Program-made: the position numbers and the translations under genes
The notes under the pieces: generated by a model
The model's input: only the letters and a program-made list of their open reading frames with translations
What the model was told of the DNA's origin: nothing
Databases searched by the model: none
Assembly (NCBI GenBank): GCA_973895155.1
Contig: OZ316896.1
Location: 10,840,795 to 10,904,794, forward strand
From: Marsupella aquatica
Taxonomy: Eukaryota > Plantae > Marchantiophyta
Length of the DNA stretch: 64,000 nucleotides
Direction: 5' to 3'
Shown: positions 1 through 64,000 of the stretch, one piece after another
Numbering within the stretch: the stretch's first letter is position 1
Layout: every line of letters begins with the position of its first letter

Positions 1-1093
1 GTCAATGTCTTGTGAAAATGACTAGTTTGTATTTTATTTTAACTAAAGACAATGTTGCACCAAATGAATTCCAAGTCACCTGCAGCAAAACCACAGCAAA
101 GCAAAGAAAAAAAAACTCATGGGGCTAGAAGCCACAACCACGAACTGCCATACTGCCACCAACCAACCCAAGGGAAAACCCTTGGGCCAGGAATGAATCA
201 TGGTCAGCCACCTAGAGATGCTAAGCTCATGCCTTATAATTTGAAAGGAACAATTATTAACTTTTCACTCAGGGCATGTTGTGCCATCCTAATCATCCCT
301 ATAGTATGTCAGTTACAGACCACAAGCATTACACTTATAAACATAAACTCTGCAAGATGTTTGAAAGCTTTGCGTTTATCTATAGTTAGTACTATCTATG
401 ATCTAAGTCTACAACTCCTGACCTACTCCATAGAGCAAAGCCATAGGCCATAAGTTCTTGAGTAAGAGCGAATTTTGATATTTAGACTCTGTGCCTAAGG
501 AGGGACATGAGGAATCTGGGTACTATGATCATTCCTGTTTCTAGTTCCACCCCCAACAATAGCTATGCCCCTAAAGTACCTGTGCCCCACAGTCATGGTC
601 TAGAGGATTCGCTCTAGACAGTAAGGCTCTTGTTTTAGTTATTGCACATCATTAGATACACTAACTTGATTACCAGTTCCTTGAACTTAAATAGATGTGA
701 CAGCCAAAAAAGTGCCTTTTGTTTTACCTTATCCAAATTTTCCACTCATCTGCCTATCCTTGTTTTTTTTTCCTCCACCCTCCCTTTCAATTATGTTCTT
801 AGAGACATTATTTTTTGTCTGCACTTTCACTTTCAATTATGTATTAGGAGGCAGAATCTAGAGACTTCACTATAGATAATAGGGCAAGGTAGTAGCTTTT
901 GATTGCAATTATATACTTGTAAATAAATAGATAGATAGATTATGGCTAGCAACTCAGGAAAGGGAAGTAAGGGACAAAGTCACCACTCATGGCCTTCATA
1001 GATGGCACCCGCCAAGTCGCGCCAAACCATGCTGAAACCTGGCCCCAGTCAAGAATGAGAACAACAACCCCCTAGTTGTATTGAGAACAACAA

Positions 1094-1135
1094 CCCCCCG
1101 CCCCCCCCCTCCCCCGCACCCCCGCCCCCCCCCCC
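1094..1135. repeat. C-rich homopolymeric tract (potential G-quadruplex on minus strand)
   Basis: Almost pure C runs (ccccccg ccccccccct cccccgcacc cccgcccccc ccccc) seen directly. Confidence 0.7.
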
Positions 1136-1192
1136 GTCTCCTCTCACATCCACGCGTACAGTAGAGGAACCTCGAGCGTATGGCACATTCAG

Positions 1193-1212
1193 TTAGGGTT
1201 AGGGTTAGGGTT
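1193..1212 (+). repeat. Short interstitial telomere-like repeat (TTAGGG)x3
   Basis: ttagggttagggttagggtt read directly. Confidence 0.8.
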
Positions 1213-1699
1213 TGCTCTCCTGGTGTGTCCTCCGCTGTGCTCCTTCTTTGGTGTTGCGCGAGAAGACTTATAATTCACTGCCTCCGAAATCCGCATTTGT
1301 GGAGGCGGTCCTATGGCCGTCGTCACGGTTGCGTCTCGTCGTATTTAAACTCGTTCTCCACTCGCAGGTGTGTTGCTCTTTGGTGGTGCACATGGAGACC
1401 CTAAAATTTGCTGTGTAGACCGAATTCCGAACAGGTGGATGCGGTGCTGTGGCTGTCTCCACGGTTGCCCTTGTCTTACTTAAGCTCGTTCTCTAGTTGT
1501 GGGCTCGGAATTCGTCGCTGATACATGTTGATTGGTGTTCGCTTGTTGAACCACTGGAGAATGTCGAGAGAAGGTTGGAGCATTCGACGCTGGCTTCGTC
1601 GAAATGCTGAATCAGTCTCACTGGGCGTGCCGGTGCAGACACGACTCGCACTGTGTGATTGTTGTTTTGCTTTGTCGGGAAGAATGCCTTCGGCTAAGA

Positions 1700-2600
1700 T
1701 GCTACATTGTGGCTTGTCTTCTTGCTTCCAGCTCCTGTATATGCTGCCTCCGTGGGAGTTCCGCGAGTTTTGTAGTCGGTGGAGGTCGTGCCGCCACTCT
1801 TCTGTTGCGTCGGGTTTATCCTTTCCTATGCGAACCTTCAAGGTTGGACGTCTTCCGTAGGACCGTGTCTTTAGACGCAGCTTCGTGTCAACCGTCGTGT
1901 CAACCCAATCTGTGATCAAGTAGCTGAAGTGCTGTATCCTCTTCTGATCTTGTGTGAGGCTTCCGACACTTTTGAGTCTCTTGCGTGTAGAAACTTACGA
2001 TTTGTATTAGAATGAACGGCCCACGGTATCTGGTGATGGTAGCATACCGGTCTCCGGAGTGACATTGACCATCTCCTCGATGTTGGGCCTAGACAAATGC
2101 ACGGGCTATTGCGACATGGATTGGAGTTCTGAATCTCCTTAAGCCATTACTGAAGCCGGTCGACACTGACCATCAAATCAGTTTCCAGATAGATCTGGGA
2201 GGATCTCTATAGAGCTGCAGCATTCAAAAGGTCTTTCATCGCCAGTGCTCATGTGATGTTGTGGTCACGGGATTGATGACTGAGAGAACTATTTTATTCG
2301 ATTTTGCTCCAGTACACTGAATCTGAACAGACTGGTGGCTGAGAACGTTTGGTTTTTCGATTCTTCTCCTGTACATTGAATCTAAAGTTAATGGTTCCAG
2401 ACTGCCTGTGCCAGAGGTGGCAGATCTCGGACACCCGCAGGTGTTTTGAGGTACATCCTAAGGCTGGCAAACGTTTCGTACACGATATTCATTAGGATTG
2501 TTTATCCATTTCGGAATCCGAGGTTTAGGCAATCAGCCTGAATGGCCTGGAAGTTTCCATATGGCAAGTTCAAGCCTGCTGGATCAGTTTAGTGTAGACT
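1700..2600 (+). pseudogene. Possible decayed F-box/LRR-like gene
   Basis: LLYMLPPWEFREFCSRWRS (ORF 1525-1860) loosely resembles an F-box core. A diverged ~58-nt repeat at ~2283-2400 gives LxLxxLxxxxV-like peptide. Many stops; weak inference. Confidence 0.25.
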
Positions 2601-4793
2601 CGCCAGATGAGTAAAACTTTTGTTGAATGGTCTCTTTGTCTTCTTTATGTTTTGTACTCTATTTGTTGGTTCGGTGTTTTGTACTTTTCTAGCTGTAGTA
2701 TAGTTTGGTAGCGTGGATCAGGTCGAGTCTCAAAAAGATCTCTGTCGTAAAGGAGACAACGATACGTTTTCTAGTGTGGATCGTGATATATTAAACTAGT
2801 TTTGCGAAAAGGAAGATCTCTTCCGTAAAGAACAACCACTAATGACATACCTTCCAGATCTTGAATTGGGATATCATTACATGTCGAGCGTAATCCACCA
2901 GAGGCCGATTGGGCCCACGCTATCTTATTACGAGTTGGCACCCACAAAAGTGATCAATACTATCACAATCATTATCCAATTCAAAATTTTATTCTGCTGG
3001 CTCGCGTTCCGGACTTCTAACTGAAGGGGCTCTATGTTGGCACTTGACAGGCTTGCCAACTCTTTCCCTTCCAAGTCCCAACACGTTGGACTATCAGGTA
3101 AACGAGGGTGGTTCTTATGACCGTCTAATTCAGAAAAACGACAGTCCATTCTGATTGAAGAAAATTAATTTTCTATGATGAAATGTGACTAGTACAGGTG
3201 TAAGGATCCAAGGTGTCAGACGAAGCAGAAGTTAGAAAGCAAAGCTTGAGAAGAAGCAAGATCAAAATGCACATGATTAAACATCTATGATATGATAAAC
3301 AAATGTTGCAAAGATTGAAAGAGTACAATGGGTTGTAGAGTACTAAGACTTCAGAGAGGTGCAAACTGTTCAAACACGTTGAAGAGTTCACATTTCACAA
3401 TAGTGTATCACAATTATGTTGAATAGATTGAAAGACTGGGCACGAGAGGGCAGAGCGGATGAGCCGCAACGCATCTAAAACTTCAGAAAGATGCAAACAA
3501 TTCCAACACTATGGGGCGTCGGGATTTTACAAGGAGTGTATTACAGCCTGGAAGGAAATGATCACGAAGTGGCAGATACTCTGCCCAAGAGCAGGCTCCA
3601 AATGTCATAAGAACGTGTTCAAGATTTCAGTAGACGAACGTGTCTAAAATTCCATTCAGAATGGCCTAGCTGGTCGTATACCACTCTGAAAAGCTCTTAA
3701 GAGGAATGTGCTTTCACACATTGTGGCATTTTTTGATCAAGAAAGGTGAAAGAAGACTTCCCTTAACCTACCTCAGTGAAGTATGGTGCACAGCTCGAGT
3801 GGCCAGGAGACCAGCTTGAGTGGCCAGGAGACCAGGTGATTAGGAGGTTGAGTACTTGTGAGTTCGTTGGTCTCAAATTCATCATGAATGAGTGCCCAAG
3901 GGAACTTAGGTCCAGCGAACCTTAAGTTCAATCATGGACCAGACAACGCTTCTCCATTTTAGACTACAGTGTGACGATGAGTTCTGCTTCTGCATACTAC
4001 ATTTGCTATAAGGACTGGTATTTCGGTGATATGTGCTTGTGGCTTGTTCTTGGGCGGTGTCCTCTTCAAAGGAGGATAAAAGCTAAAAAACCTACTTTCA
4101 TGAAATTCCAAAATTTAAAATACCCTCTAAGCATTAAACTGTCTTGTCAACTTTCCTCTTGTATAGTATTCTGTGAATGATGCTGCCCATAACCCCATTG
4201 TATCGTGCATAAAGCAGTGTCATGAGCGACGCAATTCCGAATTCAAGTAAACGGATGCAAAACAATGCCCAAATTCATGTAAAGCTACCTGGACTAATCT
4301 TCAAACTGAGCTTTTAACTTGTAGTACATTGATCGTAATCCTTGTTTTGAATATTATTTGTTCAATCGTGTGATCTTTCTTGGTCCTTTCATGTTTTCAT
4401 AAGGTAAGATTAGTTTTGTGCCATGTTCGATGAGCAAATCAATGAATGGGAACAAATGATAACACATTATGAATATAAATTTTCTCAATCAACTAACTAC
4501 AACCTAAAAGTTTCGAATGATCCAATGAGGGCTTTCTTACTTGTGACTGAATTGTTGGGGCAATCTTCCAAAAAGAAGTCCTTATAACCTCTAGTGTCCA
4601 GCAACCCAGATGAAGCTTTTTAGAAACGTGCCTAGAGGATTAAGAAAAAGGCATTGTTCCTAAGTAGAATATATTTACAGACCCTGATGGATTACATGAT
4701 AATAAATCACTAATTGTTTATCAAAATGGACTGCAACGGTAAATTTCAGAATGCAAAGCACTCAAATGTAAGAGCCAAATTTCGGAAATGTCT

Positions 4794-4882
4794 GAACCAC
4801 CTAGCCTCTCAAGGTGGTCTACAATGCTAGACAAAATATGAACCACCTAGCCTCTCAAGGTGGTCTACAATGCTAGACAAAA
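4794..4882. repeat. Tandem duplication, ~46-bp unit x2
   Basis: tgaaccacctagcctctcaaggtggtctacaatgctagacaaaa occurs twice. Confidence 0.9.
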
Positions 4883-5804
4883 CAAGCACTTGGCCCCCCT
4901 TTTGTCAATTAGGATCAATTGACATCATACATGGGTCCCCGTTTTCTTTCGTTGTGGAATCCAGATTAATATTAGAGCGAATAAAAACAACACAATAAAC
5001 GAATATTCTTGTAAAGCCACCTTAATGTCTTACACAACAATATGGAACTTCCAGACGATTTCTTTATCAGCAAAGGTGTCTAAAAATGAATTAGGACCTG
5101 TCATGAGCCAACACTTGTTGGCGGGGAAGCATGTGAGAGCTGTCATCAGGCAACATTGTGGGACGGGGAAGCGTGTGAATTAGGAGCTCTCTTGAGCTGA
5201 CAATGCGGTGTGGGCGGCGCAAGCAATGGTTTCCTAAGCACTGATTTTTCCCTGTTTTCCCTGTATTTTGGGAGGTGAAAATGGCCAATATGCCTCTAGA
5301 AGTGAAAACAGGTGGGATACACCTTATAAATTTAACTCAAATAATGGACAACCGCTAGATATTTCCTGATCTTTAGGATATCCGTAAACCAACTGCAGCT
5401 AACGGCAGATTTTTGGCAAATTCCACCTGTTTTTTTCTAGATTTTCCTTTGTGTCATTCGTCGGTAGCGTCGGTAGCTTGAGGAGGTAACATTTTGCTGA
5501 AATTCCGCAAACTGTTGGCCCCAAGATTATCTTCTTAGTCGGAAAAGGTGACATTGAGCCACCATGGACACAGGTCATTGCCCCTCTTGGACTGAATTCA
5601 TTAGAGACGGCCATACTGGTCCAGTGAGGCGGTGGGAGCCCACTCGAGATGGGCTGTACTACTGAGAGGTTGGCTTTGGAGTAGCAGACGCCACCCGGTA
5701 GTTATCTTCCAGCTCAAAGCAAAAGTTATCTTCCAGCTCACTCGTCTAGGACGGCCTACCGGCTAAAGCACGATCTATCTTTCTTGTTCATGGGTTCAGG
5801 TTTC

Positions 5805-5903
5805 AATACAACCAAAGTTCTTCAGACGGCAACAGGTTTGAATACAACCAAAGTTCTTCGGACTGCAACAGGTTTGAATACAACCAAAGTTCTTCGGACT
5901 GCA
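5805..5903. repeat. Minisatellite, 36-bp unit x~3
   Basis: aatacaaccaaagttcttc(a/g)gac(g/t)gcaacaggtttg repeated. Confidence 0.9.
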
Positions 5904-8900
5904 GAGTAAAGCTCCCAAGCATTAATATGGTATCAAACATCTCTGATCAACTTGTTTTGGTTAAAAGATGCTGGAGTTCCGAAAAGGATTGCTTTCCTGA
6001 ACAATCGAAAGCGGACATTCAAATCCATCTGTCTTCTAAACCATGACTGGTCAATTAGTTTTCCTGAACTGTTGAAATCGAACATTCAATAAGTGGTGCA
6101 TTCTTTTACTTTCTGATGTGACATTGAAAACACATCGCTACAACATATCTTGACGACTAGAAGCTAATTGTAGTCAACATAGGCACGTACTCAGATGAAA
6201 CACGAGGTTCAAGATCTAATTCTCTTTCGGATCGCGTACCTCCTGTTGTTGAGATTAAAACTCCTGTCACCGTCAGGTTAAGCAACCAGACCTGCGGCAG
6301 GCGCCATCTAGCTGCTGCTACGTACGTCGACATAAATCTCTCTGGTGCAACTCTGATTACTGAGAGTCAGCTGTGAGAACTCGGCAAGGTAGTACTTAAG
6401 GTACATGAGGCTCGTTAACACCCAAGCCTGCTCTTGTCAAGATCGAACACAATGAGTAAATTCTCCTTCGCATAACTGCCGATGATGTGTATATTGTGAC
6501 TAGCTGGACTCTCGTGTTTCGATCGTAGACCACATATCGGGATATTAATGTATGAGGAAACTGTCCTTGGATTGATAGGAATATTTCGATTTCTTCCTGC
6601 CAGCACCTATTGTTTCCATTAAGACCCCCGGATCCAAACTGTTTCCATGTGAATTGACACAGTTGAGCCTCCATCAGAGACATGGCCGTCCAATTGAACC
6701 CCACGAACCTTGGAAATCCTAAGGCAGGGCAATGCGGAGTTAAGCTAGCAGTCAACCATTTTTGCATAACTTCCGGCTTACTAAACGGATTGGCAGTTGG
6801 TAACGAAAAATGTTATGCAAGGCATGCAGAAATATGAAGTGAATGTGGTGCAGCTGGTGTTGGGAGCGCCGAAATACAAGGGGGGCTTAAATGTTTCAAA
6901 GAGGAGATCTGAGAACGTCTATCGTTTTCATGAAAGACAATGCAGCGGCCCTTAGTTTTCTATCCCAACGATTCATGGTTCAGACGACGGATTCCTTCCA
7001 TTATTGCATCATAAAAATCCTTTAGCAATTTGGAAATGAATGGCATCGTATTACAAGGCTTGCCTTATCTCTATTAGTGCCTTAGTTTCCAATCTCCTCA
7101 TCGTCAAGATTTCCCAGTTATGCACAATTTAGCCCGCAATTGAGATCATGGCTTGATGATCGTGGCCTGACTGCGCTACAGCAGTGCAAGAGCTAGGGAC
7201 ACACTGTCGACTTCATCTGTTACAAGATTTTCGTAGATTTTATTCTGCTCGGGAAGTGTGATTGCTCCAATTTCGGGCATTAATTTGTAGACGGACGCAT
7301 GCAAACAGATTGTTTGTCAAAGCCCAAATTTCGTGCAATTGTTACGAACTCTATCCATGCAGAAAATCATCACTACAGATCAAGAGAGGCGGATATAATT
7401 ATTTAGAGGTGCACGACAAGACCATCCTTTCAATCCATCCTGTTTTGGGGTACAGAAACTAAATCAATTTCTTTCATTCAGTCAATGCAGAATTCAAAGC
7501 GCAGATGGCGTTGGAGAATGAGCGAGGAATTCTCTCAGCCACAGCGAGAGTATCACAAATGTCCAAAGTTACAGCATACTAGATAACATTCAAAATTGGG
7601 ACCTGTCCAATGAGTACAAAATCTGAAAACCGGAACATCTCGCTGAGGCTGACGCTGTGGGAGTCACTAAGACTCGAAAGCAGTTCAATCCTGGCGAGCC
7701 CTATGCAAGAGTATTGATAGGACTGTGTAACCGGAAGAGGAGCTTACAACATTCTTTTGAAATTTGTGATCCAAAACGGGGAGGGCCCCAGTGGATCCAA
7801 AATGACCCAGAATCAATATAGAGAATCCCTGGCTTGAGCTTCTAAACTGAAGCACGGCCGTCAATGAGGGAGAGAATCATACCAAAAGAAGGAGCCTCTC
7901 CTAATGAGTCATGACCTTCGAGCTTCTTAACAGTGCAAGCACGCCCGTCGATCAGGGCGAGCCAGAATCATACTTTAGATGTTTGTCCAAGCTAGGACGA
8001 CCTGTAGGACCTCCGCTGTTCCTGTTCATGGAAGATGAAGAGTGATTTCGGCATGTCAAAAGCCACCACGGAAGCAAAGCATTCCAGCTCTTTATGCATT
8101 CAACTTTAGATTCCACCAAACCGTGAAAAGGGGGCAATGGACAGGACGAACATGCCAGCAGCAGAATCCGCGGTCAAAGTGCTCAACAGTCATGATGCAG
8201 AACCTGATACAGTAGTATCTGATATTCTCAGCAGCGCCGTATTCCTTACACAAACCCACTACCCGTCTACCCTTGCTGGATATACCCAGACTCGTCATGC
8301 CATTCCTTGTGCACAAGCATTGTCTAAAAGTTAAATAAATTACCAAAAATATTAGCACCTATGGGTTCACTCTAGCAGTCTGCGCAGTGAACCTTAAAGA
8401 TTAAATAATTTACTAGAACGATGTTTATGGACTTGTAGGTTGCGGATTACCCGTTTAATCGTACGGTGAAGCCCTTTGTGGGTGCACCCCTTGCTGTTGA
8501 TGCGAGTGACTATTCCGTATTCTTCAGGCATATTGTGCACCCGAACTATTAGCCTAAATGGTAAATTAAGACCTATGGCTTCACTCCAGGAGGATGCAGT
8601 GAACCCTTAGATATTGTTTACTTATTAGAGAAATTAGCATCTATGGTTTCACTCTAGGAGTAGGCCGTGAACCTTATATTTTGATTCCACATTTTTGTAC
8701 AGATGGTGTATATTGTACCGGGACTCACTGCCGGGGTCTCTGCCATATGGCTAGTTACCCAACTTGCTTCGGATTGCTACTTTTTAGGTCTTTATTTATG
8801 TTTTGATTGTATCAGTCTATATATGAGTGTCTGTTCTTTGCAAGTTCATCTGTCTAGCTAACTAACCCCATTTAAAAACTGTTTGGAATTTCCTTTTTCT

Positions 8901-9889
8901 TTTGGTTCCAAATCAATGCCCCTGTTTAGCTTTATCTCCCTGTTACTAAAGTTTTTATTACATCTTGACATTTTTCTGTCCATACAATTATTTTTGATTG
9001 CATGCTACCATTCATGACTTATTCCGTAGAGTGAGGCCGTAAATGGTCTGGGAACAAAAACTGAACTACTCCACAGAGTGAAACCATAGGTCATCATTTC
9101 TCTGGTAGCAATGTTTTCTTAATAGTTAGGCTATGTTTATGAATATTGACGGGCATGGAAGTCTGGGTATAGGGAGTATTTGGGCTAGTGTAATCAAGTC
9201 CCTACATCAGACTTTTGTCAAAAGACCTCTGGGGAGGAAAGAGTCCACCCACGCTTGGCTACATGAGCAGCCTTGAATTCAATTGTGAAAGAAATTATTA
9301 TATATATTCGAGAAGAATCTCTAATTGATGTCCAACTCTTATTCTTTATACACTTATTTTATTTGTCCAAGTCCGTTATAACAAAATAAAATACTCTGCC
9401 CTATTTGACTGAATGTTATCCACTCTCACTTACTTTACATCCTATGGAGGACAGTTGTTGGCTTACATTAATTTAAGTTCTTATTGTGACGGTCCAATAT
9501 TCTGTCGCAACTTTATGAACTCTAGTTGGTAGTTCAGTTTAATGTAATCACATAGCTTGGGTCATTGGCCTGGTAAATATTAGCCCAAAACACCTTTGTA
9601 TGCATTAGGAAGGGCCAGATATCAGATTCTCCATGCATATCCCTACTCACAAGCATAGCACAAAATTATGTTTTATAAGAGAAATGACGGCTACTACTTC
9701 ACTCTCCTGAGTAGGTCACCAATGGTACTATGGTAGACATCAAAATTGTATTATTGTATAGACAGATAGATTTCAGGAACTACAAATGTAATCTGGCACA
9801 AAATCCAAAGTTTCCTTTCTTGGTTTTGTTATTTTTCCACTTTGCCATTGGATTCTTGTCATTGGAATCTTTATTGTGACCATTTGAAT

Positions 9890-10790
9890 TTGTTTTTTTA
9901 TTTACCTAATAAGAAACAATAAATCTCTTTCTGTTTTTGTACAGGACAAAATAACTACAGGATGCGAGTTCAAGATGGACCCTCGATATGCTACATTGTG
10001 AACTGAGCCTGCCACTGGTTTTGTAGCCTCTCTTTACTTCCCAGCCTCTAATCGCAATTAGACAGAATTGAATGTGGCCTAGCAGTGAAACATAGTAACA
10101 CACCCTAGGAGACAACTTGATTCTCTATCTACTTGGGCCTACTCTAGATGATCAGCACTTGTAGGGAAAGAGATGTATTAGGGGGATGTGAGTGCTAATT
10201 GTGGAGAACATTCCATGGTCGAGCCATAAAGGATCCAGTGGGCTATCTAATGGGACAGGTCAAGAGATGATTATACTTTTATTGGCCCAACCAAGGGCGG
10301 GCTCGTCACCTAAGTACCAATGTCCCTCAACAGATCCTTGACAGGATGTGGGGCGGCCAGCTTATGGCTTACCCTAGCCCTGCCGCACAAGAGTTGTCTG
10401 TTGAATTTTCCTGCAGCCCGTAGGACTTTTTTGGAGAGTACTACTTTGCTCCAATGCAAGCCCCATTGTAGAAATTTGGGGGTTGTCAAGCTCCCAAATG
10501 GCATTGCTCGTTGTCTGCCACCTCTTGGAGGTCTCTGTCTCCAAGTGGAGTGACTTCTCCACACTATTCCGGCTCTTGATGCATAACTATCTTTACTCTG
10601 TATTCCTCTGAGAACTCCAGACAAATGTAGGTTTCATGAGACTTGTCAGCAAATGGTGCAATTTGTGCCAGAAAACTGTGTCCAATTGCCCCCAAACAAC
10701 TTCTCCCCTTGCCCACATGCCAAAGAGGATTTTGAGATATGAGTCGTTAGAAAGTCCAGGGAATGGCCAGATTGATACTTTCATGGCACT
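9890..10790 (-). mobile_element. Degenerate 5'-truncated LINE remnant
   Basis: Minus strand ends in an A-rich tail (taaataaaaaaaac, ~9892-9905). The stop-riddled translation *IENQVVS*G resembles the W.ERNxxVF motif at the end of plant LINE ORF2. Inference. Confidence 0.4.
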
Positions 10791-11161
10791 CAAAAACTTA
10801 AGAGTGGGAAATCAAATGGTGAGAACCCGGGTCCAGACCCTGACCATACAAAAGGTCAAATTTAACATTTTGAGATACAAAGTTATTGTTGTTATGCATG
10901 GCATTTTCAAGTAGAACACATTAAATACCAGTTGTTGGTCTGTGAAATAGTGCTTAGAGATGTTTTGCGGTGGTTAGCTCAATGTGATTCGAATTATGAC
11001 TTGTTAGGATTGTTTGAAACAGCTCGGTCAAGTTATGGACTGGTTTGTAATGATATGAATTAGAATCCTGGCAGTTCAAAAATTAATCTTTTGCTGTTGA
11101 AGACTTGAAGATCTTGACTCAGGTCACTGCTAGTGTAGTATACCAAACTAGTGACATACTA

Positions 11162-11564
11162 TTGTCTTCCCCCGAACACAACGCCATGGCCTTGTATTTG
11201 AATAGTGGACCATGGGGCGCTCTATTTGAATAGTGCACCAGGGACGTTGTATTTAAGTTTTGACTATGTGATTTCCTTTTTTGTATCTGGAAGGCGTTGT
11301 GTTTGAAATGGTTATTGTCTTTGAATATTGACATTGGCATATGCTTCTTGAATTTTTTATTATTTGTGCTCAATGTAGAACACTTTAGGGTCACATCTCG
11401 AATAAGGTGTTCAAGTCGAACACAACGCCAATATTCAAACACAATGCCCGGGCACTCAGTTAAATGAAGTTGTGTTTGAAGAAAAAAAAAAAATTTCTTA
11501 TGAAGACCTCAAGAAATCCATTTTTGAACACAACACCCGGGCGCTGTGTTTGGGGGAAAACAGG
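11162..11564. mobile_element. Tc1/mariner-type (Stowaway-like) MITE
   Basis: TIRs gtcttcccccgaacacaacgcc / ggcgctgtgtttgggggaaaac. TA on both flanks (11160-61, 11565-66). Internal copies of (g/a)aacacaacgcc in both orientations. It interrupts one copy of the neighbouring ~153-bp repeat. Confidence 0.65.
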
Positions 11565-11579
11565 TAGTGCATGTTGTGT

Positions 11580-11885
11580 CACCCACACCCTCGCTAGGTT
11601 TTGATTAAGGCATTCTTTTATGACCGCTCGAAAGTGAATTTATTAATCTCTTGCAGTCAAAGATTTTGACACAGGTTACTGCTAGGGTAGTATACCGACA
11701 TAGTGATATACTACTCTAGTGCATGATTTGTGTTGCCCATACCGTTGTTAGTTTTGAACAAGGCATACACTCATGGCCGCTTGAAAGTAAATTTAATTGA
11801 TCTTTTGCGGTCGAAGATGTCGACCCAGGTTACCGCTAGGGTACTATACCGAAATAGTGACATACTACTCCAGTGCATGATTGTG
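11580..11885. repeat. Diverged tandem repeat, ~153-bp unit x2 (third partial copy ~11120-11160)
   Basis: caggttac(t/c)gctagggta(g/c)tataccga..tagtga.atactactc.agtgcatgatt at ~11672 and ~11826. Confidence 0.8.
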
Positions 11886-12799
11886 TCGCCCATAGCCTCA
11901 ACAGTTGGGAACAAGGCATCCACTGCTGCTTCGTCTACAGTCATCTTTGCCTGAATATCATGCAAACTGGAGAGGGAATTACTGTGGGCCAGCTCAAGAG
12001 AATAAAAAGGGATCGTGCCGTGCGGGCAGGGCAGTCCAAGAAGAGGAAAGGAATGACGTCGGGCACGGACCCAGAAACTTGGTGTAAACGATGCAACAAC
12101 AGTGACCGTTTACCGACGCAGTCTACAGTAATTGAATTCTTTCTCAGTGGGGCTGGGCAGTGGGTTGAGTGGGGCACCACCTAGGGCTTGGCCTCTCTGG
12201 TACAGGCTGCAGCCCCTGAAAAAGTTACTTTGATGGAACATGTCCACGTTTTTCCAGTGGCCAAAATTCGGCAAATTTTATTTCACTGAAAAGTAAACAG
12301 TTATAGTTATTTGCATGTAAATTTTTCTCGAGGCCTTTCGTGAAAACAATGCTGCTCCCATGGACCTTGCAACCAGGACTGGTATTTTTACAGAGAAAAG
12401 TGCTATCTGAGACGGAGACAGGTTCTCCTACAGTCTATCTGGGTTTCCCTGGTACATCCATGCATTTAGTCAAATGGGTGGGTGTATAGGGTTTTCACTT
12501 TAGGTTTTTTTGGTGTCGGATTGGCAAGTTCCCACCCAGCCACACCCTGTTCAAGTCCCTGTTAGTTAGAATGTGGCCATTAATTATCCCTAACTCTAGA
12601 GACATCTACGGATCTACCCACCAAAAAGAATATATGAAAACTAGGTACTGAACATTCTTAGTCTTTTCTATTTTACACCTGGTAAAAAGTAAATATCATC
12701 TACTTTGCCATTTTCTTAGTGGAAAGTATTCACCAACGTTCACCTTGAAAATTCTTAATTTTTTTTTTGCCTTGAAAATCTTAATTTTTTGCCTTGAAA

Positions 12800-13320
12800 A
12801 CACCAACGTTCACCTCACTGAAAAGTTTTTCTCACTTTTGGCAAAACTTCTTCGGGTTTTTTGTCTTCCATTGGCCCATTTGACACCTAGGCATAGACCC
12901 ACTAATATGAATCTGACTATTATCCTTAAATCTAGGCAGATCTAATATCAAAAGTAGTCATTAGAGAAGATTCCTATTTTCATCTCCTTCATCTAGGGTG
13001 ACATTCGCCAGGTCATAAAACGAAACCATTCTAGTACTCATAGCCGTTGAAATTTACTTTGAGGGTACATGCCAGCAACTTTTGTTTAGCTGCAAAAATT
13101 AGCCGAACTTCACCTCATTGAAAGTTTTTGTCCCTTTTGGGGAGAATTCTTTAGGTTTGTTGTCTTTCATTAGCCCGTTTCCGACCTGCCACGGAGCCCA
13201 TCAGTGACAGTTATTTTTAAATCTAGTGAAATCTAAGGATCAATATTAGCCCAGAAAAATCAGATAAAAACTATCCTTACCTTCTTCTCCTTCACACAAG
13301 GTGACATTTGCATTTGTCAC
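12800..13320. repeat. Diverged direct duplication, ~290-300-bp unit
   Basis: ttcacctca(c/t)tgaaa..ttttt...tgtctt(c/t)catt(g/a)gccc at ~12810 and ~13110, and aaatctag...ggtgacatt in both units. Confidence 0.6.
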
Positions 13321-16300
13321 ACTGGCAAGAAACGGAAAAACAAATACATTAAAACCTACCCTGGTACATGGTGCAGTGGGTAGTCCACAAGGGGACGAAA
13401 CCAACGGAATTCCTTTTGTTTTTAAATCTGATGTTTAACGTGGTAAGTGGACGGAACCCCAAAAAATTATTTGAAAAAAAACCGGCCAATTTTGGCGACT
13501 GGTTGGATCGTAGGCCTAGGCCTGCCCTTCCACGTGCCTCCTGGCTGGCCAGTTTTGTCGTCTTGTTGTGGAACTGGTGAGAGAGGAGTGGGGTGATTCC
13601 CCTTCAGCCGGCTATGGCTTGTTTGACTGCTTTTCTTCCCGGCAGATTTTATTTTTATTACGTAACTTGCGAAGTTCCTATTTAACTTAATAACTAATTA
13701 GGTGATATGTAAATAGCACTCCATGCCTATTTGATATAATTATCAAAATGAAAATACTAGGTTGGGTTTGAGACATTTACTAGATAGACCCCTAAAATGA
13801 AAAGTGTTCCTTAATGGATCCCCAAAATGAAAAGTGTTAGGTCCAGCAGCAGTAACATGTTTCTTTTTCTAATCCATTTTCCTAGCATAATGAAACTGAT
13901 GCTAGCAATGAAGAAGTTTACTTCGAGGCCTTGATGGACCCCGTGAGTCATGAGACTGTTGATAGACCTTATCAATGTACCCAAAACCTCATGGGGTTGG
14001 TTAGGGAGAAAAGTTTGGTTTGGCGGTCTATCAGGATAATTATTTTGGTTCTGTGAGAATTATCTTGCTGGGACGAGCGACAAATACGAGCTTGGTGAGG
14101 TGCCCTTATGGTCAAAGATCTTTGTGCAGTTGGGGCACTGCAGTGATTACAACCAGCATTAATTAAGTGAGCTAGAATAGGGGGCTCCCAACACAGTTCA
14201 AAGCCTGCCTGAATATCTAGCTTCCTCTTGGGTCCTGTCAGTTCTTGTTATTGGACTGTAATCTCACTACATGCAGGGTTTGAATCTCTTGTGCCTCCTT
14301 TGTATATTCTCTTTTTGGAATGAATTGTGGGAGCTCCATTGTTTTTCCTTCATGTCTTTCTTCATGCTGCTATGTGGACTGTCACGGAGGACCAGATGTT
14401 GAAGAAGTCTGATACTTATGGGGCCATGTTTAGGTTCTATTAGAGAGGCCAGATGACTATGAGTGCTAGATAGGCAAGGCAATGTAGCATTTGGGGACAG
14501 TATGCATCACAAGGCCACTTGCACCAAGAAAGTATTGCAAAACTTTGCCTCACCATGTGATTTTGTCAAGCAGGGACCCACAATGCTAATTAAAGGTTTT
14601 CCTCCCTTTATGAACTTTTAGGCTCGGATCGACCAACACGTTTGCCAAAACATTTGGATGGCCTGCAGCATAACCCCTTTTCTGCTGAGACAATACACAT
14701 TATCCAGAAGAGTGAAATGTGACAAAAGACAAGGGTCATCTTTGGAAGTTTGTAGCTCCCTTGATGATTAATAGAAGTCAAGCCATATATCACTCAATGG
14801 AAACATCTTTCAACCTCCTATGAACCAAGAATAGCTAATTTCATAGCATTCATAACCAGGGTTGAGGGTCAATTTTTTGCCAATTAAAAACTTTCAAAAG
14901 CAGTACGAGTGAACCTTGACGCACAGGGAAATTCTTAGACATTCAAGCTCTCTCTAAAAAAATGGCAATATTCTTTAATATTTTATTCCCTTAAAAATGG
15001 CAATATTAGATTAATTGGCAATTTCTTTTGGAAGCAGCTTTTAAGGAATATTGTGTCTAACATGGTGGTCCATTCGAGTTTCACTCTCTTGAAAATTAAA
15101 TATTTAATTATTAAAAAATAGCTAATTAATATTGAATTACAAAATTGAAAGAGGAGATCTCACGGGGAAGAAAAGACAACCTTGAGCATGTCACTAGGAC
15201 CCACATACAGTAGCATCTAACTTTTTATCCGTTTATTTGGCGTGCCTCAATTCGTTTGTTCGTTCATTAATGTTCCGAAAATAGGGAAAGTAGTCGTTTC
15301 TTTGTTTTTCCGTCGGGCAGACTCGAATGTTACGGACCGGGTAGTTATTAGCAACATGCCCTTTGTATTAAAGTTCGAACCACCAAATGTTGGAGACATT
15401 TTTTTTGTCATGTTAGATGCACGGATCTGAATCATTATCATTATAACTCTGCTTTAAAGTGTGAGAGTTGGGAAAGTAACTTAGCGTCGTAGCTCCTACC
15501 CACGCTCGATTTGAGCATTATACCTTAATTTACTAAATCATTAAAAGAACACGTTCAATCAGTTTGCCGTATACTCGTCAAACTCCGTGTGGGTAAGGAC
15601 TCATTTGTCTGTCAGCTGCCCCACTTTGTAGGCAATCAATAAACTTGCTGAATTTCTTAAGATTTAAAAATTAGATTCGGCGTTTGGAAAGTTTGTCTGG
15701 GTATGACCAACTTTTCCGCAGAGCAGTCATGGGCAAATGTATGTGTGCATGGGACATTGACCGTTCTGAAACACAGAACTGGAATCCAGAAAATTTCACG
15801 CCAATGAGAAAGGAATGTCTTGTCAGAACAGTCATGGAATTATTAACTACTTAACAATATTTCATTAGAAGAATTCAAACCCAAAACGATTGGTAGGCCA
15901 CCTTGTTTTGCATTTAGAGGGAGTCCCTAGAAAGTTATTGGGATTATCCTCTACCTGTTTGTGTTCATCTGTTGCTCACAAAACCCGAACAATTATAGTT
16001 TTTTTTAATAAATGGCAAAAAGTTCTTTTGAAATCCACTTGTAGGTGGGGTTTATGTGCAAGGATTAAGACTCCAGGAGGTTTCAAACCCTACACCTCTG
16101 CCTCCCAACACAGATGGTTTACACCAAAAAAACCCATAATCTGCTGGACGAACACCAAGGTTTCCATTCTTGGTATTTATGTCTATACCATTTTCCCCTC
16201 AAGCGGCAACTGGCAGGCAGTGGGCACAGACTTCCTAACAGTGCCATAGATGATTTTCCAGGGATCTGTCACCCAAAAAAGTATGGCTGCTCAGTAAATC

Positions 16301-18786
16301 ATCCCCTTCGCCTCTCCATTTCAGTCACTCACAGCTGAATGAACTACAGTCCATGAAGAAATTAGCCCATTGCCCTCCGCACTAGGAACTAGTGCCCCTG
16401 AATATTTAGAGGTCAAGCTTAGAAATGCAAACAGTTGACCACTAGTTTACCAATTGAAGAAAGGGTCAGTTTAAACTTGATTTAGACCTCCATTCGCTTC
16501 AACTACATGGAAGACATACACCTCTCTTTCTATTTTTTGGTGAACATCTATCACCAAAACAAGTGAAAGAATGGAGATACTTTTTGTCCATTTTGGTGAT
16601 GTTATGGATTCTGGATAGAACATCACCTCCATTTCTGAGACTAGTAAGATGTACGACCCTCCCTGGTAGCAAATGAAGGGAACCTAAACAAATCTCTGGA
16701 AAATTGGGAAACATTACTTGAAGGACCCTTTGAGGTTTTGGGTCAAGTAAAGGTCTCCCATTTACTTGACCCGACCATCAACCCCATGAGATTTTGCTTA
16801 AGTTGGTTGAAGGTGTATCAATGTAGACTATAAATCACTCATCAGATTTATCATGCAATTTTTTTCATTTTGAGAGTAGACATAGTAAATGTCTCAGAAA
16901 AATGGTGACTATTTTGGATGGAATTCTCCCTTCGACTCAGGATAGATCCGACCGAAGACGGATTATTTCCACAGAAACTCGAAAGAGTGCCTTTAATTCG
17001 TGCGATTCTAGTGGGTGAACCCATCTACTGTCAATTTTCATTCATGCCAGCCTCGGGAAGTGGTACGGCTTTCATGTGTGTAATGATTATCGCTGCCCCG
17101 GGCAGTGCTTTCAGCGAGCACCTTGAGTCCTTGACGCCCGAGATTCATGTTCGGGACCCACCCGGTGTCAGCGTGGTGAAAACGAACGAGCATGCCGTAC
17201 CTCGTCTGTAGGTTCCATGCACAGTATAGTAGTAGTAGTGTGGTGCAAACGGCGCGTGCGGGCAAGTCTCGGGCAGCGGCAGCAGCTGAGCTGTGCGACT
17301 CCTTTCTGTGCGGAAACACCAGGTGAACCGGCTTGCTAATGATCCACAGCGATTTTTAAAAGTTTCAGTGACTTATTTCCCAGAATGAACGATCCAGATG
17401 TGACTAGTTAGAGATCCAACTGTCACTGTGAGATTGTACAAGTCAAATACAAATTTTGCGCTTCTCAACTAGCCATTAGTGTCGCCTGCCCAGAATACAA
17501 CAGGAACCAGTGGGGAGCCAGCGGGCAGGGCGTTGTTTTTTCGTGCCAGCGGGCAGCGGAGGGAAGGGACTGGGCTGTGGGGTGGGGCCGGTCTCGCAAG
17601 GCAGCTGGGGCACATGGCGCCTGACGCAGAGTGCCATGTGGAATCCGGGCCCCCCGCCCGGTTCCCTGCCCTCCGTTTTTCCCCCACAGCCCGGCCGCCC
17701 GCTCGCCCGCCCGCTCGCTCGCCTGCCCGGCCGCCCGGCCGCCAGCCATGTTGCAGGCACGGCTTCGCTGGGTCCTGTCTGTCTCTGTCAGTTCGCGCGA
17801 TTGTCCGTCGGTCGCCCGTTCCCACTTTGGCGGCCTTCTAAACCTCCAGACAGACTGGCCGCCTCTAAACTATCGTCCCGGCCATGACCGCTCCTTTCGC
17901 GCTTCCCTGTGCGATCGACTCTCCCAGCAACAGTCGTTAGCGACGCCCACTATCGCCAGCCACTCCATTCCCGCCAGTAACGTAGCTGTTGCCATTTTCT
18001 CGACCAGCTCTGCAGCAAATAGTCCTCCGCGGCTCCGCTCCTCAATGCGGTCTTCGAACATCGGAATCTCCCCCTCCCCGTCATGTTGCCCCTCCTCCGA
18101 CTGCAGACTGAACCATCACATCACTGGCAGGAAAGAAAGATTTTCTCCCGTCTGTCTTCTTCGTCCTCCTCCTCTTCCTCTGTTTGCTGGCTCCTGGAAT
18201 TGGGAGTACGGTAGTTCCATCTCGTTTCGCTCAAAAAAGTTAAGAATTATTTACAAATTTCGGCTTCACTGACAAAACATTCTAGTGTTTTTGATGTAAA
18301 CACTGACGTTTCAGGATATACGCTACTTTTTAGACTTTAAAAACTGGAGGAGGAGAATAATATTCTGGGGTTGGGTATTTTCGTCGAATAAGACGAAGTA
18401 ATTAATATTTCGTGCAGGTCCTGCGTTTGCAGGGTAGCAAGGCCAAAGGCACGGCAGGGCAGGGCAGTGCACTCCAGACAGAGGGGTCTGGTCCGGTGAG
18501 GGGCAGAGGTTGCAGGGCAGCAAGCATCCAAAGGTGAGTGAGCTGGTTGAACAGTCTGTGGGGGGCAGGGGCAGAGGAGCATCATCACACATCCATATAA
18601 AGTACCGTAGGTACAGACAAGTACAGATGGGCTGGAGGCCGCGCCATGCACTTCAGTCCAGCAGACATCCCGTCCACGGATCCAGTTATCCATCCATCCG
18701 GTCGGAATTTACATCCTTCCGTCCATTCCATTCGGTGGGGGGTTTTACACTGTTCCAACTATCAATCTAGGTATTGGGTTACCCTA

Positions 18787-19110
18787 TGGCACCTCAAATT
18801 TGCTGGTTCCCAAAATCTTTCAGTTGTTAGATGTGAGAATCGACGTCTGTGGCCCTAACCAAAATCCAGCTTTTGGGTGAACTTATTCAAGACCGAGGGT
18901 CTTTGGTTTGAGATGGTTTAAACATGCTCCCACAGGTCATTTGGGCGCTAATGCACATTGCACGGATAGATCTTTGGTGTGACTAATGCGCTGACCGACC
19001 ACGTTGTTGATGGTCGCATTTTGTGGGAACCATAGTGTTGGTCCACGGCCTACAGCAGCTTTCAACATTTTGGTCATGGATCTCTGGGAATGAACTGGTT
19101 TGAAACGCCC
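18787..19110. mobile_element. MITE, GGGCRTCTCAAA-TIR family (degenerate left end)
   Basis: Left TGGCACCTCAAAtttg (9/12 to consensus), right tttgaaacgccc. TA on both flanks. Lies 5 bp from the next copy. Confidence 0.55.
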
Positions 19111-19115
19111 TATTA

Positions 19116-20065
19116 GGGCATCTCAAATTTGACTAGTCCGTGGGGTTCACGTGGAATAAAAGTTAAAATTAAAAAAAAAAACTTGAAGGACTGGAAAAAG
19201 ATCCCTGGCCCAAAGGTATGAGTTTAGGACTTTGGTCACAAGTGGTAACCACATATTTGTAAGTCTGCCTCTTTGCTTCCCGGGAAACCTGTGTGACTGT
19301 GACTGCAGCCAAAATCAAGAGGTTTGGGAAGCCCTCCCATCTGGCCTGTCCCTCCTAGTCAGTGTTTACATGAAATCGTCCATTCTCCTGTTCGGACTTG
19401 CATACTACCAGTGAGACTCATTCCTCTTATTGGACACAAGCCCAATGCCTGCAGAGTGGTTGTTATGGCTATGTTGTCATTATAAGCAGGTTGTCATTGT
19501 TGTCATGTTGTTGTGGTTGTTGCAGAAGTGTTGCCATTTGTGTGGGCATGTTGTGGTTACAAAAGTGTCATTGTCTTGCCTGGGTGTTCATTGTTGTGTA
19601 CACATGGCGTCTCAAAGCACCACCGTAAGGAAAAGTTACAAGACACCAGTTGTGCCCATAAACACCTAATGACCAAACTTTACGGGCTATTGGTTGCACG
19701 GGGTTATGCATTGACCCGTGCCATAAGGGATGAGTTATGGGTACATCCCACTCAGAGTAAGTGCTTTTGACCCGTCCATGTTGGACAAGCCCAAGCCTAT
19801 TACCTCAACAAGAGGTGAAGGTAATATTCTAATAATGCACACTGACTGACATGTCATTCTGTCCCTGGATCATGCAATGTTGTGATGATACAATATTGTG
19901 ATGACGTGAATTTAAAGTCTCAGAGTTAAAGTTACAGGTTTTGATTAGCAGCCATGGCACTTGCTTATGGAAGCCGATTTTGGCCTCATGCAACTTTTAT
20001 GGCCGTTTCTGTAACAGTCCTTGTGGCCAACTTGTAACTAATTACAGTCGTGCTTTGAGACGCCC
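19116..20065. mobile_element. MITE, GGGCRTCTCAAA-TIR family (PIF/Harbinger-like)
   Basis: tta-GGGCATCTCAAA ... TTTGAGACGCCC-taa; no coding capacity. Confidence 0.75.
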
Positions 20066-20626
20066 TAATGTTGTCATTGGTTGATGTTGTTGTTATTGTT
20101 GTTGCAAAAGTGATGTTTTCCGGATATTACGTTCATGTTTGTTGCAAAATTGTTGTCATTGTTGGAGAGCATTCTAGACAGTCACCAAAAAATGCACCTC
20201 TTTCTTATGCTCTTTCCTCTTTTTTCTCCCTCTGCCTTTCACATGCAAGACATTTGTTGAGTGATCAACAACATCCATGTGGTCAGTGGTTATTTAATCT
20301 ATTCATTTATGCAAGGGGTGCACTAGCTCCCCGTAAGATATTGCATCCTTACAAGCTTGGCCCCAAAGAACTGGTTAATATTTGAAATCCCTTGATACCA
20401 AGGAAGATGAGTTAAGTTTCCATACATGTGATACTTGCAAGGTACTCTAATAAAACTTGCAGTGACTGAGATTTCAAGCATTGATATAGAATATAGTTTT
20501 TTGCAGAAGGTTGTCTGGACCAGACAATTCTTCTGCAGGTTCTAGTATGCATGCAACATGGTTCTGTTCAAAACCATCTTAGACACGTTGAATGTGTTAT
20601 GCATTGCAGGTGCTAGTAGTACTTGT

Positions 20627-20690
20627 AGCAATCCATCACAGCCATAGGATTAGAATCTGGCTTCTAATCCTATGACTGTAATGGATTGCT
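20627..20690. repeat. Near-perfect inverted repeat (29-bp stem, 6-nt loop)
   Basis: agcaatccatcacagccataggattagaa-tctggc-ttctaatcctatgactgtaatggattgct; 27/29 Watson-Crick pairs. Confidence 0.9.
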
Positions 20691-20823
20691 TTTCCACTTT
20701 AAGAAATCCACTTTAAGAAAAAAGTTCAACTCATATTTGCAAAATTTGGGAGTTGCAAACTTTCATTATAACAATGGCCCAATGGTACTCCAGAGACCTT
20801 CCATGCTACCTATAACAGGTTTA

Positions 20824-21109
20824 TGGAGGAAACCGTCGCTTCCACACTAGAGAGCAATGCGGAACATGAGAGCATTCAATCTCACGTTACACCAACGAAA
20901 CACCACAATGGAGAAACTCCTAAAGGAGCTATAGCTCATGAGAAAGTACATTCATGTGAAGAATGAGGGCTCTTCCTCTAACCTATACCCCAGGGGAGCC
21001 AAGATGTGTGGGTCTAATCTAAGTGGATATTATTTTAATGTACCCCAGTGTAACTAACCCTAGTAAGGCCAAACTAACTGAAGCTAGGAACTCGAGTCAA
21101 TTCCTAATA
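20824..21109. mobile_element. Solo LTR (family B)
   Basis: Begins TG, ends ..cctaaTA (mutated CA). 5-bp TSD GTTTA at 20819-23 and 21110-14. Homologous to 22333-22627. Confidence 0.8.
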
Positions 21110-21689
21110 GTTTAGGCAATTTGTTGTTTTGTCATCCATTCATTGACCCATGTGACCTGTCCTTTGTGCAGATCAATCCATGGCAGCCTTTTGTCCAGCA
21201 ATGTGAGGAAGAGAACTAGTGACTACTGTAGATAGACTTGCAAAATTTATTGAAATGACTAGTATGACTACTCTGTTCTTTAAACATAAATAGAGGTGCG
21301 GGCATCCAAGCCCTTTGCTTGTTCACCAATTTATGTTCATTGGTTTAGAGTGGCTCTACACACATTGTGCCATTTTAAGAGACTCACCCTGCCCCCAATC
21401 TCATTTTCCACTCGGACCCCACCTTTGGACGCCCCGAGAGTCACGCTCTAAAAACAGTATTCTATACTGTAAGTTGTGAAGATAGAGTATGTTCACATTG
21501 AAATTATGTAGGTAGATGGCCAGAGAGTAATCCCAACACCCTTGCATGTAAACTGTAGAAAGTGTTGATATACAGCTGGCTCTCTCTAAGTGAAAAACCT
21601 GGCTAACTGCAAGGTATCATGTCCCTTTGTCTTACACTTACACAAACTTTGCACTGTATTTGCACAGTTTGAACTGTAAAAAAGTTTGA

Positions 21690-21855
21690 AATATTACTGC
21701 TAAATGACAATTTTATGAGTGCAAACCCTGAAACATTATTGCTGAATGAAAACTTTATAAGTGCAAACAATCTTGAAATCTTATTGCTAAATGACAACTT
21801 TTGTAAGTGCAAACCCTTGATAAGTTCCATCAAATTGCATTTACTGATAAGTGCA
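21690..21855. repeat. Minisatellite, ~43-45-bp unit x3-4
   Basis: ttattgct(a/g)aatga(c/a)aa.ttt..(a/g)agtgcaaac repeated. Confidence 0.75.
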
Positions 21856-22332
21856 TGCCCATTTTCAGTAGAGTAAAAATACACTTACACCGTCGAACAC
21901 CAAAGTTAGGACATGGATTACAATTTAGGTTGCAAGTCACAAAACTGCTCAGGATAGAGGGTGTACTCACATAGTGCATATCCGACGTTTCTTCCAGAGA
22001 TTGTTCACTAAGATAGAGTTAGTATAGTTAGATGGCCATCTAACTAAACATTTAAAAACCTAAACTGTATGTTTAGGGTTCCGGTGCCCTCTTATCACAT
22101 AGTGCAAACCAGATGCTTCTTCCCAAAAGTGTGCAGTTATAGAGAGTTAAATATAATAGCAATGAGATAAGTGCAAACCCCTGTTTAGTGCACATGGAAT
22201 GCTCCTTCCAGGTATGCACTTAGGGAGAGTTATGTGTAATAGATGTTATTTGATAAAAACCCTCAATCACTTGTTCTTGGATGCTTCTTCCATAATTGTG
22301 CACTTAGAGAGGGGCTTAACTGTAGTTAGATG

Positions 22333-22627
22333 TGTAAGAAAACCGTCAAATCCAGACTAGACAGCAATGTGGAACATGAGAGCACTCAATCTCACACTAC
22401 ACCAACAAGACATCACGATCATGGAGAAACTCCTGAAGGATCCATAGCTCATGAGGTTGAACATGTGAAGAATGAGGGAGAGAATGCGAGAATGCTCTGC
22501 TTCCAACCTATACACAAAGATGTGTGGGCCTAAATAAGTGTATCTTATCTTAAACTAACCAAGGGTCAATTAACTCTAGTACAAGGTCAAACTAACTCAA
22601 GTTGGGAACTCAAGTCAATTCCTGACA
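22333..22627. mobile_element. Solo LTR (family B)
   Basis: TGtaag...ctgaCA with 5-bp TSD AGATG at 22328-32 and 22628-32. Homologous to 20824-21109. Confidence 0.85.
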
Positions 22628-24110
22628 AGATGGCCTTAGGGTAAACCCAATGCCATGCATGTAAACTTTAATTAAAAGGTGCCAACTATATAATGTGCTG
22701 TCCATCCATCCACCCATCCATCACAACTATTGGTCCAGCAAGTTTAAGTGCAATCCAGAAGCTTCTTTCCGGGGGCATGCAGTTAAAGAGAGTTAACTGT
22801 AGTTTGATCACCTCATAGTAAACCTTGCTCTTCTTCAATGTAACCTCAATGTAATTCTTGTCAAGAAGAAAGTAAACCTCAATGTAATTCTTGTCAGGAA
22901 GAAAGTTACCAGTGTGTAACCATTTCTATTAGGTGCCACGATTTCCATAACCTTGTGCCCAGAAAGTCTTCTTGCTCGGTAATTTTTTCCATATCATAAT
23001 GATTATGTGGGCTGGGGTTACTCTCTTAAACCTTAAACCTGTTCCCACAAAGCTCAGAAAAATGTCCGGGCTGCCATGGGTTAGCATTTCCTCACTTTCT
23101 GGTCACCAGTAACCCCAAGCAGTCATTACCTTATACATCAAACCGGGTCATTGGGCATGAACTTTAAGAAAAGGAGTGGACGGTATGTTGTTCCGTCCAT
23201 CCATCCATCCGTCGTATAGATCCATCCATCACAGCGATCGGTCCAGTGGATCAGTCCAGTGAGCGAGGCAGAGAGAGTGGTAGGGACTACAGTACAGTCG
23301 GCGGCAGGGTAAGAAAGGATGCAAGCAAAAGGTTGAAGGTGGTGAGAGCGAAGAGTTCGGGGGGTGTTTGGGGAACGAAGGGAGAGCGCAGAGCCGATGC
23401 CAGCTAGCGATTGTAGATGCTCGCTGTTGTGCATTGGATTCCTCCCCTTCACATCCCTTCATGCGCTACTCAGACTCTCATTTCCCACCACCTCCCCAGA
23501 CTCTCGCAGCCCAGCTGCAGGCCGATTCTCCGCTCGGATCAGTAGTAGTCCTTCTGCTGCATATCCCTTCTTCATTGTCTGCCACTGCTCTTTACCTCCA
23601 CGTGCAACCAGGCTGCTTCGGTGAGAGAGGAGTGCGACGAGGAGCAGAATTAAGCAATTAGTTCCTCGAGGTTTTGGTTGGTTGATTGAGTGAGTGCTTC
23701 TCTGGGTGGTCTTTCTCACTCTCCCCGGAATTGGGCGCCCTGCTCGAAGAAACGCGTAGTTAATTTTCGGTAAACTCGTACTCGGGTCTCAAAAGGTGCA
23801 AGAAATGGGAGCAGTTAGTTGTTCGGTAGAAGAAGTGGGTTGCAGGGAGGTAGCTGTGGTTGATGCGATGATGTGAATTATTAGTCGAGAGGTACAGACC
23901 GTGCGTGAGAGAGAGAGAGGCAGTCGGCTGGGCTGCACCTAACTGGTTCAGAATTTCGTGTGTGACAGGAAGGAAAGGACGTCGCGGCAAACGGAAGGAT
24001 CCGTTGCATTGTGCTCTAGAGGAGGCGAGGTCGTGAAACGGGAGATTTGTCGCGGTTGGTTGTGAGCAGCAGCACTTCTTGATCAGTTTGCGGGAAGGAA
24101 GAAGGTAAAG

Positions 24111-26642
24111 ATGGCTACACCTGATGCTGAGGAAACCATCGCCCCTACGCCCACTCCCGAGGAGGTGGTCAAGACTGCAGAGAGCGGTGAGAAGGAAGCT
24201 CCCAAGCCTGCTGCAGAGGAGCCAGCAGCAGAAACTACAGAGGAGACTACAACCGAAGCACCCCCCGCCGAGGACACCACTGAGGCTGCGGCCGCCGAGG
24301 AACCCGCCGTCCCTTTCAAGGAAGAGTCGAACGTAGTGGCTGACTTGAAAGACCCGGAGAAGAAAGCGCTCGAGGAGTTTAAAGCACGAATTGTAAAAGC
24401 TATCGCAGATAACGAGTTCAAGGTTCCAAAGAAAGTCGTCGAGGCTCCCAAGGAACCAGAGGTTGTTGAAACTCCGAAAGAGGCAGAGGCCGAGACTCCA
24501 GCAGCTGAAACCCCCGCAACAGAGGCTCCCGCAGGAGAGACCCCCGCAGCTGAGACGAAAGAAGTGGAGACTCCAGCAGCTGAGACTCCCGCAGCTGAGA
24601 CTAAAGAAGTGGAGACTCCCGGAGCCGAAACTCCCGCTCCAGAGGCTCCCAAAGTTGAGACTCCCGTTGAGGAAGCAAAGGAAGAAGTAGCTCCTTCGCC
24701 CGAGCCTGTAGGTGAAGCTGAGCCGGCTGCACCTGCTGTCACCACCGAAGAAACACCCGTAACTCCCACAGAGGAACCCACTCCCGTTGTTGAGGCTAAA
24801 GATGCAACAACTGCGGAGGATTCCACTGCTTCTCCGGCGGAGACCCCTGCTGTCGAAGAGGAAGAAGAGGATCTCACCCCGCCAGAGGACGTCTCGTTAT
24901 GGGGAGTGCCCTTGCTGCACACCAAGGGGGATGAAAGAACGGATGTGATTCTCCTGAAATTTCTGAGGGCCAGAGATTTTAATGTTGCACTCGCTTTTGA
25001 GCAGCTCAAGAAGACCATTATCTGGCGAAAGACATTCAAAGCCGATAAACTCCTGGAGGAGGACTTTGGCACCGATTTTGACTCTATAGCTTTCGATTAC
25101 GGAAAAGACAAGGATGGCCATCCAGTTTGTTACAACGTATACGCGCCGTTACAGGACAAGGAATTGTACGCGAAAGCTTTCGGAGATCCGACCAAGCTCG
25201 CAAACTTCATCAGGTGGAGGATTCAGGTGCTTGAGAAGAGTCTGAAACTTTTATCCTTCAGCCCAGAAGGACCGAGCGCTTTGGTACAGGTCACGGACTT
25301 GAAGTACTTCCCCGGCCCTGCCGGAAAGAGGGAAGTGAGGTCCGCCTACAAGCAGGCAGCGAACATTCTCCAGGACAACTATCCCGAGTTGGTAGTGAAG
25401 CAGGTGAGTTCTCTTCTACTGGATGTGCTTGTGTTCTTGGTATCTCTATGCAGATGATGCCTCTCGCGTTCCCGCCCGCTGCGTTGCAATATTTTTCCTC
25501 CTCTGGAGATTGTCTCCTAGACTCGCCCGTGTGTAATTGGCTTTAACTATGGTCGGGAGCTCGCACCACAACTTTAAATGATGTGGTGAAATACTCCGCG
25601 AGGAGTTGAATTCGAGTCTTATTACCTAGGTTGCCAGATGCGATGGATGATTCACAGACTTCGACAAATTTAGTTGGGAGATTTGCGGAGGTTTCCCCGG
25701 ATGACTGAGTCGTCTGAACTGATTTTGTTGGCCGCGAGATGCAGCTGACATGTGTGAGGGTTGGTTTTCAGGTGTTTATTAATGTGCCATGGTACTATAG
25801 CGCTTTGTACGCTTTCGTGAGCCCTTTCTTTACTGCGCGGATGAAGAGCAAGTTTTCTCATTACACCCCGGGAAGAACTACAGAAGGACTTTTAAAGTAA
25901 GAGACATCATTTTTTTGGATCAGCGAAGCTACGTTTGTGCTAATTCTTTGATGGGGTTAAAGATGAATCGAATATAAACTCAGTGGTATGGCGAACACTG
26001 CCGAGGCTGATAGTTTGCTTCCTGGACTGCAGATTTGTTAGTGCAGAGAACATTCCTGTTGCCTACGGTGGACTGAGCAAACCTAGCGATCCCCACTTCA
26101 GTGGAGTTGAAGCGCCTTCCACTGAACTTTCGATCAAGGCTGGGGAGAAGGCAACAATCGAGATACCAGTCACCGAGGTACCGTTCTTGCTTACCCTGGA
26201 CCAGCATCGTTTAGTTGCGTTGCAGCAGACTAATCCGAACAGGTTTTGCGTTTCTTCACATTGTGTGGGTTTTTAGAGACATCATGCACGTCTTGATGCA
26301 TAGCTGATTTGCCGAAAGAGATCTGTAGCAGTACAGTAAGGAATTGACGAGTTTCGGTTGGCATGCCAGGCTGCGGGAACTGTAGTGTGGGATCTTACTG
26401 TGGTGGGATATGATGTGCTTTACGGTGCCGAGTATGTCCCAAGTGCTGAAGGAAGCTACACTACTATCATTGAGAAGCCCAAGAAGCTAGTCTCTACTAG
26501 CGAGGAGCCATTGCGGAGCAGTTTCAAAGTTTCTGAACCTGGCAAGATTGTCATCAGCGTCGATAATGCAGCGAGGAAGAAGAAGCTCGCCATCTATAGA
26601 TACATTGTACAAACTCCGGCCGCTGAAACAGAGGTGAGCTAG
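24111..26642 (+). CDS. PATL: Patellin (Sec14/CRAL-TRIO + GOLD lipid-binding protein), ~611 aa; exons 24111-25403, 25772-25896, 26033-26177, 26370-26642
   Basis: Patellin motifs FKEESNVVADL, SLWGVPLL..DERTDVILLKFLRARDF, GHPVCYNVY, LQDNYPELV, VFINVPWYY, IPVAYGGL, and a GOLD-like WDLTVVGYDVLYGAEYVP. GT-AG introns with consistent phases give 1836 nt = 612 codons. Probable 5'-UTR intron 23621-24086. Confidence 0.95.
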
Positions 26643-29244
26643 AACTTAGTGGAATCTCAGCGGAGGTCGAAAGATATGGGGAACTGACCATCAAAATGCC
26701 ACATTCCAGGGTTGTGTCTATAGAAGGGCTTTCTTCTTATCAAGCCTTCCTCTCGGCAGCGGAGACGATCGAGATCTTGTACTACTCGATTGTGCAGGCG
26801 TGCAGGAAGGCAGGCAGGTGAGCCGTCAGGTATCCAGCTTTGTGCGTGGATTCATTTGTTCGTCGCGGCAGAATTTTTTCCAAGGCGTTTGCAACTTTGG
26901 AAGGGAGATGGAGTCCCGATCTATTATTACTCGCTGCGCTGCGCTGCGTCACCCGCCACCATCACCTGGAGAACTTGTGCTCTGCTCAGATATAGATATG
27001 TAAAGCTACGATGTTACCGCTGATGCACTAGCCTTGGCAGAGGGAGACATCCCTAAAGAAGGATTATCGAGATGGACAGTAGTGTTGACCCACAATCAGT
27101 TGCGCCATGTGACTACACCCAGCAGCTGTCGCTACACTATATAGTGTCTGATTGTGTATATAATTGTCTTTGTAATGCTGGCTCAGCTCCCTATGTGATC
27201 CTAAGCCATTGTTCTTAGCGGTCCAAAGATTTCAGATGTTGGTTCTGGTAATCTGGTCCTTACCAACCTCCCACCTCACGTAGTAGGCAGGCTTAGACAG
27301 TCACAAATGAATTTTCAACGATTTTTTCTTCTACAGTTCTGTTTGTGCTTTACACATTTAATTTCCTAGCGTCATTGGAAGTAAAATTATTATTTCAGTC
27401 TTGAGTTGAACGGACGATTCCTGGGCAATCAATCAAATCTATCCTTTCCTCATTTTGTGAGAGTGTTCGCGGCCTCAGCCCCTGACTAGACAATGTCTGT
27501 ATCGGCCGTGTAACAAGCTGAGATTTCGAACACAGTTGTTTCCGAAATAACGATATCTCAGTGGAAAAGTCGTGTGCATCTCGAGTAACCGAACCGACGC
27601 ATGTCGTGTCGCGAGTTGACAAAGCGACGAGATGCCCTCGTTCATTTCGGTAAGGGCAATTATGATATAAGCATTAAGATCCGGGGCTCAGTCACGATGT
27701 CGTCGGTTCAGGAAGACGATGATATTTAGATAGAAATGTCCCGACAGGGGGGACCTCCTCTGCACCTCTGGTTTGCTGCTCGCTTATGCATAACTACATT
27801 CAACAATGCGAAAACATTGGTTGTGTACCTACATAATCACAGGGCAAGAAGCTCGTGCGTGCCTACAGTCCCTTCGAATTTACTCACCTATCCATGTACC
27901 CGTATAAGGGTACCGACAGAAATTATTGCTGAAGTGTTGGGTCTCGTCCATTAGTTGGCGGTACAGTAGCTGGAGCGATCCAATCACAGTCTAGCGCATT
28001 ATACTCCACCAGATAGAAAAACAATATCATCATGGAACACCCTGTTTCCGATGAAGTGTACATCATTAGTGATATTGATTACATAAACCACGAGCTGTCA
28101 TTGCCTGCATTATTTTTCTCTGTTGTCGTACTCTGATACCGCCACAGCTGCACCACCATCTGAACGTGATATTATCCTGCGCAGTGTGCGTCATATAGAA
28201 CTGCCACTCGAGCGACCGTTATCGTTGCTGTTTATCTTCCTTCGCGCAACCGCAGTTCACTGGTATTGCTTTATTCGAAGTTGTTCTTCGTTCATCTACA
28301 CCGCGTGGATCTTAGCCGTAGTACCGGAGTTTACGCAAGAACTGCAGGGGCTGTCAGCAATTTTGCGGTTGATATCCCACCCCTTTGATGAGAAAGTAAT
28401 CGTCGTTATATGAATTTAGAGTTTCCCCAATGGGGGGGTGGGGGGGTGCTCACTGCACTCCTGCACAACAGAGCCATAACGTTCGAGTCTGACCACTAAG
28501 CAGACAGGTGGTTTCGAAATTTGAATGCACGGAGGAGAGGTGCAGTGGGGGGAGGAAATCGTTCACGAGGGTGGGCCCCGAGATTTCACTTTCCAGCTTG
28601 ATCGCGCCTGTAGCTGCCTGGCTGCCTGGCTCGCTTCTCTTTTAGAAGCTAAAAGCGGCCTGTTGCAAAAAAGTAGACTGCACCCAGAAGTGCATGCCCT
28701 GGCCACCACGCAAGGTCTACAGGAGATCGACCTAGTCAACTCTGCGGAACAGGATCCAGAAATCGTTCCTCCAGGAAGTAAGTTGTCGGGGATAAGTACG
28801 GAGGAGGTGCATGAATGGTTTGCTTATGTTCGATCAACGGCACCAATCAACCAATCCTCCTGGCAGCTACTCACCTTTCATTTGTCCTAGACAGTTCACT
28901 CCACCAATTTAGCGAATTCCATTCTGTGCCATTTGTGCAGTGCGTGCCCCCACCCCGCTCTTTGCTCAGCTCTTTGTTCTGTCTGTCTGTTAACATCCCA
29001 GATTTGCAGCAACTTCTTCTGTCTGTATACCTGGCGCGTCTCTTCTGCCATGTCTGCCTCTGAGCCTCTCCCTCCCTCGTCAGTTTTTCGCAAAGGGACT
29101 TTCTCTTTATACGGTAAGGCTCCCCTCTCCTCGCCTCGTGGCAGCTTTGGATCGTGTAGCCAGGCATCTAGCCAGCCCCAACACTTCGCCCGGTACTTAC
29201 TGTCCACTCCAGTCCAGTCGAGAGATCGAAAAGATTACTGGGTG

Positions 29245-29415
29245 TTCCGGATGAGATCGTGCAGCGACGGCATCGTTCCTGTCGTGGGTTGGACTAGAGT
29301 ACTAGCTAGCTCCATATCAATGGGAAGATCTCGGAGTTCTGGATGAGATCGTGCAGCGACGGCATCACTCCTACTGGTAGACTACTACTAGCTCCAGATC
29401 AATGGGAAGATCTCA
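29245..29415. repeat. Tandem duplication, ~93-bp unit x2
   Basis: ggatgagatcgtgcagcgacggcatc...ctagctcca(t/g)atcaatgggaagatctc occurs twice. Confidence 0.85.
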
Positions 29416-29622
29416 CACGCCAGCCCAGCCTCTATCTCCGCGCTCTTGATGTGCGGGTGTTTTGTAGTCACCAGCTGCGCCGAGCCATCGCCGGGACAGA
29501 ACGAGGTGCGATACGAATTTCCGACGAAACGGCACAAGCTTTGCCGCTTTGGGGAGAATGAACGAAACGCCGTTGTTGTACTGTAGCATTTCAGGCCGTG
29601 TTGGGGATAATTAGGATAATTA

Positions 29623-30109
29623 GGGCGTCTCAAATTACCTCACCTGCTCTCATTATAAAGTGTGCAAATTCAGTAATGGGTTTGAGCTCCACAAAAAGTG
29701 AAAGTTATAAATTTGTGGTACGTTCCATAACTCTGGCTATGGGACCAGTTATGAAATTTTAAAAATGAGGGGAGGTAACATTGACCTGCCCCATAAGGCA
29801 GGAGTTAGGGTCTCAGTGTCTCATAGCATATATTCATTTTCCTTCCATTCTTGATCAGCCATCCTCTTGAATGCAACAGCAATCACCGCGTCAGGAGAAA
29901 ACCCCACCTGCCTTCAGCTGTGGCTTCCCGGAGGTCCGGAGTCCTGGATTTCCGGATTTGAGCCTAAAGTTATGAGAAAGTTACGGGTTAAGTGTGGAGC
30001 CCGTGGGCTTTCTTTGAAGATCGGCTTCCATAACTTTCACGGGAGTTACTATAATCCTTGATTTATGGGGGAAAGTCTTATCTTGTTAAGGCCAAGCTTT
30101 GAGACGCCC
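29623..30109. mobile_element. MITE, GGGCGTCTCAAA-TIR family (extra orphan right TIR at 30418-30429)
   Basis: tta-GGGCGTCTCAAA ... TTTGAGACGCCC-taa, perfect 12-bp TIR. A further tttgagatgccc-ta at 30418. Confidence 0.8.
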
Positions 30110-31545
30110 TAATGGTGAGGTGGGGTTCACCACATGATACTAATGAGGAGTAGTGAGAAAGGGAATGAGCTTTTATAGGGGCAGATGTGGTTTAACTACT
30201 AATAAATCTTAAGACTACAAACTAATAGATCTTAAGTTAATAGTTAGGTTACTTACATAGAAAGTGGTCATATGACCATAGAGATTGGTCATATGCTATG
30301 ACCTTTTTAGTCACTCTAGAGGCTAGTGCCAAAAAGTTCTAAAACCTTTTGGATAACATTCTAAAAAAGGTAAGACATCTGTTTATGACCAAAAGTTAGC
30401 ATCTACAACTTTGAAGCTTTGAGATGCCCTATTCTTATGATGGGCCTCTCGACAGATCCAAATGATGAACGGTTCCAACTGGCGAATAGTCATGGTGCTT
30501 TTAGAGCTATCTAGCATATAAACACCTCTTTCTTTTGAGGCCCTGAGTTATCATATGTCATTGACCCAGCTTTGGGGCCCTTTCATTTGAGGTACCCAGT
30601 CCCCTAATTTGATGCTGCTAAAGTGACAGTGGGCGCCTTCCTGGCTGGGTTGTGCTGAGGAAGACTGAAACACATATGTTCACCAATCATGATGGATGCC
30701 TGCCATTCGGAGAGAAAACGGAAACAGCTAAGGCGTGCACTGACTCAACTCCAAGTTATACTTAAGCCCTGGTAGAATATTGACAGCCCTGTCGCCATGA
30801 ATGAGGAAGATGATGAAGGGTAAGAATCACATTGATCAGGTGAGGAAGGAGATCGATGCTGGGCAGTTTCACTGTACTGAGTACGGCGAGGAGATGAACA
30901 TGTACATTGGCCAGGGTCACCTGTTGGGGAATGTTGCCCTTAGAAGCCTTAGCGCTACCAGTAGCCAGATGAGTAACCAAATGCATAGATCACCGAAAAC
31001 TAAAAAAACATGAACTTCATGAATAGAGTGGAGAATATTAGGAGCCTCCAGGAGAGGCTGAGGAGTCACACCAGGGACAAGCAGAATAGGAATACACCTG
31101 CCAGACTTTTTGTTAGTCCCACCTTCTGGGGGTGGTACCGGGCTCCCTGGCCTAATTAGTTGGGTTGTTTGCCGGGGTGTTGGGCCCCCTTGTTTCCCTT
31201 GCTCGGGCAGTTGTTGCCCCATGCCTGTTATTGATGGGTCCCTGTGCCCCCCTTTTTGAAAAAAAAGGTGACAGTGGGCCAGCATTAGTGGCTTGGCTTT
31301 ATCTTGAGATTGAGGCATACAATTCTCAATTATGTTTGAATGTCGTCCGTAAAGTCCAGGGCCATAAAATGAAGGTTTGCACAAATGCAAGGTTGGCTCG
31401 AATCTTAAGGCTTCTTATATTTGCCAAGGTGGCCAATGTCACCTTGTGTGAAGGAGAAAATGCTAATACTTTCCTTACTTAGTTTTCCTATGTTAATTTG
31501 TGACCCTTAGCTCCCAGTAAATTTTAGGATAACCATCATTCAGAT

Positions 31546-31891
31546 TGTTGAGCAAAGACAATATTCACAATGGCAAGCCCATGATCATCCAATGCACAAG
31601 TAGTCAACATAGAGAGATACGTGGTTCACCTTAGTTGAGGCTACGTTCACGGGAACAAGAGCTTTATTGCACTCTAGGCCTGTTGGCTATATCGAGTCTC
31701 CGCAATACAAGATCTCCCTATCTAACTGGTTTTGTAACATTCAATGAGCCTGAGTTTGCATGCTATCTGAAAAAACAATGCTTTAAGATGTAATGTACAA
31801 GTTAGTTAACCTAACCTAGTCTGCGACTAAGGTCAGCCCTAACAATGGTTATAGTCGTACACTAGACTTAAGAGTAGATGCCTAATAAACA
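31546..31891. mobile_element. Solo LTR related to the adjacent copia element
   Basis: TGttgagca...aaaCA, 346 bp, TSD CAGAT at 31541-45 and 31892-96. Shares ggcaagcccatga.catccaatgcacaag and gcactctaggcc with the LTR at 32843. Confidence 0.85.
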
Positions 31892-32842
31892 CAGATTCTG
31901 GCAACTTGGGTCTGTCGCTAGATGGAAAACTGGTTGATTGAAGACAAAAGGCCTGAGAAAGTTTTGCCAAAAGTTGCAAAGACTTCTAAGTGAGATTAAA
32001 ACTGACAAATATTTTGCCAAAAAGTGCTGGTAGTAGTTCATAGTTCTTACAAATTGTGTATACTAGCCTGACTACCTTTGTGTATGAACAGGAAGACTGA
32101 GTTCCTTGTACCCAGAGTCGCCATGCAGCCCATCCCTAACAACTGGAGTAGTTTATAAAATGTAGACTAGTCAGATTTAAAGTGACATTATAGATATATT
32201 TAAGAGAATAAGAACAGAATGATGACTAAATAGCCTCCATCAAAGGTTGGAAAAAACACAGAGCAACAATGCAAGTTTCCAAAAGAGAGCTTGAGAAGGG
32301 ACCCTTGAGAAGTTGGTAAAAACTCAGGAGACAAGTCTTACTAGCTGCCCTACATAGAAATGCATGCTCCAAAGCAGGACGTCTATCCTTTGTTGGATGG
32401 GCCTGCTTTTGGTTTTCAAGGCAAAAAGGTCTTACTAGCAAATCATAACCATTAAACCAATCAAAGGTTGCACCAAAAATAGGTTGTCCCAAAAATACAC
32501 TAGTAGTCATTCAAATTTGAATTGATGTGCTGTTTTTAATGATTTTTTTGTTGCCTTGATGAGAAAAAGTGGAAGACAATCATGTTTTTGCCTTAGTTTA
32601 ACATATTTTTCTAATTTTTACATATTTTTCTCTATTTAACATCTTTAACTGGCCTTGGCATTTTTTTCCCACATGGACATCTTTATCTCACCAAGACCTT
32701 TTTTCTCAACCTCAACATATTTTTTCTCCTCAAGATCTTTTTCCAGCTGGCTTGACATCTTTTCCTCACCTCAACATCTTTTCTCACCTTAATATCTTAT
32801 CTCTTTCTCATCTTTATCTCACCTACAACGTCATTTCTCTCC

Positions 32843-33186
32843 TGTTGAGCATAGACGAGATTCGCAACGGCAAGCCCATGAACCATCCAATGCACAAGAG
32901 TCGACACAGAAAGATACGTGGTTCACCTCCACATGAGGCTACGTCCACGGGAACACACAAGAGCTTTACTGCACTCTAGGCCGATAGGCCATACCAAGCA
33001 TCCACAGCACAAGCTCTCCCTATCTCTTAACTAGTTCCGTAACAATGAGCCTAAGTTCCACCAGGGTCTAGCATCAGTCCTGGCTATATACACAATAGCA
33101 CTACCGCTAACATTAGCTAAGTCCTAACCCGAGTTAGACTAACTGTGGTTAGCTCATGAGTCACAAGACTAGAGCAATATCTAACA
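32843..33186 (-). repeat. 3' LTR of copia element (344 bp)
   Basis: TGTTGAGC...CTAACA. About 10 substitutions plus one 3-bp indel versus the reassembled 5' LTR (counted by eye, ~97% identity). Confidence 0.95.
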
Positions 33187-33188
33187 AA

Positions 33189-33197
33189 CTCCCCCTT
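33189..33197 (-). promoter_or_regulatory. Polypurine tract (PPT)
   Basis: AAGGGGGAG on the minus strand, immediately inside the 3' LTR. Confidence 0.85.
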
Positions 33198-33382
33198 GAC
33201 TCTTGTCTTGGGGACTGGACTAAATGCTACCATATAGAATCATCAGCGGGAAGTTCTAGACAATCACTAAACCAGGTCTCCCCCTAAAAACCACAACGGT
33301 TAACTAGAACTAAGCCGTAGCCAAACAGAAATGAGTAATCCATATACAAATAGTCACACATTGCTAAATAACTGTACTTGTA

Positions 33383-36300
33383 CTACAACTGCAAAACCTG
33401 CAAAGTAGCACGATGTCTTGAGAAACTCTCCAAAGGAATCACTTTGGTAAAGACATCAGCGGGATTGAGCTTTCCATCAATCTTGACTAGCTCAAAAGTT
33501 TTATCATACACTGCTTGCCTGATAAAATGGTACTTGATATCAATGTGCTTCACCTTACTATCCATTACCTGGTTAACAGCCAAGTGAAGAGCACTTTGAC
33601 TATCACAGTTTAGAGTCATTTTTCCATGCTCTAAACCCATCTCCGCGATCAACTTATCCAACCAAATTGCTTCCTTTGCTGTTTTTGCTGCTGCAACATA
33701 CTCTGCTTCTGTAGTAGACTGAGAAATGCACTTCTGCAAGGTAGATTTCCAACTGATACATCCTCCTCCAAGAGTGTATACAAACCCAGTTTTAGGCCTC
33801 CTTGTATCCAAACAGCCTCCATAGTCAGAATCTACATAGCCAACTAATGTTCTATGTGATCTCTTATCAAATAGTAATCCATAGTCTTGTGTTCCCTTCA
33901 CATACCTGAGAATCCATTTCACAGCTTCCCAATGTACCTTCCCTGGATTTGACATGAATCTGCTAACCTTGCCCATCGCTAGGGCCAAGTCAGGCCTAGT
34001 AAAAGTCATCAAATACATCAGACTGCCTATTGCCTTCTCATAAGAAATCTTAGCCATCAGACCTTTCTCCACAGCATCCGTAGGAGAGAAAGCAGATGAT
34101 AACTTGAAATGTGAAGCTAAAGGAATACTCACTGGCTTACAGTTTTCCATGTTGAATCGTGCAAGTACTTTCCTCGCATATTGGCCTTGACTCAAGCACA
34201 ACTGTCCAGTTTCAGAGTTCCTAAAAATCTCCATCCCTAAGATCCTCTTGGCCTTACCAAGATCCTTCATCCTGAATTCAACACTCAATTTTGCCTTGAG
34301 ACTGTCAACCTCAGATTGATCTTTAGCCACAATTAGCATGTCATCCACATAGATCACTAGAATGATGAAACCAAATACATCATTCTTGACTGATTTCGTA
34401 TACACACAAGGATCATACACCATCCTTGTAAAACCTTGAGCAAACATGAAATCATCAAACCGCTTGTTCCACTGTCTAGGAGACTGCTTCAATCCATACA
34501 AGGACTTGAGCAATCTGCAAACTAAGTTCTCTTGGCCCTTCTTCATAAAGCCTAGTCGTTGTCTCATGAAGATCAACTCTTCCAAGTTTCCATAGAGAAA
34601 AGCAATAACAACATCCATCTGATCCATCACCAGACCAAAAAACACAACAAGCTGACACAAGATCCGAATTGTGGAATACTTAGCCACCGGTGAAAAGACC
34701 TCATATACGTAGTCCACTCCTTTCTCCTGAGTGAACCCCTTGGTAACAAGCCTTGCCTTGTAGATCTTATCTCCACCCTCTAAAGGACTGTACTTCAACT
34801 TGTAAATCCACTTGTTGTCCACCACTTGTTGACCTCTTGGTAGCTCCACCAGCTCCCATGTCTTATTGTCACTCAAAGATTGCAACTCCCTCTGCATTGC
34901 TGTATTCCACTCATGCTTATGCTCTCAAGCACAAGCCTCACTGTACGAAGAAGGCTCTCCTTCTTCCAAGATCAAAGCCATATCATCATCATCAGGTGCA
35001 ATATCAATGTCATCTAGCTTAGATGAGTCTGCCCATTGACCATACCTGATAGGAGCTCTACTAGAACAACTGGAAGTTCTTCTAGTAGATGACTCAGGCT
35101 GATCTGTTGCTGCTGCTGGCTGAATTTGAGGTACCCCAGTAACAATCTGCTCTTGTTCCATCACAAGAACCAGATCCAAGCCCGGAGCTTCTCCATCTCT
35201 CTTGTCATGAATATCATCATGCCTAATCTCCCCCTCAACCCGGTCCGGGATGGGAGATTTCCCCTTGTCAGTATGGGAGTCCTGAGAACTCTCCCCCTCC
35301 TTTGATGATCTGGATTCATTAAAGGACACATCTCTATTGACAATTAGTTTACAAGTTACTGGATCCCATAATCTATAACCCTTCACACCTTTCTGATAGC
35401 CAAGGAAAATGCACTTCTTCGACTTGGACTCCAGCTTGGATCGAAGCAAGGAAGGTGTAAGCACATAAGCATCACATCCAAAAATCCTCAGATGTGAGTA
35501 ATCTGCTGGACATCCGAACCTCATTTCAAATGGCGTCTTGAATCCAATAGAATTGGATGGAGAAAAATTTACCAAATAAGCTGTAGTGTTGACAGCTTCA
35601 GCCCAAAACTCATGTGGTAAGCATGATTGACTCAACATACTCCTCGAGCGGTCCAATAGTGTTCGGTTGAGTCTCTCAGAAACACCATTCTACTAAGGAG
35701 TATAACTTGTTGTGACATGACGGATAATCCCCTGCTCCTTACAATACGTTCCAAATTCCATGGAACTGTATTCATCGCCGTTATCCGATCAAAGATATCT
35801 CACCTTATTACTAGTCTGATTCTCTACTTGGGCTTTCCACTCCTTAAAAGTGACAAAAATATCAGACTTATTGTGTAGAAAGTATATCCACACATACCTT
35901 GAGTAATCGTCTATGAACGTGACATAGTATAACCGTCCAGAATGTGAGGGAGTAGGGGCTGGACCTCACATATCACTATGTACATACTCAAATACCTCCT
36001 TGCTGGTGTGAGTTCCAACTTTGAAGGGTTTCCTGTGCTGCTTCCCTAGCACACAGTGCTCACAAAATTCTAACTTACAAGATTGCAAATTAGAAAGTAA
36101 TCTTTTCTTCTGAAGAATAGCCAAACCTTTTTCACTCATGTGGCCCAAACGGAAGTGCCACAGCCGGGCCGTCTTCTCATGAGATAAGGTTACATTGGCT
36201 TCATCACAAACAACACTGCCCTCCAAAACGTATAGATTCCTATGTCTCTTTCCCTTCAATACAACTTTAGTACCAGTTGAAACCTGAAGGACACCATTAG

Positions 36301-37648
36301 CAGAGCTCCACTGATGGCCATTTACTTCTAAAACTCCAAGTGAAATAAGATTTTTCATCATGCTGGGAATATGTCTCACATTCTTCAACGTTCTCACAGC
36401 ACCATCAAACATCTGAAATCTTACAGATCCAAGTCCAACAACTTGATATGGGATTCCATTTCCCATCAACACTAACCCGTTGGAAACCGTGTAAGAATTG
36501 AAATCTCTCCTAGAGCAAAAATCTAGAATCCAGTCATCACTACCTGGATTTGACACTACGTTGAGAGCATAACCTTGACATCACAATATGTCATCATCAT
36601 CGAGTAAATCTACCTCATACGAGCTTGATGCCGCGTTAGCAGAGGCAGTAGGGACCTTTACTCGACAATCCCTTTTCATGTGGCCAGGCTTGCCACAATT
36701 CCAACATGCAAGAGGCTTCCTCTCTTGTGATTTCCCTGTGGATTTAGATCTCCTCCGTGATGTAGATCTAAACCTGTTTTGCCCATTCGTGCGCTGCGCT
36801 GCTCTTCCCCTGTTTACATTGAGCGTAGTGCCAGAAGAAGATGCTGTCTGTGATTGATCCAGCTTCTTCTGAGCATCATCAGACAGTAATGAGCTCACCA
36901 CCTCATTATACAAAATGGACTTCAGATCTCTATACAAGAGCACCTGTTTCAAGCCCTAATATGACAACGATAAGGAGCTTAGCAGAAGCAAGGCCTTATC
37001 CTCATCTTCAACCTTTTCCCAGGTTTGATAGATCCACCGCTAGACTGTCAAACTCATCTAGGTGATCCTGCATCTTCCTCCTTTCCTTGAGCCTGAGGCT
37101 CATCAAAAGAGACTTCTTGTACAGCCGTTCTGACGCATCTTCTCGGTAGTACTTCTCTCTTAGAGCCTTGAACAGTGACGCGCAATCCGCATAATCATCT
37201 AGCTACTTGATGATGTGCGGCTTGAGATATAGCATCATTGCATTGACAACAATCACCTGCTCCGATCCTGTCTCCACTGCTTCTCTGAGATCTCCTCTTC
37301 TCCATCATACTGCTCTCGCGATGAAAGCAGATGAGCTAAGCCCATGGCCCGTAGAACACCCTTCCCTTGCTTCTCCCACAACAAGAAGTCAGTACGACCA
37401 TCGTACTTCTCCATCTCAAACTTCACTCCTCCAAATCTAGCCATCTCCCTCTTCTTCCCCACTACCGATAGCTCTGGTAGTATAACAACTTCCTCCACTG
37501 CACGCCGCACCGGTGATCGTACCGGTGTCACTAGTTCCTCCTCAAACGGTAGCAGCTCCTCCTCAGACTCTCCGTCTAACCGTCGCGATCCTGAAGCTCC
37601 ACTGACGCCAATTCTTCCAGTATCCTCCGAGTCACTCATATGAAACAA
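33383..37648 (-). pseudogene. Copia gag-pol polyprotein, disrupted by stops, frameshifts and a protease-site deletion
   Basis: Gag KFEMEKYDG..F.LW; zinc knuckle CWNCGKPGHMKRDC; PR WILD; GAG-pre-integrase LWHFRLGHMSEKG..CEHC; INT FWAEAVNT, KCIFLGY; RT YKARLV.KGF.Q, IYVDDML; RNase H STTEAEY, KHIDIKYHFIR, NPAD.FTK. The reading frame is broken between these ORF pieces. Confidence 0.95.
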
Positions 37649-38385
37649 TCATGAAAAAAGTTATTTTTCAAAACTTCTCATAAAACTCAAAACTCAGCAC
37701 CGCCACGTAGCCCACAAAGCTAGGAGTCCAAAACTGAAAGCCGAAATCAAAATCAAAATTCGACGCAAAAGTTATTCAAATTTTGGTCGGGGTGGGTAAA
37801 ACCTTGGGAAACTCCCCCGTTTTGACCACCTCGGAGAATAATCAAAATACCAAGTACAACCCGTCGTCGGAATCGCGATGTGATCGGTGCGCCGCGTTGC
37901 CAACTTCAATGGCTACGTCCTCACCAAAAAAGAACTCAAAAAGTTATCATTTGGCGGACGGAATCTTTGTCAAACGGCCAAAAAACAGCTCTCTATTTTT
38001 TGGGAATATTCCCGCAAAGTCCGACAGGTCTCACAGGGGGCCGTTCCCCCTGTCGGAGCGATTAAAACGGAGGGCGGCAGGTCCCGGCACAAGGGACACA
38101 AAGAGGGAGGGAAAAATGGGATAAAAATAGGCCCTTAAAGGGGGTGATTAGCCCTTTAACAAAAAATACAGGGTATAAGGGCGAGGACGAACAGCGTATG
38201 CCTCGGGTACGCCCAGGGGATACTCAGGTGGCTGCGTACAGTTGCGGGGCCGGGTGAACAAAAAATAATTTGCAAGGAGGAGTGAGGGGCGACAAGCGGC
38301 CGGCAGGTTGCGCGCAGAAGGCAGGGCGCAAAGGGGGTCAGGGCTGCCGAAGGGAGGGCGCGAGGTAAAAAACCAGAGGAAAATT

Positions 38386-38397
38386 GCTCTGATACCA
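38386..38397 (-). promoter_or_regulatory. Primer-binding site for tRNA-iMet
   Basis: TGGTATCAGAGC on the minus strand, 2 nt inside the 5' LTR boundary (38400). Confidence 0.9.
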
Positions 38398-38399
38398 CT

Positions 38400-38564
38400 T
38401 GTTGAGCATAGACGACATTCGCAACGGCAAGCCCATGAACCATCCAACGCACAAGAGTCGACACAGAGAGATAGGTTCACCTCCACATGAGGCTATGTCC
38501 ACGGGAACACACAAGAACTTTACTGCACTCTAGGCCGATAGGGCATACCAAGCATCCACAGCAC
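38400..38564 (-). repeat. 5' LTR of copia element, inner part
   Basis: Matches 32843-33010 up to ...tccacagcac, where the CACTA element begins. Confidence 0.95.
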
Positions 38565-38584
38565 CACTACTACATATTTGCCAA

Positions 38585-39110
38585 TTTTGCGAAGGTGTTT
38601 TACAAGAGGAAGAAAGCTTTGCAAGATTAATCTCATCGCTAAGCTTGCGATATGATACGCATCGCACTTAGCGAATCTACACACATCGCAACACATAATT
38701 GCGAAACTTAGACCATCGCAACATTTTACGACACTTCAGGTATCGCAAAACATTTCCGAAGCAACTACCATTGAACAAGTTAGCGATTTTTACCGCTTCG
38801 CAAACTCATTGAGATGCGCCGGAAAACTAAATGGTTGCGAATATTAAAGCATCTCAAAATATTTTGCGAGTCTTATTGTCTCGCAAATGAGCGATGTTTG
38901 TGGAATATATGGCTAACTTGCGATAGTAATAGGCTCGCAAATCCTGTGCCTGTCTAGGGTCTCATTTTGTGAATGTTTTGGTTTCGCAACTTTGAGATGG
39001 TGGTATCTTCAGAAGTTTGCGATGAGGGGATGATGGCAATTAGGGAGCAGTTAAGTATCGCAAATGTAGCGATGAGTTTGCGGGTGTAGGGGTTTTGCAA
39101 GATGTTTCGC
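38585..39110. repeat. Left subterminal repeat array (TCGCAA/TTGCGA)
   Basis: Many copies of tcgcaa/ttgcga and variants in both orientations. Confidence 0.85.
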
Positions 39111-39919
39111 AAAATATTATGAGCGCTTCAAAGAGGTGGAAAAGGAATGGGATTGGGGAGGGAGGGTAAAGGAGGGTGGATACATGTAATTTTTAGGGAG
39201 GGACAATGAAAAGGAGGAGGAAGGGAATGGGGCTAGGAGGGACAAGGAACGGAGGGATCCAAGAGGGAGGATACAGGTTTAGGGGGCACAAGGAAATGAG
39301 GGAGGAGGAAGGGTATGTAGATATAGTTTTAGGGAGGGTTTGGATTTAGGGAGTGAAAATAAAAAGGAGGGAGTTTAGGGTTTAGAGAGGGACAAGGAAA
39401 GGAGGGAGGGTATTGGTTTAGAGAGGGACAAGGAAATGAGGGAGGTTTAAGGGTATAGGTTTAGGAGGGAGGAGAGAAGCTAGGTTGTATAGGTAAGAGT
39501 GGGGGACAGGGGTGGAAAGTAAGGAAAGTATAGGGTTGAAATAGAAAGCCAGGGGTTGGGACAAGGAGAGGAAGGAGGAAGGAGGGTTTAATAAGAGAGA
39601 CAGACAATGAAAGAAAGGAGGAGGGAGGTCGGTACAAGTAATAAGGAGAACAGCTAGGGGGGGATTAGGAAAGCATGGAGGATAGAGGACTACAAGCAAC
39701 ATGAGTTTTCTTTGCATAAAGTCTACCAAAAGGTGTGGTGAGTGTGGGGTAGGGATGGGAGATATAGAAAACAACATTTGAAAATGATATACTTACAAAA
39801 CATAAGTTTATTGATAATTGAGAAGCGCATATTTCTCCATTCTACCGAGAAGAGAAATCTTCATATCATCAAATCTAACTATATATCCGTGTAGTTATAT
39901 ATCCACAAACACAGACCCC

Positions 39920-42900
39920 TCAAACTTGGTCCTCATCATCTTCAGGTTGGGACACAACCAAAATATCAGGCTTTTCCCCAACGATTGAACGAGACCGTGG
40001 CACATATGTGATGACAAGTGACCATTCCTCTGGGTTTGGGGGGTATGGAATATAGAAACATTGTTCCACATGACTTGGAAAAGTGAACGGCTCTGATGTT
40101 TGCCAATGAGATGGCTGGAAACTAGTGGCAGACGTCTTCAGTCGTGTAAATCCACACTCATCTTGAACCACAGTAGGATTGTTACCTGCAAGGTTCACTT
40201 TGAACCACTTGCACTTGAAGACATACTCTTCAAACTTTGATTGTGCATCATAAGATATCACTAGAATCTCTTCTACCTTTCCATAATGTGGCACAACATC
40301 TCGAATAATATTTGTGTCATGGCGACTACTGCGGGAATCTTGAGAGAATTGTCCTTGAACTCCACAATCAAAGGTACGACCCCTCTTCTCATCAAGGGAA
40401 GAAATCCTAAAATCCATCAAACCATAAGGATATGTTACACAAAAATAGACACAAACATATTCCAATTAATTGAACACACCAAGAATCTGCCTCTTCAATA
40501 TACGTGCTTGTATTACAAATGAATTAAATTAAACCAAGTGATTCAAATCAAAGGTTACTAAGGTAGATGGAGATCACCTGAAATGTCTTCCTTGTGTCCA
40601 CATTGCTGTCCTTGTTGTAACCACTCTCAAGGGACCATGAACAATGGTACGAACATCATCTGTGATAGCCGGAAAATGTAATACACTCTCTCCCCTGACC
40701 ACCATGTCATCCACCTCAACTAACTTCTCCTTCATATAGTCAAGGTACTTTGGAAAAATCCTTGGTCTTGTGCTGTTACTTTTGGCATCCTCATAGAAAT
40801 CCCTCCATTCTTCCATGATAGTGCTGTTACTCAACATGAATGTGGTCAGTTGTTTCACCTCCACTGGTGTCAACATGCGAGTTTTCCTAGCACCTATTAA
40901 ACGATCATCTTCATCTTCCCTCTCCTCTACCCAAGTACGGGGAGAGGTACAATCAATTGTGGCCAATATGTTACTACAATAGAACATACTCTCAGCTGCT
41001 AAGTATCCTGTAGCCATGCTTCCCTCAACCCGTGCACGATTATGTACATAACCTTTTAACACTGCCATGTATCGTTCTAGCCAATACATCCACCGACAAT
41101 GCACAGGACCTGCAATGGCCACCTCATGAACAAGATGAACAAGTAAATGCACTTGACAGTCAAAAAAGGAAGGAGGAAGGGCCTTCTCCAACTTGCATAC
41201 CACCTCTGCTGCCAAAACCTCCATCCCAGGGATCTCATCAGTATATATCTCCTTAGAGCATACCCATCTCAATAGTTTTCCCAATGACCAAAGGGCATCT
41301 TGCACTTCTTCACTTGCCAAGCCTATTATGGCCACAGGCAATATGTGCTGCAATAACCTATGGTAGTCATGTGTCTTGAGATACCTTGGCCACTTATGAT
41401 TGTCCTCCATCCCAAAGGCCTTTCGGAGATTGGCACCATAACCAGTAGGAAACCGCATGTCTCCTATGCGATTCTGAAACTCCCTTCTCTGGCCAATAGG
41501 AAGCACCCATGGAGCTGAAGGTCGATGCTCGATCCCTGTGATAGGATCACTTATGACCCACACGTCTGGATGCATCTCAAGATCCTCACAAGCCTCCCTG
41601 AAGTTAGTGTCTTTCTCTCCATAGAAAGCCTTTATCAAAGCCTTTCCCACATTTCCCTCAATGTGCATGGGGTCTAATAGATGGCGGATCTTCAACTCAC
41701 CCCAATAGGGCAAAGTGGTTAATATACTCCACCTTGTCAAGCTACTACCGTCAAATTGCATGGGATCCTCTGGGTCTGCCACTCTTGCAGCCATGTCTTT
41801 CCAGTGTGTAAAAGTTGTTGGCTCAGGTACATCACGCTCGTCACCAAAGGGCATATCAATAGAGGAAAATAGTAGTGGGTCACGCCTCATCTGATGTCCC
41901 ATTGGAAGAAACTTTGTATGCCCAAGATAAACAATCTTGCGAAGATGTGATGAATACTTGGCTACATCACCAAGGCTTGGGCCACAAGTGGAGCAAGCCT
42001 TGTAGCCTTGGGTTTGCAACCCACTCACAAAGCCAAATCCTGGTCATATAAACACACATTATGTTAGGATTAGCACATGGAAATGAGGGGATACCATGCA
42101 TTAGAATATGATGCATTTAAACAATAAAGTTCTTACCTGGGTAGTCATGCATGGTCCACATACAAACCCCTTTGAGTTTGAAAACCCGTGGGGTACCCCC
42201 TGTAGTCTTTCGACCATCATATACCCATACTCCTTCCCATAATTTCTGGAGTTCCTGAACCAGTAATGTCAAATAGGTGTCCATGTTCTTCACCTTCTTT
42301 GGCCCTGGGATAATCAAAGATAGCAACAAAAAACCTTTTTTCATGGACAACCATGGTGGAAGGTTGTAATTCATGAGAACCACAGGCCAGACCGATGTAG
42401 GTCTCCCCTTCCCTCCAAGTGAATGAGGGCTAAATCCATCTGATGCCAACCCCAGTCGCACATGCCGAGGGTCACGCTCAAAATCTGGCCATGTTGATTC
42501 CACATGTTTATGAGCAGGAGAGTCAACTGGTAATCGCATGACACCGGGCTCCGAACGATGTTTCTTGTGCCATACCATCAACTCGGCCAAGTCAGAACAT
42601 CTATACATGTGCAACAAGCGAGGAATTATGGGGAACCAACGAACTGCTTTCCTTGGTACCTTCTGGGTTAGCATGTTTGGCTCATACCGTGGCTCATGAC
42701 ACACTGTGCATTCTGTGATATGGGCTGTATCCCCGTGAAATAACATGCAATCATTCACACAGGCATGAATAATATGGTAATCCATACCAATGGATGAGAG
42801 AACCTTCTTTGCATCCTTCCAGGTCCTTGGCAACACATTCTCCGAGGGTAACATCAAGTCATGAAAATATTCAAATATGTCTGATAACATAGAATTGCTT

Positions 42901-44691
42901 GTCTTGTGTTTGGCTTGAATGTTCAAGAGCCCCAATATGGCAGAAAGACGCCTCAACCGAGCACCCTCAAAAATAGGTGTTCGAGCATGTTCCTCTGCCT
43001 CTTTCCATTGTTGTTGTCCCTCTGGAGTATGTTGTGGCCGTGGGTCATTTGAAGGGCCAACCTCATGACCAATGTGAGGCACATCATCCTCAACATCGGC
43101 ACCAAACCAATCAACCATGAAGTCATCCATGGCTCTATCTTGATCATGCATGACCTGGTCATCAGTCCGAGGTGCGGCTTCCTCATCAGCACCACCTATA
43201 TCATTACTTGATGAGGAATCACCCTCTGATGGTTCTCCCTCTTCTGGCATACCCATCTCCCGATATGTTGCTCTCAACCTTCGTGGTAACATTTGTTGAG
43301 ATGGTTGCGCATTCTATGCACATTACAACCAAAAAACCTCCTCATGTATATTTGACCAAGTACAACAAATTAAAATAGACTTAACACCATTCATTCAAGA
43401 CATTAAGAATTAAAGTAAATGCATGGGCTAAAACCTTATTACTCCAAAATGAGCCCAAAGGCCATATATATAATAGTAAATGGGAAGTCCAAAATAGGTG
43501 CAAGAGGATAAAGGACATGATTTCCTAATCCCACTCATAGTGTGTGAATAACTCATCTCCTGCTCTAATGGTCCTAGTAGCAAGAACTAAGCAATGGTCC
43601 TTATGATATGTCGTGCCATATGGTGCCGGCATTGGACCATCAGTAAAAACCCACTCACAATTGGCCCTACGCTTGGGCCGAGTCCCCACAGTACTATTTA
43701 TGAAACCAGCAATATTCCCATTACGTATGGGATCACCATCTATCACCCGCTGCTCACTATACCTTCTAGTGCTACCATCAAAAGTATCCATCTCTAGAGC
43801 ATATGTTTTCCACTCAGGATGTTGTGCAAGGATCATGTTCCAATGTCTTCTCTTTTAGATGGGTCCACCGTATGGGAACAAAGTAGGACCCTCTCTACCA
43901 TGAACACTTGACCCACCCTCCTCATCCATGATGATATCCTCACAAGCAAATACTCCATATCCATGTCTCTCTCCAAGTGTGGAAGTTTTCACAATCCAAC
44001 GTCTACCCCAAACCACAATCTCCTCATCAAAATCTGTAAAATAAGGCAAGCCAAGAGTGATAGGTTCCCAATCCTTGATGATAGAGGCACACTTGCCAGT
44101 GAATGAACAAACACCCCACCTACCCTGAACTAGTGTTCTGGATGGGTCATTGGGTGCTCGTGGCCTCCTGTTGGATTGGGGCCTGGACCGGGGTCTTCGT
44201 GTCTCAGTGGGCACATGAGGGTGTTCCCCTTCTGTCCCATGACTGGTACTAATTCCCAAACCCAAGGCTTGTGAAAGTGCATTGCCTATAGCATCTAAAA
44301 CTCCTTGTGATGGGACATAGGGTGGTGGTGTCACCAATCTACGCATACTGGATCCCTATTCCATGCAAACACCCACAAACAACCAAATGTGTAAACTATA
44401 TGTGTAAACATTGATTCACCTCTAAAAATAACAGTAAAGAATGGCAATCAATTGAAACAAACTTACCATATGGGATGAAGAAGCCCCGGGAGTAAGACCT
44501 CTATGATGTCCATATCTCTCAATATGTTGAGCACACACATAAGATTTTTGAGAAATTTGGCCCACACATCTGGTGCAGTCACAAAGTCTTCGGGGTGGAC
44601 CACGAGGACTAGTAACCTCGGGCTGAGGAGGAGGGGGTATATCGTCATCGGAGGAGTACTCACTACTGGATAGTTCAGAGGAAGAGGACAT
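39920..44691 (-). CDS. CACTA transposase (TnpD/Tnp2-like), ~1116 aa, apparently intact; exons 44691-44467, 43313-42137, 42039-40578, 40406-39920
   Basis: Motifs IHACVNDCMLF, RHVRLGLASDGFSP, YNLPPWL, MHDYPG|FG, LDPMHIEGNV, LKTHDYHRLLQ, FFDCQVHLLVHL, WMYWLERYM, YGKVEEI..FKCKWF, EPFTFPSHVEQCFY. Exon 1 has the CxCxxC..H zinc-like transposase-associated motif. GT-AG introns of phase 0/1/2 sum to 3351 nt (1117 codons) with no internal stop. Confidence 0.9.
43525..44355 (-). pseudogene. SET-domain (lysine methyltransferase-like) exon inside transposase intron 1; one in-frame TAA at 43855-57
   Basis: ORFs 44346-43855 and 43836-43525 are in frame (…FPYGGPI*KRRHWNMIL…). SET motifs HGYGVFACEDI, PYGG, GNIAGFINS..ANC, VLATRTIRAGDELFTHY. 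Phase-0 AG acceptor at 44357-56. Confidence 0.85.
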
Positions 44692-44839
44692 ATCCACTGC
44701 CACATTACATTGCATGTAGGGCATGATTAGGAAAAATTAGGCCATATATAAAGCGATTTTAAAAAAAATGAACTCAAAAAACAATTAGGTTGGTTTATAC
44801 ATGGGGTTTTATTACCCTTTTATATTTGTTAGCATGAAA

Positions 44840-45840
44840 CCCAAATTAAGGTGAGTGTCATGCAAGAAGAAACCACATTATAACCTTTGGGAAAATTGTA
44901 ATACCCTATGTCCTAAGTGAGGTTAGATTATTACCTGAATGAGACCCGGGCTCAACAGTGCCTATAGGTCACGTGGCTTTTGGAACATTTGCCAAATCTA
45001 GAAGTAGGAGGAAAATACTGGAAACAAAATGTAAGTTTGGATGGTAATTAGCAGCCGTCAAGTTGTGGAATCTTAGACATTTACCCACATATATCATGGC
45101 ACAACAAAGAAGGGCAAGCATAAGAATCTGTACTAACAACATTGACTGTATACATGATGTTATACCTTTTAGATGCCCGGGTTCCCACAATGCATATGCA
45201 TTAGACAAAAGTTGAGGTAGTAGTGTTGGCCCTGCGTTGTATCATGATTACATGGGTTTTCCCCTCAATTGTTAGCATAAAACCCTAAACCCTAAACCCT
45301 TATCCCCCCTCGAGTGAAAGGTGAGTGTCATGCAATAAAAACCCACCCTAGACCCCTGGGAAAACTCTAAAGGCCTAAGCCCAGAATGAAGTTGGACAAT
45401 AATTACCTGAATGAGATCCGGACTCAATAGTGCCTGTAGGTCGTGTGGCTCATTGAACATGAGCTGAATCTAGAAGCACGAGGAAAATACTGGAAACAAA
45501 AAAGTAAGTTTGGATAGCCATTAGCTTCTCTCAAGTTGTAGACCCCCAAACATGTGCATATAGATATTCTTGCACAACAAAGAAGGGCAAGGTTTATGAA
45601 CAATCTCTTTATCAAACCCTGCTAACATACATGTTTAAATATACCTTTTAGATGTCCGGGTTCCCACAATGCATATGCATTAGACAAAAGTTGAGGAAGC
45701 AGTGATGGTCCTGCACTGGATCATGATTACATGGGATTTCCCTCAATTGTTAGCATAAAAACCAAAACCTCATCCCGCTTCAAGTGAAAGGTGAGTGTCA
45801 TGCAATAAAAACCCACCATAGACCCTTGGGAACTCTAAAA
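44840..45840. repeat. 470-bp tandem repeat (~2.1 units) between the divergent CACTA genes
   Basis: gtgagtgtcatgcaa at 44851, 45321 and 45791 (exact 470 spacing). Other shared blocks include ttcccacaatgcatatgcattagacaaaagttgagg. Confidence 0.9.
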
Positions 45841-46574
45841 GCGTAAGCCAATGAAGTTAGCAAAAACCTAAATGGTCAATTCCCTTCAACCATCCTATGC
45901 TTCTCTCTACCATAATTATATGCCACCCCTCTTGGTTACCCTCCTAAGATACCATAAAAGTAACCCAAGATACTATAAAACTGAAACCTCTCTTTCAAAC
46001 CCTCCTAAGTTGGCCTAAACCCCAAAACCCAAAACATAAAACCCCTCCTAGCTCTTACCCTCCAATACATATAACCCCAACCTTCATAAATAAAACCCCC
46101 CTGCAAACCCAAAACATAAAACCCCTCGTATCTAAGCCAATCTAAGCCCAACCTTCACAAAAGAAACCCTCCCCTAACCAGGCCAAACCCCCTCCTCTTA
46201 CCCTGCAATATAACTCCTTCAATTTTCTAACCCCCCCAATCCTTATCTCATCACATCCCACTAAAATGCAACATAATCCTCTACATCTACCCCATTTAAT
46301 GTTCATAAGCCCCCTTAGTATCCCTAACAACACATCAAATACGCATGCGAGACGGGGGTTATGGCAAAACCAAATAGCGAAGGCTTTTGTGAATCTTGAA
46401 GCTTCGCAAAGATAGAATTTGCGAAGCTTTTTGCAAAGGCCGTTGCATCGCAAACTGCGATGCGAAACGAATTGCAAAGCCCAATATTTTGAATCCTTAT
46501 GGATTGCCGAGCGCGGACAAGGCGGATTCAGTTCATTCAGGCCTGAGGAGAGCAACGAGGGCAAGGGCGGAGCG

Positions 46575-48617
46575 ATGGCGAGCGAAGAGGGGACTGGTGG
46601 TGATGGAGGAGCTTCTGGCAGCAGCGGAGGCAACCGAGGGGGGGGGGATCGATTGAAGGCGATTGTGGATGAGCATTTTTCGGTTGCACAGTTGAGTCAA
46701 ATTGATTTCACCAGTCCAGCAGGGCTGGCATCATTGAGTGCCCTTCTGGGCCAAGCCTTGCAAGCAGGTCTCACTGCAGGGCAAGCAGCAGTGGAGGAGG
46801 ATGCAAGGAAGGCAGCAGAGCAGGCGGCTGCTGAGAGGAAGTGAAAGAGGGACGAGAGAGCTCAGGCTGGAGTGCTCTCGCCTCAAGCATTGGAAAAGAA
46901 GAGGAGGAAAGATGAGAGAGACCTGATCAGGAAACAGAGGGAGGAGCAAAGAAAGAAGGAGGCAGCAAGGAGGAAGCTGCCTCTGATTACTTTAGAGGAT
47001 GAGGGGATTCCCACCGAGCTTGCTTACAATGGGGCCAAGAGCACAATCAGGCACATTGTATCCACAAATTTTGCAAGAGGAGTCGAGTGGGGCACTCGCT
47101 CAAAGGCAGAGCAGAAGCGAGTCATCAATCAGGTGAAAGATGCATTTCGAAATGGAGGAGAGATGGATTCACAGTGGCTTGCTGACAAAATTTCAAACTC
47201 CATGTCACAAGCTAGATACCATGATAGAATGAAGATCAGGTCTCACCTTAGAGATTTGGAGGAGTATAGGAATTTGCAGAGGCCGCTGCAATTCTCAGAA
47301 GATATCTGGCAGGCCTTCTACCAGACAGAGGTGAAGTTGAAAGCAGCCAGGCTCCTCAATGATTTCACAGAGAAGCTGGCAAAGGCTCGAAGGGCAAAGG
47401 AGGCCGGGAAGTCTGACCGGGACCTGAAGGTGATGGAGCAGAAGGTAGCCCAGCTCCAACAGGTTGTAGCAGAAGTAGGCGATCCACCCAACAAGTTCCT
47501 GAAGGCAGTTGAGCGAGTCCGAGACAAGCCCAACATCACCCACAGGCTGGGTCAAGGTGGCCTCCCCGGCCTCAAAGCAGCATTCGTGAGTGCACCTCCC
47601 TCTCCTCCCTTGACTTCTTGCTACTCCAATTCCTATTCCAACACACCTGCAATGAGCCAACTCTTTCTTGCATTTCCACCAAGTAGTTACAATTAGACTT
47701 GTTGTGTCAGATTAGGTCACGTACAGTTGCTTCCCTCTCGGGTTTTTGCCATGACAGAGTTTGCGATACATTTGCGATGCGGGTAGCTTCGCAAATCCTT
47801 CGCAAACCTTATTATGCCCTTTTTTTGCTTACGTTTGCGAAGGTGTTGTGAAGACGTTGGCTTCGCAACCAGCTTCGCAAAATTTCAAAAATTTGAATTT
47901 TTAAATTTTCCGATCGTTTAAGTGTTCTTTGAGGGTCTTCCCCATATATGCCACCCTCCATAACCCCAAAACCTTGATGCACCACCCCACGAGCCCCAAC
48001 AAACCCCCTAATTTTTAGAAGCCATGTGAATCGGGTTATGGGTTGGTGTTAACCCAATTGTGCTGGTTTTGTTTTGGCTTAGTACAAGAGGTACAAGAGG
48101 AAGATTACGGCGGCTGAGATGGAGGTGGGCCAGAAACATGGGAAGGAGCATCTCTTTCAGCAAGTTGATGAATTATTGGTGAGAATTTTTAGGTTATTAC
48201 ATTCATTGCAATTTTGAATGAATATCTCTTTTGTTCACACTTGTAAAGAATATGAGACTAACAGACACCCTGGTTTGCTAATGGAAGCAGGGAGGGGAGG
48301 ATGGTGACTCCCATACTGAGGGTGGCACCGATAGTAGTGATGAGGATGTGGAGGGGACAGGGGAGGGGAGCACAGCTCATGTTACTCAAGCCAGGCCAAC
48401 TAGCACTGGAGACCAGTCATTTGCATCAGCACGTTCCAGTGGTGCTGGGGGTGGTAGCGCGGCAAACCAGGGCGGTGGAGGTGGGGATGAGGATGAGGAT
48501 GAGGATGAGGGTGACCCCGAGGGTGACCAAGAGGAGGAGGAAGTCCAGGTTGCACCCCCCCCCAAGAGCACACAAGGGCAAGGAGAAGGCCAAGGGGAAG
48601 AAGGCAAGGAGGGGTAG
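46575..48617 (+). pseudogene. TnpA/Ptta-like second CACTA gene, ~477 aa, one in-frame TGA at 46842-44; exons 46575-47585, 48083-48178, 48291-48617
   Basis: ORFs 46419-46844 and 46872-47696 are in frame across one TGA (likely CGA>TGA). Two phase-0 GT-AG introns. THRLGQGGLPGLKAAF|YKRYKRKITAAEM resembles the H..G motif of En/Spm TnpA-family proteins. Acidic C-terminal tail. Confidence 0.7.
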
Positions 48618-48884
48618 GAACACTCCTTTCTAGCTCGATGTAGACAAGTTGTAGCTAGAGCACTTACATCGAGTTCACATGTATAGCGATCAGCATGCAT
48701 GGCCGTGGCACTTTACCTAAGGGTTTCTCCCCTTCCATTTTGTAACTTTTGTACTTTTTCAGTAATGCCATTTTAATTGCGGCAGACTGGGTCAACATCA
48801 CTTTCCTCCCTCCTTCAAAACCCATGAATGGTCTCCCTCACCCTCACCCTAACCCAAATACACAAAAACCCATGAAATATACAT

Positions 48885-49400
48885 TTTGCGAAGCTTTTGA
48901 GAACCAACCCCCATCTCAAAGAGCCACGGTGAACGTATCGCAACCATTCCGAGGAGAAACGCATCGCAACACTTGCGATGTTGTCTAAATCACAACCCTA
49001 GCGAAGACTTCCTCTCCACACGTTTGCGAGTTAAATGCCTTCGCAACAAAGCGGTCATCCGCTTCTCGCAATCTTACGAGTTTGTTTGCATCGCAAGTTA
49101 TAGAGAAATTTAACATCGGAAATTGTGATGTAAATGTTATCGCAACGCGAGCGATTCATTTGTTCTCGCAAAATAATGAAATTTGTCGTTTCTCAATATT
49201 TGCAAGGACAGTGCCGTCGCAACGTTGCGGAGATGTTGCGACGTATTTAGAATCGCAAGTTGCGAAGTAGTTGCGAAGGGCCGTTTGCGAAGAATTTGAG
49301 ATGGGAAGTAGCGAAGATGTTGCGATGCGAGTAAGTTCGCAAATTGGGTATTTCGGATTTTGTTTCCTTTGTATGATGCGAAGGGTGGTGGTTCGCAAAA
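48885..49400. repeat. Right subterminal repeat array (TCGCAA/TTGCGA)
   Basis: Dense tcgcaa/ttgcga copies up to the right TIR. Confidence 0.85.
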
Positions 49401-49424
49401 GAGGTGCATAGTGTTGTAGTGCAC

Positions 49425-49600
49425 AAGCTCTCCCTATCTCTCAACTAGCTCCGTAACAATGAGCCTAAGTTTCACCAGGGTCTAGCATCAGCCCTGGCTA
49501 TATACACAATAGCACTACCGCTAACATTAGCTAAGTCCTAACCCGAGTTAGACTAACTGTGGTTAGCTCATGAGTCACAAGACTAGAGCAATATCTAACA
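49425..49600 (-). repeat. 5' LTR of copia element, outer part
   Basis: aagctctccctatctc...gagcaatatctaaca matches 33011-33186 with 4 substitutions. Confidence 0.95.
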
Positions 49601-49694
49601 TCTCCTTGACATCTTTTTTTCATCTTTCCATCTTTTTCCCACCCTGCCATCTTTTCTCTGTTGAGCATGTTTTTCTCACCCAATCTTCTTTTCC

Positions 49695-49890
49695 TCTCAG
49701 GGGCCTAAATCCAAGGGGTGTCCCATATCACGTGCAAAGTTTTGGGGGAATTATAACACCCTAAAACTGAAGCCAATAAAGTTTTTTTGAGGAATTGTTT
49801 TACCCCTCACTTAATAGAATATTCCCCTTGAGGAAGTGATGGGAACTTTGGGCGTGATATGGGACTCTCCCTGGATTGAGGCCCCTGAGA
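49695..49890. mobile_element. Small foldback MITE
   Basis: tctcaggggcct.aatcca.gg...tcccatatcacg..caaagtt is the reverse complement of aactttg..cgtgatatggga...cc.tggatt.aggcccctgaga (~48-bp TIRs). Confidence 0.75.
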
Positions 49891-52480
49891 TTCAACTCAG
49901 TACCAAAGAAGAAAAGGCAACTAAGTTGTCTCTAGTTTCATGTCCACTTCCTTAGTTTGTCATTCTGATTTGGTCATTGCCTCAGTACAACTTACTAACA
50001 ACAAGAGCAAGCAAGCTAAAAAGAAAAGCAAAGAAAAGCAAAGCAAAGAAAAGCTTAAACTAACCCCGTATGGGATCCAAACTTTCAAAGTGTGCCCAGA
50101 TCGGGGCCCAGATATAAATACTATTTCAATAATCTGGTGGGATTGTCTCTGTCTTGTGTGCTTGTATAATACCATTTACACATACCAACTGAGAAACTAG
50201 CCTTTGATCTTGGCAAAGTCAACTTTTGATGTTCAAATTTCTTAAAGCACTGCACCCATGTTGAAGATCCATACTTACTTTGAATTGTCCAATTCCATTA
50301 TTTTGCTGTCTGTCCACTCTCACTGTTCTACAATGGCAGGCGGATGCAATGCTCTTTTGCCAACCATAGGAGGGATGCTGTGGCTTCTCTAAGTGGCTAA
50401 GCAAGCCCTCCCATGGAAAATTGACTGGGAGTTTTGAACAAGAAATGGTTAGTCCAAGGAGTATTTGTTTACTCATCTTTGGGTCTAAGCTATGCCGGCT
50501 GATTAGGATTCTCAAACATGGCTATACCTTTAAACCACTGGTCTTTACAAATTGAAAGTGAAGCTCCCATGAGATCTAGATGCAAATTTTAAATCAGGTT
50601 GGGAATAGTGTCCCCTTGATGAAATGTGTCATGTTGGGACCCCTCGATGGAGCATATTTTGCCCTCAAAGTGGGTCTTAACATCGAAAAGAAAGCTCATA
50701 ACTCAAAGTGGACTGACTTCTGGATTGGGAAGGAGGGTGTATGTCAATATGAGAAAGGTCCAACAACTTTCTACAATATTTGGTAAAGACCCTTTGCAAT
50801 AAGGATAAACACTGAAATGATCCCCTCCAAGTCAATCTGGAAAAACATGATTATGCCAGACAGGTGGTAGATACGCTGTTTTAGCTCTGGATTGAAAAGA
50901 ACCCCTGGCTGTGCAGCTTAAATATGTGTCCATGTATTTTAGAAGAAACCAATACATGTCCCTATCCGAGGAAACCTGCATAAGAAACAGAAGAAAGAAG
51001 TAGGACTAGAACAGCCCAGTGAACCTCGCGCCTAACACACAATGACAGCTCCCTGCCCAGGTTCTTTTTGTTGTTGAGTAAAGAGTTCTGAATCTTAAAG
51101 GGAACGAAGACACTAAGAGAATCGAATAAGTAGGCCATATGCTGCAACCATATAATGCTCTGACCTACAGACTTGTTACGTATGGATTGTTGACTCATGC
51201 ACATTCAACAATTGTAGCAGAGAAGGAGACCCAATGGGAAAGTGGGCAGGCATATTAAGGTTTAACAGATGCAACTTATTACTGCTCATAAAAAAATGAG
51301 TGGAAATCAATCAATTTAAATATAATATGCAATCTATTTTGGAACCCAGGTTATTTCTACAATTGTTTGTAGTCTACCCTAAGAGTAAGACATCAACTTC
51401 TAAATAATTCTGTAGCAACCACCGTGCCTTCCTTTCAACGATGTGGCTCAGGAAGAGGAACACACCATACAGCTAGCTAGAGGTTCGTTTGTACTAATGC
51501 ACTTTTTGGACAGCTGCTCCTTCTTTGGTGGCTTTGAGTACTTTTGTGGTATTGGCATTTTGGCCTCGGTTATGGTGTGTCCTGGCCCTTGGCTTGTATT
51601 GTTTTGTGCCCCCCTGGTCATTGCCGCGGTGCCAACTTTAATAAATTGCCGAGTTTCCAAAAAAAAACAAAAACTAATGCAATTTTTGTTGTTGTTATAG
51701 TAATAATGCAAACTTTACTATTGTACATTTGTAAGTTGCAACTGTGAGGGGCAATCTGGATCATGTGACCTCCAGTTATTGTCAACGAAATCACTTCTCT
51801 CCGTGCAGAGAAGTGAGCTCAAGACAAGTCACTATGAACCAACTACTCTCTGCTTTGTTGTGTAGTGAACATGGAGGAGAGGTTTTTCGTTTTGTTCCAA
51901 GACCTTTGCCTTTCTATGCTAACTGCACATCGAAAAGCAACAGACAGACGTACCTGGCTACTTAGAAATGACAACACTCACCCACTCACTGATATACAAG
52001 AAATCTGGTTTATAGTGGTATGGATAATAGTGACTTGCAGTTGCGGGGACATGGAGCTTCGAGTCTGCTGATTACTGTAACAAGCTATCCCTCTGTGCCG
52101 CAGCTGGGGAACCTCTCTCCAGCTAGTTTCAAATCTCCACACCAGGATATCGATTCGTTGGAACCCTCACAGCGACATTTCTGTAGTTCACGTCAGAGAA
52201 ACCCGGCATTCAAAACTTACTTTCATAGGAATACCGAAGAATTGCTTAACGAACCCAATGACCGCCCTAGTTGAAATCCCGTTTGAAAGAGCATGCGTTG
52301 ATGTCGCGCGTCCTGCAAATTCGATCGACTATTGTTTGTCTTTGAGACAAGTAGACCAATTTGACCTTACAGGTCAACCTGAGAATGCATCTCCTGAAAC
52401 TAGCCGTGGCCCTGCGTCGCCACGGCTTACTTAACGTTCCCCGCTGGGGACTTCAAAGCCAAGCACGTTTCGTAGCTCCT

Positions 52481-52487
52481 TATAAAC
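52481..52487 (+). promoter_or_regulatory. Candidate TATA box of the 54104 gene
   Basis: tataaac followed by a leader (ctcag..ttcttcagtct.ggga..actcagtcgatc.acca) that is also conserved at ~57240 and ~59305. Confidence 0.4.
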
Positions 52488-54103
52488 TCAGCCGTGGCGA
52501 AATTTCTTCAGTCTGGGGACCTGTCTGAGGAAGCTGGAGCTCGTCGCTTCTCACGTCTCACCACTCAGTCGATCGACCAAGCGTCTAGTCTCTGCTCAAA
52601 TATACTCCTATCCAGTACTTGGTCGAAGCGGTTTAATGCTCGGCATTCATGTGAGCCGGCTAAGGCTCGTTGATACTGCGCAGTGGTGACTAGTGATCGA
52701 CTCATGCGAATTGCTCAAACATGGTGGTTTTGGATCCTCGCACGCTTTTTTTTACTATTTCTGCTGTTGCTCGTTCTCGTGATCCAGCTCGTATGGGCAT
52801 GTTCTGGGGAACTTGGCCGCTTGATTAGCAGGTTATGACGGGAGTGAGAAGCTTTGAGCTTGAAAAGATCTGCAGAGTATTTTCTTGTTTTGCTCAAACA
52901 GCATGCATGGAGCCGTTCGTAGAATTTAGGTGGGAATTCAGTTCTTTTCTGGATTTCGTAATCGCATTAATGAGGGACCCGCCGACCGGGCGGGCGACCG
53001 GGGCATTTTGTTTCAATCTTGGGACGGATCTCCTTGGATTTCTGCAATTGTTTCTAGTGGTTCGCTTGTTTTTCAACTACTAGATGATCATCGAGACCGA
53101 CCGACCGACAGACATCGCTTTATTACGCTTAGATGGCTGACAACTAAGCGCTACATGGGATCCCAATTGACCAAAAGGAATCGTTTCGATCTCGACTGGG
53201 CCATTTAGCAGTACTCGGCAGCGTTTGACCTGTTGGATAGTCGATTCATAATGAAAGCCCGATGCTATCTGTCCGCACAACTTAATTCGTGTCCTCTCGC
53301 ACCTACGGACTCATAAGCAATCCACTGCTTCAGCAACCGCGTATTATCTGTGGATTTCAGCAGAATTGGTAATGATTCTGAACATCTTCGGTTTTCCGTG
53401 TCTAATTACTTTTGGGCAAGTTCCCAATTGCAACTGGTAACCTACGTTACGTGAACATTTTGCCAGTGTCATAGCTCAGAATATTGGTCTAATTCTGACA
53501 GCTGCTCTTGCTAGTGTTTAGGCAAGTTCTTGTTGAAATTCTAAGCTGAATTCTGCCTGCACTGAGACTTCAGCATATTACCTAGATTGATTCTGAAAGA
53601 TCATCGTCAGTTGGCAGTCTGTTTCCGACCAGCTTTGATCATACTTAAAATGATGTTCAGCTGGCCTTGTTGTCTCAAAATTCAGTAGAACTGGGTCTAT
53701 TCGGTAAGTACATTGTGACTGGTTTGCTATGCGCATTTGGAGGTGCTTTTTGAATAACTTTAGAGCACAGCCAAGTAGTCATAATTTGTGTCGAGAGACG
53801 TGTACTTCTGCCGTCTCGTCTTAGACTGCAGCGTATTTGGAGCTTATTTCCATCTGTCAGTGTGCTTGCGGAGACATTTTGAGCATATTGAATCCATCTC
53901 AACCTTCAGAAGGGTGCTAAGCAATATTCGTAAGTTGTTGACAACCCCGACTAGGATAATTAAGTAACTTAGCTGCAAGATTGGAGCCTTCCGCGAGTGG
54001 CTGAAGCTCTTGGGCCTGGCTTCTACTCCTCTAGCAACACTAATTGGACTTCCGCTTCTTTGGTTGACGCAGTGATTAAGTTCAGGAGAGGGAGAGCATT
54101 TCA

Positions 54104-54751
54104 ATGCCGCCTGGTATTCCTATAGGTGTTCGCCCCTACCAGCCGGAACCACGTTCCAGAACAATAATTTGGCAGATGGAAGTCTCAGACGTTATAGAAC
54201 CACTGTATCTCCCTTCAGCTACTTATCAGAGTGCAGCGGGTTCAAGAAGATACGTTGCTGTATTCTATTGCGGTGATTTCTGGGCATCAAATCTCACCTA
54301 TCTGGAGTTCAAGGGTAACGAAGTATGTTTGACTCGCTTGGGAGACATTATAACAAAGAATAAGAGACTCGAGAGCCCGCATACTAGGCGCGATGTCTAT
54401 CTTCTCAATTACAACGCACCTTTACCAGAGTCAGTTGTCTCTGCTTTGCTGTCCGTCAGTGGTGAAGGTTTACGATCCCTTCTTATTGCTCATCTTGAAG
54501 CCCCTTTTCCAGATGGATGGAAAGATCGCAATCAGTGGGTTGTGCGCAACACGTCGCAAATGAAGCTAGACGGTCAACTGGCACTGCTTCCAAGTCATCC
54601 TCCCGACGACTACCAGTTCCTTTCGTGTCTTGAGACTGGATGGGAAGACTATCCTTCTCGCTTGGTAGCTTTGTTTCTGAGGAGCTATGTCAGACCATGG
54701 TTGCCGACTTCCTTTAATAGTTACTACGATAGAAAGAATACTGCCGAATAG
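54104..54751 (+). CDS. Hypothetical protein, 215 aa, unrecognised family
   Basis: Open 648-nt ORF after a CAG acceptor (54083-85). A decayed paralog at 61429-62007 keeps the same acceptor-to-ATG spacing and similar peptide blocks, which supports real coding status. Confidence 0.65.
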   Translation: MPPGIPIGVRPYQPEPRSRTIIWQMEVSDVIEPLYLPSATYQSAAGSRRYVAVFYCGDFWASNLTYLEFKGNEVCLTRLGDIITKNKRLESPHTRRDVYLLNYNAPLPESVVSALLSVSGEGLRSLLIAHLEAPFPDGWKDRNQWVVRNTSQMKLDGQLALLPSHPPDDYQFLSCLETGWEDYPSRLVALFLRSYVRPWLPTSFNSYYDRKNTAE

Positions 54752-55999
54752 CTCGTGCATGGACTTGCGAGTGTCATAATATTGTCTTGAATTTCGTATC
54801 AAAATCTAGGCGCATGAGAGCAGTAAAGGTGTAAGGACCTGGACTTGCTTTAGAAAGCACAAGTTGTACATAGGCAGCTCTCACGCCCAAAGACTGGCAT
54901 CCTTGCCCAGATGTCTAGGCACAGTCCTTGTATAGAGTTCGAGTTTTTTTCCCCAGCTCATTTATACTGGGTGCTTTATCTTGTCTGCTTTCCACGGATG
55001 TGAAGAAGGTTACACAGAAATGTATCATATATATATGGGGCCTTTGATTCAATATGACAGCCACCCAGATCCAATCGTTTCATTTGCAACCAACATCGAG
55101 GCGTCACATCCATTCATTATTAGAATGGGCCCATTTGGAAAGAGCAACCGGACCATGATTACTAGTGTCTTTGAATATTTATTTTGCCTTCCTCCTCGTT
55201 GCTCTCTCTGCAGGATTCTCTCCGCTATGGCGAAGTCAACGTTAGTATTCATGAGGGCCTGAGAGGTTGAATGTTAATCTGTTCCCCGGCCTGCTGGAAA
55301 CAGCACTCGCAGGATAAAGTAGTTGTTGTGATTCCTTGATTGTACAGTACTTGGGCTTTCCAGGTCGAAACATTTTCAGGAGGCGTGGAGGGAGCTGTGC
55401 CAATTAGAGGAGGCGGGAGACGAGGAGGCTTGGTTGTGGCACGCACAATCCTCTCCCCATTGACCAATTTAGTGAACACGTGCATGCCTTGCAACAGCAA
55501 ATTTTGTTGACGTTGTTACAAGCTTGTAGAAATAGTAGCGGTGTCGATCTTCATCCAGTGTCACTTTGATCTTCAAGCAAAACAAGGATGTTCCAAGGAT
55601 CGAAAGATTGAGATAGAGATTGCGCTTACATTTTCCAACAAGGCTTCTAAAACTCAAACTCATAACCAAGATGAAGCCAAGGAGCTCGTGATAAATTTTC
55701 ACTCGCGGTTGATAACCATTTTAAGGTTGAAACGGGGTTTAATATAAGTTGAATGTAGTATTTATGAATCCATGTTCAACTTAGTTCGCCCGAACAACAT
55801 TTCGAAGTATTTGCCATCCCTTCTGGTAATGAGCTATGATTTCTCTTCTGAAATTTATCGTCGTGGATTAAAATAATTTCCTTTGGTAGGGCTACATGCC
55901 ATATCGGATGAGTTTTCTAAAGGGCATTCATCTAAGTGCGTGTCATCTAGCACCAGGATATCATTCCATGAGAAACCAGCTCATCAAAATGTTGCTCTA

Positions 56000-58900
56000 A
56001 TTGCAACACTAGCTTCAAACGTATAATACAACACAAATTCCTGGAAGCACAGAATTAATTCCTCTGCGAGCCCTCTCACAGAAATAGTATTCCTCTCCCA
56101 GCTTCGAATTTGAGAACTTTCTAAGAGATGCACAAACTACAAAGCATCGATCATCCAGCTCTGTGTGATACTATTGTCGATGCAGTCTCTGCTCCACGTA
56201 CAAAGCAACAACGACAACCTTCTTATGATCGGACCATCGCTACGCAGCCCGAGGTGTCAAAGTAAGTTACAATTTTCACATACAGTTCATAAGTCATTGC
56301 ATAAGGATGGCACCAAAACTGCTACGGGACACAAAAATGGTCCCTGTCAACTTGTTCGCTGTAACTTACGTTCACGACAGCAGAGATGGACAAGGTAAGT
56401 TGGCAAAAAAATAAATGAAGAAAGAATCCCATGCTCAAAAGAAATGCTTAATAGTACTGTAAAATCGTCACGGGATTAAGTTATCTACCCTCAGAATTGA
56501 GTTTCAAGACGCCGTCTTAGTTTCCATGCTTTCAGTCAGAAGCACTCCTGCCCTCGCATAGCTCACACTGTTTGGCCACATTGTGCACATAAAGGGTAAT
56601 GCAGGTCTGGGCGCAGGGTTACTAGGCTGTAACCTTGCGTCCCGAATATGAAAAGAAGCTGACCGATGGCAGCCTAAAAATTTCTTTGAATATTCCGGGA
56701 GCAGGTTAGGTTACAGTCTATAACCCCAGCCCAGACCTGCACTAGCGTATGTAACTCCTGCCCCAAAAGAGTTTACCGGCTAGAATTTTCAGGACAACAG
56801 ATTATGACTATAGCAGGCCCCTCCAGAAATGGTTACACAGGTAATCTCTTCTCCTGACAGTAATTACTTTCAGCACGGTAGTGCCTTACGTGGACTTGCT
56901 CTCAATACACTTTTTGGAGTGGTTGATGGTTTCGGCATGATGTTTTAGGGGGTTGTTGCTGTAAATTGTGGCCGACAATCACCAGCGAGCTCTGTAGAGC
57001 CTGCGGGCAATTTCTGACCAGAACGCACCGAATAATTGCCGTTACATTTTAAATGCCCGAATTGGAAATTGCTAGGGATTGGACTTGTTATGCTTCAAAT
57101 TTGAAATCCAGAGGTTGACGCAGCGATTGGATCTTTTGAAACCCGACCAGCCACAACGTGCCCGGAGCCTACTGGCTGCAATGTAAAGTTCCCGGGAGCA
57201 GGACGGCTGCTGAGGAAAATGCCGTTCCAAAGCCTCGTTATAATCTCAGACTGTTCCATACCTTCTTGACGCTAGCTGTAGCGCATCTGTTCCCACAACC
57301 AGTTGTTGAATCTGTTCCCAGGACTCAGTCGATCCACCAGACGAGGCTGTGCTCATGCACAGTCACGTCGACTACACGGCTCTTCAGTTGAGGCACTCTT
57401 CTGCTCGGAACTTTGGAGGGTTGTAGTGACAGGATCCTCTGTCTTATCCTGTGATCAACTGGTATCTGTTCGACTGGTATCTGTTGTCAGAGTTTTCTGG
57501 TTTGCTTTACTCATGTAAACTGCCGCAGGTCTAAGTCATTGAACTCACCAAGTGTCAGTGAAGTTTCGGATAGAGAAATATATAGACATCTCTATAGCAT
57601 ATAGCAGTCTCTATAACAAGGCCCCCGGCATCAATTCTCACGCGAGATACACGTCAGACAAAGACCTTCCAGGAAAAAACTTGGTGAAAAAGAACATGAC
57701 CCCAAACCGACACAGGTGAACAAATAGAGCATACTAAGGCGCTTGAGAGAACAATGTTGAAGGAAATCCGGCGCTAAGCGCTTGTTTCTCCCAGCCTTAA
57801 TTCCTGAATGTAAGCCTCTAGGGGTCGGGGGGTAGCTGTTACGATTATAACTAAAAAAATGAGAGACTTTACAAACTCCCAAATTGCCCATCCCAAATTC
57901 CCGAAAGGAAGTGTCTTTGCATAGGGGGCAACTTTATGATTATAACTAAAGCAGCAATAATTCATTGAAGAAGCCAATGCCCAAGTGGTTGAATGAATTC
58001 ATTAAGAAGCCAATGCCCAAGTAGTTGAATGCCCAAGCTGTATTCCTCTAGAGGTGGTATTAAAAAAAAATGAAATCAGAAACTTCAGACAATGGAATGA
58101 CAAGCAAAAAATAATAATATATTTTTAGCAGCCTCTTTCCCCTCCCCTACTGGAATAGAGCTCAGCCCAGCAGGCCATAGCAGCTCAAGGTAGTCTTGCT
58201 CCACGTGAGTTTATTATGTGATTTTACGGATAATCTAAGATGACCAATCTTTCAGTTATGTCATTACTAAGTAATTTATTTGCGTCACAATAAATAAAGA
58301 AAAAAAGCCAACAAATATGAAAATTTATCTAATTGGTCTTGTCGCGCATTCAAAGTATTGCTTTGATTGCAACGCTTCAAACACAAAGCACTTAATTTAT
58401 TCCTCTGCAAGCCCTCTCACAGTAATAGTGACCCCCTCCCAGCTTCACAATTGAGAACTCTCTTAGAAAAACACAAAATGTAACAAAGCATCGATCATCC
58501 AGCTGGCGATGCACTCTCTGCTCCACGTACAAAACAACAACGACAAGTTATGATCGGATAATCGCAGCAGGACTTGCCTTTACGCAGAAGGACTTGCCTT
58601 TACGCAGTGCTAGAGGGTCTCAAAGTTCCAATTTTATATACAGTTCATAAATCATTGCATAAGGATATCGGACCAACACTGCTACGGGGCACAAAAATGG
58701 TAGTGGTCAACTTGCTTGCTGTAACATGATAGGACAAGAGAGATTGGCAAAGTTCACAAAAATATAAATGTAAGTACTCATGCTCAGGAAAATGCTTAGT
58801 ACTGTCAAATCGTCACGGGAACAAGTCATTGACCCTAAGAATGGAGGTTTCGAGACGAACTCTTAGTTTCAATTGCTTCAGTTTACATGCTTTCATCCAC

Positions 58901-59523
58901 AAGCTGTCCTGCCCTCTCACAGCCCACACTGTTAGGCCGCATGGTCGACGTTCCGCACCGTAGTGCCTGACGTGGGCTTCCTCTCAAGGTAGAGTGTTTC
59001 GAAATGATGTTTTAGCTAGGTGGCAGTTGTTGTGAAATTGTGGCCGATAATCACCAGCGAGCTCTGTAGAGCCCGCGGGTAATTTCAGAACACAACGCAC
59101 CAAAAAATTGCCGTTACATTTAAAATGCCCGGTCCCATTGGAAATTGCTACAGATTGTACTCGTTATGCGAATCAAATTTGAAATCCAGAAGTTGACGCG
59201 GCGATTGCATCTTTTGAAACCAGACCAGCCACATCGTGCACGGAGCCTACTGGCTCCAATGCCAAAGTCCCCGGGAGCAGAAAATGCCTTTCCGAAGCCT
59301 CGTGATAATCTCAGACTGTTCCAAACCTTCTTCAGTCTTGGGATCTCACGCTAGCTGTAGCGCATCTGTTCTCACGACCAGTTGCTGAAGTGAATCTGTT
59401 CCCGGGACTCAGTCGATCCACCAGACGAGGCTGTGCTCATGCACAGTCGTGACATCGACTACACAGCTCTTCAGTTGAGGCACTAGTCTCCAGGGTCGTC
59501 TTCTGCTCGGAACTGTGGCGGGT
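56000..59523. repeat. Segmental direct duplication (~56000-57423 vs ~58366-59523)
   Basis: Long collinear shared blocks, e.g. gccctctcacag, caaagcatcgatcatccagct, aatcaccagcgagctctgtagagcc, gactcagtcgatccaccagacgaggctgtgctcatgcacagtc. Copy 1 carries an extra ~300-bp insert. Confidence 0.9.
56599..56742. mobile_element. TA-flanked foldback MITE
   Basis: TA-atgcaggtctgggc..gggtta.tag.ctgtaacc ... ggttacag.cta.taaccc..gcccagacctgcac-TA. Absent from the paralogous copy at ~58940. Confidence 0.7.
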
Positions 59524-60164
59524 TCTGTCAGTTAAATCTGTACGCAGTGCGTGCCATGTATAGGCGGAATCGTCGAAAGCGAGGGTCCAGTTAACGACTT
59601 TTGCAATAGTTTCATTTTGGTTCTGACGATCGCATTTTGGGTTGGTCTGGACCTCGCAGTTACAGGCCTAACAGCAAATTCTCATATTTGCAGTGAAGTT
59701 CTCTGGTCAATCCTTGAAAAATCAACGCCAAGCCAAAACTGATTGTTGACTTTTTGTGCATTTTTGGAGGTTTTTGAGTATTGGTAACGCTGAATATTCA
59801 ATTAATTTGAGTGTATTGAACATCGTACGTATTGTCTCAGAATGCATTACACGGTCAACGAAATCGGCTTTGAGACCTCCCCAACGCGTTTGCAGTCATG
59901 GACCTGAAGCTGTAGCACGTCGGTTCTCACAACTCCGTTGATCCACCGCACGAGAGTTTGCGGTGGATCAACGCTGGGTACTGAGGCGATCTTTTGCTCA
60001 GCATTGTGGTCGGCGGGGTTTGTGAGCTAGCGCAGTTCGCCACACACGAAAATTGCTCGAATACGATGCATCCTGTTTTGGGCAGTTGGACGGAGTTCTT
60101 TGTTTCTGCTTTTCTATATCTGACATGCGTAACGCAAATGCACTTAGCCATTTACCCTATATTT

Positions 60165-60345
60165 GAATCTTTCATTACACTCATCCCTTGCACACTACTG
60201 GAAACTTTCATTATCCTCGGCCTTTACGCAATAGCTGTAACTTTAATTATGCTCGGACTTTACATTGCATTACAAATCTCGTTCAATATCATCCTCGGCC
60301 TTCACGCAATAGTTGAAATTTTCATTATCCTCAGCCATTTTCACA
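60165..60345. repeat. Degenerate minisatellite (~36-45-bp units)
   Basis: tcattatcctcggcctt(t/c)acgcaatag and variants, x4. Confidence 0.7.
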
Positions 60346-61428
60346 ATCGACTTGGGCGCCCACATCGGCATTGGCATGAGATCATTTCATCGGAATAGGC
60401 TGACAGGGTGTTCTTGGAAAGCCCTTCTTCGGACCGGACTATTGTGCGGTACATAAGATCGTGTAACGTCGTGAGAATCGATTGCATGATCGAAGCGCGA
60501 GGCTATATTTGCTATGTTTGTCGCCTTGGTCTCCTCTCGCAGGTACCTGCAATGTGATCCACTGACTGCTTCAGTTGAGCATGCGTACATTGTCTTGGAC
60601 AACAGTCTGTTTTATTCATTTTGAAGCTCAAAGTCGATCGGTACGTAGTGTGTGATTTTGGCTAGGTTTTCAAGATCAGAGATCGAGAGGACTTCCTGAA
60701 CATGAAAATTTTGCCGTACTGTCTCAGAATCCTGCATAATTAGGGAAACGCGCTTGAGACCATTTCATAGATCGAGACTGCTCCAAAACATCTCCAGTCC
60801 TGGAACGTGGGTCGTTTGCCAGTCGTCACAATTCAGTCAATCAGACCGAACCCTGTTCAGCTTTCCAAATGACGATTTCATGGTCGTGATGTAATTAACT
60901 GACGTAACAATATATTGCTGATCAGCTAGAGATGTTTTGCTCCGTTCTCCAGGGCCTTGTTCCGGGGACTTCGTATTCATCGTCCCATATATTGTTTAAG
61001 TTCACCGTGGATTGCCAGAGTGTGTTCATTCGCGAAATTTGGATCATAGCTCAGCTCAATCCAAAACTAAGAAATTCTTCAACATTTTAGTTTGTTTGGA
61101 TGAAATGAATCGATCAAATTGGATAGAGTCCTGAACTTAATGGTCTGTATTCTCCCATAGCCACTGTTTTCATTCTGCAAGGTCATCCTCGTTTGACAGC
61201 GTGTGTTTGGGGATCGGTAAAGCTCAATCCTTGAGTTGAAGGGTATGCCCAGCGTTCTCTCAGTGCCAACTTGGATAAATAGGCTTGCATTGTCTCCACT
61301 GGTCTCAGACCAAGCTAACACTGTTCCGACGAGAAACCCTGGTGAATCCATCTTTCACTAACGCAGAGTAATTCAATTTGTGAGGCAGATCGTGAACTGA
61401 TTACGTCCAGGAGATCGAGAGGACTTCA

Positions 61429-62007
61429 ATGGCCCCTGGCATACTGATGGCTGCTTCAGAAATCTATTCTTAGAAACCTGCAGAGGGCAACTAGGAGTCG
61501 CGGCCGTCATTCCACCAGTCTACGTTGCCGCGCAAACACATTGTCGTTCACCAGTGGCAAGGAAATATGCAACATTCGATTATGGTAATTTCGCTTCACA
61601 TCCCACCCATCTAGAGTTCGACGGTAACGAAGAGCGTATGCCCCTTATCGAGAAGGACTGTAAGGCACCTAGCTTACAGATCCTACATTTGAACTCTGAA
61701 TTACGACGGAGCAGAGTCCGCTGTCTCTGATTTGCAGTTTGCCAGAGGTGACGGGATCGCGCGATCCCTTCTTGTTGCTCGTATCCCAGCACCATTTCCG
61801 GATGAATGGAACGATTGCAACCCGGTGCAGTTTAAAGTAGAGGGTCAGATTGTTCGAATGCGGCCCGACAACAAACTCTTCGTATGTCAACCCTGGATTG
61901 GACCGCTTGGGGAACGACATCAGATCATAGTCCCTAGGCGATGCTCTACGATAGCGCCTGTTGCCGGACTCTCAGATTGCTACTGGGACCATGCCAGTGC
62001 CGGATAA
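61429..62007 (+). pseudogene. Frameshifted paralog of the 54104 gene
   Basis: MAPGIL vs MPPGIP; VIPPVYVAAQTH..RKYATFDYGNFASHPTHLEFDGNE vs VIEPLYLPSATY..RRYVAVFYCGDFWASNLTYLEFKGNE; SLLVARIPAPFPDEW vs SLLIAHLEAPFPDGW. The blocks lie in different frames with stops. Confidence 0.8.
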
Positions 62008-62959
62008 CTTGGCATTGTTGGAAGAATGTTGGTGTGTATGTGAGTCAGAAAGTTCTAGAAGTAAATAGTTGCTTTGAGCTACTGAATATATTTCGTTCTT
62101 GATAATTGTGCAATTTAATATGTAATGTTCATGATGCCTGCACGCAATTCATGCAACGCTTTTGCAGGATGCTAACAGCTAACTGGGTGTATTTCCTCGG
62201 GATTTGGGTTGTGTGTTGGGCGGAGCAGACGAAATGCAGGATAAGAAGACAGTTGACATGATTATCGGAGATGTTTCCGGTTTCGATGGGCTCAGAAAGA
62301 CTCCCGAGGAGTATGTACCTGGAAAAGTCGTAGCGCTGGCTCAAGCTTGAGATGGAGCGGTTCTGTTCTTCGGGTAAACTTTTCTCAATAACTCCTCTGT
62401 TTGAACTAGAAATAACAAGTAGGTAAGTAGATCTCTGTCGTGGCCCGATTTGTTCTTTGTTTAATTCTCAATTTCAAGTTAAACAGTCTGTCTACCACAT
62501 TCCGTCACCTCAAGAGCCCCTGTTCCCTCTCCCCGTCAGCCAAGTTCTTTTTTCCCTTCGATAACCTGGCTTGGAAGACTACTCCGTTGCCAAAATGGGG
62601 GAGATTGATCTGCTCTTCAGGTGTCACATGTTTCGCACTCTTTCAATAACCCGCGATATTTCATTATTTTATCATTTGTTTTTACCATACTAGTTGTTCT
62701 GTAGAAATGCAATTTTGAAACAAACCCATAGGAAATAAATATATCTCTGCCAGCCCGACAAACTTGAATTGAAAGCAACAAGGAAGGGAGTGCTGGAGTA
62801 AATTTTGTAGGTAGTCAACAATGGGTCCAATGTAAGTAAAATACCTTGACGTCATTATTATGAGCATTGACTTCGTTATCAAAATGTAAATCCATGTTTG
62901 GACGCAAGGAATTTTCACAAATCCTTTTTCTAACATGGATTATTCGTCGATGAATTTAG

Positions 62960-63590
62960 GGTGGATGGCTTTGAACTTCCTCTGCAGCTTGTCTTGGGGC
63001 AGACTGAGGCTATGGCTGTCCTTACTGTTGCCCAGAACGGAAAAGCAGAAGGCCTTTGCCTAAGCTTGGGGTTTGTCCCTTGCTGCAGTCGGATGGAAGG
63101 TAAGATTGAGACAGAGGTTAGGAATATCGTTGCCGTTCCCTCCCTTTTCTTTTGTTTCAGCAAGTTCTGCATGTAGGAAGAAAGTGAAGATGAAGGCCAC
63201 CCTTCTGGATGGATGCTGAGCATTTTAAGGGTCGCCCAACTTGCCCACTGCATGTAGCTACCGTAGCCTTCTCTGCACTCTCGTTACCTTCTCTGCACTC
63301 TCGTTACGACTTAGGGCTGATGGCATTGGATATTCAACTTGTTCCAGGTGGATCGGGTGGTCATCATTGCAAATGAAAACGATATCTTCTACAGCAGTTT
63401 GGTCCTTACAATTTATTCTCGGCTGCTCTCAAATGCGGCTATTTTAAAGGAAGTGCTGACATGCGACCAACAGATGGAACAGCATTGGCTTTTAGATGCA
63501 GAGCACCACTTTCTGTCCACAGAAAAGTTGCAGAGGACCTACTGGGCCAGAAAGATGAATTATCGAAAAAGACTCAGGTTGATCCTTTGA
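62960..63590 (+). pseudogene. Probable bifunctional nuclease (DUF151/BBD-like) gene fragment
   Basis: LPLQLVLGQTEAMAVL resembles LPI.IG..EA.AI and VDRVVIIANENDIFYSSLVL resembles L.RVVI....DG.FYA.L.L of DUF151. AG/GT splice sites at 62958-59, 63100-01, 63346-47. The RPSDAI motif is not intact. Confidence 0.45.
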
Positions 63591-64000
63591 ACCAACCTGG
63601 TTTGCAAGCCAACGCTGGAACCCTCCCGGTGGTTGTTGGGAGCCTGGTAGCTAGTATTGAATGTTAGCCTGATTGTACAGTAGATTCCTCTTCGATGAGT
63701 AGACTTCAAAGTGTTTAAGAACTCCCCTCTGGAAAGAGTGTGTAGGCAATTGCTGTCTCTGTAGACCAATGTAACTTCTTCATAGGAATTCGGAACTATT
63801 GTATGGTTTGTATGGATAGTACTATGTTGGTAGGAATAGGGGATTTGTAGATTTGACATCACCTTTATCAGACAATCAATACATGAAACCTCACTCGTTG
63901 AGATGCCTCCACTTTTCTTCAGAAATAGTTCATGATGCAGCCTTGTACCAAGCGACGTATTACAAACGCTTTGAAAGACTGAAATTCTGGGTTTGTCTTC

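Follow-up and report, generated by a model that had tools for sequence, protein, structure and literature searches.

The window, a stretch of 64,000 nt from Marsupella aquatica, contains a complete CACTA element that carries a transposase gene, a SET exon between the first two transposase exons and a divergent second gene, ORF2 (Table 1). The element is flanked on both sides by a 3-bp target-site duplication, CAC, and its insertion site is the 5' LTR of a Ty1/copia element; when the insertion is taken out, the empty site is restored as in the other LTR, and the LTR pair is identical at 331 of 341 positions. TTGCGA/TCGCAA motifs are concentrated in the two subterminal arrays, with more clusters around the second gene (three motifs at 46001-46500 and seven at 47501-48000), and are almost missing from the rest of the 36-52 kb interval. 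The termini, the 3-bp duplication, a TnpD-type transposase and subterminal repeats are all present, which places the element in the CACTA (En/Spm) superfamily; the first-pass annotation, made from the sequence without database searches, had also called a CACTA transposon, and the CACTA/TAGTG ends, the CAC duplication and the Transposase_21/DUF4218/DUF4216 domains agree with it. The present copy is an aged insertion, in which the SET gene and the ORF2 gene have one stop apiece.

Table 1. Features of the CACTA element in the window.
Feature	Position	Strand	Description
Complete CACTA element	38565..49421	.	10,857 bp; CACTA starts at 38565, TAGTG ends at 49421; short imperfect terminal inverted repeats CACTAC(T/A)ACA
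Left subterminal array	38501..39500	.	TTGCGA/TCGCAA motifs, 16 in 1 kb
Transposase exons 2-4	43313-42137, 42039-40578, 40406-39920	-	Transposase_21, DUF4218, DUF4216; open
AT-rich spacer	43314..43524	-	211 nt; ends in transposase acceptor GCATAG (AG 43315-14)
SET exon, alternative last exon	43525..44355	-	831 nt, 276 codons + TAG (43527-25); variable linker, conserved pre-SET segment, SET core aa 132-273
Premature TAA in SET exon	43855..43857	-	single in-frame stop; Tyr in relatives
Intron to near acceptor	44356..44466	-	111 nt; acceptor GAATAG (AG 44357-56); 3 in-frame stops
Exon 1, common to both predicted isoforms	44467..44691	-	acidic/Pro-rich start, CxCxxC-x12-H motif, PF13963-like; phase-0 donor GTAAGT at 44466
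Divergent ORF2 gene	46575..48600	+	ATG 46575, TGA lesion 46842-44, donor after 47585, more exons to about 48600
Right subterminal array	48501..49500	.	TTGCGA/TCGCAA motifs, 19 in 1 kb

Exon 1 (44691-44467) translates as MSSSSELSS...LCDCTRCVGQISQKSYVCAQHIERYG...SHM and its end reads ATG/GTAAGT. Joined by coordinates to transposase exons 2-4, it gives a reading frame of 1,116 aa with no internal stop, and the transposase exons match Transposase_21 (E 3.3e-40), DUF4218 (E 2.3e-33) and DUF4216 (E 3.3e-8) in Pfam; joined in the same way to the SET exon, it gives 351 codons, the internal TAA included. The exon and acceptor coordinates, the phases and the product lengths of ~351 and ~1116 aa reported in the first-pass annotation were exact on re-reading, the exons having been joined computationally. 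Exon 1 has no direct match in Pfam but scores weakly (10.8 bits, E 2e-4 among 12 sequences) against a profile made from the N-termini of angiosperm transposases with PF13963. We therefore take this CxCxxC-H exon to be the transposase's own N-terminus, of the usual transposase-associated (PF13963-like) kind found in CACTA transposases. A captured zinc-finger domain was considered for exon 1 and rejected on the same ground, and of the earlier "zinc-finger" label the Cys/His motif stands but the separate domain does not. Read-through of intron 1 was also rejected, as the intron has in-frame stops and its length is not kept modulo 3. In the SET isoform, the 211-nt spacer likely serves as 3' UTR with a presumed poly(A) site; in the transposase isoform, it would be the 3' part of the long intron.

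With X placed at the internal stop, the SET exon matches the Pfam SET family, PF00856, with 27.1 bits (E 5.8e-6, residues 132-273 of the exon) against a curated cut-off of 22.4 bits, and the part behind the internal stop alone scores 25.9 bits. Among the 95 family members, 65 match SET and no other Pfam family at E up to 0.01, and no methylase family was matched in Pfam by the SET exon or its relatives. The position of the TAA is Tyr in 16/16 aligned homologs, and a T>G change (+ strand) at 43855, which yields the Tyr codon, accounts for all or nearly all depth in the contigs of four out of four public runs (4925.8/4925.8, 11410.6/11410.6, 213570/213570 and 320315/320562.6). Because sister contigs and aligned homologs read Tyr, the TAA is private to the present copy; it may be either a mutation or an assembly error. 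In run X1, six near-identical contigs with depths of 525-631 differ from the window at 15 of 2,868 bases, which suggests a young, high-copy family, the depth itself not being a copy number and X1 perhaps being the very run from which the window stems. The residue after the motif III Asn, where the His of the NH motif would be, is Ser in 87/93 members, so that NS is the family consensus. The single TAA and the NS motif had both been entered as caveats by the first-pass annotation; both are real, and both favour the SET finding because the TAA is missing in sisters and NS is what the family has.

In order to obtain a structural model, P0001, an intact relative 81% identical to the SET protein of the window, was used as the AlphaFold target with a 95-sequence alignment, and the model reached a pLDDT of 94.1 and a pTM of 0.88. 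With a shallower alignment of 26 close sequences the pLDDT was 46 and the same profile had no PDB match; the 95 sequences solved both. Foldseek with the P0001 model placed LegAS4 first, together with SET8, MLL and ATXR5, at E values from 1.8e-7 onwards, and VIA-align returned Set1, EZH2, SET7/9, SET8, LegAS4 and PR domains, largely tied at Z 12.1-10.5 (top match: Z 12.1, rmsd 2.6 over 124). Viral SET folds match the model no better than cellular SETs. PR domains, several of which are inactive, score Z 10.8 and 10.5, as good as active SETs. In the profile search of solved structures, LegAS4/RomA ranks first (E 3.5e-8) and EZH2 second (E 3.6e-4). The SET exon is thus predicted to encode a SET-fold protein, and the SET domain called from its motifs alone is upheld by a Pfam score above the cut-off, a pLDDT of 94 and significant profile and fold matches to SET proteins.

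Inspection of the alignment revealed that the residues G66-x-G68, Y90, Y113, N148, E196 and Y201 (P0001 numbering) are conserved, with family counts of 78/83 and 83/84 for the two Gly of GxG, 86/86 for Y/F, 82/93 for the motif III Asn, 77/79 for the Glu and 73/78 for the terminal Tyr, and that the SAM-binding glycines, the Asn and the catalytic Tyr are kept down to about 25-30% identity. A catalytically dead allele of LegAS4 is described as changing Tyr135, Ser158, Tyr159, Asn181, Tyr220 and Tyr231 (bioRxiv 10.64898/2026.05.29.728679). Counting by hand along the profile alignment pairs the first five with Y90, T112, Y113, N148 and Y201 of P0001, four of which are strongly conserved; Tyr231, located behind the SET core, is without a counterpart in the family. 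Only three residues follow the catalytic Tyr in the protein of the window; the family median is five, and the tail is five residues or fewer in 37/73 members. The C-terminal cSET/post-SET segment, which closes the cofactor and lysine pockets, is therefore missing in the SET-exon family, and this is the main argument against catalytic activity. Together with the near-invariant Ser in place of the NH-motif His and the tie of PR domains with active SETs in the fold search, it would fit a spliced SET isoform that does not methylate but serves as a reader, decoy or scaffold, bound to a histone lysine, to SAM or to a host Polycomb/SUVH partner. We consider this rather unlikely, since the residues expected to bind SAM and to catalyse are conserved even among remote members, and LegAS4, the nearest solved relative, has Phe in place of the His and is nevertheless active, from which it follows that the His is not strictly required. 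Catalytic activity as a methyltransferase is considered somewhat probable.

The SET exon has 43 homologs of 45-83% identity; among them are Calypogeia fissa models and a cluster that comprises 360 sequences of several Sphagnum species. All close relatives with names are mosses and liverworts. In Sphagnum and Calypogeia, independent gene models 343-359 aa long start in exon 1 and have the splice into the SET exon that is proposed for the window, and 8/8 proteins found with exon 1 continue into it. A full-length bryophyte transposase starting with exon 1 was not found among 70 longer matches, none of which has a SET domain on record or comes from a named bryophyte. A scan of metagenome contigs gave 44 loci, and since 42-43 of these belong to one (Sphagnum-type) subfamily, in which L001 shares 94-97% identity with most of the named Sphagnum proteins, the locus counts stand for about three lineages. 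Exon 1 precedes the SET exon in 16/16 loci that have the 5' end of the exon and upstream room, and transposase exon 2 lies at most 400 nt behind the SET match in 25 of the 28 loci with at least 350 nt behind the match, the three misses being truncated SET sequence. The phase-0 GT donor is kept in 15/15 loci and the in-frame AG acceptor of the SET exon in 14/15; the stop of the SET exon is at the same place in 30/30, and the transposase acceptor AG is in place in 22/25, displaced by a codon in one and lost in two.

Intron interiors are unalike between the window, L003 and the Sphagnum-type loci, while the splice sites persist, and in contigs of diverged sister subfamilies the match to the window ends at the exon borders (43524-26, 43316 and 44461-64). 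The shared first exon with two phase-0 acceptors, proposed in the first-pass annotation from this copy alone, is therefore borne out by related loci, which keep donor and acceptors, and sister copies were found that read Tyr at the stop and have the same layout. Because 43 homologs exist and the splice sites are kept across three diverged subfamilies, the SET exon is more than a chance occurrence and forms a conserved part of the element family. The same data bear on whether the SET frame is a nested gene, translated without exon 1 from the ATG at exon codon 4 into about 272 aa, in which case it would still encode a SET accessory protein as in HarbingerS or Plavaka. In most subfamilies the exon indeed has an in-frame ATG, at codon 4 in the window and the Sphagnum type and at codon 6 in L003, and many other annotations, of 263 aa, begin at an ATG inside the SET exon. 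Against it, the in-frame acceptor is kept though the intron interior is not, the internal ATG is missing in P0002 and L042 and is only 111 nt from exon 1, and in P0103, a Logan record from a contig of 2,141 nt, one frame contains both the Cys motif and the SET domain; we judge a nested gene to be quite unlikely.

To identify more distant relatives, 1.84 billion representatives were searched with the profile, and 129 matches were obtained at E up to 0.001, 20 of which were looked up. No host SET gene is among the 129; all are family members save one spurious match. Two Riccia sorocarpa proteins, P0101 and P0119, combine the Cys motif with a SET domain, and P0143 and P0171 are Riccia models that run from Cys/SET sequence into Tnp2. 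P0172, whose record was not individually looked up, is 88% identical to P0101 over 230 residues, and its model joins SET sequence to transposase. Sphagnum, Calypogeia and the distant Riccia relatives thus share the SET-exon layout. Four gene models join both parts (P0031, P0143, P0171 and P0172), as would be expected if a SET-transposase fusion, with the SET exon spliced into transposase exon 2 as in an element-borne SETMAR analogue, were the main product, but their join points differ, three cut the SET domain short, and they look like predictions over broken copies; with the stop after the terminal Tyr kept in all 30 loci, a fusion is very improbable. Phylogenies were calculated for both parts of the element. 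A quick transposase tree of 64 cores (60 offered from the 70 longer matches, one of them dropped as short) places five SET-linked transposases on one side of a branch with an SH-aLRT of 91, a grouping confounded by host kinship because all other rows with names come from flowering plants. In the SET tree (88 rows, eight short alignment rows having been dropped) and the transposase tree alike, the P0143 and P0101/P0172 lineages are sisters, and P0119/P0171 are set apart in both. The two trees are consistent with co-inheritance of SET and transposase, as far as four lineages may tell.

Selection was estimated as dN/dS by the Nei-Gojobori method, with bootstrap ranges, for the window against the Sphagnum-type or L003 copies. 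Between subfamilies, the SET core has a dN/dS of 0.26-0.27 (bootstrap 0.16-0.44) and its motif-bearing part 0.20 (0.11-0.33); exon 1 has 0.19-0.22, the transposase core exons 0.07-0.17 and the acidic N-part of the transposase 0.31. The value for the SET exon is raised because its synonymous divergence is lower, with a pS of 0.38 that lies below the 0.47-0.67 found elsewhere. Copies of the Sphagnum-type subfamily compared among themselves give a dN/dS of 0.80 for SET and of 0.64 for the transposase, with stops in 11/20 loci, which we read as decay after insertion: copies decay once inserted, and active lineages do not. The first-pass annotation had named dN/dS as the means to recognise a one-off passenger capture, and the 0.2-0.3 obtained between subfamilies points to purifying selection and not to a one-off event. 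A Pack-CACTA, in which the exon is a captured host-gene fragment riding neutrally, is largely refuted by this between-subfamily range and very improbable: the broken present copy, the stops in 11/20 loci and the 0.80 within one subfamily would suit it, but the transposase decays alike (0.64), the exon travels with related transposases across moss and liverwort lineages, the 129 profile matches are without a host SET gene, and the element has its own intact transposase.

Taken together, these data suggest that a bryophyte CACTA lineage keeps a SET exon in transposase intron 1 and makes two proteins from one promoter, the SET isoform of which acts on chromatin; we give this reading a probability of roughly 0.55. 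As moss and liverwort relatives keep the layout under selection, alternative splicing likely provides the element with a chromatin-marking protein of its own. One promoter would serve both isoforms. Use of the near acceptor with an RNA end in the 211-nt spacer would give a predicted lysine methyltransferase of 351 aa, and skipping of the SET exon in favour of the far acceptor would give the transposase of 1,116 aa, both with the same CxCxxC-H N-terminus. Judged from conserved sites and from gene models, such a combination of alternative splicing and poly(A) choice is quite probable. Neither junction, 44467>44355 or 44467>43313, occurs in the contigs of eight runs, which are all DNA-like, so that they weigh neither for nor against expression. 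The SET isoform would most likely methylate a chromatin lysine, on a histone tail, a silencing protein or an element protein, to the benefit of the element, and could be recruited by the shared N-terminus or by a TnpA-like ORF2 protein; a chromatin substrate and an anti-silencing role are put forward tentatively, with odds somewhat below even.

The divergent ORF2 gene is found upstream of exon 1 in nine loci with a dN/dS of 0.14, and its TGA at 46842-44 is open in 8/9 related loci examined. The ORF2 sequence has no meaningful match in Pfam or PDB. Its product is likely a TnpA-like DNA-binding factor, on the strength of what we take to be a likeness to TnpA.

Whether transposons write chromatin marks themselves is an open question, and a function of element-borne SET domains is offered elsewhere, in the portions of those reports available, as a suggestion. 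Polycomb marks are described as silencing transposons in bryophyte hosts (bioRxiv 10.1101/2022.10.24.513474). The present family makes the question testable: the domain has 200 residues and a confident model, hundreds of intact natural copies exist in sequenced mosses and liverworts, and a young, high-depth family is present in runs that hold the stretch of the window. It also supplies a small SET variant that lacks both the His and the C-terminal lid, and it means that many genes annotated as "SET domain-containing" in Sphagnum, Calypogeia and Riccia belong to transposons. A more far-reaching and rather doubtful version of the mechanism is that an old bryophyte CACTA lineage writes its own histone mark: the choice of acceptor and poly(A) site would decide whether the transposase or a minimal SET methyltransferase without the His is made, the N-terminus or ORF2 would target cognate copies, and the mark would counter silencing and feed back on splicing. 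The target in that case could possibly be a non-canonical lysine, like that of the nearest solved relative. If this were true, land plants would have a first histone writer that is encoded by a transposon and open to biochemical study.

The first-pass annotation knew of no CACTA with a spliced SET isoform, and the novelty this implied has to be narrowed, as SET-bearing DNA transposons are already known (HarbingerS, MuDR, Helitron and Plavaka); the spliced, exon-sharing form in a land-plant CACTA was not found. No published account came to light of a SET exon spliced to CACTA transposase exon 1 or of a SET-bearing bryophyte CACTA, although Repbase Reports, subscription journals or bioRxiv supplements could contain one. 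What sets the present family apart is the exon sharing with a transposase in land plants together with a SET domain that has neither the His nor the lid. Work by Masson from 1989 is said to have found that maize Spm (En/Spm) makes TnpA and TnpD by alternative splicing. For Arabidopsis Spm3 (AT2TE20205), one gene is described as alternatively spliced into a transposase and an anti-silencing TnpA (bioRxiv 10.64898/2026.08.24.746577), and the main text of that source does not contain the words "methyltransferase", "moss" or "bryophyte". As in En/Spm, one CACTA gene would give a transposase and an accessory protein by alternative splicing, but the second isoform there is a helix-turn-helix DNA-binding regulator and here a predicted protein of SET fold whose exon lies inside intron 1, and the candidate for a TnpA-like factor here has a divergent gene of its own.

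VANC of VANDAL Mutator elements is an element-encoded anti-silencing factor, and the two would be alike in this role, which is only proposed here, but unlike the present protein VANC is not a SET enzyme. SETMAR, in which SET also lies beside transposase sequence, is present as a single copy and arose when a host gene took up a mariner transposase; the direction of capture is thus reversed. Both VANC and SETMAR are named in PMC12730594 and PMC8616336. The former also describes SET lysine methyltransferase genes in HarbingerS and oomycete MuDR elements (PMC12730594), which belong to other superfamilies and hosts and, by that account, are incorporated accessory genes and not a spliced isoform of the transposase gene. 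Helitron captures of SET genes are likewise in print (bioRxiv 10.1101/2025.02.11.637652). Closer in superfamily is Plavaka PAG2 of red algae (EnSpm/CACTA), for which a SET domain and a proposed role as a chromatin modifier are reported in the same preprint; PAG2 is described there as a separate gene, an adenine methylase fused to SET, in Plavaka elements of 17-19 kb (bioRxiv 10.1101/2025.02.11.637652). Both are CACTA-superfamily elements with a SET domain, and on this description they are set apart by the canonical Tnp2/DUF4218/DUF4216 transposase that shares its first exon with SET here. A Plavaka with a PAG cassette was considered for the present element and rejected, given the canonical TnpD domains and a SET exon and relatives without a methylase match.

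The SET domain of Legionella RomA/LegAS4 is reported to methylate H3K14 (bioRxiv 10.64898/2026.05.29.728679). It resembles the SET-exon family in having no His after the Asn and in that five of the six dead-allele active-site residues align, but identity is about 21-28%, and LegAS4 has a cSET helix and an ankyrin reader, whereas the SET-exon family has neither. As LegAS4 is tied with other SETs in VIA-align (Z 10.9 versus 12.1), neither a common origin with LegAS4 nor H3K14 specificity follows from the likeness.

Between the window and related metagenome loci (L001, L003 and L004), synonymous divergence (pS) in the SET exon (window 43528-44130) was 0.38-0.41, lower than the 0.50-0.67 found in the transposase and in ORF2, the divergent second gene of the element. 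On sequence comparison, the low value may reflect either added constraint at the RNA level or subsequent swapping of the exon among subfamilies. ORF2 itself is conserved among Sphagnum-type loci, with a dN/dS of 0.14; comparison with Pfam and PDB returned no meaningful match, and a cluster of the subterminal motif TTGCGA lies inside its first intron. The interval separating the two divergent genes is only ~650 bp in the related locus L013, in contrast to the tandem-repeat stretch of the window, and exon 3 of the Sphagnum-type transposase carries an additional 146-nt intron (L001 2628-2773), absent at the matching site of the window's element (~41440).

The CACTA element is inserted in the 5' LTR of a Ty1/copia element, the LTRs of which are 97% identical to each other. 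Elsewhere in the window, Pfam comparison of the 223-codon frame gave no match.

Window features and their coordinates
Feature	Position	Strand	Remarks
Patellin-like host gene, first exon	24066-25454		CRAL/TRIO domains
Third LTR-like piece, older	31546-31723		
Ty1/copia element	32843-49600	minus	RT, integrase, protease domains; gag broken
Degenerate repeats, purine/pyrimidine-skewed, TAAACCC-like words	39195-39690		inside CACTA element, near left end
Tandem repeat, ~2.5 copies of 470-bp unit	44848-46000		between divergent genes
Degenerate repeats, same type	45997-46240		inside CACTA element, upstream of ORF2
ORF2	46575-48600	plus	TGA at 46842-44
223-codon open frame	54080-54748	plus	

Distant members of the SET family (P0221, P0162, P0163) comprise Ginkgo Gb_21150, at E 9.8e-4, together with two Calypogeia pairs that are divergent and carry N-termini of another kind; these members may have been domesticated as genes or may travel as passengers in different elements. 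In the SET core, identity between the elements of mosses and those of Calypogeia (P0002, P0003, P0093; L001) is 77-79%, whereas either shares only 34-43% with Riccia sorocarpa (P0101, P0119), these identities being those of element sequences alone. Because the moss and Calypogeia cores are far closer to each other than either is to Riccia, horizontal transfer among bog bryophytes is possible.
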